The translations under genes and the position numbers were made by a program. A stretch of DNA of 64,000 nt from Candidatus Dojkabacteria bacterium (GTDB lineage Bacteria; Patescibacteriota; Dojkabacteria; SC72). The stretch covers positions 187,685 to 251,684 of the forward strand of contig JACPFP010000003.1 in the NCBI GenBank assembly GCA_016182915.1, given 5' to 3'. The notes below the pieces were generated by a model. It saw only the letters and a program-made list of their open reading frames with translations. It was not told the DNA's origin and did not search any database. This document shows, in pieces, positions 1 through 64,000 of the stretch; the first letter of the stretch is position 1; every line of letters starts with the position of its first letter.

Positions 1-681
1 CTGTTTAATCTTCTCTCTTACATCTCGTTCAAAGAGTTTAAGGTAGTCACGCTTCTCTTGATCGGTTGTTGCTTCACTACTCTTTTGAAGGTTTGAATAT
101 GGGAATTTTGAATCCACATTTATTCTAGTACCATCGGGGAGAAATACACTGAAGTCCGGTCTTGTTTCAGAGCCAGTCTGTTCTTTGTTGAATTCGTAAT
201 CTACCCCTCTGACAAAGCCTGCCATTTTCAAAAGCTCATCTGCAACCTGTTCTCCAAACTGTCCCCTCAATTGATTATTTGAAAGTACCTTCTTCAAACT
301 TTCCGTGCTTACAGCAAGCTGATCCGTAATCTTTTTATATTCATCCAAAGAGGTCTTAAGGGATCCAAACATATTAACTCTTTCCTTCTCCGAGTCATTC
401 AGCCTATCCTTACTGTCCTTTAAATCATTTTGAATTGTTTTAACTAGTCTCTCAATTTCCTGTCTTTTTCCTTCCATATCTGCACGTATCTCCTTTTTCT
501 CAGCTCCGAGTTTTTGGTCTGCCATCTGTATTACCTGCTCATTAACAGATTTCATTAGTTCGGGGAGAACCTGCTTTATAGAGGCTTCCATATCTTCCTT
601 ACTTGTATCCTTTCTTTTTAAGAAGAAAGCGATGCCAAATCCGACAACTAATCCTATTACAATACTTATAACTAGATCCAT
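1..681 (-). CDS. rmuC: DNA recombination protein RmuC (5' part; C-terminus runs off the window start)
   Basis: Minus-strand ORF starting at ATG 679-681. Translation MDLVISIVIGLVVGFGIAFFLKRK has an N-terminal TM helix, then coiled coil, then a RmuC-like block GQFGEQVADELLKMAGF...RPDFSVFLPDGTRINVDSKFP. Absent from the ORF track because it is truncated by the window edge. Confidence 0.6.
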   Translation of the reverse strand, partial: MDLVISIVIGLVVGFGIAFFLKRKDTSKEDMEASIKQVLPELMKSVNEQVIQMADQKLGAEKKEIRADMEGKRQEIERLVKTIQNDLKDSKDRLNDSEKERVNMFGSLKTSLDEYKKITDQLAVSTESLKKVLSNNQLRGQFGEQVADELLKMAGFVRGVDYEFNKEQTGSETRPDFSVFLPDGTRINVDSKFPYSNLQKSSEATTDQEKRDYLKLFERDVREKIKQ

Positions 682-796
682 ACATATTTATTCATAATTA
701 AGGTATTTTGATTATACATCATAATTTTAGTTGGTTGATGATATAACTCAAAAACTTAGTATATGAGATATATTGGTTTTGGATATATCGTTTGCT

Positions 797-1603
797 CTAC
801 TCCTTGCTTTTACCCTTAGGTATAAAGCCCTTAAAATACCGGCCCGCAGCAGGGACTCCAAGTGATAACGCAAAGGATACAGAAACAAAGAGGAGAATTA
901 TTCCAATTCCTGTTGCACCCGTTAAATTAGCATCTGTCATATATTCTACAGTTTCTCGACTAACTGGACGGCTTTCAATTGCATGAAAATAATCCATTTC
1001 AAGAAACTGTTCTTTAAGCATTACATAGTCAGAGCTATTAAATATTCTAATAATATCCTGAAATTTATAAGATATGTGTTCGGGAAGGTCTTCAGGTCGA
1101 CCAAAAAAACCATAGGACCCCATATCAATTCCCACCATAATGCGAGATGGGTCAAAAGGATTCTTAATAGCTTCAAATTCTATGTATGTATCACCATTTT
1201 CTGCCTCACCAGCGTAATATAATGATTGGGATCCAGTATTAATTGACTTAAAAGCTCCAAATTGAAACTCACAACCTGAAACATCTGCACCTGGAATATT
1301 TCCCAGTAGCATCCTACATGCCTCTGTTACTCTGATAATATGATCCTGTGGTGCATATGCCCTTATAATATACTCTCCTGTAGGGTTTCCATCCGGAGTA
1401 AGTAATACTTTTACACAAACATGTTCAATATTACGAGGGGAGTCAGGAGGAAGAATATTATCTAGATTCGCTTCAATGAAACCCGTGGGGCATCCATTCC
1501 ATATCGAATCCTCTAAAGGTTCTCCATAGAAAGGTCTCTTTCCTGAATCATCAGGGGGCGAAACTTCCATTGAACTAATCATATCTAAAGAATTGGAATA
1601 CAT
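797..1603 (-). CDS. hypothetical protein with C-terminal TM anchor
   Basis: 268-aa ORF with hydrophobic C-terminal segment GIGIILLFVSVSFALSLGV. No recognisable catalytic motif. Confidence 0.4.
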   Translation of the reverse strand: MYSNSLDMISSMEVSPPDDSGKRPFYGEPLEDSIWNGCPTGFIEANLDNILPPDSPRNIEHVCVKVLLTPDGNPTGEYIIRAYAPQDHIIRVTEACRMLLGNIPGADVSGCEFQFGAFKSINTGSQSLYYAGEAENGDTYIEFEAIKNPFDPSRIMVGIDMGSYGFFGRPEDLPEHISYKFQDIIRIFNSSDYVMLKEQFLEMDYFHAIESRPVSRETVEYMTDANLTGATGIGIILLFVSVSFALSLGVPAAGRYFKGFIPKGKSKE

Positions 1604-1666
1604 AACTGTATTATACTACAGGATAGTGAAGGGATAAATATAAAACGAGGAGGTTAAGCTTACTAG

Positions 1667-1966
1667 CTAATTTCCTAAGTCCCTCCATGTATCAGTCGTT
1701 TCGTCACTTCTAATAACAAGGTTACCAGCTTCATCAACATAATAAGTGCCTCCCTCAACTGTAAGTGCTGTTATACGACCAACAGCATCGTTTTCAAAAA
1801 CCGTTGGGCGGTTAGTAGGATCAAAGTCATCTAAAGATAACTGTGTAGCTGTTTCATCAAGCTTAAAGTTAACTAATGGGAAGTCAAGAAGTTTCTCTGC
1901 ATAGGGGTTATTCATAGTTACTAAGTAATTAACAACTAAGCTAAGTAATATCTCTGTTAGTTGCAT
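1667..1966 (-). CDS. hypothetical small protein
   Basis: 99-aa ORF with hydrophobic N-terminus, same strand as neighbours. Confidence 0.3.
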   Translation of the reverse strand: MQLTEILLSLVVNYLVTMNNPYAEKLLDFPLVNFKLDETATQLSLDDFDPTNRPTVFENDAVGRITALTVEGGTYYVDEAGNLVIRSDETTDTWRDLGN

Positions 1967-2016
1967 GACACTTCAGTGATTGAGTAGCACTAACCAACTG
2001 AGCGAATTACCCTATA

Positions 2017-2862
2017 TTAGTATTCCATACTCATTAACTTTTCAACCCTCTTCTCTGTTAGAGGATGGGTTGAGAATAATTCCAACGCTTCCCTATTACT
2101 AAATGGACTATGTATGAATAGTGATGCTACAGATGTATTTATCTCTCTATTTGGGGTATCCCTCACACTACTATCTATAGCTATTAACGCTGATGCTAGT
2201 GCTTCAGGATTTTTAGTATATTTAGCTGCAGTTGCATCGGCTTCATACTCTCTAGATCTTGAGATTCCAAACTGAAGTAAGATTGCAATGATAGGTGCAG
2301 TTATGAGAAGAAGTATCGCTAAAAAGGGATTCCTCTCCTCCCTATCTCTTCCTCCAAACCCTCCCCAATATGCAATATTTTGAATGCTTGATATTGCACT
2401 TGCAAGAACAGCCGCAATTGAAGCAATCAGTATGTCATAATTTTTTATATGTGAAAGTTCGTGTGCAATTACAGCTAAAAGTTGTTCTTCTTCAAGCTGA
2501 CTAATAATTCCTGTAGTTAAACAGACAACAGCATGCTTTGGGTTTCTTCCTGTAGCAAAGGCATTAGCCTGCGCTGTTTCCATTATGAATAGTTTGGGAA
2601 GAGGTATTTCCATATTTTTACAGACTTTCTCTACCTCTTTTTTTATTCCATTTAAGCTTCTCCAATCACTCTCCTTTGCATTAGTCATAGCAAGAACCAC
2701 TTTGTCGCTAAACCAGTATGAAAAGAAGTTAAGTATCAAACCCAATATTCCTGCAAATATCATTCCATCCTCACCAGCAAAGTAGTATCCAAAGGCTATA
2801 AATATAGCTGTTAAACCTGCCAGGAGAATAGTGAGTTTTAAGTATGAAGATATCTTATTCAT
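2017..2862 (-). CDS. htpX: M48 family zinc metalloprotease HtpX
   Basis: N-terminal TM helices, HELSH (HExxH) motif, downstream E for the third zinc ligand. Overall HtpX architecture. Confidence 0.85.
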   Translation of the reverse strand: MNKISSYLKLTILLAGLTAIFIAFGYYFAGEDGMIFAGILGLILNFFSYWFSDKVVLAMTNAKESDWRSLNGIKKEVEKVCKNMEIPLPKLFIMETAQANAFATGRNPKHAVVCLTTGIISQLEEEQLLAVIAHELSHIKNYDILIASIAAVLASAISSIQNIAYWGGFGGRDREERNPFLAILLLITAPIIAILLQFGISRSREYEADATAAKYTKNPEALASALIAIDSSVRDTPNREINTSVASLFIHSPFSNREALELFSTHPLTEKRVEKLMSMEY

Positions 2863-2927
2863 ATACTTAGTATTATACCAAAAAGTAGTGATATACTTGG
2901 GAAGATAAAATATTAGATTAAATACCG

Positions 2928-3392
2928 ATGGGAGTAATTAGAAGAACATTAAGTGAGTTTAAAGATTTCGCCGCAAAAGGAGATGCAATTACCCTAGCAA
3001 TAGGTGTCATTATAGGTGCGGCATTCAAGGGAATAATAGACTCATTGGTTAACGATATTATTATGCCTCCAATTAGTTTCCTCACAACCAAAATAGATTT
3101 CTCAAACCTGTTCTGGGTCCTTGGTAGAGGGAGCTATTCAACTTACGACCAGGCAAAAGATGCAGGTGCTATCGTAATTAGATATGGGAATTTCCTTAAT
3201 CAGGTTTTAATATTCCTAATAACTGCCTTTGTTATTTTTATAACCATAAATAAATTACAGAGGATGGTTGTCAAGAAAGAGGAGGAAGAAAATTCTAAAA
3301 AGTTAAAGAACACGAAAGCATGTAAATATTGTTTAATGGAAATACCATACAAAGCCACAAAGTGTGGACACTGTACAAGTACGATTAAATAG
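2928..3392 (+). CDS. mscL: large-conductance mechanosensitive channel MscL with C-terminal CxxC...CxxC zinc-ribbon extension
   Basis: N-terminus FAAKGDAITLAIGVIIGAAFKGIIDSLVNDIIMPP matches the MscL signature. Second TM follows, and the C-terminal tail ends CKYC...CGHC. Confidence 0.8.
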   Translation: MGVIRRTLSEFKDFAAKGDAITLAIGVIIGAAFKGIIDSLVNDIIMPPISFLTTKIDFSNLFWVLGRGSYSTYDQAKDAGAIVIRYGNFLNQVLIFLITAFVIFITINKLQRMVVKKEEEENSKKLKNTKACKYCLMEIPYKATKCGHCTSTIK

Positions 3393-3400
3393 TTTCAAAT

Positions 3401-4855
3401 CTATCTATGTGCTTGAGTTCCGTGTTGGTTATAGAATTCAATTGCAACTTTTAGTTCTTCTTTATCTTTTGCGTACTCTTCTAATGGTATATTTGCCAAC
3501 CATGCTTCATATGCCTGGAATACAGCTTTAATACCTGCTCCTGTTCCCATAGGATGTGAATGTACACCCCCTCCCATTGTTACAATGAAATCTATTGATC
3601 CAAATACTTCTATAAAGTCTGGAAGAAGAACAGGATTAAGGCCACCAGAAACGATCGGGGAGGTCTTTTTTATTACCCTCCACATTGTATGCTCCTCTCC
3701 GACTTCCATTGTTAAATTCTTTGTTCTTCTTATTGCAGCAAGCTCTCTTGTTGGCATCCCCCAGAACATATTCTCTCTTGCGATCATCTCCTGCATATCT
3801 GGATCCCTATCTGGAATCTCTGCCCAGATCTGAGTAAAGAATTCTCCTTGTGCATTGAGTCTTAATGCTTGTTTTGCAGCTCCTATGTCTTCCTTAGCAC
3901 TTCCAGACATCTTTCCGACACCTGCTGTACCTGTATGTACACCCGAAGCGCCTGCAAGTCTTGCAAATTTAGTGAGAACTGGAACTGTGTATCCAATTGG
4001 ATTTTCTTCTCTTGTAAAGGCACCATGCCCTGCCCTATGGAAGTGTATAAATACATCGGGATAGTGTCTTCGCATAGTCTGAACTGCGCTCCATCCAGCA
4101 GTCATTCCGTCAACGAGGAAAGAATAGCTTCCCGGTTTCATAACCCTTCGAATATAATCAGCACGCCTAATCATTGTGTCAAAGTCGGCAGCGGAGACAT
4201 TAAAAGAGTGAACTTTCGTTCTTCTAGTTTCCAACTCTGCTTTATCCATAGCCATTCGAACGGAATCTACCATTTTTTCAAAAGGTGCAAACTGCTGGTC
4301 CGCTTGTGGTTCATCATTCTTAACAAAGTCACCACCACCTGACCAAAAATCATAACAAAGTTCTGCATATTCAGTGGAAGTTAATCCAATTTTAGGTTTA
4401 ATAATGGTTCCAAGGATTGGTCTATCATATACACCGAGATACTTTCTCATATCATCAAGTGTATAGCTTGGACCGTCATACTGAACAAGCATTTGTGGTG
4501 GGAACCAGACATCCAGAAGTTTACATTCCTTTAGATTTCCCATTCCAAATATATTACCAGCTATAAAGGTAAGAATGTTCTGGATATTTCCTCCCCTATC
4601 AAACATTAACCATGGGTATGCTATGTAAACAAGATTCTTCTCTTTATCAATATCGTATACAATGGCATCCAATCCCATTGAATAATTTGTAGCCGTAGAG
4701 ACTTTGAGGTTAGAACCAGAGGAAGACTCAGCAGCAAGTTCTGTTGCCGCACTTTCAATGCTCTCATCCCCATATGGGACTACTTTATAAACGGTGAGAA
4801 GGTATTGACCATTGTGGACAGATTGATCTCCAAGTCCTAAATATTGCTCTTGCAT
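3401..4855 (-). CDS. rbcL: ribulose-1,5-bisphosphate carboxylase/oxygenase large subunit, form II/III type
   Basis: 484 aa with GGDFVKNDEPQ active-site block and RuBisCO large-subunit conservation throughout. No small-subunit gene adjacent, consistent with form II/III. Confidence 0.9.
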   Translation of the reverse strand: MQEQYLGLGDQSVHNGQYLLTVYKVVPYGDESIESAATELAAESSSGSNLKVSTATNYSMGLDAIVYDIDKEKNLVYIAYPWLMFDRGGNIQNILTFIAGNIFGMGNLKECKLLDVWFPPQMLVQYDGPSYTLDDMRKYLGVYDRPILGTIIKPKIGLTSTEYAELCYDFWSGGGDFVKNDEPQADQQFAPFEKMVDSVRMAMDKAELETRRTKVHSFNVSAADFDTMIRRADYIRRVMKPGSYSFLVDGMTAGWSAVQTMRRHYPDVFIHFHRAGHGAFTREENPIGYTVPVLTKFARLAGASGVHTGTAGVGKMSGSAKEDIGAAKQALRLNAQGEFFTQIWAEIPDRDPDMQEMIARENMFWGMPTRELAAIRRTKNLTMEVGEEHTMWRVIKKTSPIVSGGLNPVLLPDFIEVFGSIDFIVTMGGGVHSHPMGTGAGIKAVFQAYEAWLANIPLEEYAKDKEELKVAIEFYNQHGTQAHR

Positions 4856-4980
4856 TTGTTATTGGCAGTTAAGTTATTAAAGTATAGTAACAAGTTAACA
4901 TATTCGGTAGGCAAGGACAATGTCATTAAGGTTAGATTAATATCTTGATATCTTTTTTGAAAAAATATAGAATCAATTAA

Positions 4981-5514
4981 TCATGAGGGGGTTGTAGTTC
5001 TTAGTCTCGTGCTAAGCGCCAAGCCCCCACCCAATTCCAACTTCCCTCTTAGGTCTTCTAAATAAACTTTTCTGTCCCTGTATTTATATAGTAGAGAGGA
5101 TTCCGACTTGCGAGATGGAATTAACAACCTCTCTAATTTATTATCTTTATCCAATTCATCGTATAAACAGAGAAAGTCCCCGTCTCCTGATATAAATACT
5201 GCCCTGTCATACATTGGGAAGAGAATTTTTGCAGAATGTAACACAAGTTCGGCGTCAACATTTCCTTTTGTTTTATTCTCCCCAATACCTACAACAGGTT
5301 TAAATATGATCTGAGACCCAAAACTTCTTAATCTTGTATACATGCTCTCAAACTTAGGTATGTAACCGAGGAATAAATAGACTTTATTTACCTTCCACTT
5401 ATCCACTAAATATCTATGAAACTTTTTAAAATCTAATTTCCAACCCAAAGATCTAATTCCCAGGTTTAAATTCTGGGAATCTATAAATGCGTATGTAATT
5501 CTTGTGACCTTCAT
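4981..5514 (-). CDS. NYN (LabA-like, PIN-like) domain protein
   Basis: AFIDSQNLNLG N-terminal motif and SGDGDF motif typical of NYN/LabA nucleases. Paralog of 55574..56116. Confidence 0.7.
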   Translation of the reverse strand: MKVTRITYAFIDSQNLNLGIRSLGWKLDFKKFHRYLVDKWKVNKVYLFLGYIPKFESMYTRLRSFGSQIIFKPVVGIGENKTKGNVDAELVLHSAKILFPMYDRAVFISGDGDFLCLYDELDKDNKLERLLIPSRKSESSLLYKYRDRKVYLEDLRGKLELGGGLALSTRLRTTTPS

Positions 5515-5577
5515 ACTTAGATTTTAGCAGGATATTATTAACTACTTATGAACAAATTAATATGATAAAATCGCTTC

Positions 5578-7092
5578 GTGGTAAACATAAAGGATATTGT
5601 ATATACAGTTGAAGACAGAATGATTCTTGATCACATAGATCTCGTTATAAATAACGGCGAGAAGATTGGTCTTGTCGGTGTAAACGGGGCTGGTAAATCA
5701 ACCTTCCTAAAGATTATAACTGGCATTTTAGAACAGGAGAAAGGGATTATTTCAACAAATGGAACTATTGCATATCTAGAACAGGAGATTAAAAGGAACT
5801 TAGATAATACTGATAATGATTCATACACAATTGAAGAGTATCTTGTTTTGGAGAAGGGATTAGATATACAGGCATGGGAAGTATCAAAGTACCTCAACCA
5901 TATGAATGTAAGTGATAAAAGTGCAGAGAGTATCTTTGGGTCGCTCTCAGGTGGGCAGAAGATTAAGGTTGAACTAATTGCTATCCTTTTCCAAGAGCCT
6001 GACCTTCTTGTCTTAGACGAACCAACAAACTTCCTTGATATACCGACAGCAGAGTGGCTAATGAGGTATCTATCAGAGTATAAGAAGTCTGTTCTTGTTG
6101 TATCACACGACCTTAGGCTCATGAATAAATCAATAGATAGGATATGGTACCTAAATGAGCATACACATAAAATTGAGAGTTTTAATGGTAACTATGACCA
6201 GTTCCTGACCTTTAAAGAAAGACAGAGTGAGTGGCTTGTAAAAGCGTTGAAGAATCAGGAGAAGCAGGTAGATAAGCTATTTAAAACGGCTCAGGTTCTT
6301 TCTAGTAGAAAGTCTGCAGCGGAAAAGATTCGTGCATCAAAACTTTTTGCTAAGGCAGAAGAGAAGAAAATCGAGCTTGAGGAGAAGAAAACCGAGGGCT
6401 CTAAAAAGTCAAGAAAGATGAGAATTGAATTTGAATTAGAGAGGTTAAGTGGGAAAAGTGTTCTTGAGGTTTCCAATATCTCTAAAAGCTATAATGGGAA
6501 AAAGATCCTTAATGATGTTTCATTCTCTCTTCTTAGAGGTGAGCGAATGATTATTGTAGGAAGGAATGGGATTGGGAAAACTACTCTCCTCAAAATCCTC
6601 GCAGGAAAGATTGAAGCGACATCAGGTTCATTTAAGTATGGTTACAATGTTGATCTAGGATACTATGCACAAGAGTTTGATGGCTTGGACTACAGTAAGA
6701 GTTTGATACAGAACTTTATGGAAGATAGTAAGGCAAAGCAATTGGGTAGGAATAGGATATTAGAGATTCTTTCAATGTTTATATTTAAAAGTGACAGGTT
6801 AGATCAGAAAGTTGGAACGCTCTCAGGAGGAGAAAAGACTCGTCTTGCTATTGCAAAACTCATGACTATGAACTGTAACACTCTTCTTCTTGATGAACCG
6901 ACAACATATCTAGATCCTGCCTCACAAAATACTCTTTTAGAATCACTTAAGAACTATAAAGGAACAATTGTACTTGTAAGTCACGTACCTGAATTCGTGG
7001 AGAAATTTAAACCTGACAAAGTTCTGCTACTTCCTGAAGAGAAGTTTACATTCTACGAGGAGAAGTATTTGAATAAAGTGAGGGCTGAGTAG
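5578..7092 (+). CDS. ABC-F family ATPase (two ABC domains joined by a long charged linker)
   Basis: Two Walker A sites (GVNGAGKST, GRNGIGKTT), two signature motifs (LSGGQK, LSGGEK), no TM domain, about 80-aa K/E-rich inter-domain linker. GTG start at 5578. Confidence 0.85.
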   Translation: MVNIKDIVYTVEDRMILDHIDLVINNGEKIGLVGVNGAGKSTFLKIITGILEQEKGIISTNGTIAYLEQEIKRNLDNTDNDSYTIEEYLVLEKGLDIQAWEVSKYLNHMNVSDKSAESIFGSLSGGQKIKVELIAILFQEPDLLVLDEPTNFLDIPTAEWLMRYLSEYKKSVLVVSHDLRLMNKSIDRIWYLNEHTHKIESFNGNYDQFLTFKERQSEWLVKALKNQEKQVDKLFKTAQVLSSRKSAAEKIRASKLFAKAEEKKIELEEKKTEGSKKSRKMRIEFELERLSGKSVLEVSNISKSYNGKKILNDVSFSLLRGERMIIVGRNGIGKTTLLKILAGKIEATSGSFKYGYNVDLGYYAQEFDGLDYSKSLIQNFMEDSKAKQLGRNRILEILSMFIFKSDRLDQKVGTLSGGEKTRLAIAKLMTMNCNTLLLDEPTTYLDPASQNTLLESLKNYKGTIVLVSHVPEFVEKFKPDKVLLLPEEKFTFYEEKYLNKVRAE

Positions 7093-7190
7093 ATTACATC
7101 CTTTCTTAAGTGGATTTTCAAAATACCATTTCATCTTGATTTAATCTCTGTCGTTTACAATAGATATAGATAACTTTATTATTTATAACA

Positions 7191-7652
7191 ATGAGTAAAC
7201 AAGAGCTTGATACAATCAAAAATATGATTACACTAGGGTTCGGAGGGATAAACGATCGGCTTGATAGGATAGAAGAGAGATTAGATAAGATAGAAATGAG
7301 GCTAGATCATCTGGAAACTCGGATGGACAATCTGGAAGCCAGGATGGACAATCTGGAAGCCAGGATGGACAATCTGGAAGCCCGAATGGACAATCTGGAA
7401 GCCCGAATGGATAAGTTGGAAACCAGACTAAACTTACTTGTGGTTAGTTTTGAAAGGTTGGGAGAGAGAGTGGATACATTAGAGACAACCGTAAATTCTT
7501 TGAAAGGTAGCGTTATGACACTTCAAGATACAGTATTTGGAATGGATAGTTATATTCAGGGAGAATTGTTTATAAATCTTAAACAGCTAGATACTCAGGA
7601 TAGAAGATTGGGAAATAGGATTACAAAGGTAGAGAAAGTCGTTTTTAGCTAG
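7191..7652 (+). CDS. coiled-coil protein with heptad tandem repeats (RMDNLEA x4-5)
   Basis: Translation is dominated by about 10 heptads, DRLDRIEERLDKIEMRLDHLETRMDNLEARMDNLEA..., encoded by a 21-bp nucleotide tandem repeat. Confidence 0.5.
   Translation: MSKQELDTIKNMITLGFGGINDRLDRIEERLDKIEMRLDHLETRMDNLEARMDNLEARMDNLEARMDNLEARMDKLETRLNLLVVSFERLGERVDTLETTVNSLKGSVMTLQDTVFGMDSYIQGELFINLKQLDTQDRRLGNRITKVEKVVFS
7300..7425 (+). repeat. 21-bp tandem repeat (about 5-6 units, ggatggacaatctggaagcca and variants) inside the coiled-coil CDS
   Basis: Direct reading: units at 7321-7341, 7342-7362, 7363-7383, 7384-7404, plus degenerate flanking copies. Confidence 0.8.
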
Positions 7653-8436
7653 TTTTTATATGTTTTTTGTAGTAGTAAAGGGTGTTTTTCAAGATTGTCT
7701 TAACCCTATCCTTTCCGAAGGTATCTATTTCCAAATGTTTAACTTTTATAGTTGGGCAGTAGTACACACCATATCCTGCTTCTCGAACTCTTTTACATAG
7801 ATCTTGATCAGCGTGGTACCACATCTTTGGGTCAAATCCCCCTACTTCTTCAAATACCTTACTCTTGACGCAGAAGTTAGCTTCTGAAACCCAATCTACT
7901 TTTCTGAGGGCGTGTTCTGAGAATGATATATCAAGATTAGGAGATATATTTGGATACTTTCTTTTTAGTTCCACAATCTTTTCAAGATTGGTCCAATGTT
8001 TTAGCATTAGGTTATCGACTTTCCTGGCCTTTGTATCTCGGGATAGATTCATTTCGTATCCCCAGTTCCACCACATAGGTTCATCCTTTTTAGTTATAAT
8101 CATTCCACCGACTAAATCTATTGATTTGTCCTTGAAGAGCTCTTCTATCTTCTCGGTAACATCTGCAACTAGTATCTCCATATCTACATCCACGAAAAAG
8201 ATGATATCTCCATGTGGGTATTTTAGGATCCTGCTTCTATTAGCACCTGGACCTACATTTACATTATTTTCAATAACGGTTACTTTAGGGAAGGTTTTAG
8301 CTATTTCAACTGAATTATCCGTTGAGTTATCATCAATCAGATAGATTTGATCGAAGTGTTCATTTGAAAGCTGTTTTAGGATATTGGATATGTTTGAGGA
8401 TCCATTGTAGTTAGGAACAACGGCGGTTATTTTCAT
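7645..8436 (-). CDS. glycosyltransferase family 2
   Basis: N-terminal ITAVVPNYNGSS...YLIDDNSTDNS GT2 (GT-A fold) signature and DVD motif. Confidence 0.75.
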   Translation of the reverse strand: MKITAVVPNYNGSSNISNILKQLSNEHFDQIYLIDDNSTDNSVEIAKTFPKVTVIENNVNVGPGANRSRILKYPHGDIIFFVDVDMEILVADVTEKIEELFKDKSIDLVGGMIITKKDEPMWWNWGYEMNLSRDTKARKVDNLMLKHWTNLEKIVELKRKYPNISPNLDISFSEHALRKVDWVSEANFCVKSKVFEEVGGFDPKMWYHADQDLCKRVREAGYGVYYCPTIKVKHLEIDTFGKDRVKTILKNTLYYYKKHIKTS

Positions 8437-8540
8437 CTCTATATCTTGCAGTTATGTTAGGTCTAGTATCTAGAGACATTGTAGCATATGGGAAGAGACA
8501 AAAGGCGATAGAGAGGATCAAAGAAAAAATGAGATTTTCC

Positions 8541-9107
8541 CTAGTGTATATATGTTGAAAACGGCTCAACTAGTTCTGCAATATAGTTAACATGGACCTC
8601 TCTCTCATTACTGTTAATACCCGGTAGATAATATCCACATGCTTTATCGACTCTGTACCTGAAATATGTATCAAGATATTTATTTGTGTTAGGAAATATT
8701 CCAGTCATAGTTGCGTAGTTGGCAATATTTAAATCAAATTCGTTCTTAACTAGATTGTTTGCTGTTATAGCAAAGTGTTTCTTCTGAATATTTCCTACGA
8801 GAAGTACCTTATCAGATAATCTCTCCCACGTATTACTATCTTTTGAAAATTCCGTAAATCTATCTTGGGTTGTAGTTGTATATGAAGATTTTGTTTCAGA
8901 GAAGAGTACCCATACTTTTTCATTTTCTGATTGAGCTTTTGAAATAAAGGTTTGGAGTATATTTGGCCTACAGAAAACTCCTCCATATCCCCAGAAGAAT
9001 TTCCCTATTTCTTTCTCTTCTTTCTGTTTTATTTTAATAATTTCATCTAATGAATATCCACAGTATGGGCCTGCTTTCATTAGAAGAATATATTTATATG
9101 GAAGCAT
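8541..9107 (-). CDS. hypothetical protein
   Basis: 188-aa ORF, no recognisable motif. Confidence 0.35.
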   Translation of the reverse strand: MLPYKYILLMKAGPYCGYSLDEIIKIKQKEEKEIGKFFWGYGGVFCRPNILQTFISKAQSENEKVWVLFSETKSSYTTTTQDRFTEFSKDSNTWERLSDKVLLVGNIQKKHFAITANNLVKNEFDLNIANYATMTGIFPNTNKYLDTYFRYRVDKACGYYLPGINSNEREVHVNYIAELVEPFSTYIH

Positions 9108-9147
9108 AGATACATTCTACAATTAAATGGAGGGGAAATGTTGAAAA

Positions 9148-9223
9148 TGGTGGGCGATGAGGGATTCGAACCCCCGACCCTCTCGGTGTAAACGAGATGC
9201 TCTAACCAGCTGAGCTAATCGCC
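9148..9223 (-). tRNA. tRNA-Val (anticodon TAC), CCA encoded
   Basis: Reverse complement gggcgattagctcagctggttagagcatctcgtTTACACcgagagggtcgggggttcgaatccctcatcgcccaCCA folds as a cloverleaf. GTTCGAATC T-loop, anticodon loop tttacac. Confidence 0.85.
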
Positions 9224-9325
9224 CTAATGTTTCTGATTATACTACAAAATATATTAAAAAAGAAAATGGAAATATATATTTTAATAACCCACCCTACAAT
9301 TAGGATGGGTTATTAATTTTAAATC

Positions 9326-10542
9326 CTAGTTATCTTTCCTATTCCCCTCTGCGTTCTCACTGCTTACTACCCAACTTACACAATCTCCTTGATTTCTAAA
9401 TACTACAGATGAGAAGCTTCTCCAACCATCTGATTTACACATATCTTTAGATGTTGGGAACTCTGGTTCAACAACTGGTTCCTCAAGTGTAAACTCACTA
9501 GTTAGTCTTATACCTGCTTCACCTGCATCTTCAGCTGGATTATAAATAAAGCAGTACATTCCTGGGTCCATTGCAGACATATCACCTGTAAAGGAGAATG
9601 TCTGGTTTGCTGGGTCTGTACTATCAATTGTGGCAACATCTGTCTTACCATCTACATTACCAAATACTGTATTTGTACCTGCTGCACATGTTCCCTGCCT
9701 TACAGCCCATTGTATAGAATCGACCTCATCATCAGTTAGGAATGCTGTAAAATCAACCATACCTGATACGGTAGATCCTGGCAATGGAGAGGTTATTTCC
9801 GCAGATCTTACAACAGGTTCCTCAGCTTCAACTCTAAATGCTGGAAGATATCCTCCCCAACATCCTGCATCTAATCTAAATGTTCCAGTTCCTAAGTTTG
9901 AATCACAGTATGCACCACCCCATGTAGAATTCAAATATGCATCCATCGCAGTTGGCATTGGAGTCCCAACGGAAGCTGCAGGACTAGTTCCTACATTCAG
10001 TGAGTCATAACCACAACCTCCATCTTCTGTGTAGCAAGGAGCATCATTTCCTAAAGGTGCAAGTCCATAGTGTGAAGTGTTATATGCAACGCCAATTATA
10101 AATTGATCTGGAAGTACTACCCCAACAAACTCTGCACTTATCTCAACTGCATAACCGTTAAAACAAGTTTCTCCATTATACCAACCACCTGAAGTACATT
10201 CAGGATCCGTTGATGGTCTATATGGTATGTCGTATGATTGTGTGTTGGTAGCTATTAATGTTCCAACCGTATTATCTGGTCCTACATTATATAGGTTTAT
10301 GGTAATTGGATGAGAGAGTTAACTCTCTCAGTACCAACTAATGAGACCTGTCCTCCAAACTCACTTGTAGAGGTAGCTTCAAATCCAAGGCTTGGTACAT
10401 TACCTGGAAGTGGATCTGGAATACTGTTATATACTACTGCAGAGGCCGCTTCTACCACTCCTGTCACCTTCGGTAGTACATACCCTCCTAGTGCTACTAG
10501 GAATGTAGCTACTACAGCTACAATAAGTAATCTTCTAAACAT
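9326..10542 (-). pseudogene. secreted protein gene split into two overlapping reading frames (signal-peptide fragment 10297..10542 plus open frame 9326..10318); frameshifted or phase-variable
   Basis: Frame A encodes MFRRLLIVAVVATFLVALGG... (signal peptide) and stops at 10297. Frame B is open from 10318 down to 9326 with no start until M at 9958. The two overlap at 10297-10318, exactly at the palindrome gagagagttaactctctc (10312-10329). Confidence 0.4.
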
Positions 10543-10564
10543 GTTAAATAGATTAAAAAGTTAA

Positions 10565-10589
10565 ATAAAAAAACCAGCCCCTAGGCTGG
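10565..10589 (-). terminator. intrinsic terminator downstream of tRNA-Leu (hairpin ccagcc-ccta-ggctgg followed by T-run on minus strand)
   Basis: Perfect 6-bp stem at 10574-10589 preceded on the plus strand by an A9 run, which is a T-run on the minus strand. Confidence 0.5.
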
Positions 10590-10705
10590 ATATACAGATA
10601 AATTATGTCTTCATTAAGTTTGACATACACTCAATGGTACTCACTTTCCTTAGCCAAGTCAACCCTATAGAAAGATTGTAACACAGGGATAAAAGATACG
10701 AGGTT

Positions 10706-10794
10706 TGGTGCCGAGGACAGGACTTGAACCTGCAAGGGATTTAACTCCCACTACCACCTCAAGGTAGCGTGTCTGCCAATTTCACCACCTCGGC
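10706..10794 (-). tRNA. tRNA-Leu (anticodon GAG), long variable arm, CCA encoded
   Basis: Reverse complement gccgaggtggtgaaattggcagacacgctaccttGAGgtggtagtgggagttaaatcccttgcaggttcaagtcctgtcctcggcaCCA. 89 nt, class II tRNA. Confidence 0.8.
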
Positions 10795-10886
10795 TAATTC
10801 AATACTCTCGTATTCTACCAAAAACAATTGCATCCAACAATAATTTAAGGTAATAATATAACTGAATAACTTAAATATAATAACAG

Positions 10887-11735
10887 ATGAACAGTACAAA
10901 AGCTAAAATGACGCTCATGATCGGAGCAGGAGTGGCATTAGGATTGATCTTGATCTCCTCCACCCTATATTCCATCAACTACGGGACCATTGGTGTGGTT
11001 ACAAGGTTTGGAGAGATTGTAGGGAACCCTGCAAAACCAGGATTACATATGAAAATACCTTTTGTAGATAGAGTATTGGTGTATAGAACCCAGAAGATTA
11101 TATACGAAACACTTGCTGCAGATGTATTAGCAAACAGCAACTCAAATGCAAACTACCAAGACTATGCTATAGATACTACAACCAAAGATGGACAGCAGAT
11201 ATCAGTTAGGTATACGGTTAGGTTCTCAATAAATCCAGCAAAGGTGAAGGAGATTGCAGAGAGACTCGGAACTGAATCAGAGGTTGTAGAGAAGATTGTA
11301 AAGACAGATTCAAGAATATGGGCAAGAAATATGCCAAGAAGCTTCTCTGCTTTGGATCTCTATACAGGTAATATCCAGGAGGTGTCAGAACAGATTGCAG
11401 AGAAGTTGAAACCGAGCTTTGAAGAAAATGGAATCATTCTTGATGAGTTCGGTATTAGATCAATCTCATTCCAGGAGGAGTATGTAAATACAATTGAACA
11501 GAAACAGATTGAGAAAGAGAAGATTGCTACGGAGGAGTATAAGGCTCAACAGGAAGATTTCAAGAAGAAAGCCTTAATCACCAAATCACAGGGTGAAGCT
11601 GAGGCACAGAGACTACAGCAAGCAACCTTAAGTGATAATCTAATCAAGAAGTTATACCTAGAGAAGTGGAATGGAATACTTCCAGAGGTTATGACAGGCA
11701 CAAACTCTAGTTTCATATTAGATTTGAATAAGTAA
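10887..11735 (+). CDS. SPFH/band-7 (prohibitin/HflK-like) membrane protein
   Basis: N-terminal TM, then GTIGVVTRFGEIVG...GLHMKIPFVDRV SPFH-domain signature, C-terminal coiled coil. Confidence 0.75.
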   Translation: MNSTKAKMTLMIGAGVALGLILISSTLYSINYGTIGVVTRFGEIVGNPAKPGLHMKIPFVDRVLVYRTQKIIYETLAADVLANSNSNANYQDYAIDTTTKDGQQISVRYTVRFSINPAKVKEIAERLGTESEVVEKIVKTDSRIWARNMPRSFSALDLYTGNIQEVSEQIAEKLKPSFEENGIILDEFGIRSISFQEEYVNTIEQKQIEKEKIATEEYKAQQEDFKKKALITKSQGEAEAQRLQQATLSDNLIKKLYLEKWNGILPEVMTGTNSSFILDLNK

Positions 11736-11753
11736 TATAGATAACTGCCCAAT

Positions 11754-13031
11754 ATGATAATAAAGAGTGTAAAAGCTATTGAGATTCTGGATTCCCGTGG
11801 ATACCCTACCATCTCTACAAAAGTAACGTTTGATAACGGGACTTGGGCAAAGGGAGAAGTTCCTTCAGGAGCATCAACAGGTGATACAGAAGTTTTGGAG
11901 CTTAGAGACGGAGATAAATCTAGATATAGAGGGAAGGGGGTACTCAAAGCTGTAGAAACTGTTAATAATCAGATTGCCAAGGAATTAGTAGGAAAGAATT
12001 TTCAGACACAAGAGGAGTTCGACAAATTCCTCATAAAACTTGACGGAACAAAACTTAAAAACAACCTAGGTGGTAATAGTATTCTTTCGCTCTCTATGGC
12101 TTTCTGTAGAGCAACTGCACTTGAGAAAGCAATTCCCCTATACGAGTACTTCGCCAAACTCTACACTAAAGACAACTATCATAAGTCTGATTTAAAGATG
12201 CCAAATCCTATGATTCTTGTTATGGAGGGTGGACTGCATGGCAACTGGGCCACAGATTTCCAGGAGTATATGGTAGTTCCTGATGAATTTAGATTTGTAA
12301 ATTTCAAGGAGAAACTTAGAGCTAGTGCAGAGATATTCCATGCTATTCACGATATCCTTGTAAAGAAGAAGTATAGTGCAAACGTTGGGTTTGAAGGAGC
12401 ATACGCCCCTAGCGAATTACAATCAAATAAGGAGGCTTTTGACATTATCCTCGAGGGCATTGAGAAGGCAGGATATAAGCCATATATTGATTTTAGGCTT
12501 GCAATTGATGTTGCTGCTTCCGAATTCTATGATGATAAAAAGGATAAGTATGTATTAAGAAGAGAAGGTCTTGAGCTAGGGAGAACTGATTGGTTAGAAA
12601 AACAGTTAGAATGGTTTAAAGAGTATCCAATGTTCTCAATAGAAGATACATTCGATCAGGAGGACTGGGTGGGTTGGCAGTATCTAATGAGAAAAGTTGG
12701 AGACAAGTATCAGATTGTAGGTGACGATCTTCTAACTACCAATGTTGAAAGAATAACCAAGGGTATTAATCTTAAGGCTATGAATGCCGTCCTTATAAAG
12801 TTAAATCAAATTGGTACTGTGACTGAAACAATTGATGCAATCAGATTAACACATGAGGCGGGAATGAAGGCCGTAATATCTCATAGAGGAGGAGAGACAA
12901 ATGATGATATGATTGCAGATCTAGTAGTTGGTACAGGAGCAAGCCAGAGTAAGTTTGGGGGACCAGATAGAGGTGAGAGGCTTGCTAAATACAATAGACT
13001 ATTAGAGATAGAGAGTGAATTAAACATATAA
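11754..13031 (+). CDS. eno: enolase (phosphopyruvate hydratase)
   Basis: IEILDSRGYPTI...SGASTGDTEVLELRDGD and later enolase blocks along the full 425 aa. Confidence 0.95.
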   Translation: MIIKSVKAIEILDSRGYPTISTKVTFDNGTWAKGEVPSGASTGDTEVLELRDGDKSRYRGKGVLKAVETVNNQIAKELVGKNFQTQEEFDKFLIKLDGTKLKNNLGGNSILSLSMAFCRATALEKAIPLYEYFAKLYTKDNYHKSDLKMPNPMILVMEGGLHGNWATDFQEYMVVPDEFRFVNFKEKLRASAEIFHAIHDILVKKKYSANVGFEGAYAPSELQSNKEAFDIILEGIEKAGYKPYIDFRLAIDVAASEFYDDKKDKYVLRREGLELGRTDWLEKQLEWFKEYPMFSIEDTFDQEDWVGWQYLMRKVGDKYQIVGDDLLTTNVERITKGINLKAMNAVLIKLNQIGTVTETIDAIRLTHEAGMKAVISHRGGETNDDMIADLVVGTGASQSKFGGPDRGERLAKYNRLLEIESELNI

Positions 13032-13041
13032 ACTAACTTAA

Positions 13042-13569
13042 TTGCATAAACAAATGGGAATACCTACATTTGAGAGTACAGCAATATCATTAAATGATGC
13101 GGTTCTAAAGTTCGTACCAATAGAGCACTTAGGAAGCGAAGATTATAGAGGGATGAAAGGAGCACTGGGAGAGATTAGAGAATATTTAGAGACATACCCC
13201 AATGAATTAAAAGGTCCAAGTATTATTGGTGATAAAAATTTTAGAAATATAGTAGAAGACATAGCTGGTGGAAAAAGTGAATACTTCACTAAACTATACG
13301 CTTTCGCTACTAAATACCCCAAGCAAGAGATTAAGGATTTGAAACGTGATGAATTTAATATGGTAATAGAAATAGAAACTCGAAATCCAGGTGAGGCTAT
13401 TAGAATAGGGAGAATGAATCCAGCCACATTCAGTGGAGAGTCAGACTCAAAAACATATGGAATCGCTTACGTGAAAGATGGAAAAGTAATTTCTGGTATA
13501 GCGGCTTCACCAAGAACTGGTGGATATTTAGGAACTTCGGTAGGTGCGGAAATTACAATAAAAGAGTAA
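13042..13569 (+). CDS. hypothetical protein
   Basis: 175-aa ORF immediately downstream of eno, no recognisable motif. Confidence 0.35.
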   Translation: MHKQMGIPTFESTAISLNDAVLKFVPIEHLGSEDYRGMKGALGEIREYLETYPNELKGPSIIGDKNFRNIVEDIAGGKSEYFTKLYAFATKYPKQEIKDLKRDEFNMVIEIETRNPGEAIRIGRMNPATFSGESDSKTYGIAYVKDGKVISGIAASPRTGGYLGTSVGAEITIKE

Positions 13570-13616
13570 CACTAAAGTTTACAAACCAACAAGGACATTA
13601 AGGATTAAACGAATTA

Positions 13617-15434
13617 TTAATCTCTATATGAATTTGCCTGTGTATTATATGCATTGGCATATACACCATTAAGTTCCATTAGTTTTCTATGACTACCCTC
13701 CTCCACTATCCTACCCTCTTTCATTACAACAATCCTATCTGCCTTCTTCACAGTAGAGAAGCGATGAGAAATTATAACCACAGTCTTTGACTTTAATTCC
13801 TCGAATAGATTACTAAAAATCTTCGACTCAGAGATTGAGTCCAATGCTGAAGTGGGCTCATCAAGAATTATAACTGGGGGATTTCTATACAAGAATCTCG
13901 CAATTGCGATTTTTTGCCACTGACCTCCACTAGGAGAAACTCCATTTGTAAACTTAGGATCAAGGATTTGTTTCAGACCAAACTCATAACCTTGAACAAA
14001 GGTGTCGGCATCTGCGAGTTTCAAGGCTGACTTAATTCGTTTATCTTCGACACCATTTAGTGAGATATTTGAAGCCAGACTGATATGTCCATAAGTATTA
14101 AAGGATTGTAGTAACATGCCTATATTTTTATACCAGGAATCCATAGATATTTTATTTATATCAACTCCATCAAGTAGGATTTCACCCTTAGTAACAGGGT
14201 AGAAGCCTAAAAGAATATTCATTAGAGTAGACTTACCTGCTCCATTTTCCCCAACAATTGCAACTTTCTCCCCTGGTTCGATAGTTAAGTTTAGATTTCT
14301 AATAACCGTCTTTTTTCCATTAGGATATGCAAAGCTGACATTCTTAAACTCAATCAAAGGCCTATGATCCCTCTCCATCTTAACAAGCTCCACGGTATCA
14401 TCATCCGCAATATTCATCGCTTCCAGTTTCATAGGATCTTTAAGACGCTCCCCACCCTCCCCAACTGCAACCACCATTCCCATGAATTCTTTTAGATTGG
14501 AAATAAAGGATTGGCTGGCAATTATGTAGAATGTTAACTCTCCAATTGTAATATCTCCACTCAAGTATGACTGTAGGGTGATATAGATTAATCCTGAAAA
14601 AGCAACTAGAAGAAGAATTTCAAATACAACAGCAATTGCAGACCTTTTGTACCTCATCTTAAGCAATGTATCATAATACCAAGTATGGAAGTTTTTATAC
14701 TTGTCTATGAAAAATCTGAAAGAGTCAGTCATAATTATCTCCTTAAGAGTTTCTACATTTGATATAACCCCAAAGTGGCGAGAGGAGATCCTTTTATTTT
14801 CCGTATGAAGAATACCAAACTGCCAATCTCTTTTAAGTTCACTACTGTAGAAGAACATTCTAATGAGAGTTACAACAATTATGATCAGTGATATCTGCCA
14901 GGAGACCTGGAAAACTATAACTGAAGAGACCACTGCCGTAACAAACTTAGCCAGTGTAATTGCAATCTTATTCGTTGAATCCCAGAGACTACCGTAAGAG
15001 TCATTAACTCGGTAAACTAAGTTGGCTATATTTGGATCCTCCAACCTCCTTATCCCTAGATTACGAATCTTTCTTACAAAGTAATTTGAGTACTCAAACT
15101 TACTTAGAGATTGGAATGCATTATCAAATCTGCTCCAAACGCTTCCAATAACAAGTGATATGAAAGTAAAGAGGAGAAACCATAGCGTTTTTTCTGTAAT
15201 TTGAGAAATATTTTTGGAGATAACGGCATCAATGAATGTTGCCCAATAAAAGGCATATATAACTCTTTCGACAGAAGTAAAAACGGTTACAATATTTTTA
15301 GCAAAAACTAATCCAGGAAATAGTTTAAAATTTAGTCTATAACTCCAGAGTATGTACTTAACGATATCAATAAGGGATGTTTTCAAACTATTCTCTCCCT
15401 CATCTAGGCGTGTTAGTGTAGGATTTAGAATCAT
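13617..15434 (-). CDS. ABC transporter, fused permease/ATPase (exporter type)
   Basis: Six predicted TM helices then GENGAGKST Walker A, LSGGQWQKIAIAR signature, ILDEPTSALD Walker B. Confidence 0.85.
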   Translation of the reverse strand: MILNPTLTRLDEGENSLKTSLIDIVKYILWSYRLNFKLFPGLVFAKNIVTVFTSVERVIYAFYWATFIDAVISKNISQITEKTLWFLLFTFISLVIGSVWSRFDNAFQSLSKFEYSNYFVRKIRNLGIRRLEDPNIANLVYRVNDSYGSLWDSTNKIAITLAKFVTAVVSSVIVFQVSWQISLIIIVVTLIRMFFYSSELKRDWQFGILHTENKRISSRHFGVISNVETLKEIIMTDSFRFFIDKYKNFHTWYYDTLLKMRYKRSAIAVVFEILLLVAFSGLIYITLQSYLSGDITIGELTFYIIASQSFISNLKEFMGMVVAVGEGGERLKDPMKLEAMNIADDDTVELVKMERDHRPLIEFKNVSFAYPNGKKTVIRNLNLTIEPGEKVAIVGENGAGKSTLMNILLGFYPVTKGEILLDGVDINKISMDSWYKNIGMLLQSFNTYGHISLASNISLNGVEDKRIKSALKLADADTFVQGYEFGLKQILDPKFTNGVSPSGGQWQKIAIARFLYRNPPVIILDEPTSALDSISESKIFSNLFEELKSKTVVIISHRFSTVKKADRIVVMKEGRIVEEGSHRKLMELNGVYANAYNTQANSYRD

Positions 15435-15455
15435 GGTTATACTAATTAGAACTAG

Positions 15456-15995
15456 TTGTTAACTATTATCGTAACAGATATAATTATACCACTCCCCCAA
15501 TTAGATAATTACTTTTGTATTTATATGTTCCCTTTCAACTTATTTAGAACGAAAGATACGGTTCCAACGGAAGAAAATGAGGAGAAGTTCCGAGCATTTA
15601 TAGCTGAGTTTAAAACTGCAATCTCTGCAGTACGTTCGGAGCTATATCAATACGAAGGAATTTTGAATGATATAGAACACTTCCCAATTCTTAAGGAGAA
15701 ACTAGATAACCCAGATCTCTACAATTATCTATTCACAATGGCTTGGATATTCGAACAGAATCACCAAAGACTACTTGAAGAGAAGCATGTTGAAGATCAG
15801 ATGCTGAAAAGAGGTATAAACATGACGTGTGAGTGGATAGAATATAAAGAGATCGTTAACGGGGCAATGCAGGTATGTTTCTACGATAGTGATGGGCATT
15901 ATGTTTTCGAAACTATAATATATATGGACGAAAGTCGGGCGGTGTTAGAGATTAATCCACCAGATGAAGGTCATGAAGCAATAATTCTTTTATAG
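15456..15995 (+). CDS. hypothetical protein
   Basis: 179-aa ORF, no motif. Confidence 0.3.
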   Translation: MLTIIVTDIIIPLPQLDNYFCIYMFPFNLFRTKDTVPTEENEEKFRAFIAEFKTAISAVRSELYQYEGILNDIEHFPILKEKLDNPDLYNYLFTMAWIFEQNHQRLLEEKHVEDQMLKRGINMTCEWIEYKEIVNGAMQVCFYDSDGHYVFETIIYMDESRAVLEINPPDEGHEAIILL

Positions 15996-17087
15996 ACTCA
16001 ACCTTGGATCCCTATCAACATTCTCGATTTCAGCTAATGTTGTGATAACCTCTCCTCTTTGTACAGAATAGTAGCCTGCAATACATATCATCCCTGCATT
16101 ATCACTTCTATAATCTCCTTTTGGATATAGATATCTCAAACCCCTATACTTAACAATCTTCCCGATACTTCTTAAAATATACTCACTACTGAATACTCCA
16201 CCTCCTACAAATACACTTTTAACTTCAGGGTACTTTTCGATTGCCATTTCTAGTTTAATAACTACAGATCTCTCTATAGAGTTAACAAAAGATCTACATA
16301 AATCGTATACCCACTCCTTCTGTGGTATATCTTTCTCCTTAAACTCCTTAATTTTATAAAGCACTGCAGTCTTCAAACCCGAGTAACTAAAATTAAGATC
16401 CTTGGATCTCTCAAGCGGGATTGGAAGAGGTATAACCCCAACCTTTCCTCTCTTTGCAAACTCCGATACAACAGGTCCACCAGGATACCCGAAATCTAAC
16501 ATCCTACCAACTTTATCAAAGGCCTCACCGGCAGCGTCATCCAATGTTAAACCCAACTTTCTATACTGTCCAAATCCCTCAACGTATATAATTTCGGTAT
16601 GTTTACCGGACATTAGTAGTCCTAAGGCTGGAAAGAGGTCTTCAAGCTCTTCATTTGCCACTAATCCTACCCCTTTACTGTTTAGTGTAAGGGAGGAGAG
16701 AAGATGCCCTTCCATATGGTTGACTGCTATTAAAGGTTTGTCGTATTTCCTACACAACTCTTTAGCAAAAGTAATGCCAACCTCAAGGTCGATAGCAAGT
16801 CCAGGTCCCTTTGTGACAGCGACATAATCAACATCTTGAATTGATACTTTCGCTTTTTTAAGAACCTCTTCATACACACCTTGGATATTCTCTTCATGAG
16901 CCCTTTTTGCAATCATAGGAACTACTCCTCCCCATTCTCTGTGGATCTCAACTTGTGTGGCTCTGATACTAGATAGCACTCTTCTACCAACAGATATGGC
17001 AATGGATGTTTCATCACAACTGGTATCAATTCCCAATATTGTGGGTTCTTTTTCCCTCATAATATTCATGCGATTATTATAGCACAA
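15990..17087 (-). CDS. tsaD: tRNA N6-adenosine threonylcarbamoyltransferase TsaD (Kae1/TsaD family)
   Basis: ILGIDTSCDETSIAI N-terminal motif, HMEGH metal-binding motif, ASKH-fold conservation. Confidence 0.9.
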   Translation of the reverse strand: MCYNNRMNIMREKEPTILGIDTSCDETSIAISVGRRVLSSIRATQVEIHREWGGVVPMIAKRAHEENIQGVYEEVLKKAKVSIQDVDYVAVTKGPGLAIDLEVGITFAKELCRKYDKPLIAVNHMEGHLLSSLTLNSKGVGLVANEELEDLFPALGLLMSGKHTEIIYVEGFGQYRKLGLTLDDAAGEAFDKVGRMLDFGYPGGPVVSEFAKRGKVGVIPLPIPLERSKDLNFSYSGLKTAVLYKIKEFKEKDIPQKEWVYDLCRSFVNSIERSVVIKLEMAIEKYPEVKSVFVGGGVFSSEYILRSIGKIVKYRGLRYLYPKGDYRSDNAGMICIAGYYSVQRGEVITTLAEIENVDRDPRLSL

Positions 17088-17122
17088 TAGACAGAAGACT
17101 CCGCCCTATAGTATAATGAAAG

Positions 17123-17470
17123 ATGAATTGTCCCTACTCTAGTTGTCCCTTTAATATAAGGGAAACCTGTACACCACACGACAATAAAGGCTACATATCA
17201 TACAGTGAGGCGGTTTATATTCTTGATCAATGCGAGAACCCAGAGTTACACATAAGAGCTCTATCAATGCTCAATTTTATAGCAATATCTCACTACAGGA
17301 CACTTAGTGATTTGAATGGTCAGATCCCATTTCTTTACCTTGAAAAAGATATTTGTGATTATATGCTCGACGAAAGAGAAGATTACCTCCTCCCCGATTC
17401 TCCCATCTGGCTATCACTGTTTAAAGGGGAAGAGTACCTTTTAGATTTTATTAGTGATGACGTTAGTTAG
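17123..17470 (+). CDS. hypothetical protein
   Basis: 115-aa ORF between the two t6A genes on the opposite strand. Weak evidence. Confidence 0.25.
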   Translation: MNCPYSSCPFNIRETCTPHDNKGYISYSEAVYILDQCENPELHIRALSMLNFIAISHYRTLSDLNGQIPFLYLEKDICDYMLDEREDYLLPDSPIWLSLFKGEEYLLDFISDDVS

Positions 17471-18569
17471 TCTCGTACACAGAGATCTCCCTTTCTTCAA
17501 AGGATAGATATTTGAAGTTAACTTTTACTATCTGTCCTCCATATTCTTTTACAATCTTTTCAAGTTCATTGTAGTACTTATCTGCCCACTCTATAACTAC
17601 AATATCAGATTTTTCCAAGTACTCTTGTAATCCAGATCTTTCAAACTCATTACTATCCTGTATTCTCCATGTGTCCATATGGGCAAGAGTTCTATCTTTT
17701 CCATTATCAGTGTATTTATACTCATTAATTATTGTATAGGTAGGGGAATTAACAACATCCTCAACCTTAAGATAGTTACCAACTCCCTTCGTAAACTGGG
17801 TTTTTCCGGCTCCAAGCTCACCACTGAGAGCAAATACTAGAGGTCCGTTAGTATGTCTCTCTGTAAAGACTCGAGTTATTTCCTCTCCAAAAGCAATAGT
17901 TTCATCAGGAGTTTTAGTTATAAGGGTTGAATATAGCTTAGACTTCTTAATAGCCTGTTCAAACTCAATCTTTCCTTCCCTCAATACCTGGAGACTGTTC
18001 ATTGTAGTATCAAGGACTGTTGATGGAATATTCTTTGGAAGCTCACCTGCATCAATTATCAAGTCAACAGACTCAAAACTCTTCTTGGGGGTTAGTTTAA
18101 GATACTGCTCAATGCTGTATGGAACAGGTTTATATGAGACATTAGCAGAGGTAGCGGTTATTGGCTTTCCAAAAGCTTTAACAATCTCTATAGGGATACT
18201 GTGGTCTGGTATTCTAATACCAATAGTTCCAAATTCGGATTCAACTCCTTTTGCAACTCCTCCCTTGCTTGTAGAGACAACGGTTACTGGCCCCGGCAGA
18301 TAGTTTTTATACAAGTTATCTGCCATTTCATTTATATCTACATACCTACTGGCCATTTCCTTATCGGTAACGGCCATTGAGAAAGGTTTTTGTCCTCTAA
18401 ACCCTTTATACTCGTATAGCATATCAACGGCTTTCTGATTGGTTGCGTCAACGGCAATTCCATAGCATGTTTCAGTTGGATATATAACAGAGCCACCAGC
18501 TTTAAGTACCTTAACAGATTTAATTACTATTTCTTCTAGATTACCCCCTGTTACTTTTATAATCTCCAT
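17463..18569 (-). CDS. fusion of L-threonylcarbamoyladenylate synthase TsaC/YrdC (N-terminal) with t6A ATPase TsaE/YjeE (C-terminal)
   Basis: N-half: YPTETCYGIAVDA, KGFRGQKP, PGPVTVV, IRIPDH, ATSANVS (YrdC/Sua5 motifs). C-half: FALSGELGAGKTQF P-loop, NSPTYTIINEY, HMDTWRI, VVIEWADK (TsaE motifs). Confidence 0.8.
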   Translation of the reverse strand: MEIIKVTGGNLEEIVIKSVKVLKAGGSVIYPTETCYGIAVDATNQKAVDMLYEYKGFRGQKPFSMAVTDKEMASRYVDINEMADNLYKNYLPGPVTVVSTSKGGVAKGVESEFGTIGIRIPDHSIPIEIVKAFGKPITATSANVSYKPVPYSIEQYLKLTPKKSFESVDLIIDAGELPKNIPSTVLDTTMNSLQVLREGKIEFEQAIKKSKLYSTLITKTPDETIAFGEEITRVFTERHTNGPLVFALSGELGAGKTQFTKGVGNYLKVEDVVNSPTYTIINEYKYTDNGKDRTLAHMDTWRIQDSNEFERSGLQEYLEKSDIVVIEWADKYYNELEKIVKEYGGQIVKVNFKYLSFEEREISVYETN

Positions 18570-18656
18570 GTGTATACTATGGTGTATTGACTAGAACACA
18601 TTCTAAATGTAGAATATGTTCTTGAATATATAAATAATCTAAATTATACCACTTAC

Positions 18657-18983
18657 ATGGAAAACCTAGCAGTTACAGACAGTACTTTTGAGCAGAACGT
18701 TCTAAATAGCAAAGGATTAGTTATGGTAGATTTTTGGGCAGCATGGTGCATGCCTTGTTTAATACTTGGACCAATAATTGAAGAGATTGCACATGAGAAA
18801 AAAGACTCAGTTAAGGTTCTGAAGTTGAATGTTGATGAGAATCCTCAGACTTCAATGAAATATCAGGTAATGAGTATTCCAACCGTTATGCTTTTCAAAG
18901 ATGGAAAACCTGTTGAAACTTTCATAGGAGTGCAGCCTAAGGCTGTATACGAAAGGGCAGTAGAGATTCATTCAGGGAAATAG
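18657..18983 (+). CDS. trxA: thioredoxin with non-canonical WCMPC active site
   Basis: VDFWAAWCMPCLILGP and thioredoxin fold length (108 aa). Canonical motif is WCGPC. Confidence 0.85.
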   Translation: MENLAVTDSTFEQNVLNSKGLVMVDFWAAWCMPCLILGPIIEEIAHEKKDSVKVLKLNVDENPQTSMKYQVMSIPTVMLFKDGKPVETFIGVQPKAVYERAVEIHSGK

Positions 18984-19004
18984 ACATATTAGTGAATTAA
19001 AAAT

Positions 19005-19838
19005 CTAGATAGAGATAGTTACCCTACCCTTTCCCTCTCTTTTAGCCTTTCTCAGTTTTTTGTCTAAATCATCAATAACGTTCTCCCAATCCTTCTTCCA
19101 CTTTCCATCTCTGACAATTTTCGATATAAGTCCAGGTTTAATGTAGTGGGCACCAATTGAAACGGATACCTCCCCATTACTATCCTTCCTCACTCTGTTA
19201 AGTATCCTATTAGCCATATCCTCAACAGTGAAATCTTTAGTTGGATCTATACGGAAGAGGGCAAGGAATTCATCCCCACCCAATCTGACAAGAAGATCAT
19301 ACTTTCGAAGGGATTGGGTAGCACATTTGGCAACAAAGGCAATTGCGTTATCTCCTCCTGGATATCCTTGACTAGTGTTTATGTGTTTTAGATTATCAAC
19401 ATCTAAAAAGACGACACCCAAACCAAGGTTTAATCTTTCTAAGTCATATATCAACCACTCAAGTAGCTTCCAGTATGCATACCTGTTTAATGCTCCTGTT
19501 AACTGGTCTGTATATGCGAATTCTTCTAGAGATTCTGTAGTAGCGATTAATTTATTTATTTCATCCTGAGCTATTGCTGTAACAAAGTATGTTGTAGGGG
19601 AACGGTATACAATTAGGGTATAAGGGAGCTTCACTCCATTTTTCAGAATAAGGAAGGTCTCAAGTTGAATGCTTTGATGGTCTCTTAAACCTGATATGAA
19701 ATCTTTAATGGCAATCTTCTGATATTGGATTACATCATAGAAGTTACTTCCTTTAACTCCTCTTACAGTTGAAGAAAGTATATTTAAATCAAGGTCAAGG
19801 AGGAAGGTTTCTATTTTTAATACATCAGATGTTTTCAA
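19005..19838 (-). CDS. diguanylate cyclase (GGDEF domain) with N-terminal sensory region
   Basis: RLGGDEF motif with upstream GGDNAIAF-like region in C-terminal half. N-terminal ~120 aa unassigned. Confidence 0.8.
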   Translation of the reverse strand: MKTSDVLKIETFLLDLDLNILSSTVRGVKGSNFYDVIQYQKIAIKDFISGLRDHQSIQLETFLILKNGVKLPYTLIVYRSPTTYFVTAIAQDEINKLIATTESLEEFAYTDQLTGALNRYAYWKLLEWLIYDLERLNLGLGVVFLDVDNLKHINTSQGYPGGDNAIAFVAKCATQSLRKYDLLVRLGGDEFLALFRIDPTKDFTVEDMANRILNRVRKDSNGEVSVSIGAHYIKPGLISKIVRDGKWKKDWENVIDDLDKKLRKAKREGKGRVTISI

Positions 19839-19936
19839 TGTATAGGGCAGTATTTATTAGTATAAACTCAATAATATATTTCTTTACTATTATTGTAAAT
19901 AGAGGGGTTGTTTGATATACTTTTCAAGCATTTTAT

Positions 19937-20013
19937 GGAGTGGTAGCTCAACTGGTTAGAGCATCGCACTGTCACTGCGAAGGTTGCGGGTTCGACTCCC
20001 GTCCATTCCGCCA
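19937..20013 (+). tRNA. tRNA-Asp (anticodon GTC), CCA encoded
   Basis: ggagtggtagctcaactggttagagcatcgcactGTCactgcgaaggttgcgggttcgactcccgtccattccgCCA. Standard cloverleaf, anticodon loop ctgtcac. Confidence 0.85.
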
Positions 20014-20224
20014 TTCTTCATAGATTCCCACAAGACTCGTTTGCTATGCCCCAAAACCTTTATGGGGATTAGGTTAGTTTGCATCAAAAAGTGAAGTTTT
20101 CAAAACTAAGGCCTAGTAGACGAAAACACCCACTTTAAGGCCAGTTTTCAGTAACTATTGGTTCGATGTATAAAGCCTTTTGTGGCTTGGTATTCCCCTC
20201 TCTCCCTGATATAATTCCATCTAC

Positions 20225-20380
20225 ATGGCAACAGAAAATAACATCATTTCTGAAGATTTCGTCAAAAACTCGATCATTAAGTGGTTATCTTGCAATGGTT
20301 GGGGTTATTTCAAGTTTGAGGATCTCCACACTCATGGAGTAGATATCAGAGCTAGAGCAATAAATTATGCAAGAGACTAA
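20225..20380 (+). CDS. small ORF (51 aa), possible PD-(D/E)xK nuclease N-terminal fragment
   Basis: MATENNIISEDFVKNSIIKWLSCNGWGYFKFEDLHTHGVDIRARAINYARD. The pattern E...hhGVDI resembles the first half of a restriction-endonuclease-like fold, but no downstream ExK. Overlaps the next ORF by 14 nt. Confidence 0.3.
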   Translation: MATENNIISEDFVKNSIIKWLSCNGWGYFKFEDLHTHGVDIRARAINYARD

Positions 20381-20750
20381 ATATTACTGTAAGAATTGTA
20401 ACATGGAACTTTTACCCGACGAGAAACCTTGTGCATCATGTGGATCTGAAAAAAGAAACATCAATTTATTAATTGCTGAGAAAATACAAATGCATGAATT
20501 ATTAAAAACAAAACAGAAGCGTAAAATCGAAAATAAAACAAAAATAATTCACGAGCAAAAGATCGGAGACGAATTATTCAAAAAAGATAATGCATGGAGA
20601 TACATACATAGAGTTTTTGACCATATAAAAGATAAATATTCAGAGCTAATAATTGATAAAGCATCAGGTAAAACTATCATTGATAAAAATGAGAAACTCT
20701 CAAAACACTATAATCATGGGAGCGCAAAATTTAAGAAGCCTTTGAGATAG
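20367..20750 (+). CDS. zinc-ribbon protein with lysine-rich tail
   Basis: N-terminal CKNC-x11-CASC zinc ribbon, followed by a K/E-rich region. Confidence 0.45.
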   Translation: MQETKYYCKNCNMELLPDEKPCASCGSEKRNINLLIAEKIQMHELLKTKQKRKIENKTKIIHEQKIGDELFKKDNAWRYIHRVFDHIKDKYSELIIDKASGKTIIDKNEKLSKHYNHGSAKFKKPLR

Positions 20751-20805
20751 TAAAAGTTGAACAAATGAGAGATAATTAGGCCGATTTAATTACTTAAAAG
20801 ACAAA

Positions 20806-21963
20806 ATGTTAAGAGTCACTCCTTCTACAAATCCAATTTCTTTTCATAGTTGGAACAACTATGACCCTTTTCATTATACAGCGATTATCACCGAAATTCC
20901 CATAGAAACCGAACTATGGTCCTTGCTTGATATGGTCAGTGAAGTCACAGAATATCGTAAAAATCTTCTTAAACAAAACAAACTCAGCGATACAAAAATC
21001 AAAAGTACATCTCCAATTGTTCAATCTTTCATTCGGCAGGCAAAAAGGTATTGGTATTCAGCAAGAAAAACTGAAAACCCATCTAATTCTCTCTTATACT
21101 ATTACTCGTTTCTCAATTTAGTGAAGGCATATCTCGCATCTAGGGATCTAATACTGACAACATCGGATACTCACCATGGACTACATACCCAAGATGATCC
21201 GAAACCGAAGCCAATTATGTCTAAAAAAATAACACTAAAAGGCCATTCACCAAGTAATGTTTTTTCAAATTTTCACAATACAATCTTTAATTCAAACTTT
21301 TTATCACAAAAGACACATGCTGTAACTTTGCGCGAATTGTTTAAATATTGTGAAGCGATAGGGATGGAAAGCAATTCAGTTAATAATACTGATTTAAATC
21401 TCTCACATTTTAAAATAATTTGTGACCATAAATCTCAAGACAAATATAGGATTGTATTTAACGTAAAGGGAGGTTTTCGTATAAACAAAATTCCCAACAT
21501 AAATACATATTTAAAAAGTTTTACTAAGTACGAATATAGACATGTCGCAATTGATGTAGAAAAAGCATTTCCTGCAATTAATACAGCTAATATTGATTTA
21601 TACTACGGTTCAGAATTTGACCCATCAAAAGAACAAACTAATAAAACAGGCTTCTTGGAATCCTTTAATCAATATATATCTCCTACATACTCTCCCGATT
21701 TATCAACAGGAATCATTTATTTACCTGCCAGAGTGAGATGTCAAAATACAATGGTAAATCTACCAATATCTCAGGATCAAGCTATTTATTTAATAATGTT
21801 CTTTTTAAGCGAAACAGTAAGATATAGACCTAATCAGCTTGATGATATTGCAGACAAAAAAGAACTTTGGCTTATTAACAGCTTTTTGGATAACTGTCCA
21901 ATAATTTTCTTAAAGGCAATAACAAATTTGATATTAAATCAAAATTTCATTATAAAAGCATAA
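20806..21963 (+). CDS. hypothetical protein (385 aa), islet-encoded
   Basis: Long AT-rich ORF with helical N-terminal region RYWYSARKTENPSNSLLYYYSFLNLVKAYL. No confident family assignment. Confidence 0.45.
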   Translation: MLRVTPSTNPISFHSWNNYDPFHYTAIITEIPIETELWSLLDMVSEVTEYRKNLLKQNKLSDTKIKSTSPIVQSFIRQAKRYWYSARKTENPSNSLLYYYSFLNLVKAYLASRDLILTTSDTHHGLHTQDDPKPKPIMSKKITLKGHSPSNVFSNFHNTIFNSNFLSQKTHAVTLRELFKYCEAIGMESNSVNNTDLNLSHFKIICDHKSQDKYRIVFNVKGGFRINKIPNINTYLKSFTKYEYRHVAIDVEKAFPAINTANIDLYYGSEFDPSKEQTNKTGFLESFNQYISPTYSPDLSTGIIYLPARVRCQNTMVNLPISQDQAIYLIMFFLSETVRYRPNQLDDIADKKELWLINSFLDNCPIIFLKAITNLILNQNFIIKA

Positions 21964-21970
21964 AATTAAT

Positions 21971-22543
21971 ATGAAGGAAGATGTCTTATTAAATATTTTT
22001 TTCGCGATCATCGACAAAATACCCGGAGCAATAGAATTGCTATACAAATTCATTTCTCCGATTAGGATTGAACCTGCAGAATTAGAATTCAAAACAAATG
22101 TATGGAATGAGAAGCTCTCATTTACAGTATCGAATTTGGGGAGAAGAACTATTTATGAAATCTATTTATTAATACCTATTGAAAATACTGCTTTTGATGA
22201 AATTAAAATCAAAACAAGCGAAGAAGAAAAAACTTTAAATCAGGAAAATTTACGAAACATAAGCCTTAACTACTCAATTCTTTTGCTACATATTACAGCA
22301 GAAGGTAAGAATTTTGTTTTGTTAAAAATCTATGGTCTAGATAAACAAACATCTAATAAATTCACTATCAAGACAAAAGGCAGATTTAAATCTAAATTAA
22401 GCATACTTCAATTCCAAACCAAAGAACAAGCTGTATTATCTAATGCAAAAGAAATAGCGATACAATTTCAAATCCCTAAAAAGTTTCGCTATAAGAATAT
22501 TAAACTAGCAGGAACGAGCATTTTACTAAAAAGAGACAATTAA
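21971..22543 (+). CDS. hypothetical protein (190 aa), islet-encoded
   Basis: ORF starts 7 nt after the previous stop, no motif. Confidence 0.4.
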   Translation: MKEDVLLNIFFAIIDKIPGAIELLYKFISPIRIEPAELEFKTNVWNEKLSFTVSNLGRRTIYEIYLLIPIENTAFDEIKIKTSEEEKTLNQENLRNISLNYSILLLHITAEGKNFVLLKIYGLDKQTSNKFTIKTKGRFKSKLSILQFQTKEQAVLSNAKEIAIQFQIPKKFRYKNIKLAGTSILLKRDN

Positions 22544-22717
22544 ATACTCTATTTTTTATACGTCTCATTTGTCTCATTCTCATTTTGGGTTCCAGACTCG
22601 TATGTCCCGTTTTACGGAATACACATTCCCGAACTATTCAAAAAGGTTGTTTTCGTAATCATACTAACGATTCGGGTTTCCATATTCCGTTTACTAGGGT
22701 TGATGAAACTCCGAACT

Positions 22718-24013
22718 CTAAATTCTCATAGAAACCTTTCTGGGCCAACCAATTTGAATAAATGGGACATCTTTACACAAAGATTTTCTAACACTATTTA
22801 ATAGATCAATCTCTTCTATTGAACTTTCTTCTTTCTCTCCCACAACTAATATGTTTGCTATTCCCTCTTCATGAGCCATCTTAATCCTTTTTCCTACACT
22901 CTCTGCTCTATCATCAATATCAATTCTAATATCGTTATTCTCCTCTATCAGTTTCATACCAAAATCAACAAATTTTTCACTCACAGGAATAATTCTTAGT
23001 TGTATTGGTTGGAAATCAATTGGAATGCCTTTATAGTTATCAACTAACATATATATGTACCTTTCAATACCACCAGGAATAGCAGAATGAATAATTACTG
23101 GATATTTACTATCTCCATATTTAATTCCTAATCTTTTTGCATTTCCAACATCAATTTGAATGCATCCAATTTCTCTAAACTGCTCAAGCTTATCAATAAT
23201 TCCATAATCTATATCTACAATCCAGTATTTCTCTTCCCCACCTAGTTTGATATCAACAAGAACTTCTTTATTATTATTCACAGCAATCTTTATAATTTCT
23301 TGTTTGTATTTCTCCCAATTTTCATCAGAACTAATCTTTGCAATGTTTACACATTTCTTTCCTGCTAGCTCAAAAGCTGAAAGAAGTTGTTTTTCAAATT
23401 TTGGATACCATTCCCATGCCTGATTAACATCTTTGAAGTATGGATGGATATCAGGCATAAAGAATCGCCTGTTTCTGTATAACAACATACATTCGCCACT
23501 TTGTTCAAATCTATAACAATCGGAAAGAGAAAAATGTGCAAATGGAAAATCTTTTTCATTTAATCTCATCTTTGAAGCAAGATTAAATTGAGGGTAACTG
23601 GCATCATAACTCATTACCATATCGTTTGATTGAAATAGCCTATCTCCAAAGAGTCCAGCATATGCTTGTACTACTGGGTGTTTCAAATCAAAGAAGTTAC
23701 TTCCTTTGACTTCATACACTGACATGCCAACTTTATTAACTAGATTCCTTGCATATCCTTCTACCAATCTTCTAATTAGATCAGCTTTATAATTGTAATT
23801 AAGAAACCCTATTTGCGAATTGTCTTCCCAACTAAATCCCAGTTTATTAGCAATGCTAATATAATCAGACATATTTACTGATTCCCACTTTTCGCTAAGA
23901 ACTTCTCTCCTAATACAGATGTTCATTTCATATGAGCACTGTTTTAGTTTTAGATACTTTTCTGCTTTATATATTTTTCCTTCTCTATTTATTACTAAAT
24001 ACTTATTTTTCAT
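22718..24013 (-). CDS. threonyl-tRNA synthetase-like class II catalytic core plus anticodon-binding domain, lacking N-terminal TGS/editing domains
   Basis: DYISIANKLGF (ThrRS RDHRKLGKELDLF-like), motif 2 CYRFEQSGECMLLYRNRRFFMPDIH (ThrRS hRNEpSG...R.RgF.qDDaH), motif 3 GGIERYIYML, C-terminal RIIPV...RAESVGKRIKMA anticodon-binding domain. Only about 50 residues precede the catalytic domain. Confidence 0.7.
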   Translation of the reverse strand: MKNKYLVINREGKIYKAEKYLKLKQCSYEMNICIRREVLSEKWESVNMSDYISIANKLGFSWEDNSQIGFLNYNYKADLIRRLVEGYARNLVNKVGMSVYEVKGSNFFDLKHPVVQAYAGLFGDRLFQSNDMVMSYDASYPQFNLASKMRLNEKDFPFAHFSLSDCYRFEQSGECMLLYRNRRFFMPDIHPYFKDVNQAWEWYPKFEKQLLSAFELAGKKCVNIAKISSDENWEKYKQEIIKIAVNNNKEVLVDIKLGGEEKYWIVDIDYGIIDKLEQFREIGCIQIDVGNAKRLGIKYGDSKYPVIIHSAIPGGIERYIYMLVDNYKGIPIDFQPIQLRIIPVSEKFVDFGMKLIEENNDIRIDIDDRAESVGKRIKMAHEEGIANILVVGEKEESSIEEIDLLNSVRKSLCKDVPFIQIGWPRKVSMRI

Positions 24014-24082
24014 ATTATTAAATTAAACAAATTAAATTTGAATTTCTTCTATTTGGGGTATGAAGTTTTTAGTTTGAAGAAT

Positions 24083-24206
24083 AAAAAAACTCCCGATTGT
24101 GGGAGTTGTATTCGTTAAATAATAAAATATATCCCAACAATCAGACCCTTGTTGTCTGAGTCGTTGTTTTTAAAACTATATTTTTATTATTCATATGATT
24201 TTTCAT
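24083..24206 (-). ncRNA. candidate small transcript: extended -10 promoter (TGGTATAAT) to intrinsic terminator with conserved 3' module
   Basis: Minus-strand TGGTATAAT is the complement of 24214-24222. Downstream inverted repeat attcatatg-aaaaat-catatgaat. Terminator hairpin ctccc-acaatc-gggag plus T7 (24083-24105). The 3' module AACGAAnnnAACTCCC..GGGAGTTTTTT is shared with 48357-48400. Confidence 0.25.
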
Positions 24207-24432
24207 ATGAATAATTATACCAAATATTGATATTTTTATGAACAATATTGTTTTAGTAGATTATTTATCTCTATCAATTCTATATTCAAGCATTTAGTTC
24301 GGGTACACTTCCATATCCTCAGTTTATGTTTATCAACATGAACATAGCTTAGATTTATCAATAAGTATTTTCCTTTTTTAATTGGAACGACTTCCTATGG
24401 GATTTCGTGAAAACAACAAAGCGATTGACATA

Positions 24433-25449
24433 CTATTCCTGAACTTGGAACTGTGGAATCTTTTGCATGACATCAAAAAGTTGTTTCAATGAGACATTGA
24501 AAACTTCTGAGAATCTTCTATAAATAACATTGCCTATTGATACATTAGGTATCTTACCCTGTGTGAAATCATGTAACGATCCATAATATGACCACAAGTA
24601 TGCCTGAATAAGTAAAGACATAAATTGACAATTTACATAGTCATTTTCCTGTAGCCTTGAAGTTCCTGAATTAAGAATTAAATCATAAGCAGGAGTACCA
24701 CTCAACTTTTCTAGTAGATTAAACTCTGCTCTATTATCAAGCAAATGCCCTCCAATCCTATTTGAATACATTTTCCTACCAAGTTCCTTATATGCGGAAT
24801 CTAAATCAATCGCTTCTAGTTTTATACCAATAATTGGTTTAAGTTGCATTGGATCAACGACATCATAAGCGTAATATCCGTCTTCATGATAATACGGAGT
24901 TCTTGCGAGTGCTTGTGCGTGACCACCAATACCTGTTGATACAGCATTTGGGGCAGTATAGTGAATTACCATTGGAATACCTAAATCATCTGCTATCCAG
25001 TTTACAATTTCTGCGGGAATTTCTTCTCCGTCTACTAAGGATTTCAACATTTTTACTCTTGGGTGGTTTTCATCATACACAGTAATATTTAGACCATCAT
25101 TTGTTAACTCCTCATCAAATATAAGATGAACATCCTCTTCCCTATCGATTTCCAAACTTATACTATCCCAAATGTCTAGCCCATCTTTCAAATCTTTAGG
25201 TATTGGGAAGTTTCCTCTGATAAAGTCTTCTCTTGCTGGTGTACCTTCTTCAAACATTTTATTTCTAACAATATCTGCCAGGTATGAAGCAACCTCAACA
25301 TTATGTTGACGCCATGTTTCTAGATCTTCTTGACTTCTTATTTCATCAAGTGACATAGCGAATCGTTTTGTATCCCATTTGGGAAAAATCTGCACTAACT
25401 CTTCATCTTCATGTTGATTTAGTATTTTTACATCTAAAGGTAATGCCAT
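24433..25449 (-). CDS. hypothetical protein
   Basis: 338-aa acidic ORF, no recognisable motif. Confidence 0.4.
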   Translation of the reverse strand: MALPLDVKILNQHEDEELVQIFPKWDTKRFAMSLDEIRSQEDLETWRQHNVEVASYLADIVRNKMFEEGTPAREDFIRGNFPIPKDLKDGLDIWDSISLEIDREEDVHLIFDEELTNDGLNITVYDENHPRVKMLKSLVDGEEIPAEIVNWIADDLGIPMVIHYTAPNAVSTGIGGHAQALARTPYYHEDGYYAYDVVDPMQLKPIIGIKLEAIDLDSAYKELGRKMYSNRIGGHLLDNRAEFNLLEKLSGTPAYDLILNSGTSRLQENDYVNCQFMSLLIQAYLWSYYGSLHDFTQGKIPNVSIGNVIYRRFSEVFNVSLKQLFDVMQKIPQFQVQE

Positions 25450-25720
25450 AATAACAGTATATCAATTATCTATGTAACAGGAAATAAGTTCTAACTTCAT
25501 TCAATCTGTTCCGCCATACTTCATATGCGTCCAAACTATTGATTACTTTGTTACTATTGAAGAATGAATAATCATCAGTAGTAAAGCCGTAAAGTAATAT
25601 ACTATTGAGAATCTACTCCCACATTTGCATAGGCTATAAGTATTTTGGAGTATATATACAAATCTCTACAAAGGATATATATTTTACTGGCTAAAACCTT
25701 TATTTTAATAATCTATTTAT

Positions 25721-26725
25721 ATGTCTAAATTTCTTGATTTATTAAGGAAGCTAGGAATATTCAGATCGGGATCAGTATCAGGAACATATACTAATGCTAA
25801 AGATAGGCCATCGGAATTTCAAATGGATGGAGTTTTCAATGCAAAGAAGGACCTTGTAAATAAGGGAGATTTTAAAGGATTCAGTTTATCGAGAATCCTA
25901 CTAATTGTTGCCATCCTTATTGGGTTACTATTCATCATTGTAGTAATTGGAAATGCTGGTTTTTCAATATGGACAATCATTATGATCGTATTATGGTTAT
26001 ATATTTTCTGGAGGTTCTGGCACATAGGTTTAAGTATTTTGATGATGGTTATATTCTTAGTTATTTCAACCTCCTTATCACTAGTTGTTCTTACAATTTC
26101 AAACGCTTCCTCCGATACAAGCAACGATGGGAAGAATACAACATTAACAGATGCTAATTTTGACAAAAAAGTTTTAAAGATCACGTCAAGCGACGGTTCT
26201 GTTACAGGAACAATCGGACTTGTAAAAAAGAAAAATAATGTAAAGAAGGAGTATCTAGCTGCTACGTTCAACATGCTTATTAAAACAAATCTAACCCTTA
26301 ATTCAAAATGTGGTACACCGGGCTATATAATGGGCATAAGCTGTACTAAAGGTTATGAATATGCAGGACGACTTGTCCCTGTTAAAGATGCAAATGAGAA
26401 GACTAGCACTGGGAATGTGAGTGCTGTTTATTGCAGTAACTACCAGTTACCTGAACCATACAGCATATCTGGAACAGGCAATACAATGATAGGATGTATA
26501 AATGGAAATACAGACAATATAACAACAGAAACATTTGCGACAAACTTCCAGATAAATTTCTACTCCTACTCTGAGATTTTGGAAATAACCACTTTTGAAA
26601 TATATGATAGATCCGACTTCTGGGAGCCCACAAAAGGAGTCTCTGGATCATTTACAGGGAATAATGATAAAGCAGTTCAACAGACAAATCCTGTTAAAAC
26701 TCTTGTATTTACTGTTACAGAGTAA
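25721..26725 (+). CDS. membrane-anchored extracellular protein, function unknown
   Basis: Three predicted N-terminal TM helices, then a Thr/Asn/Gly-rich, probably beta-rich domain. Confidence 0.45.
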   Translation: MSKFLDLLRKLGIFRSGSVSGTYTNAKDRPSEFQMDGVFNAKKDLVNKGDFKGFSLSRILLIVAILIGLLFIIVVIGNAGFSIWTIIMIVLWLYIFWRFWHIGLSILMMVIFLVISTSLSLVVLTISNASSDTSNDGKNTTLTDANFDKKVLKITSSDGSVTGTIGLVKKKNNVKKEYLAATFNMLIKTNLTLNSKCGTPGYIMGISCTKGYEYAGRLVPVKDANEKTSTGNVSAVYCSNYQLPEPYSISGTGNTMIGCINGNTDNITTETFATNFQINFYSYSEILEITTFEIYDRSDFWEPTKGVSGSFTGNNDKAVQQTNPVKTLVFTVTE

Positions 26726-26943
26726 GTAGATCGCAAATATTTGCACGCCATCCTCTCTGCATTTGAAAGATGAATCTGCTCGGCTTTAAATGATTATTCT
26801 CGTATATTCCGTCTCTTGAAACCTTTATTTCCGAAAGATCTATTTTCCCAATTTATGCTTTGTCTAAAGCATTCTGGTATTTAAGCCCTATATATGAGAG
26901 TTTAGGAATTTCCGAACTCCTCTAAAACCTATATAATCATGCT

Positions 26944-28086
26944 ATGAAATTAATAGATATTTATAAAATAGCTGACTCAAAAGATTCATACACAAAAGAG
27001 GAACTTTTTGAAGTAGCTTTTAAGACATCCTCTCTAATTCAGGAAAGCAAGTTCAAAGACAAAATATATAGAGGTAAGGTATCGAACAAAATAACTTTAC
27101 TTTTCCCAATTTACAATGAAGAAGCTTTTCTTGATTATTCTTTAGAATCTTTCTTCAACTCTTACGCATATCCAAAAACGTCATACCAGGTCATATTCTT
27201 CTTGAATTCCTGTACAGATAATAGTTTTGAAAAAACAATAAAGATATTACAGAAGTACAAACAAGTAGTTAAAAGGACTATTGATAAAAAAGAATACAAA
27301 ATGTTAAGTGATCCAGGATTGGATATCACTTTTTTCTATTCCGAAGATAGTAACTCATACCAAATCATAAGAACAATGACGAAAGGAAGAGTCAACGCAC
27401 TAAAGGTCGCAACCAGAATGGCAAAAATGAATAAATCACGGGCCATAATATCACTTGATACAGATTTCGTTTTGGACCCACTTGCGATATATAGTTTATC
27501 CCAAGAAGCTATGAGACATATAGTGCAAAAAAAAGATACTATTGCATTAACTGGTTCACCTATTATTGTAAATAATAAGAAATATACAAAAGTACAAAAA
27601 TGGCTACGAAATCATTTTGTATGGAAAGATCAAGTATATAATTCCCTGTCTGGATGCAGTTTGGTCTTGGAACCAAACTGGTTACATAAAAATATAGAGG
27701 ATAATATAATTGAGGATTATGCCTTGGGTGTAAAAGCAAGATACCAAGGATACAAGGTATTGAGAGTTGAAAGCGCAAGAATGTGGGGATATAGAACGGA
27801 TTATAAGGATGATCTAAAACAATTAAGTAGGTCTATAAAAGGACGTTATCAATTATTGAAAAAACATCCTGAATTTTCGGATATTATTCTAAGAGACCAC
27901 TTCTTCATTCGACCGTTCTTCAAAAGAATTTCTTATATCCTAAACTCCCTCTATAAGAATCCGAAACTAACATCTAAGTGGCTTTGGACATTTATATTTG
28001 TGGAAATCGCGATATTAAGGGCAAAAAGGGATTACAAATTGAAACCGAATGAAATTGATTGGACACCTTTAGATACTGGTCGTTAA
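26944..28086 (+). CDS. glycosyltransferase family 2-like
   Basis: LLFPIYNEEAFL...VIFFLNSCTDNS N-terminal GT-A signature and DTDF (DxD) motif. Confidence 0.55.
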   Translation: MKLIDIYKIADSKDSYTKEELFEVAFKTSSLIQESKFKDKIYRGKVSNKITLLFPIYNEEAFLDYSLESFFNSYAYPKTSYQVIFFLNSCTDNSFEKTIKILQKYKQVVKRTIDKKEYKMLSDPGLDITFFYSEDSNSYQIIRTMTKGRVNALKVATRMAKMNKSRAIISLDTDFVLDPLAIYSLSQEAMRHIVQKKDTIALTGSPIIVNNKKYTKVQKWLRNHFVWKDQVYNSLSGCSLVLEPNWLHKNIEDNIIEDYALGVKARYQGYKVLRVESARMWGYRTDYKDDLKQLSRSIKGRYQLLKKHPEFSDIILRDHFFIRPFFKRISYILNSLYKNPKLTSKWLWTFIFVEIAILRAKRDYKLKPNEIDWTPLDTGR

Positions 28087-28721
28087 AGAGACTTCAGTAT
28101 CATCAAAAAGTCATCACTACTCTCTATTTGTATGTATTTAATGCCTAATCTAGTAATATAGTCATCTTTATCTACACTATCGTCTAGAAAGATGCAATTT
28201 GTAGGGGGAACGTCATATTTAGAGAAAAAATCTGCAAAAAATACGGATTTCCCATTTTTAACATCATTCTTCAGGCCTTTTAAGTAAAACGAGTTCAGTA
28301 TTTCATCAAACTGGTCCTCCAACTTCATAAAAGGTAATGTCCACCTTGTAAAACAATCCATGTTATTAGTTGCAACAACAACATAATATCCCCTACTCCT
28401 CAACCCTTTTATAATATCAGGAAGCTCATCAGACACGAATGTCATAGATTTACATCCTTTAACAAACTCCCTTAGGAGTAACTTATATTCAGTTTTGGTT
28501 TCCTTTGCTATCTCTTTTAAAACGTCTTCAGTCGTAAAAAGTCCCCTCATCCAGTCTTGAATGTAGGCCTTTGGCCTTTTAAACAAAGCATTATCCCATA
28601 TCTCGTAAAGTTTCCTAATTTCCTCCTTCTCAGACTGTCTCATATGCTCCCAAAAAAAAGAATTTGATAAAGTTCCGTTCCAATCAAAAAATACGACTTT
28701 ATTTTTTACTATTGAAGTCAT
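28083..28721 (-). CDS. HAD-superfamily hydrolase-like protein (motif I variant DWNGT)
   Basis: VVFFDWNGTL (motif I with N at D+2), VVATNN (motif II), K (motif III), FLDDS (motif IV). Confidence 0.5.
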   Translation of the reverse strand: MTSIVKNKVVFFDWNGTLSNSFFWEHMRQSEKEEIRKLYEIWDNALFKRPKAYIQDWMRGLFTTEDVLKEIAKETKTEYKLLLREFVKGCKSMTFVSDELPDIIKGLRSRGYYVVVATNNMDCFTRWTLPFMKLEDQFDEILNSFYLKGLKNDVKNGKSVFFADFFSKYDVPPTNCIFLDDSVDKDDYITRLGIKYIQIESSDDFLMILKSL

Positions 28722-29910
28722 CTAAAGTTTTTTCATAATATGTTATTAATGCTTGCGTTCTTTTTTCATTTCGAATCACCTTGTATAATATATTAACATT
28801 TTTCTTCATTTCCTTATATTTATTACTCGATAGATTTAAAATCTTTTCTACTTTATCTTCCAAGTCATTGCTATCAGAGTTTATGAATATATAACCGGTT
28901 TCATTATTAATAATCATTTCTTCCAGACTTGAGTTATCGGATCCAATAACGGGGATCCCTAAACTAATCGCTTCAATACAGGCATTAGGTGAATTATCTA
29001 TTCTAGAGGGGAATATACAACAATAGGAACCTTGAATTAACGAGAACAGTTCTTTTTTTTCCAATTGATCTTTTATAATAATCCTACTAGACTTTTTGCC
29101 AATCTTTTCATTAATATATGTAGCAACAGGTCCATATCCGGGAATCCCATAATCTTTTCCAACAAATAAAAAGAGTATGTCTTTATATTTATTTATAAGA
29201 TTAGGGATAATATCTACTATTAGATCCGTACCTTTTAGTCTACTCAGACTACCAAAGTATGTTATAGTTTTAAAATTTCTTAACTTCTTTTTTGTAGACT
29301 CTTCCAATACTTCATGCCTATTCAAAAAACTTCTATCCACAGGGGTTTTTATAACCGTAATCTCTATTTTTAGCTTAGTAAAATATATCTCCTTTAGCAG
29401 TTTACTCGGAGAGAATACTGAAAAAGACCTATTTACAGATAGTAATTCTAGGGTATCTTCAATATTATTAATGAAATTATTTTTTTTACCGTAAGCTTCC
29501 CTATATAACTTTGCATAGCTCGATATACGGCATATAATCGGAAATTTATTATTGCGAATAAATAGTAATGGTGAAAGATAGTTAGGAGCCTGCAATATGT
29601 CAATCTTCTCCCGTCTATTAAATTTCATTACTACCCGACTGAATTTATACGAATTAAGTAAGACTCTGAAAACACGAAGGGTTTGATTTAAAGCATTGCC
29701 GTCTATCCCTTTCCAATAATCCTGAGCTTTAAAAGATATTAGATTTACATTATTTACCTTTCTAGTAAAATCTTTTTCTCCGGCAATAATAATACTTACT
29801 ACATGCCCCAAATCTGCTAAGCCCTGTGAAATCTTACGAGTATATTCCGCAATACCTCCACTTTGAGAAGTTACCCCTGGATATTCTGTTGTTAGAAAGA
29901 CAATATGCAT
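28699..29910 (-). CDS. glycosyltransferase family 4 (GT-B fold)
   Basis: MHIVFLTTEYPGVTSQSGGIAEY N-terminal motif and C-terminal E..GIPVIGSDNSSLEEMI motif typical of GT4. Confidence 0.75.
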   Translation of the reverse strand: MHIVFLTTEYPGVTSQSGGIAEYTRKISQGLADLGHVVSIIIAGEKDFTRKVNNVNLISFKAQDYWKGIDGNALNQTLRVFRVLLNSYKFSRVVMKFNRREKIDILQAPNYLSPLLFIRNNKFPIICRISSYAKLYREAYGKKNNFINNIEDTLELLSVNRSFSVFSPSKLLKEIYFTKLKIEITVIKTPVDRSFLNRHEVLEESTKKKLRNFKTITYFGSLSRLKGTDLIVDIIPNLINKYKDILFLFVGKDYGIPGYGPVATYINEKIGKKSSRIIIKDQLEKKELFSLIQGSYCCIFPSRIDNSPNACIEAISLGIPVIGSDNSSLEEMIINNETGYIFINSDSNDLEDKVEKILNLSSNKYKEMKKNVNILYKVIRNEKRTQALITYYEKTLDDFNSKK

Positions 29911-29926
29911 ACTATTACAATTTTAG

Positions 29927-30580
29927 CTATATATTACGTAAAGCATTAAATACTTGAGACCTATTTAAATCAGTCGGTAAAGACTTATTTAGAAAATCGA
30001 TTCCAGTAGAAATTAGTTCATCGAAAGTTCTATCGTTAACTATCCTGAGGGCATTTTCTGGCCCATAAATTCCGATTATTTTTTCTAGAGCATAATCTAT
30101 TAACTCAGTAGTTTCCCATTCATTTAAGAAATCAATACTCGCGGGCCTTCTCTGAATAATTCTTTGCCTAAGAACTGATTCACTGCCTGGCGATAAACAA
30201 AGAAGAACTTTAGGGACAACTATATCTTCTGCTTCAGATAACCTCTGGAACACATCCAAAGAGTACTCGTATACATTTGGTTTCTCTGGAAATCTCTTAA
30301 ATAATACATACTCATAAAGGACATATGTCCATAGAGTTCTATCCATAACAACAGTATTTCCTCTTTGTGCTTCCTTTAATGCCTCTTCACTTCTTCTTTT
30401 TTCCACCTCAGCAAAGAAGTCTAGATTTTTCCTTGCTGAATCAAAATCCCAAGGTTGGCTGGGAAACTCATCAACATAATAACTGGGCTCATTAATTACA
30501 GAATATCCATAATTAGCAAGACCTTTTGCAAGCTCAGATTTTCCACTAAACGAGTTCCCTTCAACACCAACAATACTCAT
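29927..30580 (-). CDS. P-loop NTPase, deoxynucleoside-kinase-like
   Basis: VGVEGNSFSGKSELAK Walker A and MDRTLWTYVLYEY resembling the dNK ERS..D..F substrate motif. Confidence 0.5.
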   Translation of the reverse strand: MSIVGVEGNSFSGKSELAKGLANYGYSVINEPSYYVDEFPSQPWDFDSARKNLDFFAEVEKRRSEEALKEAQRGNTVVMDRTLWTYVLYEYVLFKRFPEKPNVYEYSLDVFQRLSEAEDIVVPKVLLCLSPGSESVLRQRIIQRRPASIDFLNEWETTELIDYALEKIIGIYGPENALRIVNDRTFDELISTGIDFLNKSLPTDLNRSQVFNALRNI

Positions 30581-32079
30581 CTTTCTGTTTTTCTTTTGAT
30601 AATATTAGTTCCAATAACTACGTTTTTAAATACATCCGCAAAACCTAATATCAGGCCCCAACTATGTGTCAGATAAACAGGGAACACGGATAACCAATCT
30701 AATACACTTAGCTCTAAATTTGTTTGTTCAGGAAATAGATATGGGTATTTTTTTATACTTCTGAAAGTCAAAACCCATGATAACAATGAATAAAAGAGAA
30801 AACTTGAGAAAGCTATAGAGAATAGCTTAAGATCAGAAATCAATATCGGATATAGAAATATAAATACCCAATAAAAAGAGGTCAGTAGCCATTGGACGCT
30901 TCGTAAGACGCCTCTTGTTGCCCAGAAAAAAGCATATATCTTATATTTAGGAGATAGGTTGAAACTTTTTAGTGCATAGGTATAATATTTAGGGTAGTAA
31001 GCAACTCCATAAAACCAAGTTCTATACTGAGTAAAAACACCCTTGATTGTGGAAGGAGTATCCGCGTTCTCAAGTGATGGATAAATATCTACAAACTCAT
31101 TATTAACTCTTAACATATAACCAAGTGGAAGATCTTCGTTGAAAAACTTTGTGGGGAAATCTCCAACTTTCTCCAAAGTCTCTAAGTCTATAGCTAATCC
31201 GTGCCTTACAACATGAAAGAGTTCAAGAAAATTAAGTATGTTAGATTTTCGCTGAGAGTGAATCCGTGGGATTTCGTGTGCCAAAGTCCATCTTGACTGT
31301 AACATACCATTTCCTTTTAAAAAAGCTTTTCTGAGGGAGCCACTAGGTTCTTGGAAATTTTTTAAAAATAGTGATGATTGTTGGATTGTATTTCCAGATA
31401 TATTTTGAAGAATCTCTAGATGATTCTTCTGAATAACAGAATCCGCATTATAAATGCAAATCATGTTATTTTGTCCCGAGTATTTTTTACGAATATACGC
31501 ACAGGCGTAATTTAACTGATGAGCCATTACTCCCTTGATTTTAGGGTATTTTAAAATTTCAACTTTATCGTTTGGCGTTTTCGCCAACATAACCTCTAGT
31601 ATATCCTGAGTCAGGGGTTTTTCATTATACATTTTTAACAGGAACTGCTCTTTCTGGTTATCTGGAATATTTTGTAATCTCTCATATACCTGTTTTGCAT
31701 AACCTTCGTAAAAGTAGCCTAATGAGGCTTCTAAAAAGCCATCCAATGAATTAAACTTTAGAATTTTTCTAACAACATCTTTCTTAAAAGTCCCCCGATT
31801 ATTCTTATGTTCAAACTCCTCCTTTTTTGAAGTAATAAAAATGAGTTTATAATCTCCGTTCAGTTTTGAAAATATATTTAGAAGACGAGGGAGAACCTCC
31901 TGTTCTCTTAAAAGAGGTATTAAAATGAAATAGTTCCTAGTCAGGAGACTATTTGATTTAGACATTGCGCTTTTATATTTCTTATTTAGTATCTTTACGG
32001 AGTTTAGGATAGAGATGTTGGAAATGAGACTCCTTAAAAACCCGTATATTAATAGCACAATATAAAGATAGTAAATCAC
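30577..32079 (-). CDS. membrane glycosyltransferase (GT2-like N-terminal domain with C-terminal TM helices)
   Basis: N-terminal TM, ILIPLLREQ GT-A-like block, NEDLPLGY, multiple C-terminal TM helices. Weak assignment. Confidence 0.4.
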   Translation of the reverse strand: MIYYLYIVLLIYGFLRSLISNISILNSVKILNKKYKSAMSKSNSLLTRNYFILIPLLREQEVLPRLLNIFSKLNGDYKLIFITSKKEEFEHKNNRGTFKKDVVRKILKFNSLDGFLEASLGYFYEGYAKQVYERLQNIPDNQKEQFLLKMYNEKPLTQDILEVMLAKTPNDKVEILKYPKIKGVMAHQLNYACAYIRKKYSGQNNMICIYNADSVIQKNHLEILQNISGNTIQQSSLFLKNFQEPSGSLRKAFLKGNGMLQSRWTLAHEIPRIHSQRKSNILNFLELFHVVRHGLAIDLETLEKVGDFPTKFFNEDLPLGYMLRVNNEFVDIYPSLENADTPSTIKGVFTQYRTWFYGVAYYPKYYTYALKSFNLSPKYKIYAFFWATRGVLRSVQWLLTSFYWVFIFLYPILISDLKLFSIAFSSFLFYSLLSWVLTFRSIKKYPYLFPEQTNLELSVLDWLSVFPVYLTHSWGLILGFADVFKNVVIGTNIIKRKTER

Positions 32080-32187
32080 GGGCCAATTATACTACAGGTT
32101 TATTTGGAAATCTATTATTACTTATCCCATATTCAGATGGTATACTTTTCCCAACAAAGATTTTAATCAAGTGGTAATCTAAACATT

Positions 32188-32766
32188 ATGAAAACTCAAT
32201 TTAAAACATTCAACTGGGGTGAAAATACAGAAGTACGATTCCAACCTTTTACAGAGATACCTAAAGACATCCCAGTAACCGCATGTATGGTAATGGCAAC
32301 AGTTAATAATGAATACATGGTTTTATCAAGCCCACAGAGAGGTTGGGGATTGCCAGGTGGACATAGTGAGGAAGGCGAAACGCCACAATACACAGCTATA
32401 CGCGAACTTCGTGAAGAAGCTGCTGTTGAAATAGATAAGAATAGTTTACAAGTTGTTGGTGGATGGCTTGCGAAGAAGGTTCGTAAAACTGCTAAAAACA
32501 GTAAGTATCCTGAACTCGCCTATCAATTATTGTTTATAGCTGATATCACTAAAATTAATCAATTCTCAAAAAGATTTGAGATTTACGACCGTATCTTTGT
32601 ACCTATAGAAGAAGTAACCCGATATGCTGGAGGAGAAAACTTTATACCAATATTCAACTATGTAACTAAAACATATAAAGAAAGGTTTACAAAAATAAGG
32701 CAGAAAGACAAGGATTCAATCATCATTCCCTCTGATAATGCTAAAAATTTAAATCAAACCCAATAG
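32188..32766 (+). CDS. Nudix hydrolase
   Basis: Nudix box GGHSEEGETPQYTAIRELREEAAV (GX5EX7REUXEEXGU). Confidence 0.8.
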   Translation: MKTQFKTFNWGENTEVRFQPFTEIPKDIPVTACMVMATVNNEYMVLSSPQRGWGLPGGHSEEGETPQYTAIRELREEAAVEIDKNSLQVVGGWLAKKVRKTAKNSKYPELAYQLLFIADITKINQFSKRFEIYDRIFVPIEEVTRYAGGENFIPIFNYVTKTYKERFTKIRQKDKDSIIIPSDNAKNLNQTQ

Positions 32767-32847
32767 GAGCGCTCAGAAATCTATTACTTCTTCTATGTTT
32801 GATTTTGGCCTCCAGAATCTCATTCTCCTTTTTGGTATAATAACACT

Positions 32848-33198
32848 ATGAAGAATACTCGTATCTTTAAAATGTCCTTTGCAACTGTATACCCGCTATA
32901 TATCAAAAAGGTAGAGAGAAAGGGTCGAACAAGAGAGGAAGTAAATACAATCATATATTGGTTAACAGGATATAATCATCAATCCCTACAGAAACAAATT
33001 AAGAAAGAGAATGATTTTGAGACATTCTTTAAAGAAGCACCACAGATAAATCCTAATGTTTCCCTAATTAAAGGTGTAATTTGCGGATATCGTGTAGAAG
33101 AGATTGAAGACAAACTAATGCAAAAGATCAGGTACATGGATCTATTGATAGACGAACTAGCAAGAGGAAAGACAATGGAAAAGATATTAAGAAAATAA
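32848..33198 (+). CDS. DUF2200-like small protein
   Basis: MSFATVYPLYIKKVERKGRTREEV resembles the DUF2200 N-terminal signature (from memory, moderate). Confidence 0.45.
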   Translation: MKNTRIFKMSFATVYPLYIKKVERKGRTREEVNTIIYWLTGYNHQSLQKQIKKENDFETFFKEAPQINPNVSLIKGVICGYRVEEIEDKLMQKIRYMDLLIDELARGKTMEKILRK

Positions 33199-33319
33199 GG
33201 TTTTACATTGACTATATTCTCTCATATCAATATAATCACACTCGAAATACTATGTTTTAAACAAGTATCGATAGTTAAATCTAATACTACCCCGAAATAA
33301 GTTTAAGGAATTAAGTAAA

Positions 33320-33706
33320 ATGGTAGATCTTTGGGGAAAAGACGTAATCATTATCTACAATACATCTCCTGAACATGAGGATTTAGCGGAAGAGTTAAAG
33401 CAGACTGCCTACGAACTACTATCAGAAGATAAAAATACAGTTGTTAAACAAGTTAATCACCAAGAATTAAAAGATCTAAGGGTAGGTGGGGTTAAAAGTT
33501 TTACATTCTTTACGATGAATGCACAGGATAGTTATAACTTAAAGGGATATTTGCAAAGTAAAGGCATATGGATTTCTGCACAGGACTCCAACTTGGTTAG
33601 AAGGTTTATGGTTTCAGGTCCTGAAGAGATGATTAGTAAGTTAGAGTCATTGAAAGATGGAGTCATGGAGTGGGATGAAGTAACGGAGGTTAAGAAGAAG
33701 GTTTAA
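33320..33706 (+). CDS. hypothetical protein
   Basis: 128-aa ORF, no motif. Confidence 0.3.
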   Translation: MVDLWGKDVIIIYNTSPEHEDLAEELKQTAYELLSEDKNTVVKQVNHQELKDLRVGGVKSFTFFTMNAQDSYNLKGYLQSKGIWISAQDSNLVRRFMVSGPEEMISKLESLKDGVMEWDEVTEVKKKV

Positions 33707-33757
33707 TTCCACTTCAGTAATGATGTAATACGTAAACTTTTATACTATAATGCGCAA

Positions 33758-34960
33758 GTGGAATCCTCAACCAGAAAATCAATGGATCGAAATGTAAAAC
33801 TCTATATATGGATTCAACCCCTGTTGGGACTACTCTTCACCATTCCCGTCTGGGTCGCCTTTCAGCAGAGATTTCTTTCGTATACCGGCATGGCTCTAAT
33901 GGAGTCCTCCTCCTTCCTTATAACAATGATATTTGAACTTCCCTCTGGAGTATTAGCAGATCTAATTGGTAGAAGAAAAACGATAATAATTGGGTGGGCA
34001 ATGGTATTCATTGGTTATATTGTTGAAGGGTTTTCTTTTAATTTAGGACTAATGTTAATTGGATACTTTCTTGTTGCAACTGGGGCTGCTTTTGTTTCTG
34101 GGGCAGATGAAGCTATATTTTACGATTCTCTGAAAGCACTTGGTCGTGAATCTGAATTTTCTGCATTAAATGCGAGAGGTCTTCTACTCTACCGATCGTC
34201 AATGATACTTGCAATGTTTACAGGTGGATATTTTTACTCTATTTACTTTGGTCTCCCATATATATTCAGAGGACTTGGTGTCTTAGCTGCAACAATACTT
34301 GCCTTCTATATGATCGAGCCATACATTGATACACAAAAGTTCTCCTTTAAAGGATATTATGACAAATTAAAATCAGGTGTAACCGAATTACTTAAGAGCA
34401 AATATACCAAAGCTCTTTCAGTTTATTATGTATTAATGGCTGGGGTCTCCTGGTCATGCCTTTACTACTTCAACAACCCACTTGCTAATGATGTTGGTTA
34501 CACACCAATTCAACAGAGCTATGTATTTGCAGGTATCTATGTAGTTACAACTACCGCACTAGCTATTATTGTGAGCAAGAAGAGGATACTTGAGAAAAAG
34601 TTTGTATTTATTGCATTCCCAATTATTCTTATGCTTGGACTACTACCTGGAATATTTGCAAACAAGATATTGGTAATACCAATGCTTGCACTTGTAATTA
34701 TTGCAGGCGGAGCAAGGTTTGCAATTCTAAACTCATATACCAACGAAGAGATTTCATCTTCTAATAGAGCTACATCACTTTCAGCATTAAGCCTTCTTGT
34801 AAGTATATTTTGCGCTTTGATAATTAGTATCCTAGGTGTAGTTCAAGACAGATATGGTACCCAATTAGTATTCACCATTCTTGGATTAATAATCCTATTT
34901 ATTGGGATTCCTGCAACAGTATTAGTAGTCAACAAGCTAAGAGAAAGAGACCTTTCCTAA
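33758..34960 (+). CDS. MFS-type transporter
   Basis: About 12 predicted TM helices with a GRRKT-like loop motif between TM2 and TM3 (DLIGRRKTII). Confidence 0.75.
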   Translation: MESSTRKSMDRNVKLYIWIQPLLGLLFTIPVWVAFQQRFLSYTGMALMESSSFLITMIFELPSGVLADLIGRRKTIIIGWAMVFIGYIVEGFSFNLGLMLIGYFLVATGAAFVSGADEAIFYDSLKALGRESEFSALNARGLLLYRSSMILAMFTGGYFYSIYFGLPYIFRGLGVLAATILAFYMIEPYIDTQKFSFKGYYDKLKSGVTELLKSKYTKALSVYYVLMAGVSWSCLYYFNNPLANDVGYTPIQQSYVFAGIYVVTTTALAIIVSKKRILEKKFVFIAFPIILMLGLLPGIFANKILVIPMLALVIIAGGARFAILNSYTNEEISSSNRATSLSALSLLVSIFCALIISILGVVQDRYGTQLVFTILGLIILFIGIPATVLVVNKLRERDLS

Positions 34961-35940
34961 TCTTCTACTACTTTCCTCAACTCATTTAATAGGTTATCTT
35001 CAACATCAATCTCCCCAGATTCTATTACTTGCTTTGTCATTCTATCTCCTCTTTCACCAGGAATCATAATTTCACTAGTTCCAGGCGTTTTCCTTGATTC
35101 TTTAATCCGAGCTACGATATTTGAAACTTCCTTCTTGAAATCATCCTTCTCTCTTAACAGGTTTGGATCGATTGCTATAACAAAGTTTCCTGCATTATCA
35201 CTATCAGAATTGAAAGACTCTGCTGAAACTAATGCACCTGCCAGTACTTGAACAAGTAGCGCAAGGCCAGAACCTTTATGCCCAGCCATTGTTTTGATTG
35301 CTCCTCCCATAATTGAGGCAGGATCAGTAGTTTCAGTTCCTTCTGAATCATAGCCAAAAGTCTCTGGAAGCTGCCTCCCAGCAGTTTTTGCCTCAATTAG
35401 ACCGTAATATGCTACAGCTGAAGTTGTCATATCGAAAACAATCTCACCATCTTGAGATGGTATTCCGTAGGCCAAAGGATTTGTACAGAACATAGCTTCA
35501 TTTGAACCGAAAGGTGCAGTTGTTTTAAATGGAGAAGCGGAAAAAGCGAGACCTATATATCCGGCTTTTGCAATTTTCCCTGCGTAGTATCCAATTGCTC
35601 CTGTTGATTCTGCAGTATTGTAATTTCCAACGATGGCAATTCCACTTGTCTTTGCTTTTTCAATAGCAATATCAGCAATTGCATTCATCACGACCATAGC
35701 ATGAGTAAAGTTACCGTTAACTAAGGCAGAAACAGGGGTATCTTTAACAACCTCAAATGGCTTCCCTTCAGTATTTCTAGGGATACCTTTCCCAATCAAC
35801 TTAACTATTCCCTGATTATTTCCTCTCATCTGTGCGTACATTAAAACTTCTCTTAGAACTTGGGCCTCTTCATCTGAATATCCATACTTCTTTAGAGCTT
35901 TAGAAACGAGTTCATTTAAGTCATTGAGTGCAATTTTCAT
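34957..35940 (-). CDS. Ldh2 family malate/L-lactate/L-sulfolactate dehydrogenase
   Basis: Full-length similarity pattern of Ldh_2 family (YAQMRGNNQG, HKGSGLALLVQ). Confidence 0.75.
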   Translation of the reverse strand: MKIALNDLNELVSKALKKYGYSDEEAQVLREVLMYAQMRGNNQGIVKLIGKGIPRNTEGKPFEVVKDTPVSALVNGNFTHAMVVMNAIADIAIEKAKTSGIAIVGNYNTAESTGAIGYYAGKIAKAGYIGLAFSASPFKTTAPFGSNEAMFCTNPLAYGIPSQDGEIVFDMTTSAVAYYGLIEAKTAGRQLPETFGYDSEGTETTDPASIMGGAIKTMAGHKGSGLALLVQVLAGALVSAESFNSDSDNAGNFVIAIDPNLLREKDDFKKEVSNIVARIKESRKTPGTSEIMIPGERGDRMTKQVIESGEIDVEDNLLNELRKVVED

Positions 35941-36014
35941 AGAGGTACAAGATTATTTTATTACCCATAGTTTATAGCAAAAATATTAAAAAGGCCAACC
36001 CGTAGACCAGTTAG

Positions 36015-36512
36015 TTAGGAGGAAGAAACGTTATCCTTAATCCATTGTATAGGGTTATCTTCAGGATTGAATACAAGTGTCTCTTCATTATCTGATGGTG
36101 GTACGAATTTCAGTATAGATTCCTCAAGCTTATCTTCAGATACCGTATGTCGTAACTTCATCTTTATATTCCCATCTCTTCTCCCTTTAATAATTTCTAT
36201 AGGAGTACTCAAATATATAACTCTAAATTCAGCATCATTTCTATTAGCGATACTTCTAAGACGCTCTCTTTGATCTGGTGTATCATTTAAAGAATCATAT
36301 GCTACCGATTTTCCACGAGAGAGTAGATTTGAAATATCTCTATCTATAAGCTCGGTCACTGATTCATAAGTAAGATTCTTGGTACTCTTTTCTAATTCTT
36401 GCCAAACGTTATCAAATGAAATTGTTACGATATCTGTATTTTCAGATATGGATTTTAACAGGGTTGACTTACCTGAGAATGGCAAACCCGACAGTGCAAA
36501 TAGTGTCTTCAT
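36015..36512 (-). CDS. P-loop kinase (AAA_33/zeta-toxin-like predicted kinase)
   Basis: LSGLPFSGKSTLLK Walker A at the N-terminus, 165 aa. Confidence 0.55.
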   Translation of the reverse strand: MKTLFALSGLPFSGKSTLLKSISENTDIVTISFDNVWQELEKSTKNLTYESVTELIDRDISNLLSRGKSVAYDSLNDTPDQRERLRSIANRNDAEFRVIYLSTPIEIIKGRRDGNIKMKLRHTVSEDKLEESILKFVPPSDNEETLVFNPEDNPIQWIKDNVSSS

Positions 36513-36529
36513 AACGATTATATCGTGAC

Positions 36530-37351
36530 TTAATTAGCCCAGATTACAAACGTTAGAACTTTCCTTCCTTCACCTAAATCTCGCTCATAAAGGGAGCTAT
36601 GATTATCTGAAGATACCCTTATTGCCTTCCCCCACTCACTTGCATTTGAGCTATCAAAATCTACGAAACCATTTCCTCCACGGGAAGTCTGAGAAATTGA
36701 GCTAAGTGAATCCAAATGAGAGTATATACTTACCAACTGATCGTAGTCATGTTGATTTGGGTGTTCATTGTTTAACGAGCCATTAGTACCAGCAGTCCCT
36801 GAAGGATTACTCGTATAGTCCATGCAAGAGCCTAAGTTTGTATTATCAAAGTTCTCATCCTGGTGGTCTAGACCAAATATATGCCCTACCTCCTGACACA
36901 TTACAAATCTCTTCCACGATGGAGTGTTGTATCTTGCAGTATTAAAATATGTATCATTCAATTTTACAGTTCCCTTTGTTATGTGTAATCCATTGATCCA
37001 AATAGATGCTATTCCCAACCATCCGTTCCTCCCATACTTGCTATTACACACCTCAACTCTTCCATCTGCCACTTTACACGTCTTTGGACTTGTTTGACCA
37101 GCAACTACTGTTGTATCAAGCACCGAAGAGGCACTCCAATCACTTGAGGCAGTTAATAAGTATGTATCCCAATTCGTTGATACATTATCTCCAAGTCCAA
37201 GAACCAATGGATTTACACTTCTCTCCCAGTGATATCCTCCCCATGAGTGGTTTGCATATACAGAGGGGACTAAGGCAGAAACAGAAAAGATATCTATTAA
37301 TACTAATATTGCTAAAAATCTCTTTATAGGAAAGGTTTTAAGGATATTCAT
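36530..37351 (-). CDS. secreted metzincin-like metalloprotease with non-canonical QEVGHxxGxxH motif
   Basis: Signal peptide, then CQEVGHIFGLDHQ (HExxHxxGxxH with Q replacing the first His) and a downstream CMDY Met-turn-like motif. Confidence 0.55.
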   Translation of the reverse strand: MNILKTFPIKRFLAILVLIDIFSVSALVPSVYANHSWGGYHWERSVNPLVLGLGDNVSTNWDTYLLTASSDWSASSVLDTTVVAGQTSPKTCKVADGRVEVCNSKYGRNGWLGIASIWINGLHITKGTVKLNDTYFNTARYNTPSWKRFVMCQEVGHIFGLDHQDENFDNTNLGSCMDYTSNPSGTAGTNGSLNNEHPNQHDYDQLVSIYSHLDSLSSISQTSRGGNGFVDFDSSNASEWGKAIRVSSDNHSSLYERDLGEGRKVLTFVIWAN

Positions 37352-37531
37352 ATTATATTAATTATGCCTTACAATTAATTACTTAAAATGTAACATTTAC
37401 GATTGAAGATCTCAATCATTTAAAACGCTTATAACTAAAGGAAAAACTTTCACACAAACCTAGATATTTAAAACTAATCTTTTACAGTATAATCTAGATA
37501 CAACTGCCAAAAAGATTTTAAAGAAATATTA

Positions 37532-38257
37532 TTGAATAAACAGACTTTAGAACGAGAACTTGCAGCAACAGCTCTGGTTGATGGCAAAGACATTCATGAT
37601 TACGATGGATTAACGATAGTATCAAATAACCAAGAGCGAGTTCCTATAACCCATCGAGTAGTTGAAGTTGGAGGCAGTTTAAAAGCAGGAAAAACAAGTC
37701 TTATTATGAGCGTTAGAACAAAATTCTACCCTGCTCTAAACTTCGTTCCAGAAGATCCAAAATCTGCAATTGAAAAGGCTGGTACTTCTCCCTACGCAGT
37801 TGAGATGACAGAACACTATAAAGATTTTCAAATATTAGAAGTTCTAAGTACAATCAGTGAAATCGATGAGCAAATACTTCCTCCTTCACCAGTTATCTGT
37901 GAGCGATCTTTGATTGATCATATAGTATGGAAAAGAACGTTAATGATACTTGGGCTAGCAGATTTCCCAGAAATGGGTTTAAACTTAGAGCATACATTAT
38001 CACTCTTACATCCCGACGAAGTTGATTGGTCCTTTATAATGCTTTTAAATCAGCCACAAACATATTTCCAGAGAGGTGGACACAGTTTTGATATTGAGTT
38101 TCTGGAGGCGTTGAATAAACAATATATGAGGTTAGCAGAGGAGATAAACGATACGAGACCAAAATTGAACTTCTTATGTCTTGACACTTCAGGAGAATTT
38201 GAACCCTATATTTCCACTTTTAAGAATGCTGTACAGATGCTCATTTTTAACCATTAA
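37532..38257 (+). CDS. deoxynucleoside kinase family protein
   Basis: GGSLKAGKTSL P-loop and CERSLIDHIVW (dNK ERS..D..F motif). True start may lie upstream of the first ATG. Confidence 0.55.
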   Translation: MNKQTLERELAATALVDGKDIHDYDGLTIVSNNQERVPITHRVVEVGGSLKAGKTSLIMSVRTKFYPALNFVPEDPKSAIEKAGTSPYAVEMTEHYKDFQILEVLSTISEIDEQILPPSPVICERSLIDHIVWKRTLMILGLADFPEMGLNLEHTLSLLHPDEVDWSFIMLLNQPQTYFQRGGHSFDIEFLEALNKQYMRLAEEINDTRPKLNFLCLDTSGEFEPYISTFKNAVQMLIFNH

Positions 38258-38322
38258 TATCGACTGTCTACACGGAGAAGGGGCAAGCTTCTTACGCTTG
38301 AGTAACTTCAAATTATTATCTT

Positions 38323-38754
38323 TTGTGCTATCATTACCCAATGAGAAATATACAGATTCATAAGGCTGCAGGAATAATAATAAAAGATAGAAGATTACTA
38401 ACTACTAGAGCCTTTGATAGCAATATATACATTGCTCCAGGAGGAAGTATTGAGGAGGGAGAAACAGGTGAAGAAGCATTGATTAGAGAGTTAAGCGAAG
38501 AACTCTCAATAACAGTTTCAACAGAAGACCTTACCTTCTTTGGAACTTTCTATGCAAATGCAGCTGACGATAAGGAAAAAATGTTACAGATGGATGTATA
38601 TACAGTTCAGAAATGGGAAGGAGAACTAAAACCAACAAGCGAAGTTAAAGAATTGAAATGGATTAGCTCAGAAGATTTGAAAACAACAAATGTAAGTTCA
38701 ATTTTTGCACATGAGGTTGTTCCAAGACTTAAAAGGATGGGAATAATAGATTAG
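38323..38754 (+). CDS. Nudix hydrolase
   Basis: Nudix box GGSIEEGETGEEALIRELSEELSI. Confidence 0.75.
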   Translation: MCYHYPMRNIQIHKAAGIIIKDRRLLTTRAFDSNIYIAPGGSIEEGETGEEALIRELSEELSITVSTEDLTFFGTFYANAADDKEKMLQMDVYTVQKWEGELKPTSEVKELKWISSEDLKTTNVSSIFAHEVVPRLKRMGIID

Positions 38755-38803
38755 CCTGTTCCTTTTTTTGCTATACTAAAATATAACTTTACTACCTAGT
38801 AAA

Positions 38804-40072
38804 TTGAACAATATTCTTTTAGCACTTAAACCCTTCATACTTAAGTACAAAATCCCCCTAATTATTCTTTCCACCTTCCTCCTAACATCAACTCTTTTTC
38901 TCATTTTCAAGCCTGAAGAAAAGATAAAAGAGACTATTGATAAGGGTGGTGAACTCATAGAGAATATAACTGAAGAGAATGATTCGGAAACAGGCAAAGG
39001 ATCAGATAGAGAATCCATATGGCAGAAAGATTGCGAATCAGATGAAAGAGTATCAATGAAAAACCTCCCTATGAACCTAAGTGATGTAGGAACAATCATA
39101 CCCCAAGGAATGGTGGTGGGAGGTCATGTAACTCCAATAGATCACCTATACTTCTCCCCCATTATATTTAATTCACCAAGAGATAAATATCCTGTGTTTG
39201 CTATGGCCGATGGATATATAGTTGAGATAGGGACAAGGGAGATGGTTGTGGGAACAAAAGAGAAGAGAGCTATTGAATATAGGATAATAATGCAACACTC
39301 ATGCCAAACCATCAGTTACTTTGACCTTGTTACAAGTCTAGATGATTCTATCCTTTCTCAAGTTCCTAATATAGATACCACAAAGTTTGCCTCTGATATT
39401 CGAATACCTATTAAAGCAGGACAGGAGATTGGAAGAATAGGTGGACAAACTCTTGATACAGCAATATATAACATGGACCTCACCCTTCCAGGGCTTTTAA
39501 CTCCCTCAATGTATGGAAGTGAATTCTGGAAGGTACATACTGACGACTTCATTACATACTTCCCAGAGAATCTTCAGAAGGAGATGAATAGTATAAACTT
39601 GAGGAAGTTCAAACCGTATTCAGGAAAGATAGATTACGACATTCCAGGAAAATTAGTAGGGAGTTGGTTTGAAAAGGGAACAAACGGGTATGGAGGCATT
39701 CAGGGTGAAGGATATAATGCATACTGGTCAGGTCACCTACATATTGGTTTTGATGCAATTATGCCTGAAAATATATGGATTTCCATTGGAGACTTCGCCG
39801 GAAGCGCAAGACATTTCTATGTAAAGGGAAATACTCCTAATCCGGAAAAAGTTGGTGTATCAGATGGTATTGTAAAATATCAATTGATTGAGCCTGCTAA
39901 TTTTATGTCACTGGAACAAGTTGCAAACTATAAAAGGAGTGAGGGACAGGTTCTTGGAGTTATACTCTTACAAGTTCTTCCAGATGAGGAATTAAAAGTT
40001 GAGATATTTCCAAATAAAGTGGGGAGTGCCGTTAGCGGGTTTACAAGCAAAGCGAAAGTGTATGAAAGATAG
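38804..40072 (+). CDS. membrane-anchored extracellular hypothetical protein
   Basis: N-terminal TM, then 390-aa domain of unknown function. Confidence 0.4.
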   Translation: MNNILLALKPFILKYKIPLIILSTFLLTSTLFLIFKPEEKIKETIDKGGELIENITEENDSETGKGSDRESIWQKDCESDERVSMKNLPMNLSDVGTIIPQGMVVGGHVTPIDHLYFSPIIFNSPRDKYPVFAMADGYIVEIGTREMVVGTKEKRAIEYRIIMQHSCQTISYFDLVTSLDDSILSQVPNIDTTKFASDIRIPIKAGQEIGRIGGQTLDTAIYNMDLTLPGLLTPSMYGSEFWKVHTDDFITYFPENLQKEMNSINLRKFKPYSGKIDYDIPGKLVGSWFEKGTNGYGGIQGEGYNAYWSGHLHIGFDAIMPENIWISIGDFAGSARHFYVKGNTPNPEKVGVSDGIVKYQLIEPANFMSLEQVANYKRSEGQVLGVILLQVLPDEELKVEIFPNKVGSAVSGFTSKAKVYER

Positions 40073-40102
40073 GGAGGTAAATTATTATATTTTAAAACAA
40101 AT

Positions 40103-40576
40103 ATGAAAAACAAAAACCTTATCACAATAATAAGTATCATTGTTACTCTAATACTTCTTGTTTCGGGATACTTTCTATATAGAAGTTATAGATCTCAGAA
40201 ATTTGATACAGACCAATCATCAACTGGGGTATCAGTACAGGTTTCAGATATAAGTAGTAAAGGGATTAAGTATATTGTTGTTAATGGTACAGATAAAAAT
40301 ATATATGTAACTTCAAAGTCATGTGCCGGTCCATCCGCTACAGTTGAGAGAAAGGAAGGAGATTGGTCAAACTATACCCTTTCAGAATTTGTATGCCTGC
40401 TAATGCCTGGACTAATGGAAATTAAATCTGGTGATACATACGAATCTACTATTGATTTAACATCACCACTTCCCGTTGGAGAGTATAGATTGGTACTTAA
40501 CTATGGAGATAAAGGGGAAAACGACTATCAGATGTTAGATCCACAGACAGTATATTCTAAGACCTTTAGAAGATAA
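40103..40576 (+). CDS. small membrane-anchored hypothetical protein
   Basis: N-terminal TM then 130-aa domain. Confidence 0.35.
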   Translation: MKNKNLITIISIIVTLILLVSGYFLYRSYRSQKFDTDQSSTGVSVQVSDISSKGIKYIVVNGTDKNIYVTSKSCAGPSATVERKEGDWSNYTLSEFVCLLMPGLMEIKSGDTYESTIDLTSPLPVGEYRLVLNYGDKGENDYQMLDPQTVYSKTFRR

Positions 40577-40622
40577 CTTCTGAAATAAGTTCTGGCGCTT
40601 TTCCCAATAGATACAGGAAAGA

Positions 40623-41105
40623 TTAAAATATTTCGTTTAAGTCGTATCCTAAATCGAACGCAGGGAAGTCTATAATCGCAAACACACAACCCTCCTCTCC
40701 TGCTTTGAATGAACATATATCCTGATTCCCAACCACCATGAGCTCACTTTCAGGGGTATACTCTTTCATTTCACCATCTCGCACACACCTTAAGGAACCT
40801 GCCATAACTTTGTATATCCTCTTTGCATTAGATACTCCATTTACATTTCTAATATATGGTCGGTGAAATGCATCAGCCTCCATTACACCGAAAGCAACTG
40901 AATGTGAGAGGTCTTCTAAACCATATTCTGCTTCAAGGATGGAAATAAATTCGGCTAAATAGATATCGGGCACAACGTTTTTTAAAATAAGTCCCCAGGG
41001 AGTAATGTGCCTTTCTTCGGCATAGCGATTACACAATCCATAAAAGTCTAATACCTCTGCTGACATTTTTAACCCTACAAGGTCTTTTTCTAGATTTGAA
41101 TACAT
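40623..41105 (-). CDS. hypothetical protein
   Basis: 160-aa ORF, no motif. Confidence 0.3.
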   Translation of the reverse strand: MYSNLEKDLVGLKMSAEVLDFYGLCNRYAEERHITPWGLILKNVVPDIYLAEFISILEAEYGLEDLSHSVAFGVMEADAFHRPYIRNVNGVSNAKRIYKVMAGSLRCVRDGEMKEYTPESELMVVGNQDICSFKAGEEGCVFAIIDFPAFDLGYDLNEIF

Positions 41106-41180
41106 GAGTAATTATACCAATACTATAAGCTATCTGCACTATATTACTCCATAATTCAAAGTGCTTAGCTGTTAGGCAAT

Positions 41181-42341
41181 CTACCCTATATCCTCCATCT
41201 TCTCTATCTTTCTTGCTAACCTAACAATTCTGTCTCTCCAGTTCTGAGCGGTCAAAAGAGAATTCACCCTCGCATCAATTATTCCATCAGTAACTTTTCC
41301 ACTCTTGTCCCTATGCTGAACACAGATATATTCATTATCCCAAATACCAAAGTCCTCTTCACATCGAATCGTTTTGAAGTCCTCATAATCTATAAGATAG
41401 ACTGTTATCTTTCCCTTCAAATCCAATTCAATCTGTTTCCTCAAGACAGGTCTTTCAAGGTCTTTTGGATTAACAATTATAAAGACACGGGATAAATCTA
41501 GCCCCTTTTTCGCTAATGCTCTACCTCCCTCAAAATATTCATCCTCAGGATTCCATTTATCTGCATTTGACATAAATGTTGCAAAGCCTCCTTTAGTAAG
41601 ATTCATGAAATGAAAAGTCCCTTCATCATTTAGCTGTTCGGGCGTCATCTCTATAAACTTACTGCCTGGGTGTCTTAGACTCTGGACGGTATCTTCAACC
41701 TTTTGCCTGTATGCATATTTCTGGTAAAGGCTCAGGTCAAGCCTTGTAACACACAATTCATAAACAAGTGGAAATTCATTCATATTAACCTCAGCATTTA
41801 AATGCCCTGCTTTCCTAACCATAATATGTGAACTTCCCATTACTTTGGCAAAGTGCAAAGCACGGTGTGGTTCTATATACGGATCTGTGTCAGAGTATAG
41901 GACATAGGAGACTGGGATATATTTCTGTAGAGTATCGTAATCAAAATCTGTTTTATAGAACGTTGAATTTACCTTATCATATTTCCAATCTGCCTTTGGA
42001 AGCCTATCTAGGCATGGAGATACAAAGATTGCACAATCAACTTTTATACGGTATTTCTCAATTACATGAAGGATGAATACATTACCAAGTGAGTGCCCTA
42101 TAAAGCAAATCTTCTCTCTTCCTTTAAGATTGGGTAGAACTTGTGCCTCAAAGGTTTTCATCCAGGAATCGAGATTTTGAACTGTGGGAGCATTAGGATC
42201 TTTTGAAAGATGTTCTTCATCATCAATTGGGTATTGTGGGCAGTATACTGTTTGCCCCATATATTCTAATTTTGATTTGAGATTTGGAAACCAGTTTCCA
42301 TTTGAAGATCCAAAAGATCCGTGAAAAATAACGAATTTCAT
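41181..42341 (-). CDS. alpha/beta-hydrolase (YdeN/RBBP9-like serine hydrolase N-domain) with C-terminal domain of unknown function
   Basis: MKFVIFHGSFGSSNGNWFP and GHSLGN nucleophile elbow in the first ~190 aa. ~200-aa C-terminal extension unassigned. Confidence 0.55.
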   Translation of the reverse strand: MKFVIFHGSFGSSNGNWFPNLKSKLEYMGQTVYCPQYPIDDEEHLSKDPNAPTVQNLDSWMKTFEAQVLPNLKGREKICFIGHSLGNVFILHVIEKYRIKVDCAIFVSPCLDRLPKADWKYDKVNSTFYKTDFDYDTLQKYIPVSYVLYSDTDPYIEPHRALHFAKVMGSSHIMVRKAGHLNAEVNMNEFPLVYELCVTRLDLSLYQKYAYRQKVEDTVQSLRHPGSKFIEMTPEQLNDEGTFHFMNLTKGGFATFMSNADKWNPEDEYFEGGRALAKKGLDLSRVFIIVNPKDLERPVLRKQIELDLKGKITVYLIDYEDFKTIRCEEDFGIWDNEYICVQHRDKSGKVTDGIIDARVNSLLTAQNWRDRIVRLARKIEKMEDIG

Positions 42342-42566
42342 AATTACATCTGTAATATTTTAATTGTTATTTCTGTCACAAATCTTGTTAAACAGAGGCA
42401 TTATAGCATATTTATAGGACATTAAGAAAAGGGGTATTACTTTGAGGTTTTTGAAATTAATATGAAGATATTGCTATCATTCTAATTTCAGGTGAGGAGT
42501 TTTAGCTCCTGAATCTTTCGATTCTCCCTCCGGATGATTTCTCACCCTACCTTTTTTGGAAAGAAA

Positions 42567-42644
42567 TTACTTCTTTCCTACTTTCTTACGGGTGCGGCGT
42601 TTCTTTTTTGCCTTTTTCTTACTCTTTTCGGACTTTTCAGCCAT
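42567..42644 (-). CDS. candidate tiny lysine/arginine-rich sORF (25 aa)
   Basis: aaaggagaattccgATG (good SD) followed by MAEKSEKSKKKAKKKRRTRKKVGKK, stop at 42567. A second basic sORF lies upstream (42677..42733: MKEVSAVGKKRRKKKGNK, or a GTG start with a perfect GGAGGTGA SD). Confidence 0.2.
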   Translation of the reverse strand: MAEKSEKSKKKAKKKRRTRKKVGKK

Positions 42645-42835
42645 CGGAATTCTCCTTTCTTTGGAATTTCGAAACACTATTTGTTCCCTTTCTTCTTCCT
42701 GCGCTTCTTGCCCACAGCACTCACCTCCTTCATAAAAAAGCATCTAATTATAGGCCTCGTTCCATCACTTGGGAAGAGTAGAGGAGAAAGGGGTAACGTT
42801 ATTAATTACCAATATCCATATTCTAATACTTGTTG

Positions 42836-42868
42836 TCTAAAACAAGAGGCCCGTCAAAGACGGACCTC
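42836..42868 (-). terminator. intrinsic terminator of the M20 dipeptidase gene
   Basis: Hairpin gaggcccgtc-aaa-gacggacctc (42846-42868), which on the minus strand is followed by cttgtttt. Confidence 0.45.
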
Positions 42869-42896
42869 TATTTGAGAACGATACTTGGTATCTCTC

Positions 42897-44228
42897 TTAC
42901 TTACTAAAGAATCTCTCACTGAACTTTAGACCCTTCTCCAAAAGATCTAATCTGAAATTTTCATTAGCACCGTGCATATTACAATCTTCATTGGCAAGAC
43001 CAACTGAAACCGTATCAATACCGAAAAGCTCTTTTACTTTCGCGATTAGAGGGATTGCACCTCCAACGTTATATGTGAAGACCTCAGTACCGTATGACTC
43101 TTTAAGAAGCTCTCTAACCTCTCTAAATATCTCAGCACCGGTATCAAGTTTAACAGGAGGATGCTTTCCAGAGACCTCCATCTCATACTCAACATAATCA
43201 GGAGTATTTGCATCAACAAATTCTGTTATCGCCTTAACTACCTCATCTGTATCCTGCATAGGTGCTGTTCGAAGGTTGATCTTTGCCTCTGCTATAGCTG
43301 GAACAATATTTGAATATCCGTTACCAATATACCCAGACTTCAATCCTGTAACCTGCATTGTTGGTCTTAGGCCTGTCTGTGTATAGAAATCATATTGGTT
43401 ATTCTCAGTTCGAAGAGCTTTATAACCAGGATGAGCGAGTGCATCCTTCTGCCCAATCTCAGCAAGTCTTCGGTTGTTCTCCAACTCTTCTGGAGTAGCT
43501 TCAAGGACTCCCTTATAGAAGTCAGGGAATGTAACCACATTATTTTCATCATAGACCTTGGCAAGAAGCTTGGAGAGTTCGTATGCTGCATTTGGAACCG
43601 CTCCTCCATACAAACCAGAGTGGGTATTGTTATTTGCAACCTTATAACGGATTGTAATACTGCAACCCCCTCTATATGAAGACTCAATGGCGACCTGGCC
43701 ACCAACTAGCTCTCCGTCCGAGACAAGAACATAATCAGATCTAAGAAGGTCTACATTCTCTTCCATCAGGGTACCTATATCATCTATATTTCCAGTCTCT
43801 TCATTACCTTCTATAAGGAATTTTACATTGTATTTAAGCTTGTTTGCTTTAATGAGTTCAAGGACTGAAAAAATATGGATAAGATTCTCTCCCTTGTTAT
43901 CTACAATACCTCTAGCATATAGTCTTCCATTATCTTCTGTAAGTTCGAAAGGTTCGCTATTCCATCCTGCTTCTTTCTCTGCAGGCTGAACATCGTAGTG
44001 GCCGTAAACAAGTACTGTCTTAGTTGCCCCTTCAGCCTTATACTCTGCAAATACAACAGGATTGAGTGTTCCATATGTAAGGAACTGTGTCTGGAACTTA
44101 TACTCTTCAAAGAGTTTTCTTAACCACTCTGCGGTCTGTAATACCCCTTCCTTTTTATCAGGATCAGTGGAGATACTTTGAAAGGAGACATACTCTTTGA
44201 GCAGCTCTTTATACTTCTCTATATTCAT
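42897..44228 (-). CDS. M20 family dipeptidase
   Basis: Full-length M20 pattern: GHYDVQP, GIVDNKG, EGNEETG, and a C-terminal dimerisation domain. Confidence 0.8.
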   Translation of the reverse strand: MNIEKYKELLKEYVSFQSISTDPDKKEGVLQTAEWLRKLFEEYKFQTQFLTYGTLNPVVFAEYKAEGATKTVLVYGHYDVQPAEKEAGWNSEPFELTEDNGRLYARGIVDNKGENLIHIFSVLELIKANKLKYNVKFLIEGNEETGNIDDIGTLMEENVDLLRSDYVLVSDGELVGGQVAIESSYRGGCSITIRYKVANNNTHSGLYGGAVPNAAYELSKLLAKVYDENNVVTFPDFYKGVLEATPEELENNRRLAEIGQKDALAHPGYKALRTENNQYDFYTQTGLRPTMQVTGLKSGYIGNGYSNIVPAIAEAKINLRTAPMQDTDEVVKAITEFVDANTPDYVEYEMEVSGKHPPVKLDTGAEIFREVRELLKESYGTEVFTYNVGGAIPLIAKVKELFGIDTVSVGLANEDCNMHGANENFRLDLLEKGLKFSERFFSK

Positions 44229-44280
44229 AAAAATAAAAGATAAATTTAATTATTATATTAAATACATAAACACGATATAC

Positions 44281-46062
44281 TTATTCTATCACGAAGCTCT
44301 CCGCCAGTATCCTATCTTTAACCAGTGAGTTGAACCTCTTCTTTATCATCTTTGAATTACAGTATTCATTAAGGTAGTACATACCAACCAACCAGTTATA
44401 ACGGACTTTTTCAAAAGCATGATTCAGACTTTTATACTTAAACTTTATATTCTCACCTTTAAGGCTAAACAACGGAATCTTTTTAGACATATCTTTCATG
44501 CCAAATCTAAACTCTCCACTCGAATCGAAGAAGAGAGCCACGGTTCTATATGAAGAGCTATTGAATCCTGATGTTGCTTTAAGACCATAACCAAGATGAA
44601 ATGGAACACCATCAGAGTTAAGAACAGATATCATCCTAATATGACCATAGTATGGCAAGCCATCAATCTCTAGCATAAGATTGTCAACATACTCCTGTAG
44701 TATTGGAGAATTATACTGTGCGAGAAGTTCTGGCGTTATATCTACAGTGGGCAATCTTAGAACCCCTTTGCCTCCTGTAGAACATAATCCCCCTTCTTTC
44801 AAAACAACCTCCTTTCCTAGATCTGTTTCTTGAACCTTCTCATTCTCGCTCACAAATGTAGTCTTTGGATACTCAATTCCTAGATTATGAAGCTCCTCCA
44901 TGCTCTCATATATTTTAAAAAAAGAACCTTTCGCATTAATAGCGTTCGAGAGATACATCACCCTCTCAGACTTATTCCTAAGATCAAAGGTCTTTTGGTT
45001 GCTATGCTCCCATAGATAGGCATACTGATCGAAGGACTTTGTAAGGAGCTCTTTTACAGAATATATACCATCAAGTTCGTCTACTATACTTTTACTTAAC
45101 ATGAACTTGGCTTTATGTTTCCACTTAGGACTGTACTCAATTCGAGGGTACTTTCTATCTTCCAATTCAACAGTATTTAAACCTCCTTTCACTTTGTATT
45201 TTCCATGAATCAAAAGTCTATACAACGTATTACGCTTCTCTTTCCCAAGAAGGGCAGAGAGGGATGCTAATGGAACTACTGCAAAGAGACTACTATTGTG
45301 ATGGAGGTCATTTAAAACTCTCACCTCGACCTTTGGAAAGCTCTTTTCTGTAAGGTACTTGATTGCATATCCAAAATCACCTTCAAACTCTACTTTGAAA
45401 GAGGCATACACTCCTGCTTTAGGGATATCTAGATTTGTCATTGCGTTTTCTATAAAATCACATACCCCACTGAGCAATGGGACCTTAAATCCAGAGATAT
45501 TTGTATTACGACTTACGTTAAGGTATAGCTCCTCAACCAGACTCACTCTATGTTTCGCCCACACCTCCGGAAGAAGAGCAGACCAAAGAGTTGGGATTTC
45601 AAAAACAGTTTTTGCAAACTTCGAATCGTTCTTATACTTAGAAGAGAACTTATCTCTCTTCTCCTTCATCTTCTCTAACGTATTCTTTATAGTTTCAAAT
45701 AGCTGGTCAATGTGAGATGTATCACCAAACATATTAAAATATCCACGATAGCTTTCGATAGCTAACTGTTCACACTCTGGCATTTTAAGAGATGGGAAGG
45801 ATTCCTTGAAAAGCTGGATTAAATTAAACTTAATTCCTTCTGGGAGATCTAAACTCATGGCTTTAACTTCTCTTTCCTTATATAAGGTATTAAGAATATT
45901 TCTAAGCAACCATGGAAACATCCCTGCAGAAAGGACATTAGGGTCAATATGCCCTCCCTCAAGAGTTTTATAATCCATTACATGTTCAAACTCTGCCAGA
46001 TGTATATTTACGCTTTCTAATGATTCCAACTTAGAAAGAACTTTTTTCTCCTTCTCTATCAT
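44281..46062 (-). CDS. hypothetical protein (593 aa)
   Basis: Large ORF with no confident motif. C-terminal third has weak ATP-grasp-like character (GGKGV). Confidence 0.4.
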   Translation of the reverse strand: MIEKEKKVLSKLESLESVNIHLAEFEHVMDYKTLEGGHIDPNVLSAGMFPWLLRNILNTLYKEREVKAMSLDLPEGIKFNLIQLFKESFPSLKMPECEQLAIESYRGYFNMFGDTSHIDQLFETIKNTLEKMKEKRDKFSSKYKNDSKFAKTVFEIPTLWSALLPEVWAKHRVSLVEELYLNVSRNTNISGFKVPLLSGVCDFIENAMTNLDIPKAGVYASFKVEFEGDFGYAIKYLTEKSFPKVEVRVLNDLHHNSSLFAVVPLASLSALLGKEKRNTLYRLLIHGKYKVKGGLNTVELEDRKYPRIEYSPKWKHKAKFMLSKSIVDELDGIYSVKELLTKSFDQYAYLWEHSNQKTFDLRNKSERVMYLSNAINAKGSFFKIYESMEELHNLGIEYPKTTFVSENEKVQETDLGKEVVLKEGGLCSTGGKGVLRLPTVDITPELLAQYNSPILQEYVDNLMLEIDGLPYYGHIRMISVLNSDGVPFHLGYGLKATSGFNSSSYRTVALFFDSSGEFRFGMKDMSKKIPLFSLKGENIKFKYKSLNHAFEKVRYNWLVGMYYLNEYCNSKMIKKRFNSLVKDRILAESFVIE

Positions 46063-46889
46063 TTTAGTTTATAAAATAATTTAGCATTCTTATAGAAAAC
46101 ATTATCTTTAATCTCAGACTGTAAACAGTTATCTAGAATTCTGATAGTGTCATCATAGCTACCTGAGAGTTTGCATACTGGCCAATCAGATCCCCAGACA
46201 ATCCTATCCGGTCCAAAGTACTCCAGTACTGTTTCAAGGTATGGCCTGAACATTTCGATATTCCATGAATTCCATTTGGCTTCTGTAAGAAGACCGGATA
46301 GCTTGCAGTATAGATTGGGAAATTTTGAGAGTTCAATAATCCCCCTTCTCCACTCTTCATCAAAAGCTTTCCCATCTCTAATTCTAGGTTTGGCACAGTG
46401 GTCTAACATAAGCCTCCCTTCACCAACAGACTTCAAAAATTCCAATGCTTTGGAAATCTGAGTCGGGTATATAAGGATTTCATATATATAATCCTTTTTA
46501 AGAATCTTTTTAACACCATCAACAAACTCACTATCTAACATTAGGTTACTATCAGGTTCGGTCTGTAGAATATGTCTAAACCCTTTTAAGAGAGGGGCAT
46601 CACGAAACTTTTCTAGATCAGTTTCTAAAATTTTAGATTTCAGATCTATCCAACCAATTACTCCAACAACATCACGACTCACTCGAGCAGCTTCAAGAAG
46701 AAAGTCCGTTTCCTGAGTAGTCTGCCTCGCTTGTACAAGAATCTTCGAGGTCACTTTCCCAACCTCACTCTCGCTGTTTAAGGCTCCAACCAGATGATCT
46801 TTCCTCAATGTTTCCATATTCTCATCAATCCATCCATACTCCTCTTCAGTATACTTCCAGATGTGTACGTGAGTATCTATATATTCCAT
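46059..46889 (-). CDS. amidohydrolase-2 family metal-dependent hydrolase (TIM barrel)
   Basis: YIDTHVHIW N-terminal metal-binding motif, HC and D near the C-terminus (WGSDWP). Confidence 0.7.
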   Translation of the reverse strand: MEYIDTHVHIWKYTEEEYGWIDENMETLRKDHLVGALNSESEVGKVTSKILVQARQTTQETDFLLEAARVSRDVVGVIGWIDLKSKILETDLEKFRDAPLLKGFRHILQTEPDSNLMLDSEFVDGVKKILKKDYIYEILIYPTQISKALEFLKSVGEGRLMLDHCAKPRIRDGKAFDEEWRRGIIELSKFPNLYCKLSGLLTEAKWNSWNIEMFRPYLETVLEYFGPDRIVWGSDWPVCKLSGSYDDTIRILDNCLQSEIKDNVFYKNAKLFYKLK

Positions 46890-47578
46890 TATTTATATCT
46901 CTTTAAATATTTTGATCCTAATTCATTCCAAAACATATATCGAAAGGTCTTTATGAAGTTCACAAGAGGTTGTCCCAGAAGCTTTCCACTTTCAGTTAAC
47001 ATTGTCTCATAGCTAGAAATCTGGAAGGTTAGTTGATCCAGAAGGGAGTGGGTGTTTGAAACCCTATCCCCCTGGTTCTCCTCATCATATGTTCCATGCT
47101 TTTTAAGAGTGAGAAGGTCAAGAGACAAATTAAGTTGACCTGCTTCAAGTGAGGATAGACTTCTCCATATCCCAACGGCTCCAAGAAGGTCAAGAGTGTC
47201 TGCATCTGTTACCACTTTTAACATTTTTGTTAATTTCGGTGCCCTGAACTTATTGTTGTGCCATTTAACTACATAAACGATTGCCTCAATTCTTTTCTCA
47301 GGGAGATCAGTTTTAGACCTTAGGAACTTTGAAACCATTCTCGAGCCAACCTCCCCATGTTCAGCTCTAGTACAAAGTCCTAAAGCTACATCGTGTAACA
47401 TAGCGGCAATTTCATAATCAACGGTTCTTTTAATCCCCTCCCGTTTACAGATCTCTTTAGTCCACTCAAGTGTTCGAAGGGCATGTGAGTAGTCATGCCC
47501 AGATTCACGACCCATATTCTTTCTACAAAATCTCTCTATTTTTCTTTTTAGTTCGTTATTCATATTCTTTTGAATCAT
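46889..47578 (-). CDS. HD-domain phosphohydrolase
   Basis: H...HD motif (SHALRTLEW... AAMLHDVALG). Confidence 0.65.
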   Translation of the reverse strand: MIQKNMNNELKRKIERFCRKNMGRESGHDYSHALRTLEWTKEICKREGIKRTVDYEIAAMLHDVALGLCTRAEHGEVGSRMVSKFLRSKTDLPEKRIEAIVYVVKWHNNKFRAPKLTKMLKVVTDADTLDLLGAVGIWRSLSSLEAGQLNLSLDLLTLKKHGTYDEENQGDRVSNTHSLLDQLTFQISSYETMLTESGKLLGQPLVNFIKTFRYMFWNELGSKYLKRYK

Positions 47579-48338
47579 CTAAATGTGTATATCCACCATC
47601 CACAAAGACCCATTGTCCTGTGAAGTGGGAACTTTTATCCGAAAGCAGAAATAATGCGTAGTTAGCAATCTCTTCAGGTTGGGTTAATCTATGTCCAAGA
47701 TTTATCTTCTGCACTATGTGAGAAAGCCGTACACTCGCCGATTTATCCTGAGATATCCATTTCTGATATTGAGGAGTCATAACCTCAGCCGGAATGATAC
47801 AGTTAACATCAACGTTATATGGAGCAAGCTCTACAGCCCACTCTCTTGTCAGGGAATTGATGGCTCCTTTTGCAGCCGCATACCCTGAAGTTCCTCCTTG
47901 GCCTGTGAGAGAAACCTTCGAAGATATGTTAACTATTGAACCTTCCTCCCTTTTTATTTTCTCAATAAAGCCCTTTGTCATTTGAAAGTAGTGGGTGAGA
48001 TTCTTACAGAGTGAAGACTCGAACTGTGAAATGTCTGCATCTAACCCAACTCCATCATTTACCCCAGCATTATTAACCAAACCATAGATTTCTGGATACA
48101 GATTACATATATCCTCAATTACACTTTCTGTCATCAGATGGTCTGCCAAATCACACTTGAATACTCCTGGAGAGTTTATACCATTTAGTTCTTTTGCAAT
48201 TTTCTTTGCTTTCTTATAGTCTTTATCTACAATTACTGGTAGAGCACCCTCAGCATACAATCCGCGAACAATCGCTTCCCCAATTCCATTTGCCCCTCCT
48301 GTCACTACAATTACTTTATTTTTTATTCCTAATTTCAT
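47556..48338 (-). CDS. SDR family oxidoreductase
   Basis: VTGGANGIGEAI cofactor motif, NNAG, and YAAAK catalytic YxxxK. Confidence 0.85.
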   Translation of the reverse strand: MKLGIKNKVIVVTGGANGIGEAIVRGLYAEGALPVIVDKDYKKAKKIAKELNGINSPGVFKCDLADHLMTESVIEDICNLYPEIYGLVNNAGVNDGVGLDADISQFESSLCKNLTHYFQMTKGFIEKIKREEGSIVNISSKVSLTGQGGTSGYAAAKGAINSLTREWAVELAPYNVDVNCIIPAEVMTPQYQKWISQDKSASVRLSHIVQKINLGHRLTQPEEIANYALFLLSDKSSHFTGQWVFVDGGYTHLDDSKEYE

Positions 48339-48356
48339 ATTTTTAGGTATATATAG

Positions 48357-48505
48357 AAAAAACTCCCATTTCTGGGAGTTATAATTTTCGTTTAATTTGG
48401 TTTGGTTTAAATGAATCTTATATCTCCCAATGGTATGAACCTAAAAATAAAGGCCCAAAGGATGCAAGGAAGATATGTATGTTTAATAAACTGATTCATT
48501 GTTTT
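48357..48505 (-). other. orphan transcription unit: sigma70-like promoter (TTGACA-16-TATAAA), 30-aa hydrophobic sORF (48407..48499), terminator with conserved 3' module
   Basis: Minus-strand TTGACA is the complement of 48533-48538 and TATAAA the complement of 48511-48516. ATG at 48499 reads MNQFIKHTYLPCILWAFIFRFIPLGDIRFI. Terminator hairpin ctccca-tttc-tgggag plus T6 at 48357-48378. The AACGAA...AACTCCC..GGGAGTTTTTT module is shared with 24083-24125. Confidence 0.25.
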
Positions 48506-48620
48506 TGCATTTTATATTAGCTACCTAATACTGTCAATAGTTATCTTGTATTAATAGAGCTAATTCACGTATTTGAATAGGTAGTCTTTCAAATCTCCTT
48601 CATCATGATATTATTACCTT

Positions 48621-49556
48621 ATGGAGAAAATAATATTAATATTGATTATATTTTTTGCTGACTTCCTTATCTCTCCATTTCTAATAAAGAAACTAAGGGA
48701 TAAGGGATTCTATAAACGAAAAGATCTTCCGAAAGAGAAACAAGTTCAGAGAAACGAGAAGTACTATAAACATTTGCTTGATGATATGAGTACTCCTTCA
48801 AGTTTCGGTATTTTCTTCATCCTGAATCTTCTAGTTTCAATCTTTCTTTTTACATTTAACCCTACGACACTCTCTGTAGTAATTGGCTCAATTTTACTTG
48901 GCTCACTTGGTCTTGCAGATGATATCTATCAGTTTTTCTTCTACCAGAGGGCTGGACAATGGGGATTTAAAGCCAGGTATAAGATGGTTTTACAAGCTAT
49001 AGTCTTCTTCGTTATCACATATCTCATTTCTCAATCGTTGCTGTATTCTGTTGTACTATCACTCCTCTCAACCTTCATACTAAACTCATTTAATATTACA
49101 GATGGTCTTGACGGTCTTGCAGGAGGAATTGCAATACCTGTGTTTATACTTTTTGCATATATTGAATACTCTACCTTCGGTTTCTCCTCATTCTTCACAC
49201 TCATCCTAGTTACGGTTTCCTTTCTCCTCGTCTTTATCTTTTTCAATATTAAACCTGCAAAGGTATTTCTAGGAGATAGTGGCTCATATACAATTGGTGT
49301 AATACTCGCCTTCCTCACATTCAGATACAATCTTATGTATACCCTTCCGCTAATATCTCTCTTTCTCATAGAAGGCCTCTCGAGTTTAATTCAGATTGTG
49401 AGTATTAAAGTATTTAAGAAAAGAGTATTTAGTATTGCCCCACTACATCTTCACCTTCTAAATTCGGGTTGGTCACAGTGGAGAGTAATCAAAACTGCAT
49501 GGGTTCTTCAAATAGTGATTACTATATTAATATTTGTAATACTTCAATATGCTTGA
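48621..49556 (+). CDS. MraY/WecA family polyprenyl-phosphate N-acetylhexosamine-1-phosphate transferase (GT4 membrane family)
   Basis: About 10 TM helices and the NITDGLDGLAGG motif characteristic of MraY/WecA. Confidence 0.75.
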   Translation: MEKIILILIIFFADFLISPFLIKKLRDKGFYKRKDLPKEKQVQRNEKYYKHLLDDMSTPSSFGIFFILNLLVSIFLFTFNPTTLSVVIGSILLGSLGLADDIYQFFFYQRAGQWGFKARYKMVLQAIVFFVITYLISQSLLYSVVLSLLSTFILNSFNITDGLDGLAGGIAIPVFILFAYIEYSTFGFSSFFTLILVTVSFLLVFIFFNIKPAKVFLGDSGSYTIGVILAFLTFRYNLMYTLPLISLFLIEGLSSLIQIVSIKVFKKRVFSIAPLHLHLLNSGWSQWRVIKTAWVLQIVITILIFVILQYA

Positions 49557-50826
49557 TAAAAGGTTAAGGAAAATTGTAAAGGAATTATACGCAATTCCGA
49601 ACGCTCCATACTCATTAAAACTAAGATCTGAGTATATAAAACTGAAAATTAAAGATGCCGGCTTAGAGTATAAGGAGACTCCATACTACATCAGTGCAAA
49701 ACTAAATCATGGAGAGGATAGGAGGAAAAAGATCTTGTTCATTTCGCATCTAGATCACCCAGGATTTGTTTTTAAAGATAGTAAAGAAGGAATAGCTTTC
49801 GGATCACTGTACCTAGATAGATTGAAAAATCTTAAACCCTTAAATATATACTCACCAGAAGGAAAATACCTTGGTGATGCTGAGATATCAAAGGTCTATG
49901 GTAGAGATGAGAGCAAGGTATTAATTAATGCCGATTTCAATATTCCAAAGAACTCCCAAGGACTGTGGGATGTGGGGGATGTAACTTTCGATGAGATTAA
50001 TATATCAGGAAGAAGTCACGACAACGATATCGCAACCGCAATCCTTCTTAACAATATGAAGCGTATCGAATCACATGATTTCGATATTATCTTCCTTTTC
50101 ACAAAACACGAAGAGGTTCTTCAACAGAGTTCATTCCATATATCGAAGAAGAACTCTTTGAAACTTACCGGTGAGGATATCGTTATCAATTTAGAATCTA
50201 TGAAGGTGTATCCAACGACTGACGATCCTCAATATTCAAGTTTAGGATATGAGAATGGGCTTGTTCTAAATGTATCAGAGACTACCTGTATATACTCATC
50301 AAAAGGAGATATTTCAAATCTCTCAGAAAGTTTAATAAACAATATTGTTGAAGGGACAGGACTGAATATACAAAGGGGAATGGCTGGGGGAACGAGCGAT
50401 GCAAGGCCACTAGCTATACATGGTCTAACAAACAACCTTGTCACGTTAAACGTTCCTAATGAGTTTAAACATAATAGTGATGGGATTAATGTAACAGCTG
50501 AGAGGGTTAAAATCCATGATGTTATATCAGTAGATATTATAATCAGGAGCATTCTGGAAACTCCTACACTTCCTTTAGAACCTAACTCGAAGGATATCTC
50601 AAAGGATATTGTAAAAATATATCCAAATTTCAATACCCAAACCTCTCAGTCGTATATAAGAATTAATAGTAGATTAGATTATGCCTTTAGAGATGTAGTT
50701 AAAAGAGGATACTACTTTCCACAATCGATATTAGATACTTTAAGAGATCTATATTGGAAAGTAATTTCATATATAGACTACTTTGTTTCGGGTAAAGGTA
50801 CGAACTCAACGGTTTCTAAAGAATAG
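49549..50826 (+). CDS. M42-like peptidase domain protein with C-terminal extension
   Basis: ISHLDHPGFVF, GRSHDNDIATAILLN and IIFLFTKHEEV match M42 (FrvX/aminopeptidase) blocks H.DE.GF, sRA.DDR.G and F..QEE. The start overlaps the MraY-like stop by 8 nt. Confidence 0.5.
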   Translation: MLDKRLRKIVKELYAIPNAPYSLKLRSEYIKLKIKDAGLEYKETPYYISAKLNHGEDRRKKILFISHLDHPGFVFKDSKEGIAFGSLYLDRLKNLKPLNIYSPEGKYLGDAEISKVYGRDESKVLINADFNIPKNSQGLWDVGDVTFDEINISGRSHDNDIATAILLNNMKRIESHDFDIIFLFTKHEEVLQQSSFHISKKNSLKLTGEDIVINLESMKVYPTTDDPQYSSLGYENGLVLNVSETTCIYSSKGDISNLSESLINNIVEGTGLNIQRGMAGGTSDARPLAIHGLTNNLVTLNVPNEFKHNSDGINVTAERVKIHDVISVDIIIRSILETPTLPLEPNSKDISKDIVKIYPNFNTQTSQSYIRINSRLDYAFRDVVKRGYYFPQSILDTLRDLYWKVISYIDYFVSGKGTNSTVSKE

Positions 50827-50843
50827 TTAATAAAGAAAATATA

Positions 50844-51611
50844 ATGAAGAGTTTCTCAATAAATGATACAGGGCGTGAAGAGAGTATTAATTGCATACTA
50901 TTAGAACAGAATTCCAAAGATTTAATTATATTCATTGGTGGTGATGGTGATACGAAAGATACGTACCTTGAACTTGGAAAGAAGATCTCTGATAGTTTAA
51001 AACAAGATTTGCTACTTTTTTCATTCAGAGGAAGAGAAAGTGGGAAGAGTGATACCCCAACACAGTTGATATCTGACCTTGAAGAGTTAGTCGCATACAT
51101 AAATAGAACTTATAGATATAATTCAATCTCACTCATTTCTACAAGTAGCGGATCGATTCCAATGACTTATGTTTTGGCAAATCAGTCTTTAAGTAAACAC
51201 TTTAAGCAGGCAGTATATCTTGACCCTGCTGATTACTATACAACTCAGGAAGGTCTGAGTATTCATCCTGACACATGGACTGGTATAGAAGAGTATAACC
51301 CGAGGTACGAGACTGTGAGTACTATGATGAAACAGATTAGCTCGGGAGTTAAAGTTTATGTTGTAAATTTCACAATCAGAAATACTGAAGGGGATCGTTA
51401 TGTGGAAGTAGAGCGAAGAGGGCTAGATAATCCAAACAAATATACAAGATTAAATAATGATATGGTTAAGAGCTTCTACAGTAATACTCCTGAAAGAAAC
51501 AGAGGTGAATATATAGAGGAGAGTACACTTCCTCATGCTTTTGAAAGAGATGGAAATATCTCAAAGAATGAGGAGAAGATTCTAGAGATTTTAAAACTTA
51601 CTTGTAAGTAG
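50844..51611 (+). CDS. hypothetical protein (possible alpha/beta-hydrolase fold)
   Basis: IIFIGGDGDT and STSSGS are weak hydrolase-like hints only. Confidence 0.3.
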   Translation: MKSFSINDTGREESINCILLEQNSKDLIIFIGGDGDTKDTYLELGKKISDSLKQDLLLFSFRGRESGKSDTPTQLISDLEELVAYINRTYRYNSISLISTSSGSIPMTYVLANQSLSKHFKQAVYLDPADYYTTQEGLSIHPDTWTGIEEYNPRYETVSTMMKQISSGVKVYVVNFTIRNTEGDRYVEVERRGLDNPNKYTRLNNDMVKSFYSNTPERNRGEYIEESTLPHAFERDGNISKNEEKILEILKLTCK

Positions 51612-52974
51612 CAATAACTTTAATTTCAGTAAGTTCTCTCAGTCCCCATCGACCATGCTCACGTCCAATTCCAGACATTTTACAACCACCAAATGGATCA
51701 TCAGGTACTACATAGAAAGCCCCATTCACACTTACCATACCAGTTTTAATATCTCTAGCACATTTTTCACCAAGTTCCTTGTTCCCAGTGAACACATAGC
51801 CTCCCAAACCATAAGGAGTGTCATTAGCAAGTTGAATTGCCTCTTCATACGTTTTAAATGTTAGGACTGGTAGTACTGGACCGAAAACTTCTTCAGACCA
51901 AACTCGCATATCTGTAGTTACATTTCGAAGAATGGTTGGCATGTAGTATGCTCCTTCCATGTTCTCACTCCTACCCCCTCCAATAACTACCTCCACACCT
52001 TTCTCTACTGCGTCTTTCATTTGAGCATCGAGAAGTACAGCCTGCCTTTCCGCAACCAAAGGTCCAATATTGGTATCTTCATCAAGAGGGTTTTCAACTT
52101 TGATTGACTGAAGTTTTGCTTTCATTTTAGAGGTAAATTCGTCTACAACGGATTCATGTACAATCATTCTCTTTAATCCATCACATATCTGCCCACAGTT
52201 TCCAAATCTGTTAATGAAAACTGTTTCGACAGCATTATCAAGATCCACATCTTCAAAACATACTCCTGGTGCTGACCCACCTAACTCTAGAAGAACTTTA
52301 AGCATCTTTTCTGCTCCAACTTTGTAAAGATACTGTCCTGTTTTAGTACTTCCTGTAAAGCAGATTAAATCAATGTCAGAATGGACAAGTTGATCTCCTG
52401 TCTCTCCTGCCCCAAAGATGATATTGAATACCCCATTAGGCAATCCGACAGCAGAGGTAATATCTTCGTACATTTTAGAGGTTACAACAACTTCTTCAGA
52501 ATGTTTGAATACAACGGTATTCCCTACCATAAGGTTTGGAATAGCTCCCCAGATTAGGTTGGAGAATGGGAAATTCCAAGGCATAATCACTGCAGCAACT
52601 CCGATTGGTTCGTAATATACCTTATGGATTTCAGTCTCATTTTCAAAGCTCACCTCAGGTGATAGGTATTTTGATGCATTATCTAGATACCATCTAAAGT
52701 AGTTAAGACCTGAATCCAAATCAACTTTACTTTCTTCAATTGGCATCCCCATCTCTTTTGATTCCAAATGTGCAAGCTCTTCCTTCTTCTCCTCAAATGC
52801 ACTATATAGCTTTTCCAGGTATTCTTTCCTTTCTTCAACAGTCAGTTTGGACCATTGTTCAAAGCTTTCTTTTGCAGTTGAAACGATTTCTTTTATCCTT
52901 GATTCAGAAGTTATCTCAATCTCACCTACGACTCCTAATGACTTATCCGGGCTAGTAGAAGTTATTTTTGACAT
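51598..52974 (-). CDS. NAD(P)-dependent aldehyde dehydrogenase
   Basis: LELGGSAP (Glu motif), NCGQICDG (catalytic Cys motif), GxxxxG NAD-binding, full ALDH length. Confidence 0.9.
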   Translation of the reverse strand: MSKITSTSPDKSLGVVGEIEITSESRIKEIVSTAKESFEQWSKLTVEERKEYLEKLYSAFEEKKEELAHLESKEMGMPIEESKVDLDSGLNYFRWYLDNASKYLSPEVSFENETEIHKVYYEPIGVAAVIMPWNFPFSNLIWGAIPNLMVGNTVVFKHSEEVVVTSKMYEDITSAVGLPNGVFNIIFGAGETGDQLVHSDIDLICFTGSTKTGQYLYKVGAEKMLKVLLELGGSAPGVCFEDVDLDNAVETVFINRFGNCGQICDGLKRMIVHESVVDEFTSKMKAKLQSIKVENPLDEDTNIGPLVAERQAVLLDAQMKDAVEKGVEVVIGGGRSENMEGAYYMPTILRNVTTDMRVWSEEVFGPVLPVLTFKTYEEAIQLANDTPYGLGGYVFTGNKELGEKCARDIKTGMVSVNGAFYVVPDDPFGGCKMSGIGREHGRWGLRELTEIKVIATYK

Positions 52975-53102
52975 AGAATGAGTAGTAATATTATTGTTCT
53001 AAGTTTACTTCATAATTCGTATATCTTCAATTGGATTGAACCAAAATATTATTATACTAACAATCTTCCCATATTTAGCGTATAGTGTAGGGTAAATTAA
53101 AA

Positions 53103-53732
53103 GTGAAAATAATGGGAAGATTCAATAACGATAGAAACAATGGGAGAAGAGATGGTGGATATAACAGAGATAGATCTGAAAAACCAACTATGTACGATGC
53201 AGTATGTGATAACTGTGGAAATGACTGTAAAGTACCGTTTAGACCAACTGCAGGTAAACCAATATACTGTAGTAATTGTTTCGAAAAATTAGGAAATTCA
53301 ACAAATGACAGATATGAAAGAAACGATAGATATGAGAGGAATGATAGACGAGAGTCTAGAGATTCTGACACAAGAGTAATGTACGATGCAGTATGCGATG
53401 ATTGTGGTAGAGCCTGTAAACTTCCTTTCAAACCAAGTGAAGGAAAAGCAATATTCTGTAGCAGATGTTTTGAAAAGAGAGGAAATACACATGAGGGAGT
53501 TAAGGATGTTAAAAGCTATACCCCTATTGTCAAAGCTGATAACAGTGCAAAGATACTAAGAGAATTAGGTGAGAAATTAGATAGAATAATCAAACTTCTT
53601 GAAACGAAAGCCGTTGTAGAAACAGTAGTAGAAGTAAAGACTCCTGTTAAGAAAAAGGTTGAGACAAAGAAAGTAGAGATTAAACCTAAGAAAGTTGCTA
53701 AAAAGGCAGTAAAGAAGACACCAAAAGAGTAA
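53103..53732 (+). CDS. double zinc-ribbon protein with Lys-rich C-terminal tail (possible nucleic-acid-binding protein)
   Basis: Two copies of MYDAVCDxCGxxCKxPFxPxxGKxIxCSxCFEK, an RG/N-rich N-terminus, a DRYERN x2 repeat, and tail KTPVKKKVETKKVEIKPKKVAKKAVKKTPKE. Confidence 0.5.
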   Translation: MKIMGRFNNDRNNGRRDGGYNRDRSEKPTMYDAVCDNCGNDCKVPFRPTAGKPIYCSNCFEKLGNSTNDRYERNDRYERNDRRESRDSDTRVMYDAVCDDCGRACKLPFKPSEGKAIFCSRCFEKRGNTHEGVKDVKSYTPIVKADNSAKILRELGEKLDRIIKLLETKAVVETVVEVKTPVKKKVETKKVEIKPKKVAKKAVKKTPKE

Positions 53733-53769
53733 GATAGAACTTTCTTTCCCAATGTATTAGAATCATCTT

Positions 53770-54363
53770 ATGGCACTAACCATAAGTGATATTGCAAACA
53801 ATCCTCCTCTACTTAGATATGAAATCCCATTAAACAACAGTAAGGTTGCGATATTTAGACCTTTAGAACAAGGTGACACGGAGGTATTATCCACTTTTCT
53901 AGAATCACTCTCCCCTACTACGCAAAGATACTACACATTAGACAGTTTCGATTTAGTAACTGCTCAACAGATGTGTAATGATATAAACAAGTATGACAAA
54001 GTTAGATTCATAACGATAGTTGATGATGAAGTATTGGCTTTAGTTGAATTCAGTATGGATTTAGTTCAGAAAGATATAGATAGGTTCAAAGGATATAACA
54101 TTAAACTCAAGCAAGGAGAAGACTGCAGGTTCGGCCCATGCGTTTCCGATAATCATCAAGGAACTGGATTAGGTTCTAAGATTTTTCCATATATTGTAAA
54201 AGTAGCAAAGGAGATGGGACAGAAAAGAGTTATCCTATGGGGAGGAGTTTTTGCAGACAACGAAAAAGCAATTAAGTACTACATTAGGAATGGATTTAAG
54301 GAACTAGGTAGATTTAAATATGATGAGAACTATGATTGTATAGATATGATTCTAGAACTATAA
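53770..54363 (+). CDS. GNAT family N-acetyltransferase
   Basis: HQGTGLGSKIF acetyl-CoA-binding motif (Q/R-x-x-G-x-G/A). Confidence 0.75.
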   Translation: MALTISDIANNPPLLRYEIPLNNSKVAIFRPLEQGDTEVLSTFLESLSPTTQRYYTLDSFDLVTAQQMCNDINKYDKVRFITIVDDEVLALVEFSMDLVQKDIDRFKGYNIKLKQGEDCRFGPCVSDNHQGTGLGSKIFPYIVKVAKEMGQKRVILWGGVFADNEKAIKYYIRNGFKELGRFKYDENYDCIDMILEL

Positions 54364-54429
54364 CTCTATTGAGTATCTCAATACCCAATGATACTATGAA
54401 TATATATTAATTATATACCTTGATTACAT

Positions 54430-54696
54430 ATGAAATATATCCATCTGTTACTCTTCCCACTAGGTTTTTTTATATATTCATTTGTAATGGATAAATCTGC
54501 AGAGAACTTCTATGACCTCGTTGCAATTATCTGGGGAACAATCGGCGTAGTCGGTTCAATTCTCTCGATTGTAATCTACAACCTAACAAGAAAGTATAAT
54601 AAGGAGGATAAATGGTATATTAATGTTCTAATTGGACTTGGAGGTTGTATATTAGCCTTCCTGTTACTAATGGTATATTCAAGAATCAACGGATAG
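54430..54696 (+). CDS. small membrane protein (2-3 TM)
   Basis: 88-aa hydrophobic ORF. Confidence 0.35.
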   Translation: MKYIHLLLFPLGFFIYSFVMDKSAENFYDLVAIIWGTIGVVGSILSIVIYNLTRKYNKEDKWYINVLIGLGGCILAFLLLMVYSRING

Positions 54697-54706
54697 ATAA
54701 ATATAA

Positions 54707-55294
54707 ATGGAAAGTAATCTCCTAGAACTCTCCAATACAAAATACAAAGTCGCAAATGAGATTCTCAGATCAACTGGTGTTGTGGAGACCTTTTCAAAGT
54801 TAGGGACGGTTGAGATTGTAGGAAGTGTAAAACTAAACCTCATGTTCAGAAACGATATAGATCTCCTTGTAATAGCAGATGAGATTAGTAGAGAGAAGGC
54901 AATTGCTGTAACAACTGAGCTCCTACATAATCCTCAATTCCAAACCGTAGGATTTGCAGATTACCAATCCCATCATGAAGAAGGCTATACCAACGGATAC
55001 TACTGGGAACTAATTGTTATACATGAGAATGAATCATGGAAATTCGATATCTGGTACTCAACTCCTAATGAAGAATATATTAAAGATGTTCTAGCTATAA
55101 CCCCAAGATTTCTTGACCTTCTGGAAAAGAACCCCGAGAAGCGAGAGCTAATATTAAAGATAAAGAATGAATATTCTGATGGAATTAAATATAGGAATAA
55201 TGTTAACAGCATAGACATATATAAGGCTGTACTAGACTACAATGTATCTACAGTAGGACAATTTCAAGACCACATAACAAATCTTTTCGCTTAA
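54707..55294 (+). CDS. nucleotidyltransferase-fold (Pol-beta superfamily) protein
   Basis: GSVKLNLMFRNDIDLLV matches the minimal NTase motif hG[GS]x9-13Dh[DE]h. Confidence 0.5.
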   Translation: MESNLLELSNTKYKVANEILRSTGVVETFSKLGTVEIVGSVKLNLMFRNDIDLLVIADEISREKAIAVTTELLHNPQFQTVGFADYQSHHEEGYTNGYYWELIVIHENESWKFDIWYSTPNEEYIKDVLAITPRFLDLLEKNPEKRELILKIKNEYSDGIKYRNNVNSIDIYKAVLDYNVSTVGQFQDHITNLFA

Positions 55295-55331
55295 GTGCTA
55301 CAATTCTAATATTAAATTAATATTAAGAATT

Positions 55332-55511
55332 ATGAGAGAAAAATTCAGAGACGGAGCAACAAATGCTGGATACGGGTTGGGCTTCCTAGGTGCCCTCATA
55401 TATTTTTTAACAAGTGCAACATCGTTTTGGATGGGAGTTTTGGGAATTTTCAAGGCAATGGTATGGCCAGGAATATTAGTCTATGAACTTTTGAAATTTC
55501 TAATAGGATAG
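55332..55511 (+). CDS. small membrane protein (59 aa; below ORF-track size cutoff)
   Basis: ATG 55332, stop 55509-55511. MREKFRDGATNAGYGLGFLGALIYFLTSATSFWMGVLGIFKAMVWPGILVYELLKFLIG, two hydrophobic helices. Confidence 0.3.
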   Translation: MREKFRDGATNAGYGLGFLGALIYFLTSATSFWMGVLGIFKAMVWPGILVYELLKFLIG

Positions 55512-55573
55512 AGATTTACTTATTCGTCTCATTCCATTATAATTGGACATCACGATGAGAGGACTACCAAAGG

Positions 55574-56116
55574 TTAACCTTGTTTACCGCGGGAATGCCT
55601 CTCATTTTCTTTCTCTATACCCAGTTTATCCTTTAATGAATATACATCTGTGATGTATGGGGCATACTTACGTAGCAATGAGGAGTACCTATTGTTTGGT
55701 GTAATTATCTTTTTCAACTTCTTAATCTTCTCTAGATACTCAATTAGACAGTAGAAATCACCATCACCAGAGACTATGACCGCCGATTCGTAGTTTGGCA
55801 GTTCAATCATAGTATGAAGAACGAGTTCTGCATCAACATTCCCTTTATATGTAACCTTCTCACCTGTTTTTATACCCAAAACATTTTTGAAGATTAGTAT
55901 ATATCCAGCTTCTTGAAGTTCTCGATATAGACTTGCGTTACTTTCTATAAAACCAATAAATAGGAAGGCTTTGCTCACCTTATACTTATTTCTCAAAAAT
56001 AGTCTAAACTTTCCCCAATCTAATCTCCAACCTTTTTTCCTAACTCCAAGGTTAAGGTTCTGACTATCCACAAATGCGTAATTGGAAATACTTTTTTCTT
56101 TTAATTCGGTTTTCAT
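55574..56116 (-). CDS. NYN (LabA-like) domain protein, paralog 2
   Basis: AFVDSQNLNLG and SGDGDF motifs. Aligns with 4981..5514 along its length. Confidence 0.7.
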   Translation of the reverse strand: MKTELKEKSISNYAFVDSQNLNLGVRKKGWRLDWGKFRLFLRNKYKVSKAFLFIGFIESNASLYRELQEAGYILIFKNVLGIKTGEKVTYKGNVDAELVLHTMIELPNYESAVIVSGDGDFYCLIEYLEKIKKLKKIITPNNRYSSLLRKYAPYITDVYSLKDKLGIEKENERHSRGKQG

Positions 56117-56171
56117 ACAATCATTCTATATTAATACGCATTGGTTTGGAATATAGGAGAAGGTATTCAGA

Positions 56172-56771
56172 CTAGTTCAAATACTTTGCCTTGAGATTAC
56201 GGAGCAACTGCTGAGCCTTAGCTTTAGTGGAGTTAAAATATAGGAAGCCCTCATCAGCGAGTTTCTTCTCTAAATATGAAATTTCGATATCAAACGGCAG
56301 ACCTGAATTTTGGTTGTCATTTAGGAAACCATAATCATCAAACCTCCAAAGCTTGTCAGCATCTCTCATAGCCCCTTCATTATCACTTATGAATCCAGTC
56401 CTTGTATCGTGTTGAGAAACTATTTCCAAAATCTCTTCAACATACTCCTTTTCATGACCGACATCATTTAATATCCCCCTTGCTAAACTAACAGACTCTT
56501 TTTGATGTTTCTCTCTTATTCTTGTCCTCTCCTTCTGTGGTACTCCATATTTAAAAACAGACATTCTCTCTTCTAAGGGAAGTTTGCTCCAACCAATATC
56601 ATGAAGAATTGCGGATGGGACTACAATATCGGGATTGCATTTTTCCTGTTCGCAGATATCCTGAGCATACAGAGATACTATATATGCATGTCCTTTGTCA
56701 TTTCTAGTATCTTGATATTGAAAAGCTGCTTTCCACAAATCCAAATATTTATCATTAAGAGTATATTTCAT
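56172..56771 (-). CDS. HD-domain protein
   Basis: GHAYIVSLYA...SAILHDIGW (H...HD). Confidence 0.65.
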   Translation of the reverse strand: MKYTLNDKYLDLWKAAFQYQDTRNDKGHAYIVSLYAQDICEQEKCNPDIVVPSAILHDIGWSKLPLEERMSVFKYGVPQKERTRIREKHQKESVSLARGILNDVGHEKEYVEEILEIVSQHDTRTGFISDNEGAMRDADKLWRFDDYGFLNDNQNSGLPFDIEISYLEKKLADEGFLYFNSTKAKAQQLLRNLKAKYLN

Positions 56772-56837
56772 GTTTGATTATAACAAGGGAAGTACCCTGA
56801 GGAAAGTTTATATCATTTTGAATTATCTATTCCCCAC

Positions 56838-58532
56838 TTGTCACAAAAAAGAAGTAGGAATATAATCCTAAACATCTTTTCCCATATTTATTTACAATAT
56901 TATTTTATGAAAAACATACTCAAGAACTTCTCACTCAATTGGAAATCTGGACTCACAGTATCATTGATATCAATCCCCCTCTCTGTTTCACTTGCAGTAG
57001 CTTCAGGAGCAACCCCAATTATGGGTATTGTGACGGGAATATGGGCGGGGTTTGTGGCCTCACTGCTTGGAGGCAGTCACTACAACATTGTAGGGCCAAC
57101 AGGAGCCCTCTCAGGTATCCTAGCCGCATATGCTTTAACCCATGGGATTGGAAGCCTACCAATGCTGGCAATAGTATCTGGAATTATGATTCTTCTTGCA
57201 TACTTCCTTAAGTTCGAAAAATACCTTAAATATATCCCTGCAAGTACCGTTCAGGGCTTCACCTTAGGCGTTGCCTTCATAATTGCCCTTAATCAATTAA
57301 ACTCTGCTCTTGGAATATCAGGATTGGAAACACATGAGAGATTCATCGAAAATGTATTTGAAACCTTCTCCCACCTTAACCTTATATCCATACCTTCACT
57401 TTCTGTTTTCGCAGTATTCTTGGGGGCTCTTTTCCTTTTCCAGAAGAAACTTCCAAAACTTCCTGGAGCAATTGTACTTGCACCCGTTGGTATCCTTCTA
57501 GGGTATCTCTCTGTTAAATCTATAATTCCGATTTCAATACTTACATTAGGCGCTAAGTTCTCAGATATTACCCCTACACTCTTTCTCCCTATCGACTTAA
57601 ACCTAAGTACTGCAGTTATAGTCCCTGCCATAACAGTTGCAGTTGTTGCAATCCTTGAAACAATGATCTCTGCAAAGATAGCAGATGGTATGACACAGAC
57701 AAAACATCATAAAAGGAAAGAACTTTTTGCATTAGGTGTTTCTAATATAATATCCGGATTTGCAGGGGGAATGCCTGCTACAGCAGCCTTGGCGAGAACT
57801 TCCCTTAATATTAAATCTGGAGCCACAAATAAGCTATCGGCAACCATAAACAGTATCTTCATTGTCATTATCTCCTTTATATTCCTCACATACTTCAAAT
57901 ATATACCTATGGCAGTAATCGCAGCCATTTTGGTCTTTGTTGCAATCAGAATGGTTGAAATGCACCACTTAATTAGAATGTTCCACTTAGACAAGAAGAG
58001 CTTCACATTAGCAATGGCAGTGGCAGTTATAACAATTGTAGAAGACCCCATCATTGGCCTTCTTGCAGGAGCTACAGCAGCGCTCCTTCTCTTCATTGAT
58101 ACTCTGTCGAAAGGGCAATTTGATCTAATGATTAACGAGAAAGGTGGAAAGAAGGTGAAGAGTACCTCCGAGGAGGATTTTTCCAGAAAGTTAAAAAAGA
58201 GTCACACACTCGTATATACAATTAAGGGTTCTCTTGTGTACATAAATGGTGAATCACATCTTTCCAGATTTGAGAATGGATTAAATGGGAGTCAGAATAT
58301 CATAATTAGATTAAGGGAGCTATATTTTATTGATCTTGATGGTATTGATATTCTTGATGAGATTATAGAGTCAATAGAATCTAGAGGAAGAAAAGTATAT
58401 ATAACAGGTACAAACAAGCTTATAGAAGAGATGCTTCTCAATGAAAGTGACTACTATGGAAGGCTTAAGAAGGAGAAAAAGGTATTTGAAAAGACAAGTG
58501 ATGTATTAAGAGAACTGGGATTTAAGGTTTAG
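56838..58532 (+). CDS. SulP family anion permease with C-terminal STAS domain
   Basis: Multiple TM helices, then the conserved SulP core and C-terminal STAS-like ~120 aa. True start may be the internal MKNILKNF. Confidence 0.85.
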   Translation: MSQKRSRNIILNIFSHIYLQYYFMKNILKNFSLNWKSGLTVSLISIPLSVSLAVASGATPIMGIVTGIWAGFVASLLGGSHYNIVGPTGALSGILAAYALTHGIGSLPMLAIVSGIMILLAYFLKFEKYLKYIPASTVQGFTLGVAFIIALNQLNSALGISGLETHERFIENVFETFSHLNLISIPSLSVFAVFLGALFLFQKKLPKLPGAIVLAPVGILLGYLSVKSIIPISILTLGAKFSDITPTLFLPIDLNLSTAVIVPAITVAVVAILETMISAKIADGMTQTKHHKRKELFALGVSNIISGFAGGMPATAALARTSLNIKSGATNKLSATINSIFIVIISFIFLTYFKYIPMAVIAAILVFVAIRMVEMHHLIRMFHLDKKSFTLAMAVAVITIVEDPIIGLLAGATAALLLFIDTLSKGQFDLMINEKGGKKVKSTSEEDFSRKLKKSHTLVYTIKGSLVYINGESHLSRFENGLNGSQNIIIRLRELYFIDLDGIDILDEIIESIESRGRKVYITGTNKLIEEMLLNESDYYGRLKKEKKVFEKTSDVLRELGFKV

Positions 58533-59064
58533 AGAGATTTAAGGCATTAGTTACTATATTCTTTATGGTATCCATATTTGCATAGTGGTGATCGTTATTA
58601 GGCTCATTTACACATTCGTATTCTTTCACCACTATAACTCCTCCTTCAATAGCTTTTAAATCCGTAAAACTGCAGTATGGATCAGATCTTTTTTGATATA
58701 TCCAAACAGGAAAGTTCACTTTCAAACTAAGTTCATTGAGATTATAACCCGACTCTTTTGCTGTATTTAGGGGTACTCCGACCATTACAGCAAACTTTGG
58801 AAGGTTACTAAGTTTTGAGACCGAATTGAACGTTATTACAGACCCGATTGATTTGGCAAATATACAGTAATCTCCGTTAATTCCACCTACAAGTTCTACT
58901 AGCTTCTCTGTTTCTTTTTCAACATCAGCACTATTTCCTCCAATATCCCAATGAGAGTAGTGAATAACATCGGGGGTAAGGCCGTGTGATTTTAAACTCA
59001 CACCAACTTCCTCAATCCACGACCTATTATTCAGACTCTGTCCACTAAGAAGAATGACTTTCAT
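58522..59064 (-). CDS. hypothetical protein (possible small alpha/beta hydrolase)
   Basis: MKVILLSGQS...AKSIGS weak GxSxG-like hint. Confidence 0.3.
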   Translation of the reverse strand: MKVILLSGQSLNNRSWIEEVGVSLKSHGLTPDVIHYSHWDIGGNSADVEKETEKLVELVGGINGDYCIFAKSIGSVITFNSVSKLSNLPKFAVMVGVPLNTAKESGYNLNELSLKVNFPVWIYQKRSDPYCSFTDLKAIEGGVIVVKEYECVNEPNNDHHYANMDTIKNIVTNALNLSKP

Positions 59065-59111
59065 AGGATTAATCTAAGATTATAACTCAGTATATCACTC
59101 AGGAAAATTGA

Positions 59112-59492
59112 TTAGAACAGTTTTATTAGTTCCTCTAGAAAACTCTGAAACTCAGTAGATACTAATTCAGTTCTATACAAAGCAATAATCCTAAGTTTCG
59201 CTAGATTGCTTCTAATTTCGCCAGGCAAACAAATAATCTTATCCATAATTCCTTCTGCACTAATCTCTGAAAGAGGAGTTATTTTATCTGGAATACATAG
59301 GAAATAACTTTTAGCACCAGGCAAAACAGTTTGCGGATTGGTAATACTAACAAAACCATATAAACCAGCTCCAGTATTATCCATGTCATATTCACCTAAA
59401 GCAATAGCTCCATCATGGAATGTTACACAAACAGGGGTTCCATTGCTTATTACTCCCTCCACTTCTGTTGCCGGGATTCCACCTGCTACCAT
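59112..59492 (-). CDS. hypothetical protein
   Basis: 126-aa ORF. Confidence 0.3.
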   Translation of the reverse strand: MVAGGIPATEVEGVISNGTPVCVTFHDGAIALGEYDMDNTGAGLYGFVSITNPQTVLPGAKSYFLCIPDKITPLSEISAEGIMDKIICLPGEIRSNLAKLRIIALYRTELVSTEFQSFLEELIKLF

Positions 59493-59587
59493 ACAAAATG
59501 ATATTCAAATATTACTTTCCATATTCTATTCTTTTCTCCCATAAATGTAAATGGCTATAGGCTGTATTATCTATTTATCAACTTTAG

Positions 59588-59596
59588 TGGTATAAT
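59588..59596 (+). promoter_or_regulatory. candidate extended -10 promoter (TGGTATAAT) for the DEAD-box helicase gene
   Basis: TGnTATAAT about 120 nt upstream of ATG 59714. A long 5' leader is common for DEAD-box helicase genes. Confidence 0.3.
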
Positions 59597-59713
59597 GGGT
59601 ACTTGTAACATGTAGATGAAACGAAATAGTTAAGAGAAACCGCTCTGTGACACCATTATTTATTTTCGCTTCCCTATGTAGTAACGATAATAATATTTTT
59701 AAGCACTTATTTT

Positions 59714-60910
59714 ATGATGAACAATTTTAGAAGAAGAGGAAGAACTTCATACCCGAGATCGTACGGAGGTAGAGGATATGGTGGAGGAAGAAATAACAGT
59801 AGAGGTGGCTCTGGAATCAGGGTTGATCAGTTAATTGCAAAAGCAGTATATGAGGACCTTCCAAGTATCTACGAAACAGACAAGAACATATTAGATTTTG
59901 ATTTAGCAGAACAGCTAAAGGATAATATTGCATTTAAGAAGTATACAACTCCAACCAAGATTCAATACCAGGCTATCCCACATATACTCGCCGGAAAGGA
60001 TATTCTCGGACTTGCAAGTACTGGATCGGGTAAGACAGCAGCATTCCTAATCCCTATGGTTAACAAAGGAATTAGAGATAGATCACAAAGATTCCTTATA
60101 GTTGTACCAACAAGAGAGCTTGCACTTCAGATTCAGGATGAATTCTACCAGTTAGCACATAATACAGGTCTAAGATCTGTATTAATTATTGGTGGAAATA
60201 GTATCCACGTACAAATGGATATATTAAGAAGAAATCCTGCCTTCATAATTGCAACTCCAGGAAGATTGAAAGATATCTCAGAGAGAAGAGCAATCAGATT
60301 AGATAGTATTAATAACGTTGTTTTAGATGAGGTAGATAGAATGCTAGATATGGGTTTCATTGATGATATTAGATATATCACCAATAAATTAAACCCAGAT
60401 AGACAGTCACTATTCTTCTCCGCAACAATGAATAAAAAGGCTGAAGATATATCAAGAACTCTCCTTAGAGAACCAGTAAAGGTTGAAGTTGAGAAACAGT
60501 CACCAGGAAAGAATGTAGATCAGGATGTAATTAGAGTCCCAAGAGGAGATAGTAAGATTGATGTTCTTGCAGATCTAATCAAGAAAGAAGAGTTCAAAAA
60601 AGTTCTCGTCTTTACAAGAACCAAGAGAGAAGCAGAGAAACTAACCAGAGAGTTAACCCTCAAAGGAATAAAGGTTGATGCCCTACATGGTGATAAGAGA
60701 CAGGCTCAAAGGACAAGAATTATAACGGCATTCAAGAATGACTACCTTAAGGTACTCATCGCTACAGATGTTGCTTCAAGAGGTCTTGATGTTAACAACA
60801 TTACCCATGTTATCAACTTTGATATCCCTCAAACATATGAGGATTATATTCATAGGATTGGTAGAACAGGTAGAGCAGGAAAGAAGGGAATTGCAATTAC
60901 ATTCGTGTAA
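59714..60910 (+). CDS. DEAD-box ATP-dependent RNA helicase (motif II variant DEVD) with N-terminal RGG-rich extension
   Basis: Q-motif region, ASTGSGKT (motif I), PTRELA (Ia), DEVDRMLDMGF (II), SAT (III), HRIGRTGRAG (VI). N-terminal RRRGRTSYPRSYGGRGYGGGRNNSRGG. Confidence 0.9.
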   Translation: MMNNFRRRGRTSYPRSYGGRGYGGGRNNSRGGSGIRVDQLIAKAVYEDLPSIYETDKNILDFDLAEQLKDNIAFKKYTTPTKIQYQAIPHILAGKDILGLASTGSGKTAAFLIPMVNKGIRDRSQRFLIVVPTRELALQIQDEFYQLAHNTGLRSVLIIGGNSIHVQMDILRRNPAFIIATPGRLKDISERRAIRLDSINNVVLDEVDRMLDMGFIDDIRYITNKLNPDRQSLFFSATMNKKAEDISRTLLREPVKVEVEKQSPGKNVDQDVIRVPRGDSKIDVLADLIKKEEFKKVLVFTRTKREAEKLTRELTLKGIKVDALHGDKRQAQRTRIITAFKNDYLKVLIATDVASRGLDVNNITHVINFDIPQTYEDYIHRIGRTGRAGKKGIAITFV

Positions 60911-60920
60911 TAATATCCGT

Positions 60921-61331
60921 CTATTTCTCAATGATCAGGAATTCTCTAGTATAGTACTGCATATTCATAAGCGTTTGCTCGTCTATACCTAACACATGGA
61001 GATACTTCTCCTTAAGTGATTCAAATATTCCTATATCGTTATGTAGGATCAAATTACTATGGTTATTTACCTTAGAAATTTCGAATGGATAATCAAGGGA
61101 TAGAAGTTTAAGAGAAATGAGGTTCTCTAAATCTAACTCTGGATTTACGACTCTCTCCCCTACACTTCCTGATTTAAGGATCCTAACTCCAAGCTGGAGA
61201 TCTCGGCCATCGAGATGAAGCTGTGTTTTTTTATGAAGGAGATTTACATGTGTAAATCTATCGCCAACATTTAGCTTCTTAATCTTTTCGAATTCTGAAT
61301 CAGTTAATCTGACATATATAGGTTCCATCAT
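60921..61331 (-). CDS. hypothetical protein
   Basis: 136-aa ORF. Confidence 0.35.
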   Translation of the reverse strand: MMEPIYVRLTDSEFEKIKKLNVGDRFTHVNLLHKKTQLHLDGRDLQLGVRILKSGSVGERVVNPELDLENLISLKLLSLDYPFEISKVNNHSNLILHNDIGIFESLKEKYLHVLGIDEQTLMNMQYYTREFLIIEK

Positions 61332-61381
61332 AGTATAAATATACCATGGGACAGATCAAGGAGATTAGAAAGGGGAAAGAT

Positions 61382-62290
61382 CTAGTTAAAACCGTTTATC
61401 TGTTTCTCTAGAAAGAGATTAATGAGTTTCTTAAAGAGGTTTTTATTATTCATGTACTGATCGAAGATAATATGTTCTATATTTGCATTCTCAGCAAATT
61501 CTGAGTCTACCTCTGAATCTCCGAAGTATATGAACTGTTCCGCAGGAATACCAGATCTATTTATAATATCTATCAAACAGTATGGATTAGGCTTTTTATA
61601 CCCCGCATCTACACAAGACACAACCTCATCAAAGTATGGGAGTATCTTATTGGACTCTAGAACATCAATCATCAAACTCTTTGTCCTATTTGTACATACG
61701 TATAATTTCTTTCCACTTGATTTAAGGAATTCAAGAATTTCGACAACTCCATCAAAAATCTGTAGCTTATCTATGTTCTCCTGCTGAATTATATGATCCT
61801 GACGCATTAGTTCCTTGATATCTGCTTTTACATTAACTTTCTTGAGGATAAATTTGTATAGATCTTCAATTGCTCTTCCCTTAATACTTTCATGGAGTTC
61901 ACAAACAAGGTCGAAGTTCACAGAGGGCTCATAAGCTGTTATAACCCTAGCTATTGTCTCACCACAGAACTGCCTTCCATCAACAAGAGTATCATCTAGG
62001 TCAAACACAAACGCATTCTTAGTTCCAGAAGGCCTAGTACTCAAAGTACTATCTCCGCCATCAAAGAAATATGCAACTGGTTTTCCTAATACTTTGGAAA
62101 CTTTCTCTAGCTGAGGGATTGAAACCTGGCTGATACCAAGTTCATAGCGACTAATCATAATTTCAGTACATCCAATCTTTTCGGAAAGGGACTTCTGAGT
62201 TATGCCTTTTTCTGTACGTAAATCTTTAATTTTCTTACCAATTGTACTTTCCACGAGGGAGAGTATACATCCGGGTACTAGAGGAGTCAA
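61382..62290 (-). CDS. fusion of HTH_XRE DNA-binding domain with HAD-family phosphatase domain
   Basis: N-terminal IKDLRTEKGITQKSLSEKIGCTEIMISRYELG (Cro/C1-type HTH), then FVFDLDDTLVDG (HAD motif I DxDxT), VCTNRTK (motif II), GDSEVD (motif IV). Confidence 0.7.
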   Translation of the reverse strand: MTPLVPGCILSLVESTIGKKIKDLRTEKGITQKSLSEKIGCTEIMISRYELGISQVSIPQLEKVSKVLGKPVAYFFDGGDSTLSTRPSGTKNAFVFDLDDTLVDGRQFCGETIARVITAYEPSVNFDLVCELHESIKGRAIEDLYKFILKKVNVKADIKELMRQDHIIQQENIDKLQIFDGVVEILEFLKSSGKKLYVCTNRTKSLMIDVLESNKILPYFDEVVSCVDAGYKKPNPYCLIDIINRSGIPAEQFIYFGDSEVDSEFAENANIEHIIFDQYMNNKNLFKKLINLFLEKQINGFN

Positions 62291-62303
62291 GAGATATAAA
62301 GAA

Positions 62304-63656
62304 CTATTTTAGGAGTGAAAATATGAGCTCTTTTAATCTTTCCTTACCATGGAATCTATCTCCAATTGCAAAATTATTAAGACTTACTTTATTAAATTGA
62401 TACGAAAATATCTCTCTAAGTAGTCCCCGAACTGTTTCCTCGATTATTTCGGGATCTACAAATTTTAACCCTGTCCGCTCATCAACAGCACACTCTCCTC
62501 CAAGTGAGAAAACTTTATAACCCTCAGGACCGATATCGGATTTGTAAACGGGGTATTCAAAAACAACAATTGGTTTCCTGGCAAATATAGCCTCTACAAA
62601 CTGATTACCCCACCCTTCCCATGTACTTGTATAGGTAACAATATCTGATATTGCATAAAAGTCCCACAAACTGTAGTATTTTCTCCCTTCCAGAATTTCA
62701 CGAGAGGCTTTACATATATCTCCCGCATAAACGACTTTAACCCCTTTATACTGGCAATATTCTTTTAGCTTCAGGAAATATCCCATTGAGGCGGGCTCAA
62801 CATAACCTGGCAAAATAAACACAATATCTGAATCCTTTGAAAACACTTTTCCGTTATATAGAGTCCTCCCCCAATACAACTCCTGATTATCATATATAGA
62901 TTTAACAACTTGAAAAGCAATCTCTATCGCCTTTCTTTCAACTATTCTCGTCGCGTGAAGTATTATCAAATCAGAATCCTTAACTCCTAACTCCCTTTCA
63001 AGATCCCTATTATAATCGTCTCTTTTCCATTCGGACTGTTGAAAATCAAACGTATCTGGAAAAACTGTCGACTCTAAATCAAATTCCTCCTTAAGCTTAC
63101 TCTTCATAATACTGTTGATTACAACATGCTCAATACCAGGATCCTTTGGAGGTACATAAGTAGAGATGAAATCTTTAACTGCCCTGTGCGGAGTCATATA
63201 TAGATTACCATACGACGACCAGAAGTCATGATTGTAAGAGATAATTTTAGTTTTGGTCTTTTTAAAAAACATATAAAATGATTTTGCAGCAGATATATGT
63301 CGACCATGTGAAAATATATTGTGGACAAAAAGATAGTCAAATTTCTCAATCTTGCTTATCTCCAAAAGCTTTTCGTAGATTTTATTAGCAACAGAATCAA
63401 TTGCTGACATAAGTTCTTGCTCATTTCTATAGTCAACAATTGGACCAAATGAATTTTCTTTGATTTTAACAACTTCAGGTAGATTGAAATCTAACTCGGG
63501 AATAACATAATCAACTTTCGGAGACTCTACCCCGGCTATCCTAGAGACTTTATGTCCCATCTGAGAAAGAAGGTTTGCTCTTTTTTCTATTTCTAAAGAT
63601 ACCCCGTCTGTATCTCCAATTTTATAATGACAAATACCAATATTTAATTTTTTCAA
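62304..63656 (-). CDS. glycosyltransferase (GT-B fold, GT4-like)
   Basis: C-terminal EGWGNQFVEAIFARKPIVV corresponds to the GT4 E..G....EA...G.PV motif. 450 aa. Confidence 0.6.
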   Translation of the reverse strand: MKKLNIGICHYKIGDTDGVSLEIEKRANLLSQMGHKVSRIAGVESPKVDYVIPELDFNLPEVVKIKENSFGPIVDYRNEQELMSAIDSVANKIYEKLLEISKIEKFDYLFVHNIFSHGRHISAAKSFYMFFKKTKTKIISYNHDFWSSYGNLYMTPHRAVKDFISTYVPPKDPGIEHVVINSIMKSKLKEEFDLESTVFPDTFDFQQSEWKRDDYNRDLERELGVKDSDLIILHATRIVERKAIEIAFQVVKSIYDNQELYWGRTLYNGKVFSKDSDIVFILPGYVEPASMGYFLKLKEYCQYKGVKVVYAGDICKASREILEGRKYYSLWDFYAISDIVTYTSTWEGWGNQFVEAIFARKPIVVFEYPVYKSDIGPEGYKVFSLGGECAVDERTGLKFVDPEIIEETVRGLLREIFSYQFNKVSLNNFAIGDRFHGKERLKELIFSLLK

Positions 63657-63672
63657 ACTCTTGCAGAGCTAT

Positions 63673-64000
63673 TTAAGATAAGAGACTCTCTCAATCACCT
63701 GATTTAGAAGGTTATCATACCCCAACCCGTAGTAATCCATCTGGAAATCATAAATTTTAGCGTTTATCATTCTTGCTACCTCGAAGTTTTTGTTAAAGCT
63801 CTCAATGGACTTGTCCTCAGTAATTAATTGGTAAGAATAGTTTCGATTTGGATATAGTGAGGTAAAGAAATCTGGGTACGACTCACCATATAGGTACCCC
63901 CTCCTTAACTCAAAATCGTCCCAGACGTTAGGTATATTCCTTACTAAAATCTGTGAAAAGCTCTTCCCTTTAGGATTAAATAAATCATTAACTCCTTCAA
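63673..64000 (-). CDS. hypothetical protein, C-terminal part (gene runs off the window end)
   Basis: Open minus-strand frame ending ...AKIYDFQMDYYGLGYDNLLNQVIERVSYLK, stop at 63673-63675. Confidence 0.4.

Follow-up and report, generated by a model that had tools for sequence, protein, structure and literature searches.

A YaaC-family protein with a predicted HEPN-like core in a probably accessory gene block next to tRNA-Asp of a Candidatus Dojkabacteria chromosome

Gene order, base composition and flanks of the block

The DNA analysed, a 64 kb stretch of a Candidatus Dojkabacteria chromosome referred to here as the window, carries a tRNA-Asp gene followed by four ORFs on the same strand (Table 1). 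Their positions, and the 14-nt overlap, 55-nt gap and 7-nt gap between successive frames, were verified against a preliminary description of this sequence, and the three sequence strings quoted there were likewise present where it had placed them. The block is flanked by housekeeping genes, i.e. those for enolase, TsaD, Sua5-TsaE and thioredoxin, and thrS. The product of the last of these has a class II core and an anticodon-binding domain (Pfam tRNA-synt_2b and HGTP_anticodon) without an N-terminal editing domain, and matches NCBIfam PRK03991 with an E value of 1.1e-90 over profile positions 153-563 of 613.

Table 1. Features of the region between tRNA-Asp and thrS (window coordinates)
Feature	Position	Strand	Remarks
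tRNA-Asp, anticodon GTC	19937-20013	+	ARAGORN; Rfam tRNA 70.3 bits
Spacer 3' of tRNA-Asp	20014-20224	+	39.8% GC
51-aa ORF	20225-20380	+	From the ORF list; doubtful as a gene
127-aa putative zinc-ribbon protein	20367-20750	+	
385-aa YaaC-family protein (PF14175)	20806-21963	+	
190-aa protein, small unnamed family	21971-22543	+	
Spacer between the 190-aa gene and convergent thrS	22544-22717	.	37.4% GC
Threonyl-tRNA synthetase-like gene thrS, 431 aa	22718-24013	-	Right boundary of the region

A sigma-70-like promoter match at 20187-20215 (TTGGTA, a 17-nt spacer and TATAAT with TG before it; 10 of 12 matches) ends 10 nt upstream of the ATG of the 51-aa ORF, and the count of promoter-like sites across the region was not above that in shuffled sequences. 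The three genes downstream might be transcribed as one unit from this site. Rfam searches and fold z-scores gave no sign of a structured or conserved RNA in either spacer: both were devoid of Rfam matches, the z-score was 0.08 for the left spacer and -0.40 (+ strand) and -0.83 (- strand) for the right one, and the right spacer holds no terminator-like site.

The 51-aa ORF had been read as the first half of a PD-(D/E)xK fold. It had no match at E ≤ 1 in Pfam, NCBIfam, PHROGs or PADLOC, no tblastn match in plasmids and only self-hits among all of the loci fetched in this work, and neither public annotation (the Logan gene calls among them) calls it as a gene. With neither a library match nor a homolog the nuclease idea is unsupported, but it is not disproved, because such a test has little power at 51 aa. 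The GC content of the ORF (35.9%) resembles that of the spacer and differs from that of the downstream genes. It is most likely not a gene but untranslated leader sequence; at best it would be a small orphan ORF.

The 2.6 kb adjoining the tRNA had been described as more AT-rich than their surroundings. This holds for 20367-22543 (30.0% GC; gene mean 36.3%) but does not extend to the first 353 bp past the tRNA (20014-20366), which have 38.2% GC and so exceed the window average; the left spacer is not AT-rich, as its GC content shows (Table 1). Taken as a whole, 20014-22690 has 31.5% GC; the window average is 35.9%, and a value this low is reached by only 3.9% of segments of the same size. By tetranucleotide distance the interval ranks in the top 2%. 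The 190-aa gene has the lowest GC content (28.8%) of the 57 genes in the window and the 385-aa gene the third-lowest. To the right of the block, the intergenic region regains a higher value (Table 1) and low GC returns in the adjoining thrS (31.5%). Several other genes near the block are also low in GC.

We then considered the signs of integration on which the preliminary description had relied, namely imperfect direct repeats bounding the block and a degenerate copy of the tRNA 3'-end beyond the last ORF. The repeat pair (20025-20052 and 22588-22609) is at chance level: it boils down to a 10/11 core, AGACTCGT(T/A)TG, with a score of 17, which is the mean of dinucleotide shuffles (16.7, S.D. 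2.1). The best local alignment of one flank with the other scores 19, involves a different pair, and this score was attained by 182 of 1000 shuffles and by 165 of 716 real window segments; an exact 8-mer in common was seen in 44% of shuffles. The supposed tRNA-end copy (22673-22689) has only CGGGTT in common with the tRNA and belongs to an imperfect 20-nt inverted repeat (22614-22633 and 22671-22690), within its right arm; the two arms are 75% complementary and separated by 37 nt. In addition, searches of the 64-kb window with the 3'-terminal 25 or 16 nt of tRNA-Asp, allowing up to three mismatches, recovered the tRNA gene alone. The reported lack of an integrase was borne out by a scan of the four ORFs and of the larger ORFs (at least 110 aa outside the block) between approximately 11.7 and 32 kb in the window: none of them has a recombinase domain, and the larger ORFs within approximately 10 kb on either side showed no trace of a recombinase, complete or fragmentary. 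With repeats at chance level, an unduplicated tRNA end and a compositional boundary that does not coincide with the tRNA, the proposed signature of an integrated element is unsupported. The block does resemble tRNA-associated genomic islands in its position 3' of a tRNA, its accessory cargo and its atypical composition, but differs from them in that it lacks both an integrase and a direct repeat of the tRNA 3'-end and has its compositional boundary 353 bp from the tRNA.

Two small protein families and their relation to the 385-aa gene

The 127-aa protein has an N-terminal CxxC...CxxC arrangement and a lysine-rich tail with the conserved motif LSKHxxHGxAK at its end. It scores 21.8 bits (E 1.6e-4) against Zn_Ribbon_1 (PF13240), under the cut-off of 25. 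Its sole detectable homolog is a 134-aa ORF in the phage contig MT836000.1, with 35% identity over 120 aa (E values of 4e-6 by tblastn and 1e-13 in a pairwise comparison) and with both cysteine pairs invariant. This homolog is a moron-like ORF that lies on the opposite strand between the tail genes and the tape-measure gene. Among 5.8 billion clusters the 127-aa protein found only itself, and in PADLOC its tail matched AbiEii with just 14.9 bits (E 0.003). These data document a small uncharacterized family of putative zinc-ribbon proteins common to a Dojkabacteria genome and a phage.

The 190-aa protein begins with a hydrophobic helix, which the alignment and hydropathy show as a clear transmembrane helix in many members of its family, and the domain that follows is beta-rich and probably of the sandwich type. 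Its AlphaFold2 model is poor (pLDDT 48.6) and is all-beta after two helices. Residues P35, W45 and N55 are nearly invariant. Although the protein has no match in Pfam, NCBIfam, PHROGs or PADLOC, 58 representatives of the family were found at E ≤ 1e-3 among 1.84 billion proteins, largely from Patescibacteria where a source is named. One member gene lies inside an integrative element at tRNA-Gln together with genes for a large serine recombinase and a Rep protein, and another lies 123 bp after a tRNA-Ser; further members occupy housekeeping surroundings, between SecA and NUDIX/SecDF or after MutS-MutL, and one is fused to an HNH_2 nuclease domain. The neighbouring genes differ in the two close relatives, which share 49% and 45% identity with the 190-aa protein. 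The analysis documents a small uncharacterized family of membrane-anchored, beta-rich proteins of approximately 190 aa that sometimes rides integrative elements. The 190-aa gene of the block is predicted to encode a membrane-anchored beta-rich protein from this rare family, which is also carried as integrative-element cargo.

The block had been put forward as an undescribed four-gene system, possibly in phage defence. None of the 64 loci of YaaC genes, the family to which the 385-aa gene belongs (see below), carries a relative of the 190-aa protein, the zinc-ribbon protein or the 51-aa ORF; for the 190-aa family this was established by an HMM scan within 6 kb, and the reciprocal scan found YaaC in none of the seven other loci of the 190-aa family. 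A zinc-ribbon relative was absent from every fetched YaaC or 190-aa-family locus. The idea of a new multi-gene defence or Abi module, with the 190-aa protein as a membrane-anchored sensor, the 385-aa protein as an HEPN-type effector and possibly the zinc-ribbon protein as a third part, draws on the shared strand and tight spacing of the genes, the single promoter-like site upstream, the HEPN-like character of the candidate effector and the HNH_2 fusion, which hints at use of the 190-aa family in conflict systems. That only 7 nt separate the 385-aa gene from the 190-aa gene would also fit a functional pair too rare to show up elsewhere. Such a module is, however, largely refuted by the co-occurrence test, and the differing neighbours of the two closest 190-aa relatives, the zinc-ribbon protein's absence from all of these loci and the lack of a PADLOC hit count against it as well. 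We therefore regard it as highly improbable, and the block merits no priority on that ground.

Better founded was the claim that the block is accessory. The atypical composition of 20367-22543, the thin scatter of YaaC, the rarity of the 190-aa family and the lone phage homolog of the zinc-ribbon protein all indicate accessory status and probable horizontal acquisition. It is conceivable that a single element inserted at the 3'-end of tRNA-Asp, that its recombinase and most att sites have since disappeared, and that the whole block is what is left of it. Such an origin would account for a compositionally atypical segment directly downstream of a tRNA, all three genes of which are accessory with mobile or phage relatives, and it finds a parallel in the 190-aa-family genes in the serine-recombinase element at tRNA-Gln and after tRNA-Ser. 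Two JGI metagenome contigs (L070 and L071) encode a ThrRS with 78% identity and have a different gene, rather than the block, directly downstream of thrS. They have nothing besides thrS in common with the window, however, and because synteny is lost on both sides of thrS they provide no empty site. The chance-level repeats, the assignment of the supposed tRNA-end copy to an inverted-repeat arm, the single tRNA 3'-end in 64 kb, the want of any recombinase or fragment within approximately 10 kb and the 353 bp next to the tRNA that are not AT-rich also speak against a single element, as do the differing phyletic patterns of the three genes, which are never together elsewhere. On this evidence we consider a one-element origin unlikely.

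We favour, with moderate confidence, the reading that 20367-22543 is a mosaic accessory islet made up of genes with separate histories, each linked in its own way to mobile elements or defence, and one of which probably encodes a solo HEPN-type effector. The three genes were probably picked up separately.

Predicted fold and active site of the YaaC-family protein

Contrary to the preliminary view that none of the proteins could be assigned to a known family, the 385-aa protein is a member of PF14175 (YaaC; type member Bacillus subtilis YaaC), with a score of 100.2 bits (E 2e-28) compared with a gathering threshold of 27. The match runs end to end (model positions 15-306 of 307) and all invariant residues are kept. 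In length the protein exceeds the 307-position model by approximately 70 residues. PF14175 is matched by every one of the 54 aligned homologs, and the residues invariant among the 54 sequences are, in the numbering of the 385-aa protein, Q78, L96, Y98, Y99, Y100, F102, N104, H124, G125, R339, Y340 and L369, as re-verified on a ten-sequence subset. The closest relatives are approximately 30% identical, and the protein belongs to a subfamily of approximately 380-400 aa that is distributed patchily over CPR, Proteobacteria, Chloroflexota, Bacteroidota and Actinomycetota at 25-32% identity.

The AlphaFold model of the YaaC-like protein has a four-helix core that matches HEPN proteins. The predicted core helices (62-88, 94-111, 323-340 and 352-377) form an up-and-down bundle of HEPN topology, which is split between helices 2 and 3 by an alpha/beta insert of approximately 200 aa (about 112-322). 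At the sequence level no Pfam HEPN or AbiV match was obtained at E ≤ 1 in the 54 members, a YaaC profile search of PDB sequences was empty and Foldseek gave no match for YaaC. When aligned by hhalign, LNLVKAYL...HGL was placed on ENYLKSFL...HDL of a classical HEPN (a PF05168 protein), with a probability of 0.4%, which is not significant. The literature searched assigns YaaC neither a function nor a fold and contains no link to defence; the name occurs zero times in Anantharaman et al. 2013 (PMC3710099) and YaaC is not among the HEPN families given there.

The canonical Rx4-6H motif is absent from YaaC, as no histidine follows R339 by 4-6 residues and the consensus reads RYxPxYL. R339 is nevertheless invariant and is placed at the end of core helix 3, and an alternative invariant histidine, H124, lies just after helix 2, at the beginning of the alpha/beta insert. 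In HEPN proteins of the AF0298/AbiV type the motif arginine is likewise kept, with an alternative conserved histidine between core helices 2 and 3, and the positions of H124-G125 and R339-Y340 are those of this alternative histidine and of the motif arginine (PMC3710099). Because the canonical motif is absent, catalysis by the YaaC-like protein is not assured.

AF0298 itself (UPF0332-type; PDB 2hsb, 'HEPN-T' group of Anantharaman et al. 2013) departs from the canonical motif in the same way as YaaC, with the arginine present and the motif histidine lost. It is, however, a minimal HEPN domain of 126 residues, whereas the YaaC-like protein has an alpha/beta domain of approximately 200 aa inserted in the fold, and the two have no detectable similarity at the sequence level. 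Such a domain is usually paired with a minimal nucleotidyltransferase antitoxin (HEPN-MNT modules), but no such gene adjoins the 385-aa gene. Lactococcal AbiV, a small stand-alone HEPN-type phage-defence protein from an abortive-infection system of the type III toxin-antitoxin kind, is grouped with AF0298 by the alternative-histidine pattern (PMC3710099). It is an HEPN RNase that degrades rRNA and carries Rx4-6H, which YaaC does not (preprint 10.1101/2024.05.05.592566). Unlike the YaaC-like protein, AbiV has only approximately 200 aa and no large insert; moreover, it requires the RNA antitoxin abiV2, no counterpart of which was detected beside the 385-aa gene, and the 385-aa protein matched neither the Pfam HEPN_AbiV nor the PADLOC AbiV models. 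AbiV could serve as a working model for YaaC-like action, the resemblance being one of functional analogy only.

The 385-aa gene is the only gene of the block with an inferable mechanism. Its product may work by itself, probably in dimeric form as other HEPN proteins do. It would be an abortive-infection- or toxin-type effector, either a metal-independent RNase or an RNA-binding protein, in which the insert of approximately 200 aa could be a sensing or regulatory module.

Genomic neighbourhoods of YaaC genes

In three loci YaaC genes are embedded in, or terminate, type I restriction-modification (R-M) operons, with the same-strand orders HsdM-HsdS-YaaC followed by Fic (L005), HsdR-YgjP-YaaC (L016) and HsdS-AAA_13-HsdR-YaaC (L044). 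Two further genes lie beside type II or IIG systems: in L046 an AAA_21/AAA_15 ATPase gene and YaaC share a strand beside an Eco57I-type enzyme, and in L004 a type II methylase, an ORF of 190 aa, YaaC and a PF05168 HEPN protein follow one another on the same strand. Most YaaC loci have no obvious defence neighbour, no conserved neighbour cluster was detected, and the proximity of YaaC loci to tRNAs is near chance. Searches of phage, plasmid and IMG/VR collections returned no relative of YaaC, and no model of PADLOC-DB v2 matches the 51-aa, 385-aa or 190-aa protein.

CPR genomes are rich in orphan genes, and we also weighed whether there is an island at all, or whether fast-evolving lineage-specific CPR genes came to lie beside a tRNA by chance, with YaaC in a housekeeping or other non-defence role. 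The abundance of such orphans, the housekeeping genes on both flanks (from enolase, TsaD, Sua5-TsaE and thioredoxin to thrS), the low GC of thrS and several nearby genes, the housekeeping surroundings of some 190-aa-family loci and the silence of the literature searched on YaaC in defence would all suit this explanation, and a non-defence role might be assumed for B. subtilis YaaC. It is less easily reconciled with the scatter of the YaaC subfamily from CPR to Actinomycetota at 25-32% identity, the repeated insertion of YaaC homologs in R-M operons, the phage homolog of the zinc-ribbon protein and the position of the 190-aa and 385-aa genes as lowest and third-lowest in GC content of the window. 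We judge this explanation to be distinctly improbable.

The mosaic reading retains one part of the phage-defence idea, which fails for the block as a four-gene module and survives for a single gene, the HEPN-like YaaC with relatives in R-M operons. HEPN genes embedded in R-M operons are an established theme, with AbiU2, AbiJ and AbiA-CTD as examples (Anantharaman et al. 2013). The YaaC homologs fit this theme, although R-M genes are absent near the 385-aa gene of the window, and their placement suggests a back-up to DNA-targeting immunity. The YaaC-like protein is a plausible stand-alone anti-phage gene product. More tentatively, YaaC (PF14175) as a whole may be an unrecognized branch of HEPN proteins with a sensor-like insert, acting as stand-alone anti-phage or Abi RNases that often reside in R-M operons; if so, the Dojkabacteria copy would be one of the few recognizable defence effectors in a CPR genome.

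The lead that remains is accordingly the YaaC family, with its HEPN-type predicted core, its AF0298/AbiV-style variant of the active site and its recurrence in R-M operons of unrelated bacteria, which would add one more class of solo HEPN effector to the defence repertoire. This proposal is testable in tractable hosts, and YaaC homologs were found on contigs labelled Klebsiella, Haemophilus, Vreelandella and Helicobacter.

Boundaries and composition of the block beside tRNA-Asp

The window comes from a 506-kb contig of a Candidatus Dojkabacteria (CPR/Patescibacteria) metagenome-assembled genome. Both ARAGORN and Rfam placed the tRNA-Asp(GTC) gene where the preliminary description had put it, and the four ORFs behind it were verified together with their 14-nt overlap, 55-nt gap and 7-nt gap, as were the sequence strings quoted in that description at their positions. 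Upstream lie the genes for enolase, an ABC ATPase, TsaD, a Sua5–TsaE fusion, thioredoxin and a GGDEF protein, and downstream a convergent ThrRS-like gene (thrS) is followed by three proteins without a Pfam match, a HAD hydrolase and glycosyltransferases; in agreement with the reported lack of an integrase, no recombinase was found among the domain matches of the four block ORFs and the larger ORFs around them, from about 11.7 kb to 32 kb of the window. The sole good promoter candidate for the block is a sigma-70-like site (TTGGTA, a 17-nt spacer and TATAAT preceded by TG), promoter-like sites being no more frequent in the region than in shuffled sequence. The upstream TsaD gene adjoins that of the Sua5–TsaE protein, a fused t6A-pathway gene in which Sua5/YrdC (threonylcarbamoyl-AMP synthase) and TsaE domains are combined.

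The region 20014–22690, previously described as AT-rich, does have a lower GC content than the window (31.5% against 35.9%), a value that low being reached in 3.9% of same-size windows (sd 2.1%); by tetranucleotide composition, its distance from the window falls in the top 2%. However, the low GC does not begin at the tRNA as had been thought, the 353 bp that follow the tRNA having 38.2% GC, and the low-GC block proper spans 20367–22543 (30.0%). Both spacers flanking the block are unusually GC-rich for this genome in comparison with two others, at 20751–20805 and 24014–24432, of approximately 25% GC. GC is low again in thrS, the next gene after the block. When the 57 genes that encode 150 aa or more (mean 36.3%, sd 2.6%) are ranked from the lowest GC upwards, the 190-aa gene comes first, with the 385-aa gene in third place and thrS in fourth. 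Rfam at E≤1 matched the tRNA alone and no ncRNA in the GC-rich spacers, and none of the fold z-scores of the spacers (0.08, −0.40 and −0.83) was significant for structured RNA.

We compared the flanks 19990–20224 and 22544–22717 by local alignment, with 1000 dinucleotide shuffles and 716 real window segments as reference, and by an exact-word test. The imperfect direct repeats thought to bound the block shrink to AGACTCGT(T/A)TG, 10/11 identical, with a score of 17 that equals the shuffle mean (16.7, sd 2.1). The top alignment was a different pair, whose score of 19 was attained in 182 of the 1000 shuffles and 165 of the 716 real segments, and the frequency of an exact 8-mer common to both flanks was 44% among shuffles and 46% among real segments. 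The string at 22673–22689, taken for a degenerate tRNA 3′ end, has CGGGTT alone in common with the tRNA and is instead the right arm of an imperfect 20-nt inverted repeat, 75% complementary with a 37-nt loop, in the spacer on which the 190-aa gene and thrS converge. This repeat has no T-run and an ordinary fold energy; it may serve both genes as a transcription stop or bind a protein. Searches with the final 25 or 16 nt of the tRNA, at up to three mismatches, gave no further copy within the 64-kb window, and no direct repeat bracketing the block was found. With repeats at chance level, no second tRNA 3′ end and no bracketing repeat, the signature of integration is absent, and the block is not demonstrably one integrated element.

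Features of the window and of fetched loci with homologs (L numbers)
Sequence	Feature	Position	Strand	Remarks
Window	TsaD gene	15990–17087
Window	Sua5–TsaE gene	17463–18569	−	368 aa
Window	tRNA-Asp(GTC)	19937–20013
Window	Left spacer	20014–20224		39.8% GC
Window	Sigma-70-like site	20187–20215
Window	51-aa ORF	20225–20380	+
Window	127-aa zinc-ribbon ORF	20367–20750	+	HYV12_03035 (100% identity)
Window	Spacer	20751–20805		~25% GC
Window	385-aa YaaC-like ORF	20806–21963	+
Window	190-aa ORF	21971–22543	+	HYV12_03045 (100% identity)
Window	Right spacer	22544–22717		37.4% GC
Window	Inverted repeat	22614–22633 / 22671–22690
Window	ThrRS-like gene (thrS)	22718–24013	−	431 aa; 31.5% GC
Window	Spacer	24014–24432		~25% GC
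Window	Three successive protein genes	24433–28086		338, 334 and 380 aa
L005	YaaC operon	3182–7077		HsdM-HsdS-YaaC, then Fic
L016	YaaC operon	2047–7050		HsdR-YgjP-YaaC
L044	YaaC operon	363–6876		HsdS-AAA_13-HsdR-YaaC
L029	Truncated YaaC ORF	6172–7083		243 aa
L045	Split YaaC gene	2042–3138		Two adjoining ORFs
L037	Split YaaC gene	5168–6201		Two adjoining ORFs
L073	P0100 (190-aa family)	74–871		HNH_2 domain
L074	Apparent integrative element	2502–7792		JGI Ga0645779_02230
L081	134-aa ORF (127-aa family)	1421–1825		Phage contig MT836000.1

The YaaC-like protein and its predicted HEPN-type core

The gene of interest in the block is that of the 385-aa protein, which had been regarded as not assignable to a known family and which we found to match the YaaC-like family (PF14175) over nearly its full length (E 2e-28, 100.2 bits). 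A search of 5.8 billion clusters returned 87 homologs, all PF14175 and the best approximately 30% identical, and in an alignment of 54 sequences Q78, L96, Y98–Y100, F102, N104, H124, G125, R339, Y340 and L369 are invariant. The AlphaFold2 model derived from this alignment is confident (pLDDT 85.4, pTM 0.90) and places core helices at residues 62–88 and 94–111, then about 200 residues of alpha/beta structure, and further core helices at 323–340 and 352–377.

In the AF0298-like and AbiV variants of the HEPN domain, the His of the Rx4-6H motif is missing and the basic residue is kept, an alternative conserved His being supplied from an insert between helices 2 and 3 (Anantharaman et al. 2013, PMC3710099). 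The YaaC-like protein resembles these variants in that R339 stands at the end of core helix 3 with no His after it, and the invariant H124–G125 pair lies 13 residues past core helix 2. This predicted link between YaaC and HEPN draws only on the modelled fold and motif geometry. Pfam at E≤1 gave no HEPN match for any of the 54 YaaC members, a profile search of PDB sequences with the YaaC family returned nothing, and hhalign against a PF05168 protein gave a probability of 0.4%, though LNLVKAYL...HGL pairs with ENYLKSFL...HDL. Foldseek comparison of the model with the PDB and BFVD was also negative, as expected from the discontinuity of the core domain, and a literature search yielded no paper connecting YaaC to HEPN, restriction-modification or defence. 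We consider it likely that the core is truly HEPN; the protein itself is outside the AbiV family and does not carry the canonical HEPN motif.

A genome scan yielded 64 YaaC loci from very diverse phyla, including Saccharibacteria, Daviesbacteria, Moranbacteria, Gamma- and Alphaproteobacteria, Ktedonobacteria, Anaerolineales, Bacteroidota and Actinomycetota. Several of these homologs sit on the same strand within defence operons, the same arrangement as described for other HEPN families: YaaC closes type I restriction-modification operons in a Daviesbacteria MAG (L005), a contig labelled Klebsiella pneumoniae (L016) and a Flavobacteriaceae MAG (L044), it follows an AAA_21/AAA_15 ATPase adjoining an Eco57I-type enzyme (L046), and it stands after a type II methylase and a 190-aa ORF and before a classical HEPN protein (L004). 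Raw family-level counts over 150 YaaC neighbours also include SWI2/SNF2, Schlafen AlbA_2, PLD, SLATT and two integrases, with PADLOC matches to mad2, AriA and AbiLi. No family of neighbours was shared by more than three of the 64 loci, about five of which have a tRNA within 2 kb, near a rough chance estimate, and no YaaC relatives were found with these queries in phage, plasmid and IMG/VR collections. The YaaC-like protein would act on its own as a HEPN-type RNase or RNA-binding effector, in the manner of the AbiV-type abortive-infection proteins, AbiV having been reported as a HEPN RNase that degrades rRNA (10.1101/2024.05.05.592566); we put forward a role in defence tentatively, as a possibility below even chances.

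A second adjacency of YaaC and tRNA-Asp(GTC) was seen in a Caulobacteraceae MAG (L029), where a truncated YaaC ORF ends approximately 100 nt from the tRNA in a relative orientation opposite to that in the window. In addition, frameshifts break two YaaC genes (L045 and L037) into pairs of adjoining ORFs, each ORF matching PF14175; these genes are probably pseudogenes or assembly errors.

The accompanying ORFs and the case for a single system

The 190-aa protein gave no match in any of the four libraries searched and has two close relatives (49% and 45% identity). In a profile search, 58 of 1.84 billion representatives matched at E≤1e-3, 16 of them at E≤1e-10. Members of this family are approximately 180–220 aa long, with an N-terminal hydrophobic helix, clearly transmembrane in many of them and of borderline character in the window protein, and then a beta-rich domain in which P35, W45 and N55 are nearly invariant. 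The AlphaFold2 model, built from only three usable sequences, was too poor for a fold search (pLDDT 48.6), and a PDB profile search returned nothing beyond non-significant matches to immunoglobulin V-domain strands (E 0.2–2), a lead at most. In one member, P0100, an N-terminal HNH_2 endonuclease domain (21.9 bits, cut-off 21) replaces the hydrophobic helix, a hint of possible coupling between the beta-rich domain and a nuclease.

The contexts of the 190-aa family vary from locus to locus. At L074 an apparent integrative element adjoining tRNA-Gln carries, in order, a large serine recombinase, a Rep protein (REP_ORF2-G2P/RepSA), two small ORFs, the family gene and unknown 184-aa and 201-aa genes, with a DEAD helicase, DUF2726 and HsdR past the element; elsewhere the gene lies 123 bp after tRNA-Ser, between SecA and NUDIX/SET/SecDF, or after MutS-MutL in a Gracilibacteria genome. 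The family was not found on phages, on plasmids or in IMG/VR.

The 127-aa protein has a sub-threshold zinc-ribbon match and retrieved only itself from the 5.8 billion clusters. A single homolog was detected by tblastn, a 134-aa ORF of a phage contig (35% identity over 120 aa) that retains both CxxC pairs and the C-terminal LSKHxxHGxAK motif. Flanked by tail genes on one side and an 871-aa tape-measure-like gene on the other, this ORF runs on the opposite strand, a moron-like placement in the classic moron position; further IMG/VR scans and plasmids yielded no other member. The reading of the 51-aa ORF as half of a PD-(D/E)xK fold is unsupported, with no match in four libraries or any collection; the ORF is missing from the Logan gene calls and resembles the spacer, not the downstream genes, in GC content. 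We rejected a weak BLAST match between it and the ORF upstream of the L045 YaaC homolog, that ORF being the N-terminal piece of the frameshifted gene.

The 64 YaaC loci held no relatives of the 51-, 127- and 190-aa ORFs (BLASTP, phmmer and family HMM), and YaaC was absent from seven other loci of the 190-aa family (HMM scan); the two sets of loci had no partner in common. We lean slightly towards reading the block as a mosaic in which three accessory genes each have their own history, and not as one system such as the proposed four-gene defence system.

The thrS side of the block

Looked up as exact proteins, thioredoxin, ThrRS and the 190-aa protein were found in the source sample alone, and a ThrRS scan of the genome-contig collection gave no match. 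A metagenome scan found two JGI contigs (L070 and L071) with ThrRS 78% identical, one of which (L071) has a convergent 841-aa gene 31 nt downstream. Neither contig carries a tRNA or islet gene, and nothing besides ThrRS is in common with the window on either side. These different neighbours indicate that the block does not always accompany thrS; the contigs do not supply an empty site for it.

The ThrRS-like protein matches the archaeal-type profile PRK03991 at positions 153–563 (E 1.1e-90, below cut-off), and thus lacks the N-terminal editing region. Beyond it, the three successive proteins had no Pfam assignment at the thresholds applied, and the 380-aa gene is likewise low in GC (31.8%), so that a variable, poorly annotated zone may reach well past thrS.

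Follow-up and report, generated by a model that had tools for sequence, protein, structure and literature searches.

We report that the gene for threonine-tRNA ligase (thrS) in the 64-kb stretch of DNA analysed here, hereafter the window, is preceded by a short transcription unit that very probably acts as a ribosome-mediated (leader-peptide) attenuator, and that a second unit in the window is most likely a device of the same kind. A preliminary description of this DNA had taken the two for "orphan" units, i.e. free-standing genes for small RNAs or small peptides. The sequence features that it quoted were all found in place, and with promoters and terminators located, both are real promoter-to-terminator units. 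It was also right that neither terminator has an upstream gene to serve, as both sit in the 5′ leader of the gene that follows. The units are not orphans, however: each lies directly 5′ of a gene on the same strand, and they represent the leaders of thrS (unit 1) and of an SDR/HD/amidohydrolase operon (unit 2). Unit 1 and the gene behind it contain the following features.

24222-24083, minus strand: unit 1, from promoter to terminator, 5′ of a truncated threonine-tRNA ligase gene
24214..24242, minus strand: promoter, with a -35-like TTCATA (24242-24237), a 17-nt spacer and an extended -10 element TGGTATAAT (24222-24214)
24141..24206, minus strand: leader ORF MKNHMNNKNIVLKTTTQTTRV plus stop codon TGA, 21 codons, its ATG 7 nt past the -10 hexamer
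24150..24167, minus strand: candidate regulatory Thr codons ACA ACG ACT (24167-24159), then CAG, then ACA ACA (24155-24150), within region 1
24166-24154, minus strand: region 1, CAACGACTCAGAC, paired with GTCTGATTGTTG (24146-24135) in the minimum-energy fold of the free RNA
24132..24142, minus strand: region 2, GATTGTTGGGA, 5′ strand of the antiterminator, beginning within the stop codon and pairing with 24104-24095
24095..24104, minus strand: region 3, TCCCACAATC, 5′ arm and loop of the terminator and 3′ strand of the antiterminator
24083..24107, minus strand: intrinsic terminator AACTCCC / ACAATC / GGGAGTT, a 7-bp stem followed by a T7 run that ends at 24083
24014..24082, minus strand: segment between terminator and thrS start, with the conserved sequence TTCTTC .. 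CTTCATACCC .. AGAAG .. TTCAA
22718..24013, minus strand: thrS, threonine-tRNA ligase of 431 aa, with catalytic core and anticodon-binding domain and without the N-terminal editing region

The promoter of unit 1 scored 10 of 12 in our promoter scan and has the TG motif. The ORF behind it contains five Thr codons within six consecutive codons, codons 14-19 reading T T T Q T T. With just 7 nt between the -10 hexamer and its ATG, the ORF is probably leaderless; it has no Shine-Dalgarno sequence. The preliminary description had reported a small ORF in unit 2, which is indeed present, but had overlooked this Thr-rich one. Similarly, the inverted repeat that it noted in unit 1 exists, but as a perfect repeat with 13-nt arms, ATTATTCATATGA and TCATATGAATAAT (24215-24186, minus strand), rather than one of 9 bp. 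Within the 64-kb window we found no further leaderless ORFs and no other synthetase genes. The thrS ATG follows 69 nt after the end of unit 1 on the same strand. Its product shows the Pfam domains tRNA-synt_2b and HGTP_anticodon and matches the NCBIfam model PRK03991 with E = 1e-90 over profile positions 153-563 of 613, at a bit score under the curated cut-off. Unit 1 therewith has an ORF of cognate codons, a terminator before the gene, a 2:3 antiterminator that excludes the 3:4 terminator hairpin, a pairing of region 1 with region 2, and a stop codon over region 2.

To assess conservation, we compared 13 distinct thrS loci (the window, L002, L005, L008, L009, L011, L012, L013, L014, L144, L146, L147 and L149), whose ThrRS proteins range from 84% to 49% identity to that of the window. 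The named records among them belong to Dojkabacteria, Saccharibacteria and the "Patescibacteria group", and a metagenome scan with a ThrRS alignment yielded six loci. A promoter and a short Thr-rich ORF, with 3-5 Thr per six-codon window, are present in all 13, as is a GT(T/C)GGG region 2 at or beside the stop codon. All 13 leaders also contain the CTCCC..GGGAG hairpin with a T run (CCTCC..GGAGG in L147), the T run being interrupted in some distant leaders. The extended -10 element TGnTATAAT is retained in 12 of the 13, and the distance from the -10 element to the ATG is 6-8 nt in 11. In L013 the TGCTATAAT box stands 32 nt away from the Thr ORF, so this copy is not leaderless. Variable sites of the leader ORF fall on codon positions 1, 2 and 3 in the numbers 2, 5 and 9, the third position being the most variable, and the Thr codons differ synonymously between leaders (ACA, ACG, ACT, ACC). 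As by-catch, we came across a locus of the same layout (L076) that carries HHHSH ahead of a hisS-like gene.

Next, the antiterminator was examined in the 13 leaders by comparing alignment A2 columns 5-15 with columns 52-62, using 500 shuffles and slid controls. In the antiterminator helix 91.9% of the cells are paired, and 5 of the 11 pairs show changes on both sides. None of the 500 shuffles paired as well, a statistic that overstates independence because the 13 leader sequences are related; the slid controls reached 23-52%. Tested sequence by sequence, the complementarity of regions 2 and 3 is modest in each case (p 0.002-0.34). The terminator helix is 90% paired and almost invariant. Its loop varies in relatives (ACAATC, AATAATC, AGCAATT, GGCAATT, AACAATT, GACAG, GATAGC and others), and complementarity to region 2 is retained.

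We then folded the leaders under constraints that mimic different ribosome positions. As free RNA, all 13 leaders adopt the 1:2 pairing and the terminator. A ribosome placed on the second Thr codon makes the antiterminator the minimum-energy fold in 9 of 13, and one placed at the stop codon restores the terminator in 13 of 13. For a scan of ribosome positions only the RNA 3′ of the ribosome was folded; allowing pairs across the ribosome blurred the result for unit 1. In the leader of the window, the terminator probability is about 1.0 except when the A site is on Thr14-Gln17, where it falls to 0.06-0.5. A stall-sensitive window of this type was detected in 11 of the 13 leaders. Ten of these windows extend to the Thr run or over it, that of L008 only partly. 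In L149 and L014 the GC-rich terminator is still dominant in equilibrium folding, and a kinetic argument is therefore needed for these two.

We infer the following course of events at unit 1, from the transcription start site through termination and ribosome stalling to threonine-dependent read-through. Transcription would start at or next to the AUG of the 21-codon ORF. Without a ribosome, region 1 would pair with region 2, the 3:4 terminator would form, and transcription would end at the U7 tract. When Thr-tRNA(Thr) is plentiful, the ribosome would reach the stop codon and mask region 2, since the stop codon overlaps it, and the terminator would again form. A shortage of charged tRNA(Thr) would stall the ribosome on the Thr codons, where it would occupy region 1 and leave region 2 free. 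The freed region 2 would pair with region 3, no terminator would form, and RNA polymerase would read into thrS; the additional ThrRS would restore charging. Such a device would require coupled transcription and translation, which these bacteria are not known to have.

The second unit lies before an operon that resembles L-fucose dehydrogenase genes, and its features are listed below.

48537-48357, minus strand: unit 2, from promoter to terminator, 5′ of the L-fucose-dehydrogenase-like operon
48509..48537, minus strand: promoter, with TTGACA (48537-48532), a 17-nt spacer and TAAAAT (48514-48509); scan score 11/12
48407..48499, minus strand: ORF MNQFIKHTYLPCILWAFIFRFIPLGDIRFI plus stop codon, 30 codons, its ATG 9 nt past the -10 hexamer
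48476-48468, minus strand: region 1, ATATCTTCC, paired with region 2 in the minimum-energy fold (z = -4.5)
48430-48414, minus strand: region 2, TTGGGAGATATAAGATT, within the last codons of the ORF
48388-48372, minus strand: region 3, AAAATTATAACTCCCAG, overlapping the terminator
48381-48360, minus strand: terminator TAACTCCCA-GAAA-TGGGAGTT(T), which holds AACTCCC-AGAAAT-GGGAGTT; its T6 run ends at 48357
44281..48338, minus strand: operon of SDR, HD hydrolase, Amidohydro_2 and a 593-aa protein of unassigned family

From this arrangement and its predicted folds, unit 2 is most likely a similar attenuator, placed before the SDR-HD-amidohydrolase operon and made up of an almost leaderless ORF and three hairpins that exclude one another. 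Regions 2 and 3 can pair with -16.3 kcal/mol (p about 0.01 in comparison with shuffles, for a single sequence). With only the RNA 3′ of the ribosome folded, the terminator probability stays under 0.15 as long as the A site is on one of codons 8-20 and is about 1 at the other positions. These stall-sensitive codons read TYLPCILWAFIFR; F, I and L recur among them, without a tie to the sugar-dehydrogenase-like operon downstream, and the ORF holds no telling amino-acid repeat and no known arrest motif. The stall-sensitive window is broad and lacks a cognate amino-acid run. Unit 2 may respond to translation stress in general, or to a ligand via the nascent peptide. The SDR meets the L-fucose dehydrogenase model, and the Amidohydro_2 protein is fuconolactonase-like, below cut-off.

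Alternatively, unit 2 could be a gene in its own right that encodes a small hydrophobic peptide, of the type I toxin or membrane sort, and has its own terminator; the operon would then depend on a different promoter or on leakage through that terminator. We regard this as rather unlikely. The promoter is strong (11/12) and the 30-aa product is hydrophobic, but its hydrophobic stretch is short and broken by Arg. In the minimum-energy fold the regions of the start and stop codons pair with each other, as happens in some toxin mRNAs, and no amino-acid run points to a sensed residue; on the other hand, region 2 is strongly complementary to the 5′ arm of the terminator and gives a clean stall-dependent switch. 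Moreover, the T run ends only 18 nt from the SDR start (47556-48338, minus strand), and the scan found no promoter match in this gap. The preliminary description had looked to conservation of the 30-aa ORF, for which we found no support: among 1.84 billion representative proteins the peptide has no genuine relative, and its single match turned out to be a 1272-aa tandem-repeat artefact. We estimate that a 30-codon ORF stays open by chance at this composition with a probability of roughly 8%. The absence of a leader before the SDR orthologues (L015-L023 and L151-L152, the nearest with 60-63% identity) favours the peptide gene. The SDR gene of every one of these loci belongs to a longer operon, where it comes after a thymidylate-kinase-like gene. 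We also considered whether unit 2 is what is left of the genes upstream of these orthologues and rejected this, since the kinase-like, DUF6182 and 412-aa proteins had no tblastn match in the window.

Returning to the attenuator interpretation, we asked whether the hairpin that the two units have in common requires a shared origin. The preliminary description saw in the two units a family of independent genes for small RNAs or small proteins, marked by a common 3′ stem-loop module (AACGAA..AACTCCC..GGGAGT6); we consider this very unlikely. The 7-bp stem is identical in both units, with ACGAA a few nucleotides upstream (in unit 1, ACGAA and then AACTCCC-ACAATC-GGGAGTT at 24107-24088 on the minus strand), and terminated leaders would exist as short RNAs. 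The pattern AACTCCC-N3-8-GGGAGTTTTT, which was picked after the fact, occurs exactly twice in the window and 0.00 times in 100 shuffles. However, both units adjoin a same-strand gene, and only part of the module is conserved in relatives. The CTCCC/GGGAG stem is kept at thrS, but of the eight closest thrS leaders seven lack ACGAA and have ACAAA, ACTAG, ACTAA, AATAA or TTAAA in its place; ACGAA recurs only in the distant L013. Further copies exist, but not as a family: the bare hairpin occurs in at least 120 stretches from unrelated taxa (Erwinia, Flavobacterium, Clostridia and others). Among the matches listed, none lies beside a thrS-type gene, and those inspected are ordinary 3′ terminators. 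The AACTCCC..GGGAGT6 hairpin is thus a generic terminator sequence and no family marker. About three clean intergenic hairpin plus U-tract terminators are present in the 64 kb; two are those of units 1 and 2, in 5′ leaders, and the third (10589-10574) follows tRNA-Leu.

Two further likenesses between the units point towards a family. Unit 2 is the second-best match in the window to the thrS-platform covariance model R1 (24.7 bits, E = 0.0014), but 100 unrelated control loci with the same hairpin gave 32 matches at 24.8-39.3 bits, at or above unit 2, and the unit 1 hairpin itself gave 21.8 bits on its reverse strand. R1 cannot separate unit 2 from generic terminators, and we dropped the idea that unit 2 and the thrS platform are paralogues. 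Outside the hairpin, the units share TTGGGA.ATAT..ATT.ATTTAA (local alignment p about 0.0125). In each unit the 5′ arm of the terminator has to fit region 2 as well as region 4, and the TTGGGA likeness is forced because region 2 must complement the same stem in both. The lack of a real homologue of the unit 2 peptide also speaks against a family.

The leaders could also be RNA-only switches with incidental ORFs, such as a riboswitch, a T-box-like tRNA sensor or a ThrRS-binding operator like that of E. coli; elsewhere thrS is controlled by T-boxes (Firmicutes) or by such an operator (E. coli). This appears highly improbable. At the gathering threshold, an Rfam search of the window and the 12 related loci returned only tRNAs, with no family on the leader and no T-box. 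At E ≤ 10, the two leader regions of the window again gave no T-box; the best sub-threshold match was Phe_leader, with 19.5-27.3 bits against a threshold of 55, due to the terminator alone. The leader before the terminator is only about 100 nt long and AU-rich. At 49% protein identity the Thr run and its reading frame persist, with third-position variation and no aptamer-like fold. What an RNA-only switch could draw on is the conserved stretch that separates the terminator from the start of thrS, for which RNAalifold gave no consensus structure; additional ThrRS autoregulation through this segment could exist.

Finally, it is scarcely credible that the unit 1 terminator belongs to the gene upstream, 24433-25449, and ends its mRNA after a long 3′ UTR. 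This gene shares the strand of unit 1, and the 210 nt preceding the unit 1 promoter contain no terminator for it, but in related loci the upstream neighbour differs or is divergent while the leader always accompanies thrS, and a conserved extended -10 promoter stands between 24433-25449 and the terminator.

Leader-peptide attenuation is new for thrS and for this lineage; the proposed thrS attenuator is absent from Rfam and was not found in the literature searched. To our knowledge, almost nothing is known about gene regulation in bacteria of the candidate phyla radiation, which have very few transcription factors and few cultivated members. A deeply conserved thrS attenuator would provide a concrete, testable regulatory circuit for them. 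It would imply that ribosomes run close behind RNA polymerase and that leaderless initiation is used in regulation. The signature TGnTATAAT, 6-8 nt, an ATG ORF with a Thr run, GT(T/C)GGG, a CTCCC..GGGAG hairpin and a T run can be used in annotation and can stop such leaders from being labelled as "orphan" sRNAs or hypothetical small proteins. Based on the 13 of 13 thrS loci and the HHHSH leader of L076 before a hisS-like gene, one might speculate that leaderless attenuators with cognate codons are a general form of synthetase control in Patescibacteria, taking the place that T-boxes have in Firmicutes, and that unit 2 is this platform recruited to a sugar-oxidation operon in one Dojkabacteria lineage. 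We hold this broader idea to be doubtful. If true, unit 2 would sense general ribosome stalling or a metabolite via the nascent peptide, and transcription and translation would be tightly coupled in these ultra-small cells.

Several known systems resemble the two units. Leader peptides that sense stalling without amino-acid specificity include those of the ermC type, vmlR and mef/mel (PMC9226507, PMC4335068). Like such leaders, unit 2 is predicted to flip between terminator and antiterminator upon a stall anywhere in the sensitive window, and it precedes an operon not concerned with an amino acid; unlike them, it has no known arrest motif, and the operon is sugar-dehydrogenase-like rather than made of resistance genes. 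TnaC and SpeFL are nascent peptides that sense ligands, and the same likenesses and differences apply to leaders of the TnaC kind. The leaderless polycysteine uORFs of mycobacteria are attenuators that tune downstream expression (bioRxiv 10.1101/834739). Unit 1 has in common with them a run of cognate codons and an ORF predicted at the 5′ end of the transcript, but it involves another amino acid and another phylum, and it has a canonical intrinsic terminator and a covarying antiterminator.

Attenuators at synthetase genes are known from E. coli pheST (pheM), Streptomyces trpS and leuS, and a Bacillus hisS paralogue (PMC1262725; PMC2965389). As in these, the synthetase gene follows a short ORF of cognate codons with terminator and antiterminator as alternatives, and the logic is homeostatic. 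The differences are that threonine and thrS are involved here, that the bacteria are Patescibacteria, that the ORF lies at the predicted transcription start and that no Shine-Dalgarno sequence is present. With the pheST leader there is no sequence similarity, the Phe_leader match stemming from the terminator. In enterobacteria, the thr operon leader (thrL, Rfam Thr_leader) encodes a Thr/Ile-rich peptide and controls the thrABC biosynthesis genes. Unit 1 would share with thrL a Thr-rich leader peptide, the sensing of charged tRNA(Thr) by stalling and a three-hairpin switch, whereas it would regulate a synthetase instead of thrABC, is enriched in Thr codons but not in Ile codons, and has no Rfam match. 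The thrS gene itself is under T-box control in Firmicutes and under a translational, ThrRS-binding operator in E. coli (PMC2965389). Here, too, the level of ThrRS would be matched to the charging of tRNA(Thr), but through transcription termination as read by a translating ribosome in our model; no T-box match and no tRNA-like operator were identified in the leader. With the attenuator, evolution would have arrived at a third way of controlling thrS, next to the operator of E. coli and the T-box of Firmicutes.

We propose that unit 1 (minus strand, 24222-24083) is a classical ribosome-mediated attenuator, which would make transcription of thrS depend on how much charged tRNA(Thr) is available. 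In the preliminary description, units 1 and 2 (unit 2: minus strand, about 48537-48357) were orphans suggested to form a small-RNA or small-peptide family. Minus-strand reading of both regions recovered all strings quoted for them. Unit 1 is nevertheless followed, after 69 nt, by ORF 22718-24013(-), and it contains a leader ORF that was absent from that description. We use the usual numbering, in which regulatory-codon region 1 pairs with region 2 in free RNA, 2:3 is the antiterminator and 3:4 the terminator.

24222-24214, minus strand: extended -10 element TGGTATAAT (sequence reading)
24206-24141, minus strand: leader ORF MKNHMNNKNIVLKTTTQTTRV with its stop codon, starting 7 nt past the -10 hexamer
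24142-24132, minus strand: region 2, GATTGTTGGGA, overlapped by the leader stop codon
24107-24088, minus strand: terminator AACTCCC-ACAATC-GGGAGTT, preceded by ACGAA; its T7 run ends at 24083
24104-24095, minus strand: region 3, TCCCACAATC, terminator 5′ arm and loop, complementary to region 2
22718-24013, minus strand: threonine-tRNA ligase (ThrRS; Pfam tRNA-synt_2b and HGTP_anticodon, NCBIfam PRK03991)

Within one stretch of six codons in the leader ORF, five encode Thr; when the free RNA is folded (-38.4 kcal/mol, z = -7.7), this stretch is base-paired with region 2. The match of ThrRS to PRK03991 (E = 1e-90) is restricted to profile positions 153-563 of 613, which indicates that the protein comprises the catalytic core but lacks the editing region at the N-terminus. 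This core is 431 aa long in the window; homologues are plentiful in Patescibacteria, where lengths of 430-450 aa are common.

The leader layout is common to all 13 distinct thrS upstream regions compared, with ThrRS identity to the window ranging from 84% to 49% and records named Dojkabacteria, Saccharibacteria or 'Patescibacteria group' among them. A TGnTATAAT promoter was found in 12 of the 13, and in 11 an ATG lies 6-8 nt past the -10 hexamer. The leader ORFs comprise 10-21 codons with 3-5 Thr per six-codon window; example peptides are MKNHIINKNIVLNTTTPTTRV, MKNIIISKNISINSTTPTTRV, MNFELINNNYIATTTATTLRA, MVKKIIKFITITTTTVFAVG, MYKYVFGQNLVSSTTTTT, MIYSVISNQSTTTTVLS, MIYRISNNLQTTTTTLLS and MHKSTRTLTV. 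Region 2 reads GT(T/C)GGG, at the stop codon or adjoining it, and is followed by a CTCCC..GGGAG hairpin (CCTCC..GGAGG in locus L147) and a T run, which is broken up in some distant leaders. Synonymous changes among the Thr codons, together with 2/5/9 variable sites at codon positions 1/2/3 in the close leader group, are as expected of a translated frame. That the unit 1 terminator is the end of an upstream gene is ruled out, since the upstream neighbour varies between loci or is divergent; the terminator thus belongs to thrS.

Covariation was assessed on an alignment (A2) spanning region 2 through the terminator in the 13 leaders. The proposed antiterminator helix was 91.9% paired, with both-side changes at 5 of 11 pairs (11 cells). 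In 500 column shuffles, neither the observed pairing nor the observed covariation score was equalled, a statistic that overstates independence because the leaders share kinship; controls with the partner slid by 1-3 columns retain this kinship and still fail (pairing 23-52%). The informative changes map to the terminator loop, whose variants include ACAATC, AATAATC, AGCAATT, GGCAATT, AACAATT, GACAG and GATAGC, and they are informative because a loop without a second partner would vary freely. The terminator helix itself hardly varies among the leaders (90% paired), which fits a strand obliged to match two partners.

Constrained folding gave the 1:2 pairing and the terminator in free RNA, and the terminator with a ribosome at the stop codon, in 13 of 13 leaders. 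With the ribosome on the second Thr codon and the complete terminator free to compete, the antiterminator was the minimum-energy fold in nine. In a second model solely the RNA 3′ of the ribosome was folded. Here, terminator probability in the window leader dropped from about 1.0 to 0.06-0.5 only with the A site on Thr14-Gln17. A stall-sensitive window was present in 11 of 13 leaders, covering or reaching the Thr run in ten and only partly in L008. L149 and L014, both with GC-rich terminators, showed none and would need the usual kinetic argument.

Two further features lie within or next to unit 1. The inverted repeat ATTATTCATATGA / TCATATGAATAAT (24186-24215, minus strand) covers the -10 box together with the predicted start of transcription and leader codons 1-7. 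It had been noted with 9-bp arms, and is indeed present, but with perfect 13-nt arms (24215-24186). It is specific to this genome, relatives retaining a part at most (L008), and may act as an operator site or simply result from the MKNHMNN codons. Between terminator and thrS start (24014-24082, minus strand; 60-70 nt), the sequence is conserved as TTCTTC .. CTTCATACCC .. AGAAG .. TTCAAT, compared at the same position in L002, L005, L008, L009, L011, L012 and L144. RNAalifold did not find a consensus fold for this segment; in L144, one U-A pair of a weak TTCTTC/GAAGAA helix is replaced by C-G. The segment could be a second control layer, e.g. by ThrRS binding or start-codon masking (UUCAU:AUGAA).

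The window contains exactly two occurrences of the AACTCCC..GGGAG pattern, whereas 100 shuffles gave none. A hairpin-plus-U-tract search yielded about three clean intergenic terminators in the 64 kb, at 10589-10574 (after tRNA-Leu), 24107-24083 and 48381-48357; two of the three sit in 5′ leaders rather than at gene ends. Scanning 185,579 species genomes for AACTCCC-N4-8-GGGAGTTTTTT returned at least 120 stretches, among those listed Erwinia, Flavobacterium, Clostridia, many CPR genomes and others. None of the matches listed has a thrS-type gene beside it, and those inspected are ordinary terminators at the 3′ ends of genes or tRNAs. Of the eight closest thrS leaders, seven lack ACGAA, proposed as part of the conserved module; it reappears solely in the distant L013. 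With a covariance model of the thrS expression platform (R1), unit 2 reached 24.7 bits, and 21.8 bits were obtained even for the opposite strand of the unit 1 hairpin; on 100 control loci with the same hairpin it gave 32 matches at 24.8-39.3 bits. Similarity between the units outside the hairpin (p about 0.0125) is mainly TTGGGA, which complementarity to the shared stem requires. The two platforms may share descent, but nothing beyond the likeness expected of any generic terminator speaks for it. The sequence features behind the proposed orphan sRNA family are real, but the family reading has only partial support: both units precede same-strand genes and the module is not a family mark.

Unit 2 was likewise described as an orphan; it ends 18 nt upstream of the SDR gene, ORF 47556-48338(-).

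48537-48509, minus strand: promoter TTGACA, 17 nt, TAAAAT (sequence reading)
48499-48407, minus strand: 30-codon ORF, starting 9 nt past the -10 hexamer
T6 run ending at 48357, minus strand: terminator AACTCCC-AGAAAT-GGGAGTT

In the gap from the T run to the start of the SDR gene, the promoter scan gave no match. The fold is stable (z = -4.5) and joins region 1, ATATCTTCC, to region 2, GGGAGATAT. Region 2 lies within the final ORF codons and can form a duplex with 17 nt including the terminator 5′ arm (-16.3 kcal/mol; p about 0.01 when compared with shuffles of this single sequence). Terminator probability falls below 0.15 with the A site at codons 8-20 and is about 1 elsewhere; these codons, TYLPCILWAFIFR, contain no telling amino-acid run. 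No genuine homologue of the peptide was found among 1.84 billion representative proteins. The lone match, P0241 (1272 aa, in which a 64-residue unit, ..FIETSYLPCIILWSAKF.., recurs about 20 times), was rejected as evidently a translated tandem DNA repeat, illustrating that summed repeat scores can mimic significance for short queries.

The SDR protein, identical to MBI2357022.1 (Candidatus Dojkabacteria bacterium), passes the NCBIfam L-fucose dehydrogenase model (344 bits, cut-off 300). Downstream of its gene, an HD hydrolase, an Amidohydro_2 member and a protein of 593 aa without family assignment are encoded. Orthologues of the SDR (60-63% identity; L015-L023, L151, L152) have no leader and stand behind upstream genes in one operon: a 334-412-aa protein, DUF6182, a thymidylate-kinase-like protein, then SDR-HD-Amidohydro_2-577aa, with an extra 66-aa ORF and a beta-lactamase-family gene inserted in L015-L017. 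This differing context makes the 'L-fucose' name uncertain. The relatives' three upstream genes were not found in the window, where unit 2 occupies their place (operon 44281-48338). Unit 2 looks lineage-specific, and we lean slightly towards an attenuator of unspecified signal, i.e. a second, attenuator-like leader. In L016 (CP129470.1, Dojkabacteria; about 380-650), a TTGACA-17-TACAAT promoter upstream of the operon's first gene precedes an approximately 50-codon ORF, similar to the N-terminal part of the longer protein in L018, then a strong CCCCCGAAAGGGGGT6 terminator and the gene start, which may be another leader or a split gene.

The thrS-leader layout recurred, with His codons, in L076 (CAZZDG010000021.1, minus strand, about 4560-4830), one of the control loci carrying the same hairpin. 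There, TGATATAAT, 10 nt and ORF MLQNTILLATHHHSHI with its stop abutting GGGAGTTGAT, which is complementary to the terminator 5′ arm, are followed by terminator AACTCCCAATTATTGGGAGT7 and a 415-aa hisS-like ORF. Although the record is titled 'uncultured Pseudomonadales', GC content at the locus is 37% and the N-terminus of HisRS differs from the enterobacterial type. Leader peptides with cognate codons may therefore be more widespread ahead of synthetase genes in genomes of this kind. In Flavobacterium, L047 (minus strand, 2268) and L094 (minus strand, 5670) carry Val/Ile-rich leader ORFs, MKNSIVLVSVVNVIVVSTNA and MKNLIIIVSVIIVIVVSTIA, ahead of an AACTCCC..GGGAGT6 hairpin and then an ilvD-like gene; the arrangement is that of a classical branched-chain attenuator sharing the terminator sequence by coincidence. 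A RuBisCO large-subunit homologue (3401-4855), TsaD (15990-17087) and a fused Sua5/YrdC-TsaE protein (17463-18569; both for t6A synthesis), all on the minus strand of the window, are unrelated to the thrS leader.

Rfam detected nothing besides tRNAs above threshold in the window and 12 related loci; Phe_leader matches reached 19.5-27 bits against a threshold of 55, a score stemming from the terminator. Among the top-ranked literature, no paper on Patescibacteria, Saccharibacteria or Dojkabacteria also dealt with attenuation or leader peptides. Attenuators of this type have been described for pheST, Streptomyces trpS and leuS and Bacillus hisS paralogues (PMC1262725, PMC2965389), and leaderless Cys uORF attenuators for mycobacteria (10.1101/834739). 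By these searches, the thrS leader is new and of an already known type, and the conserved layout and predicted folds point to a deeply conserved, probably leaderless Thr leader-peptide attenuator in Patescibacteria.
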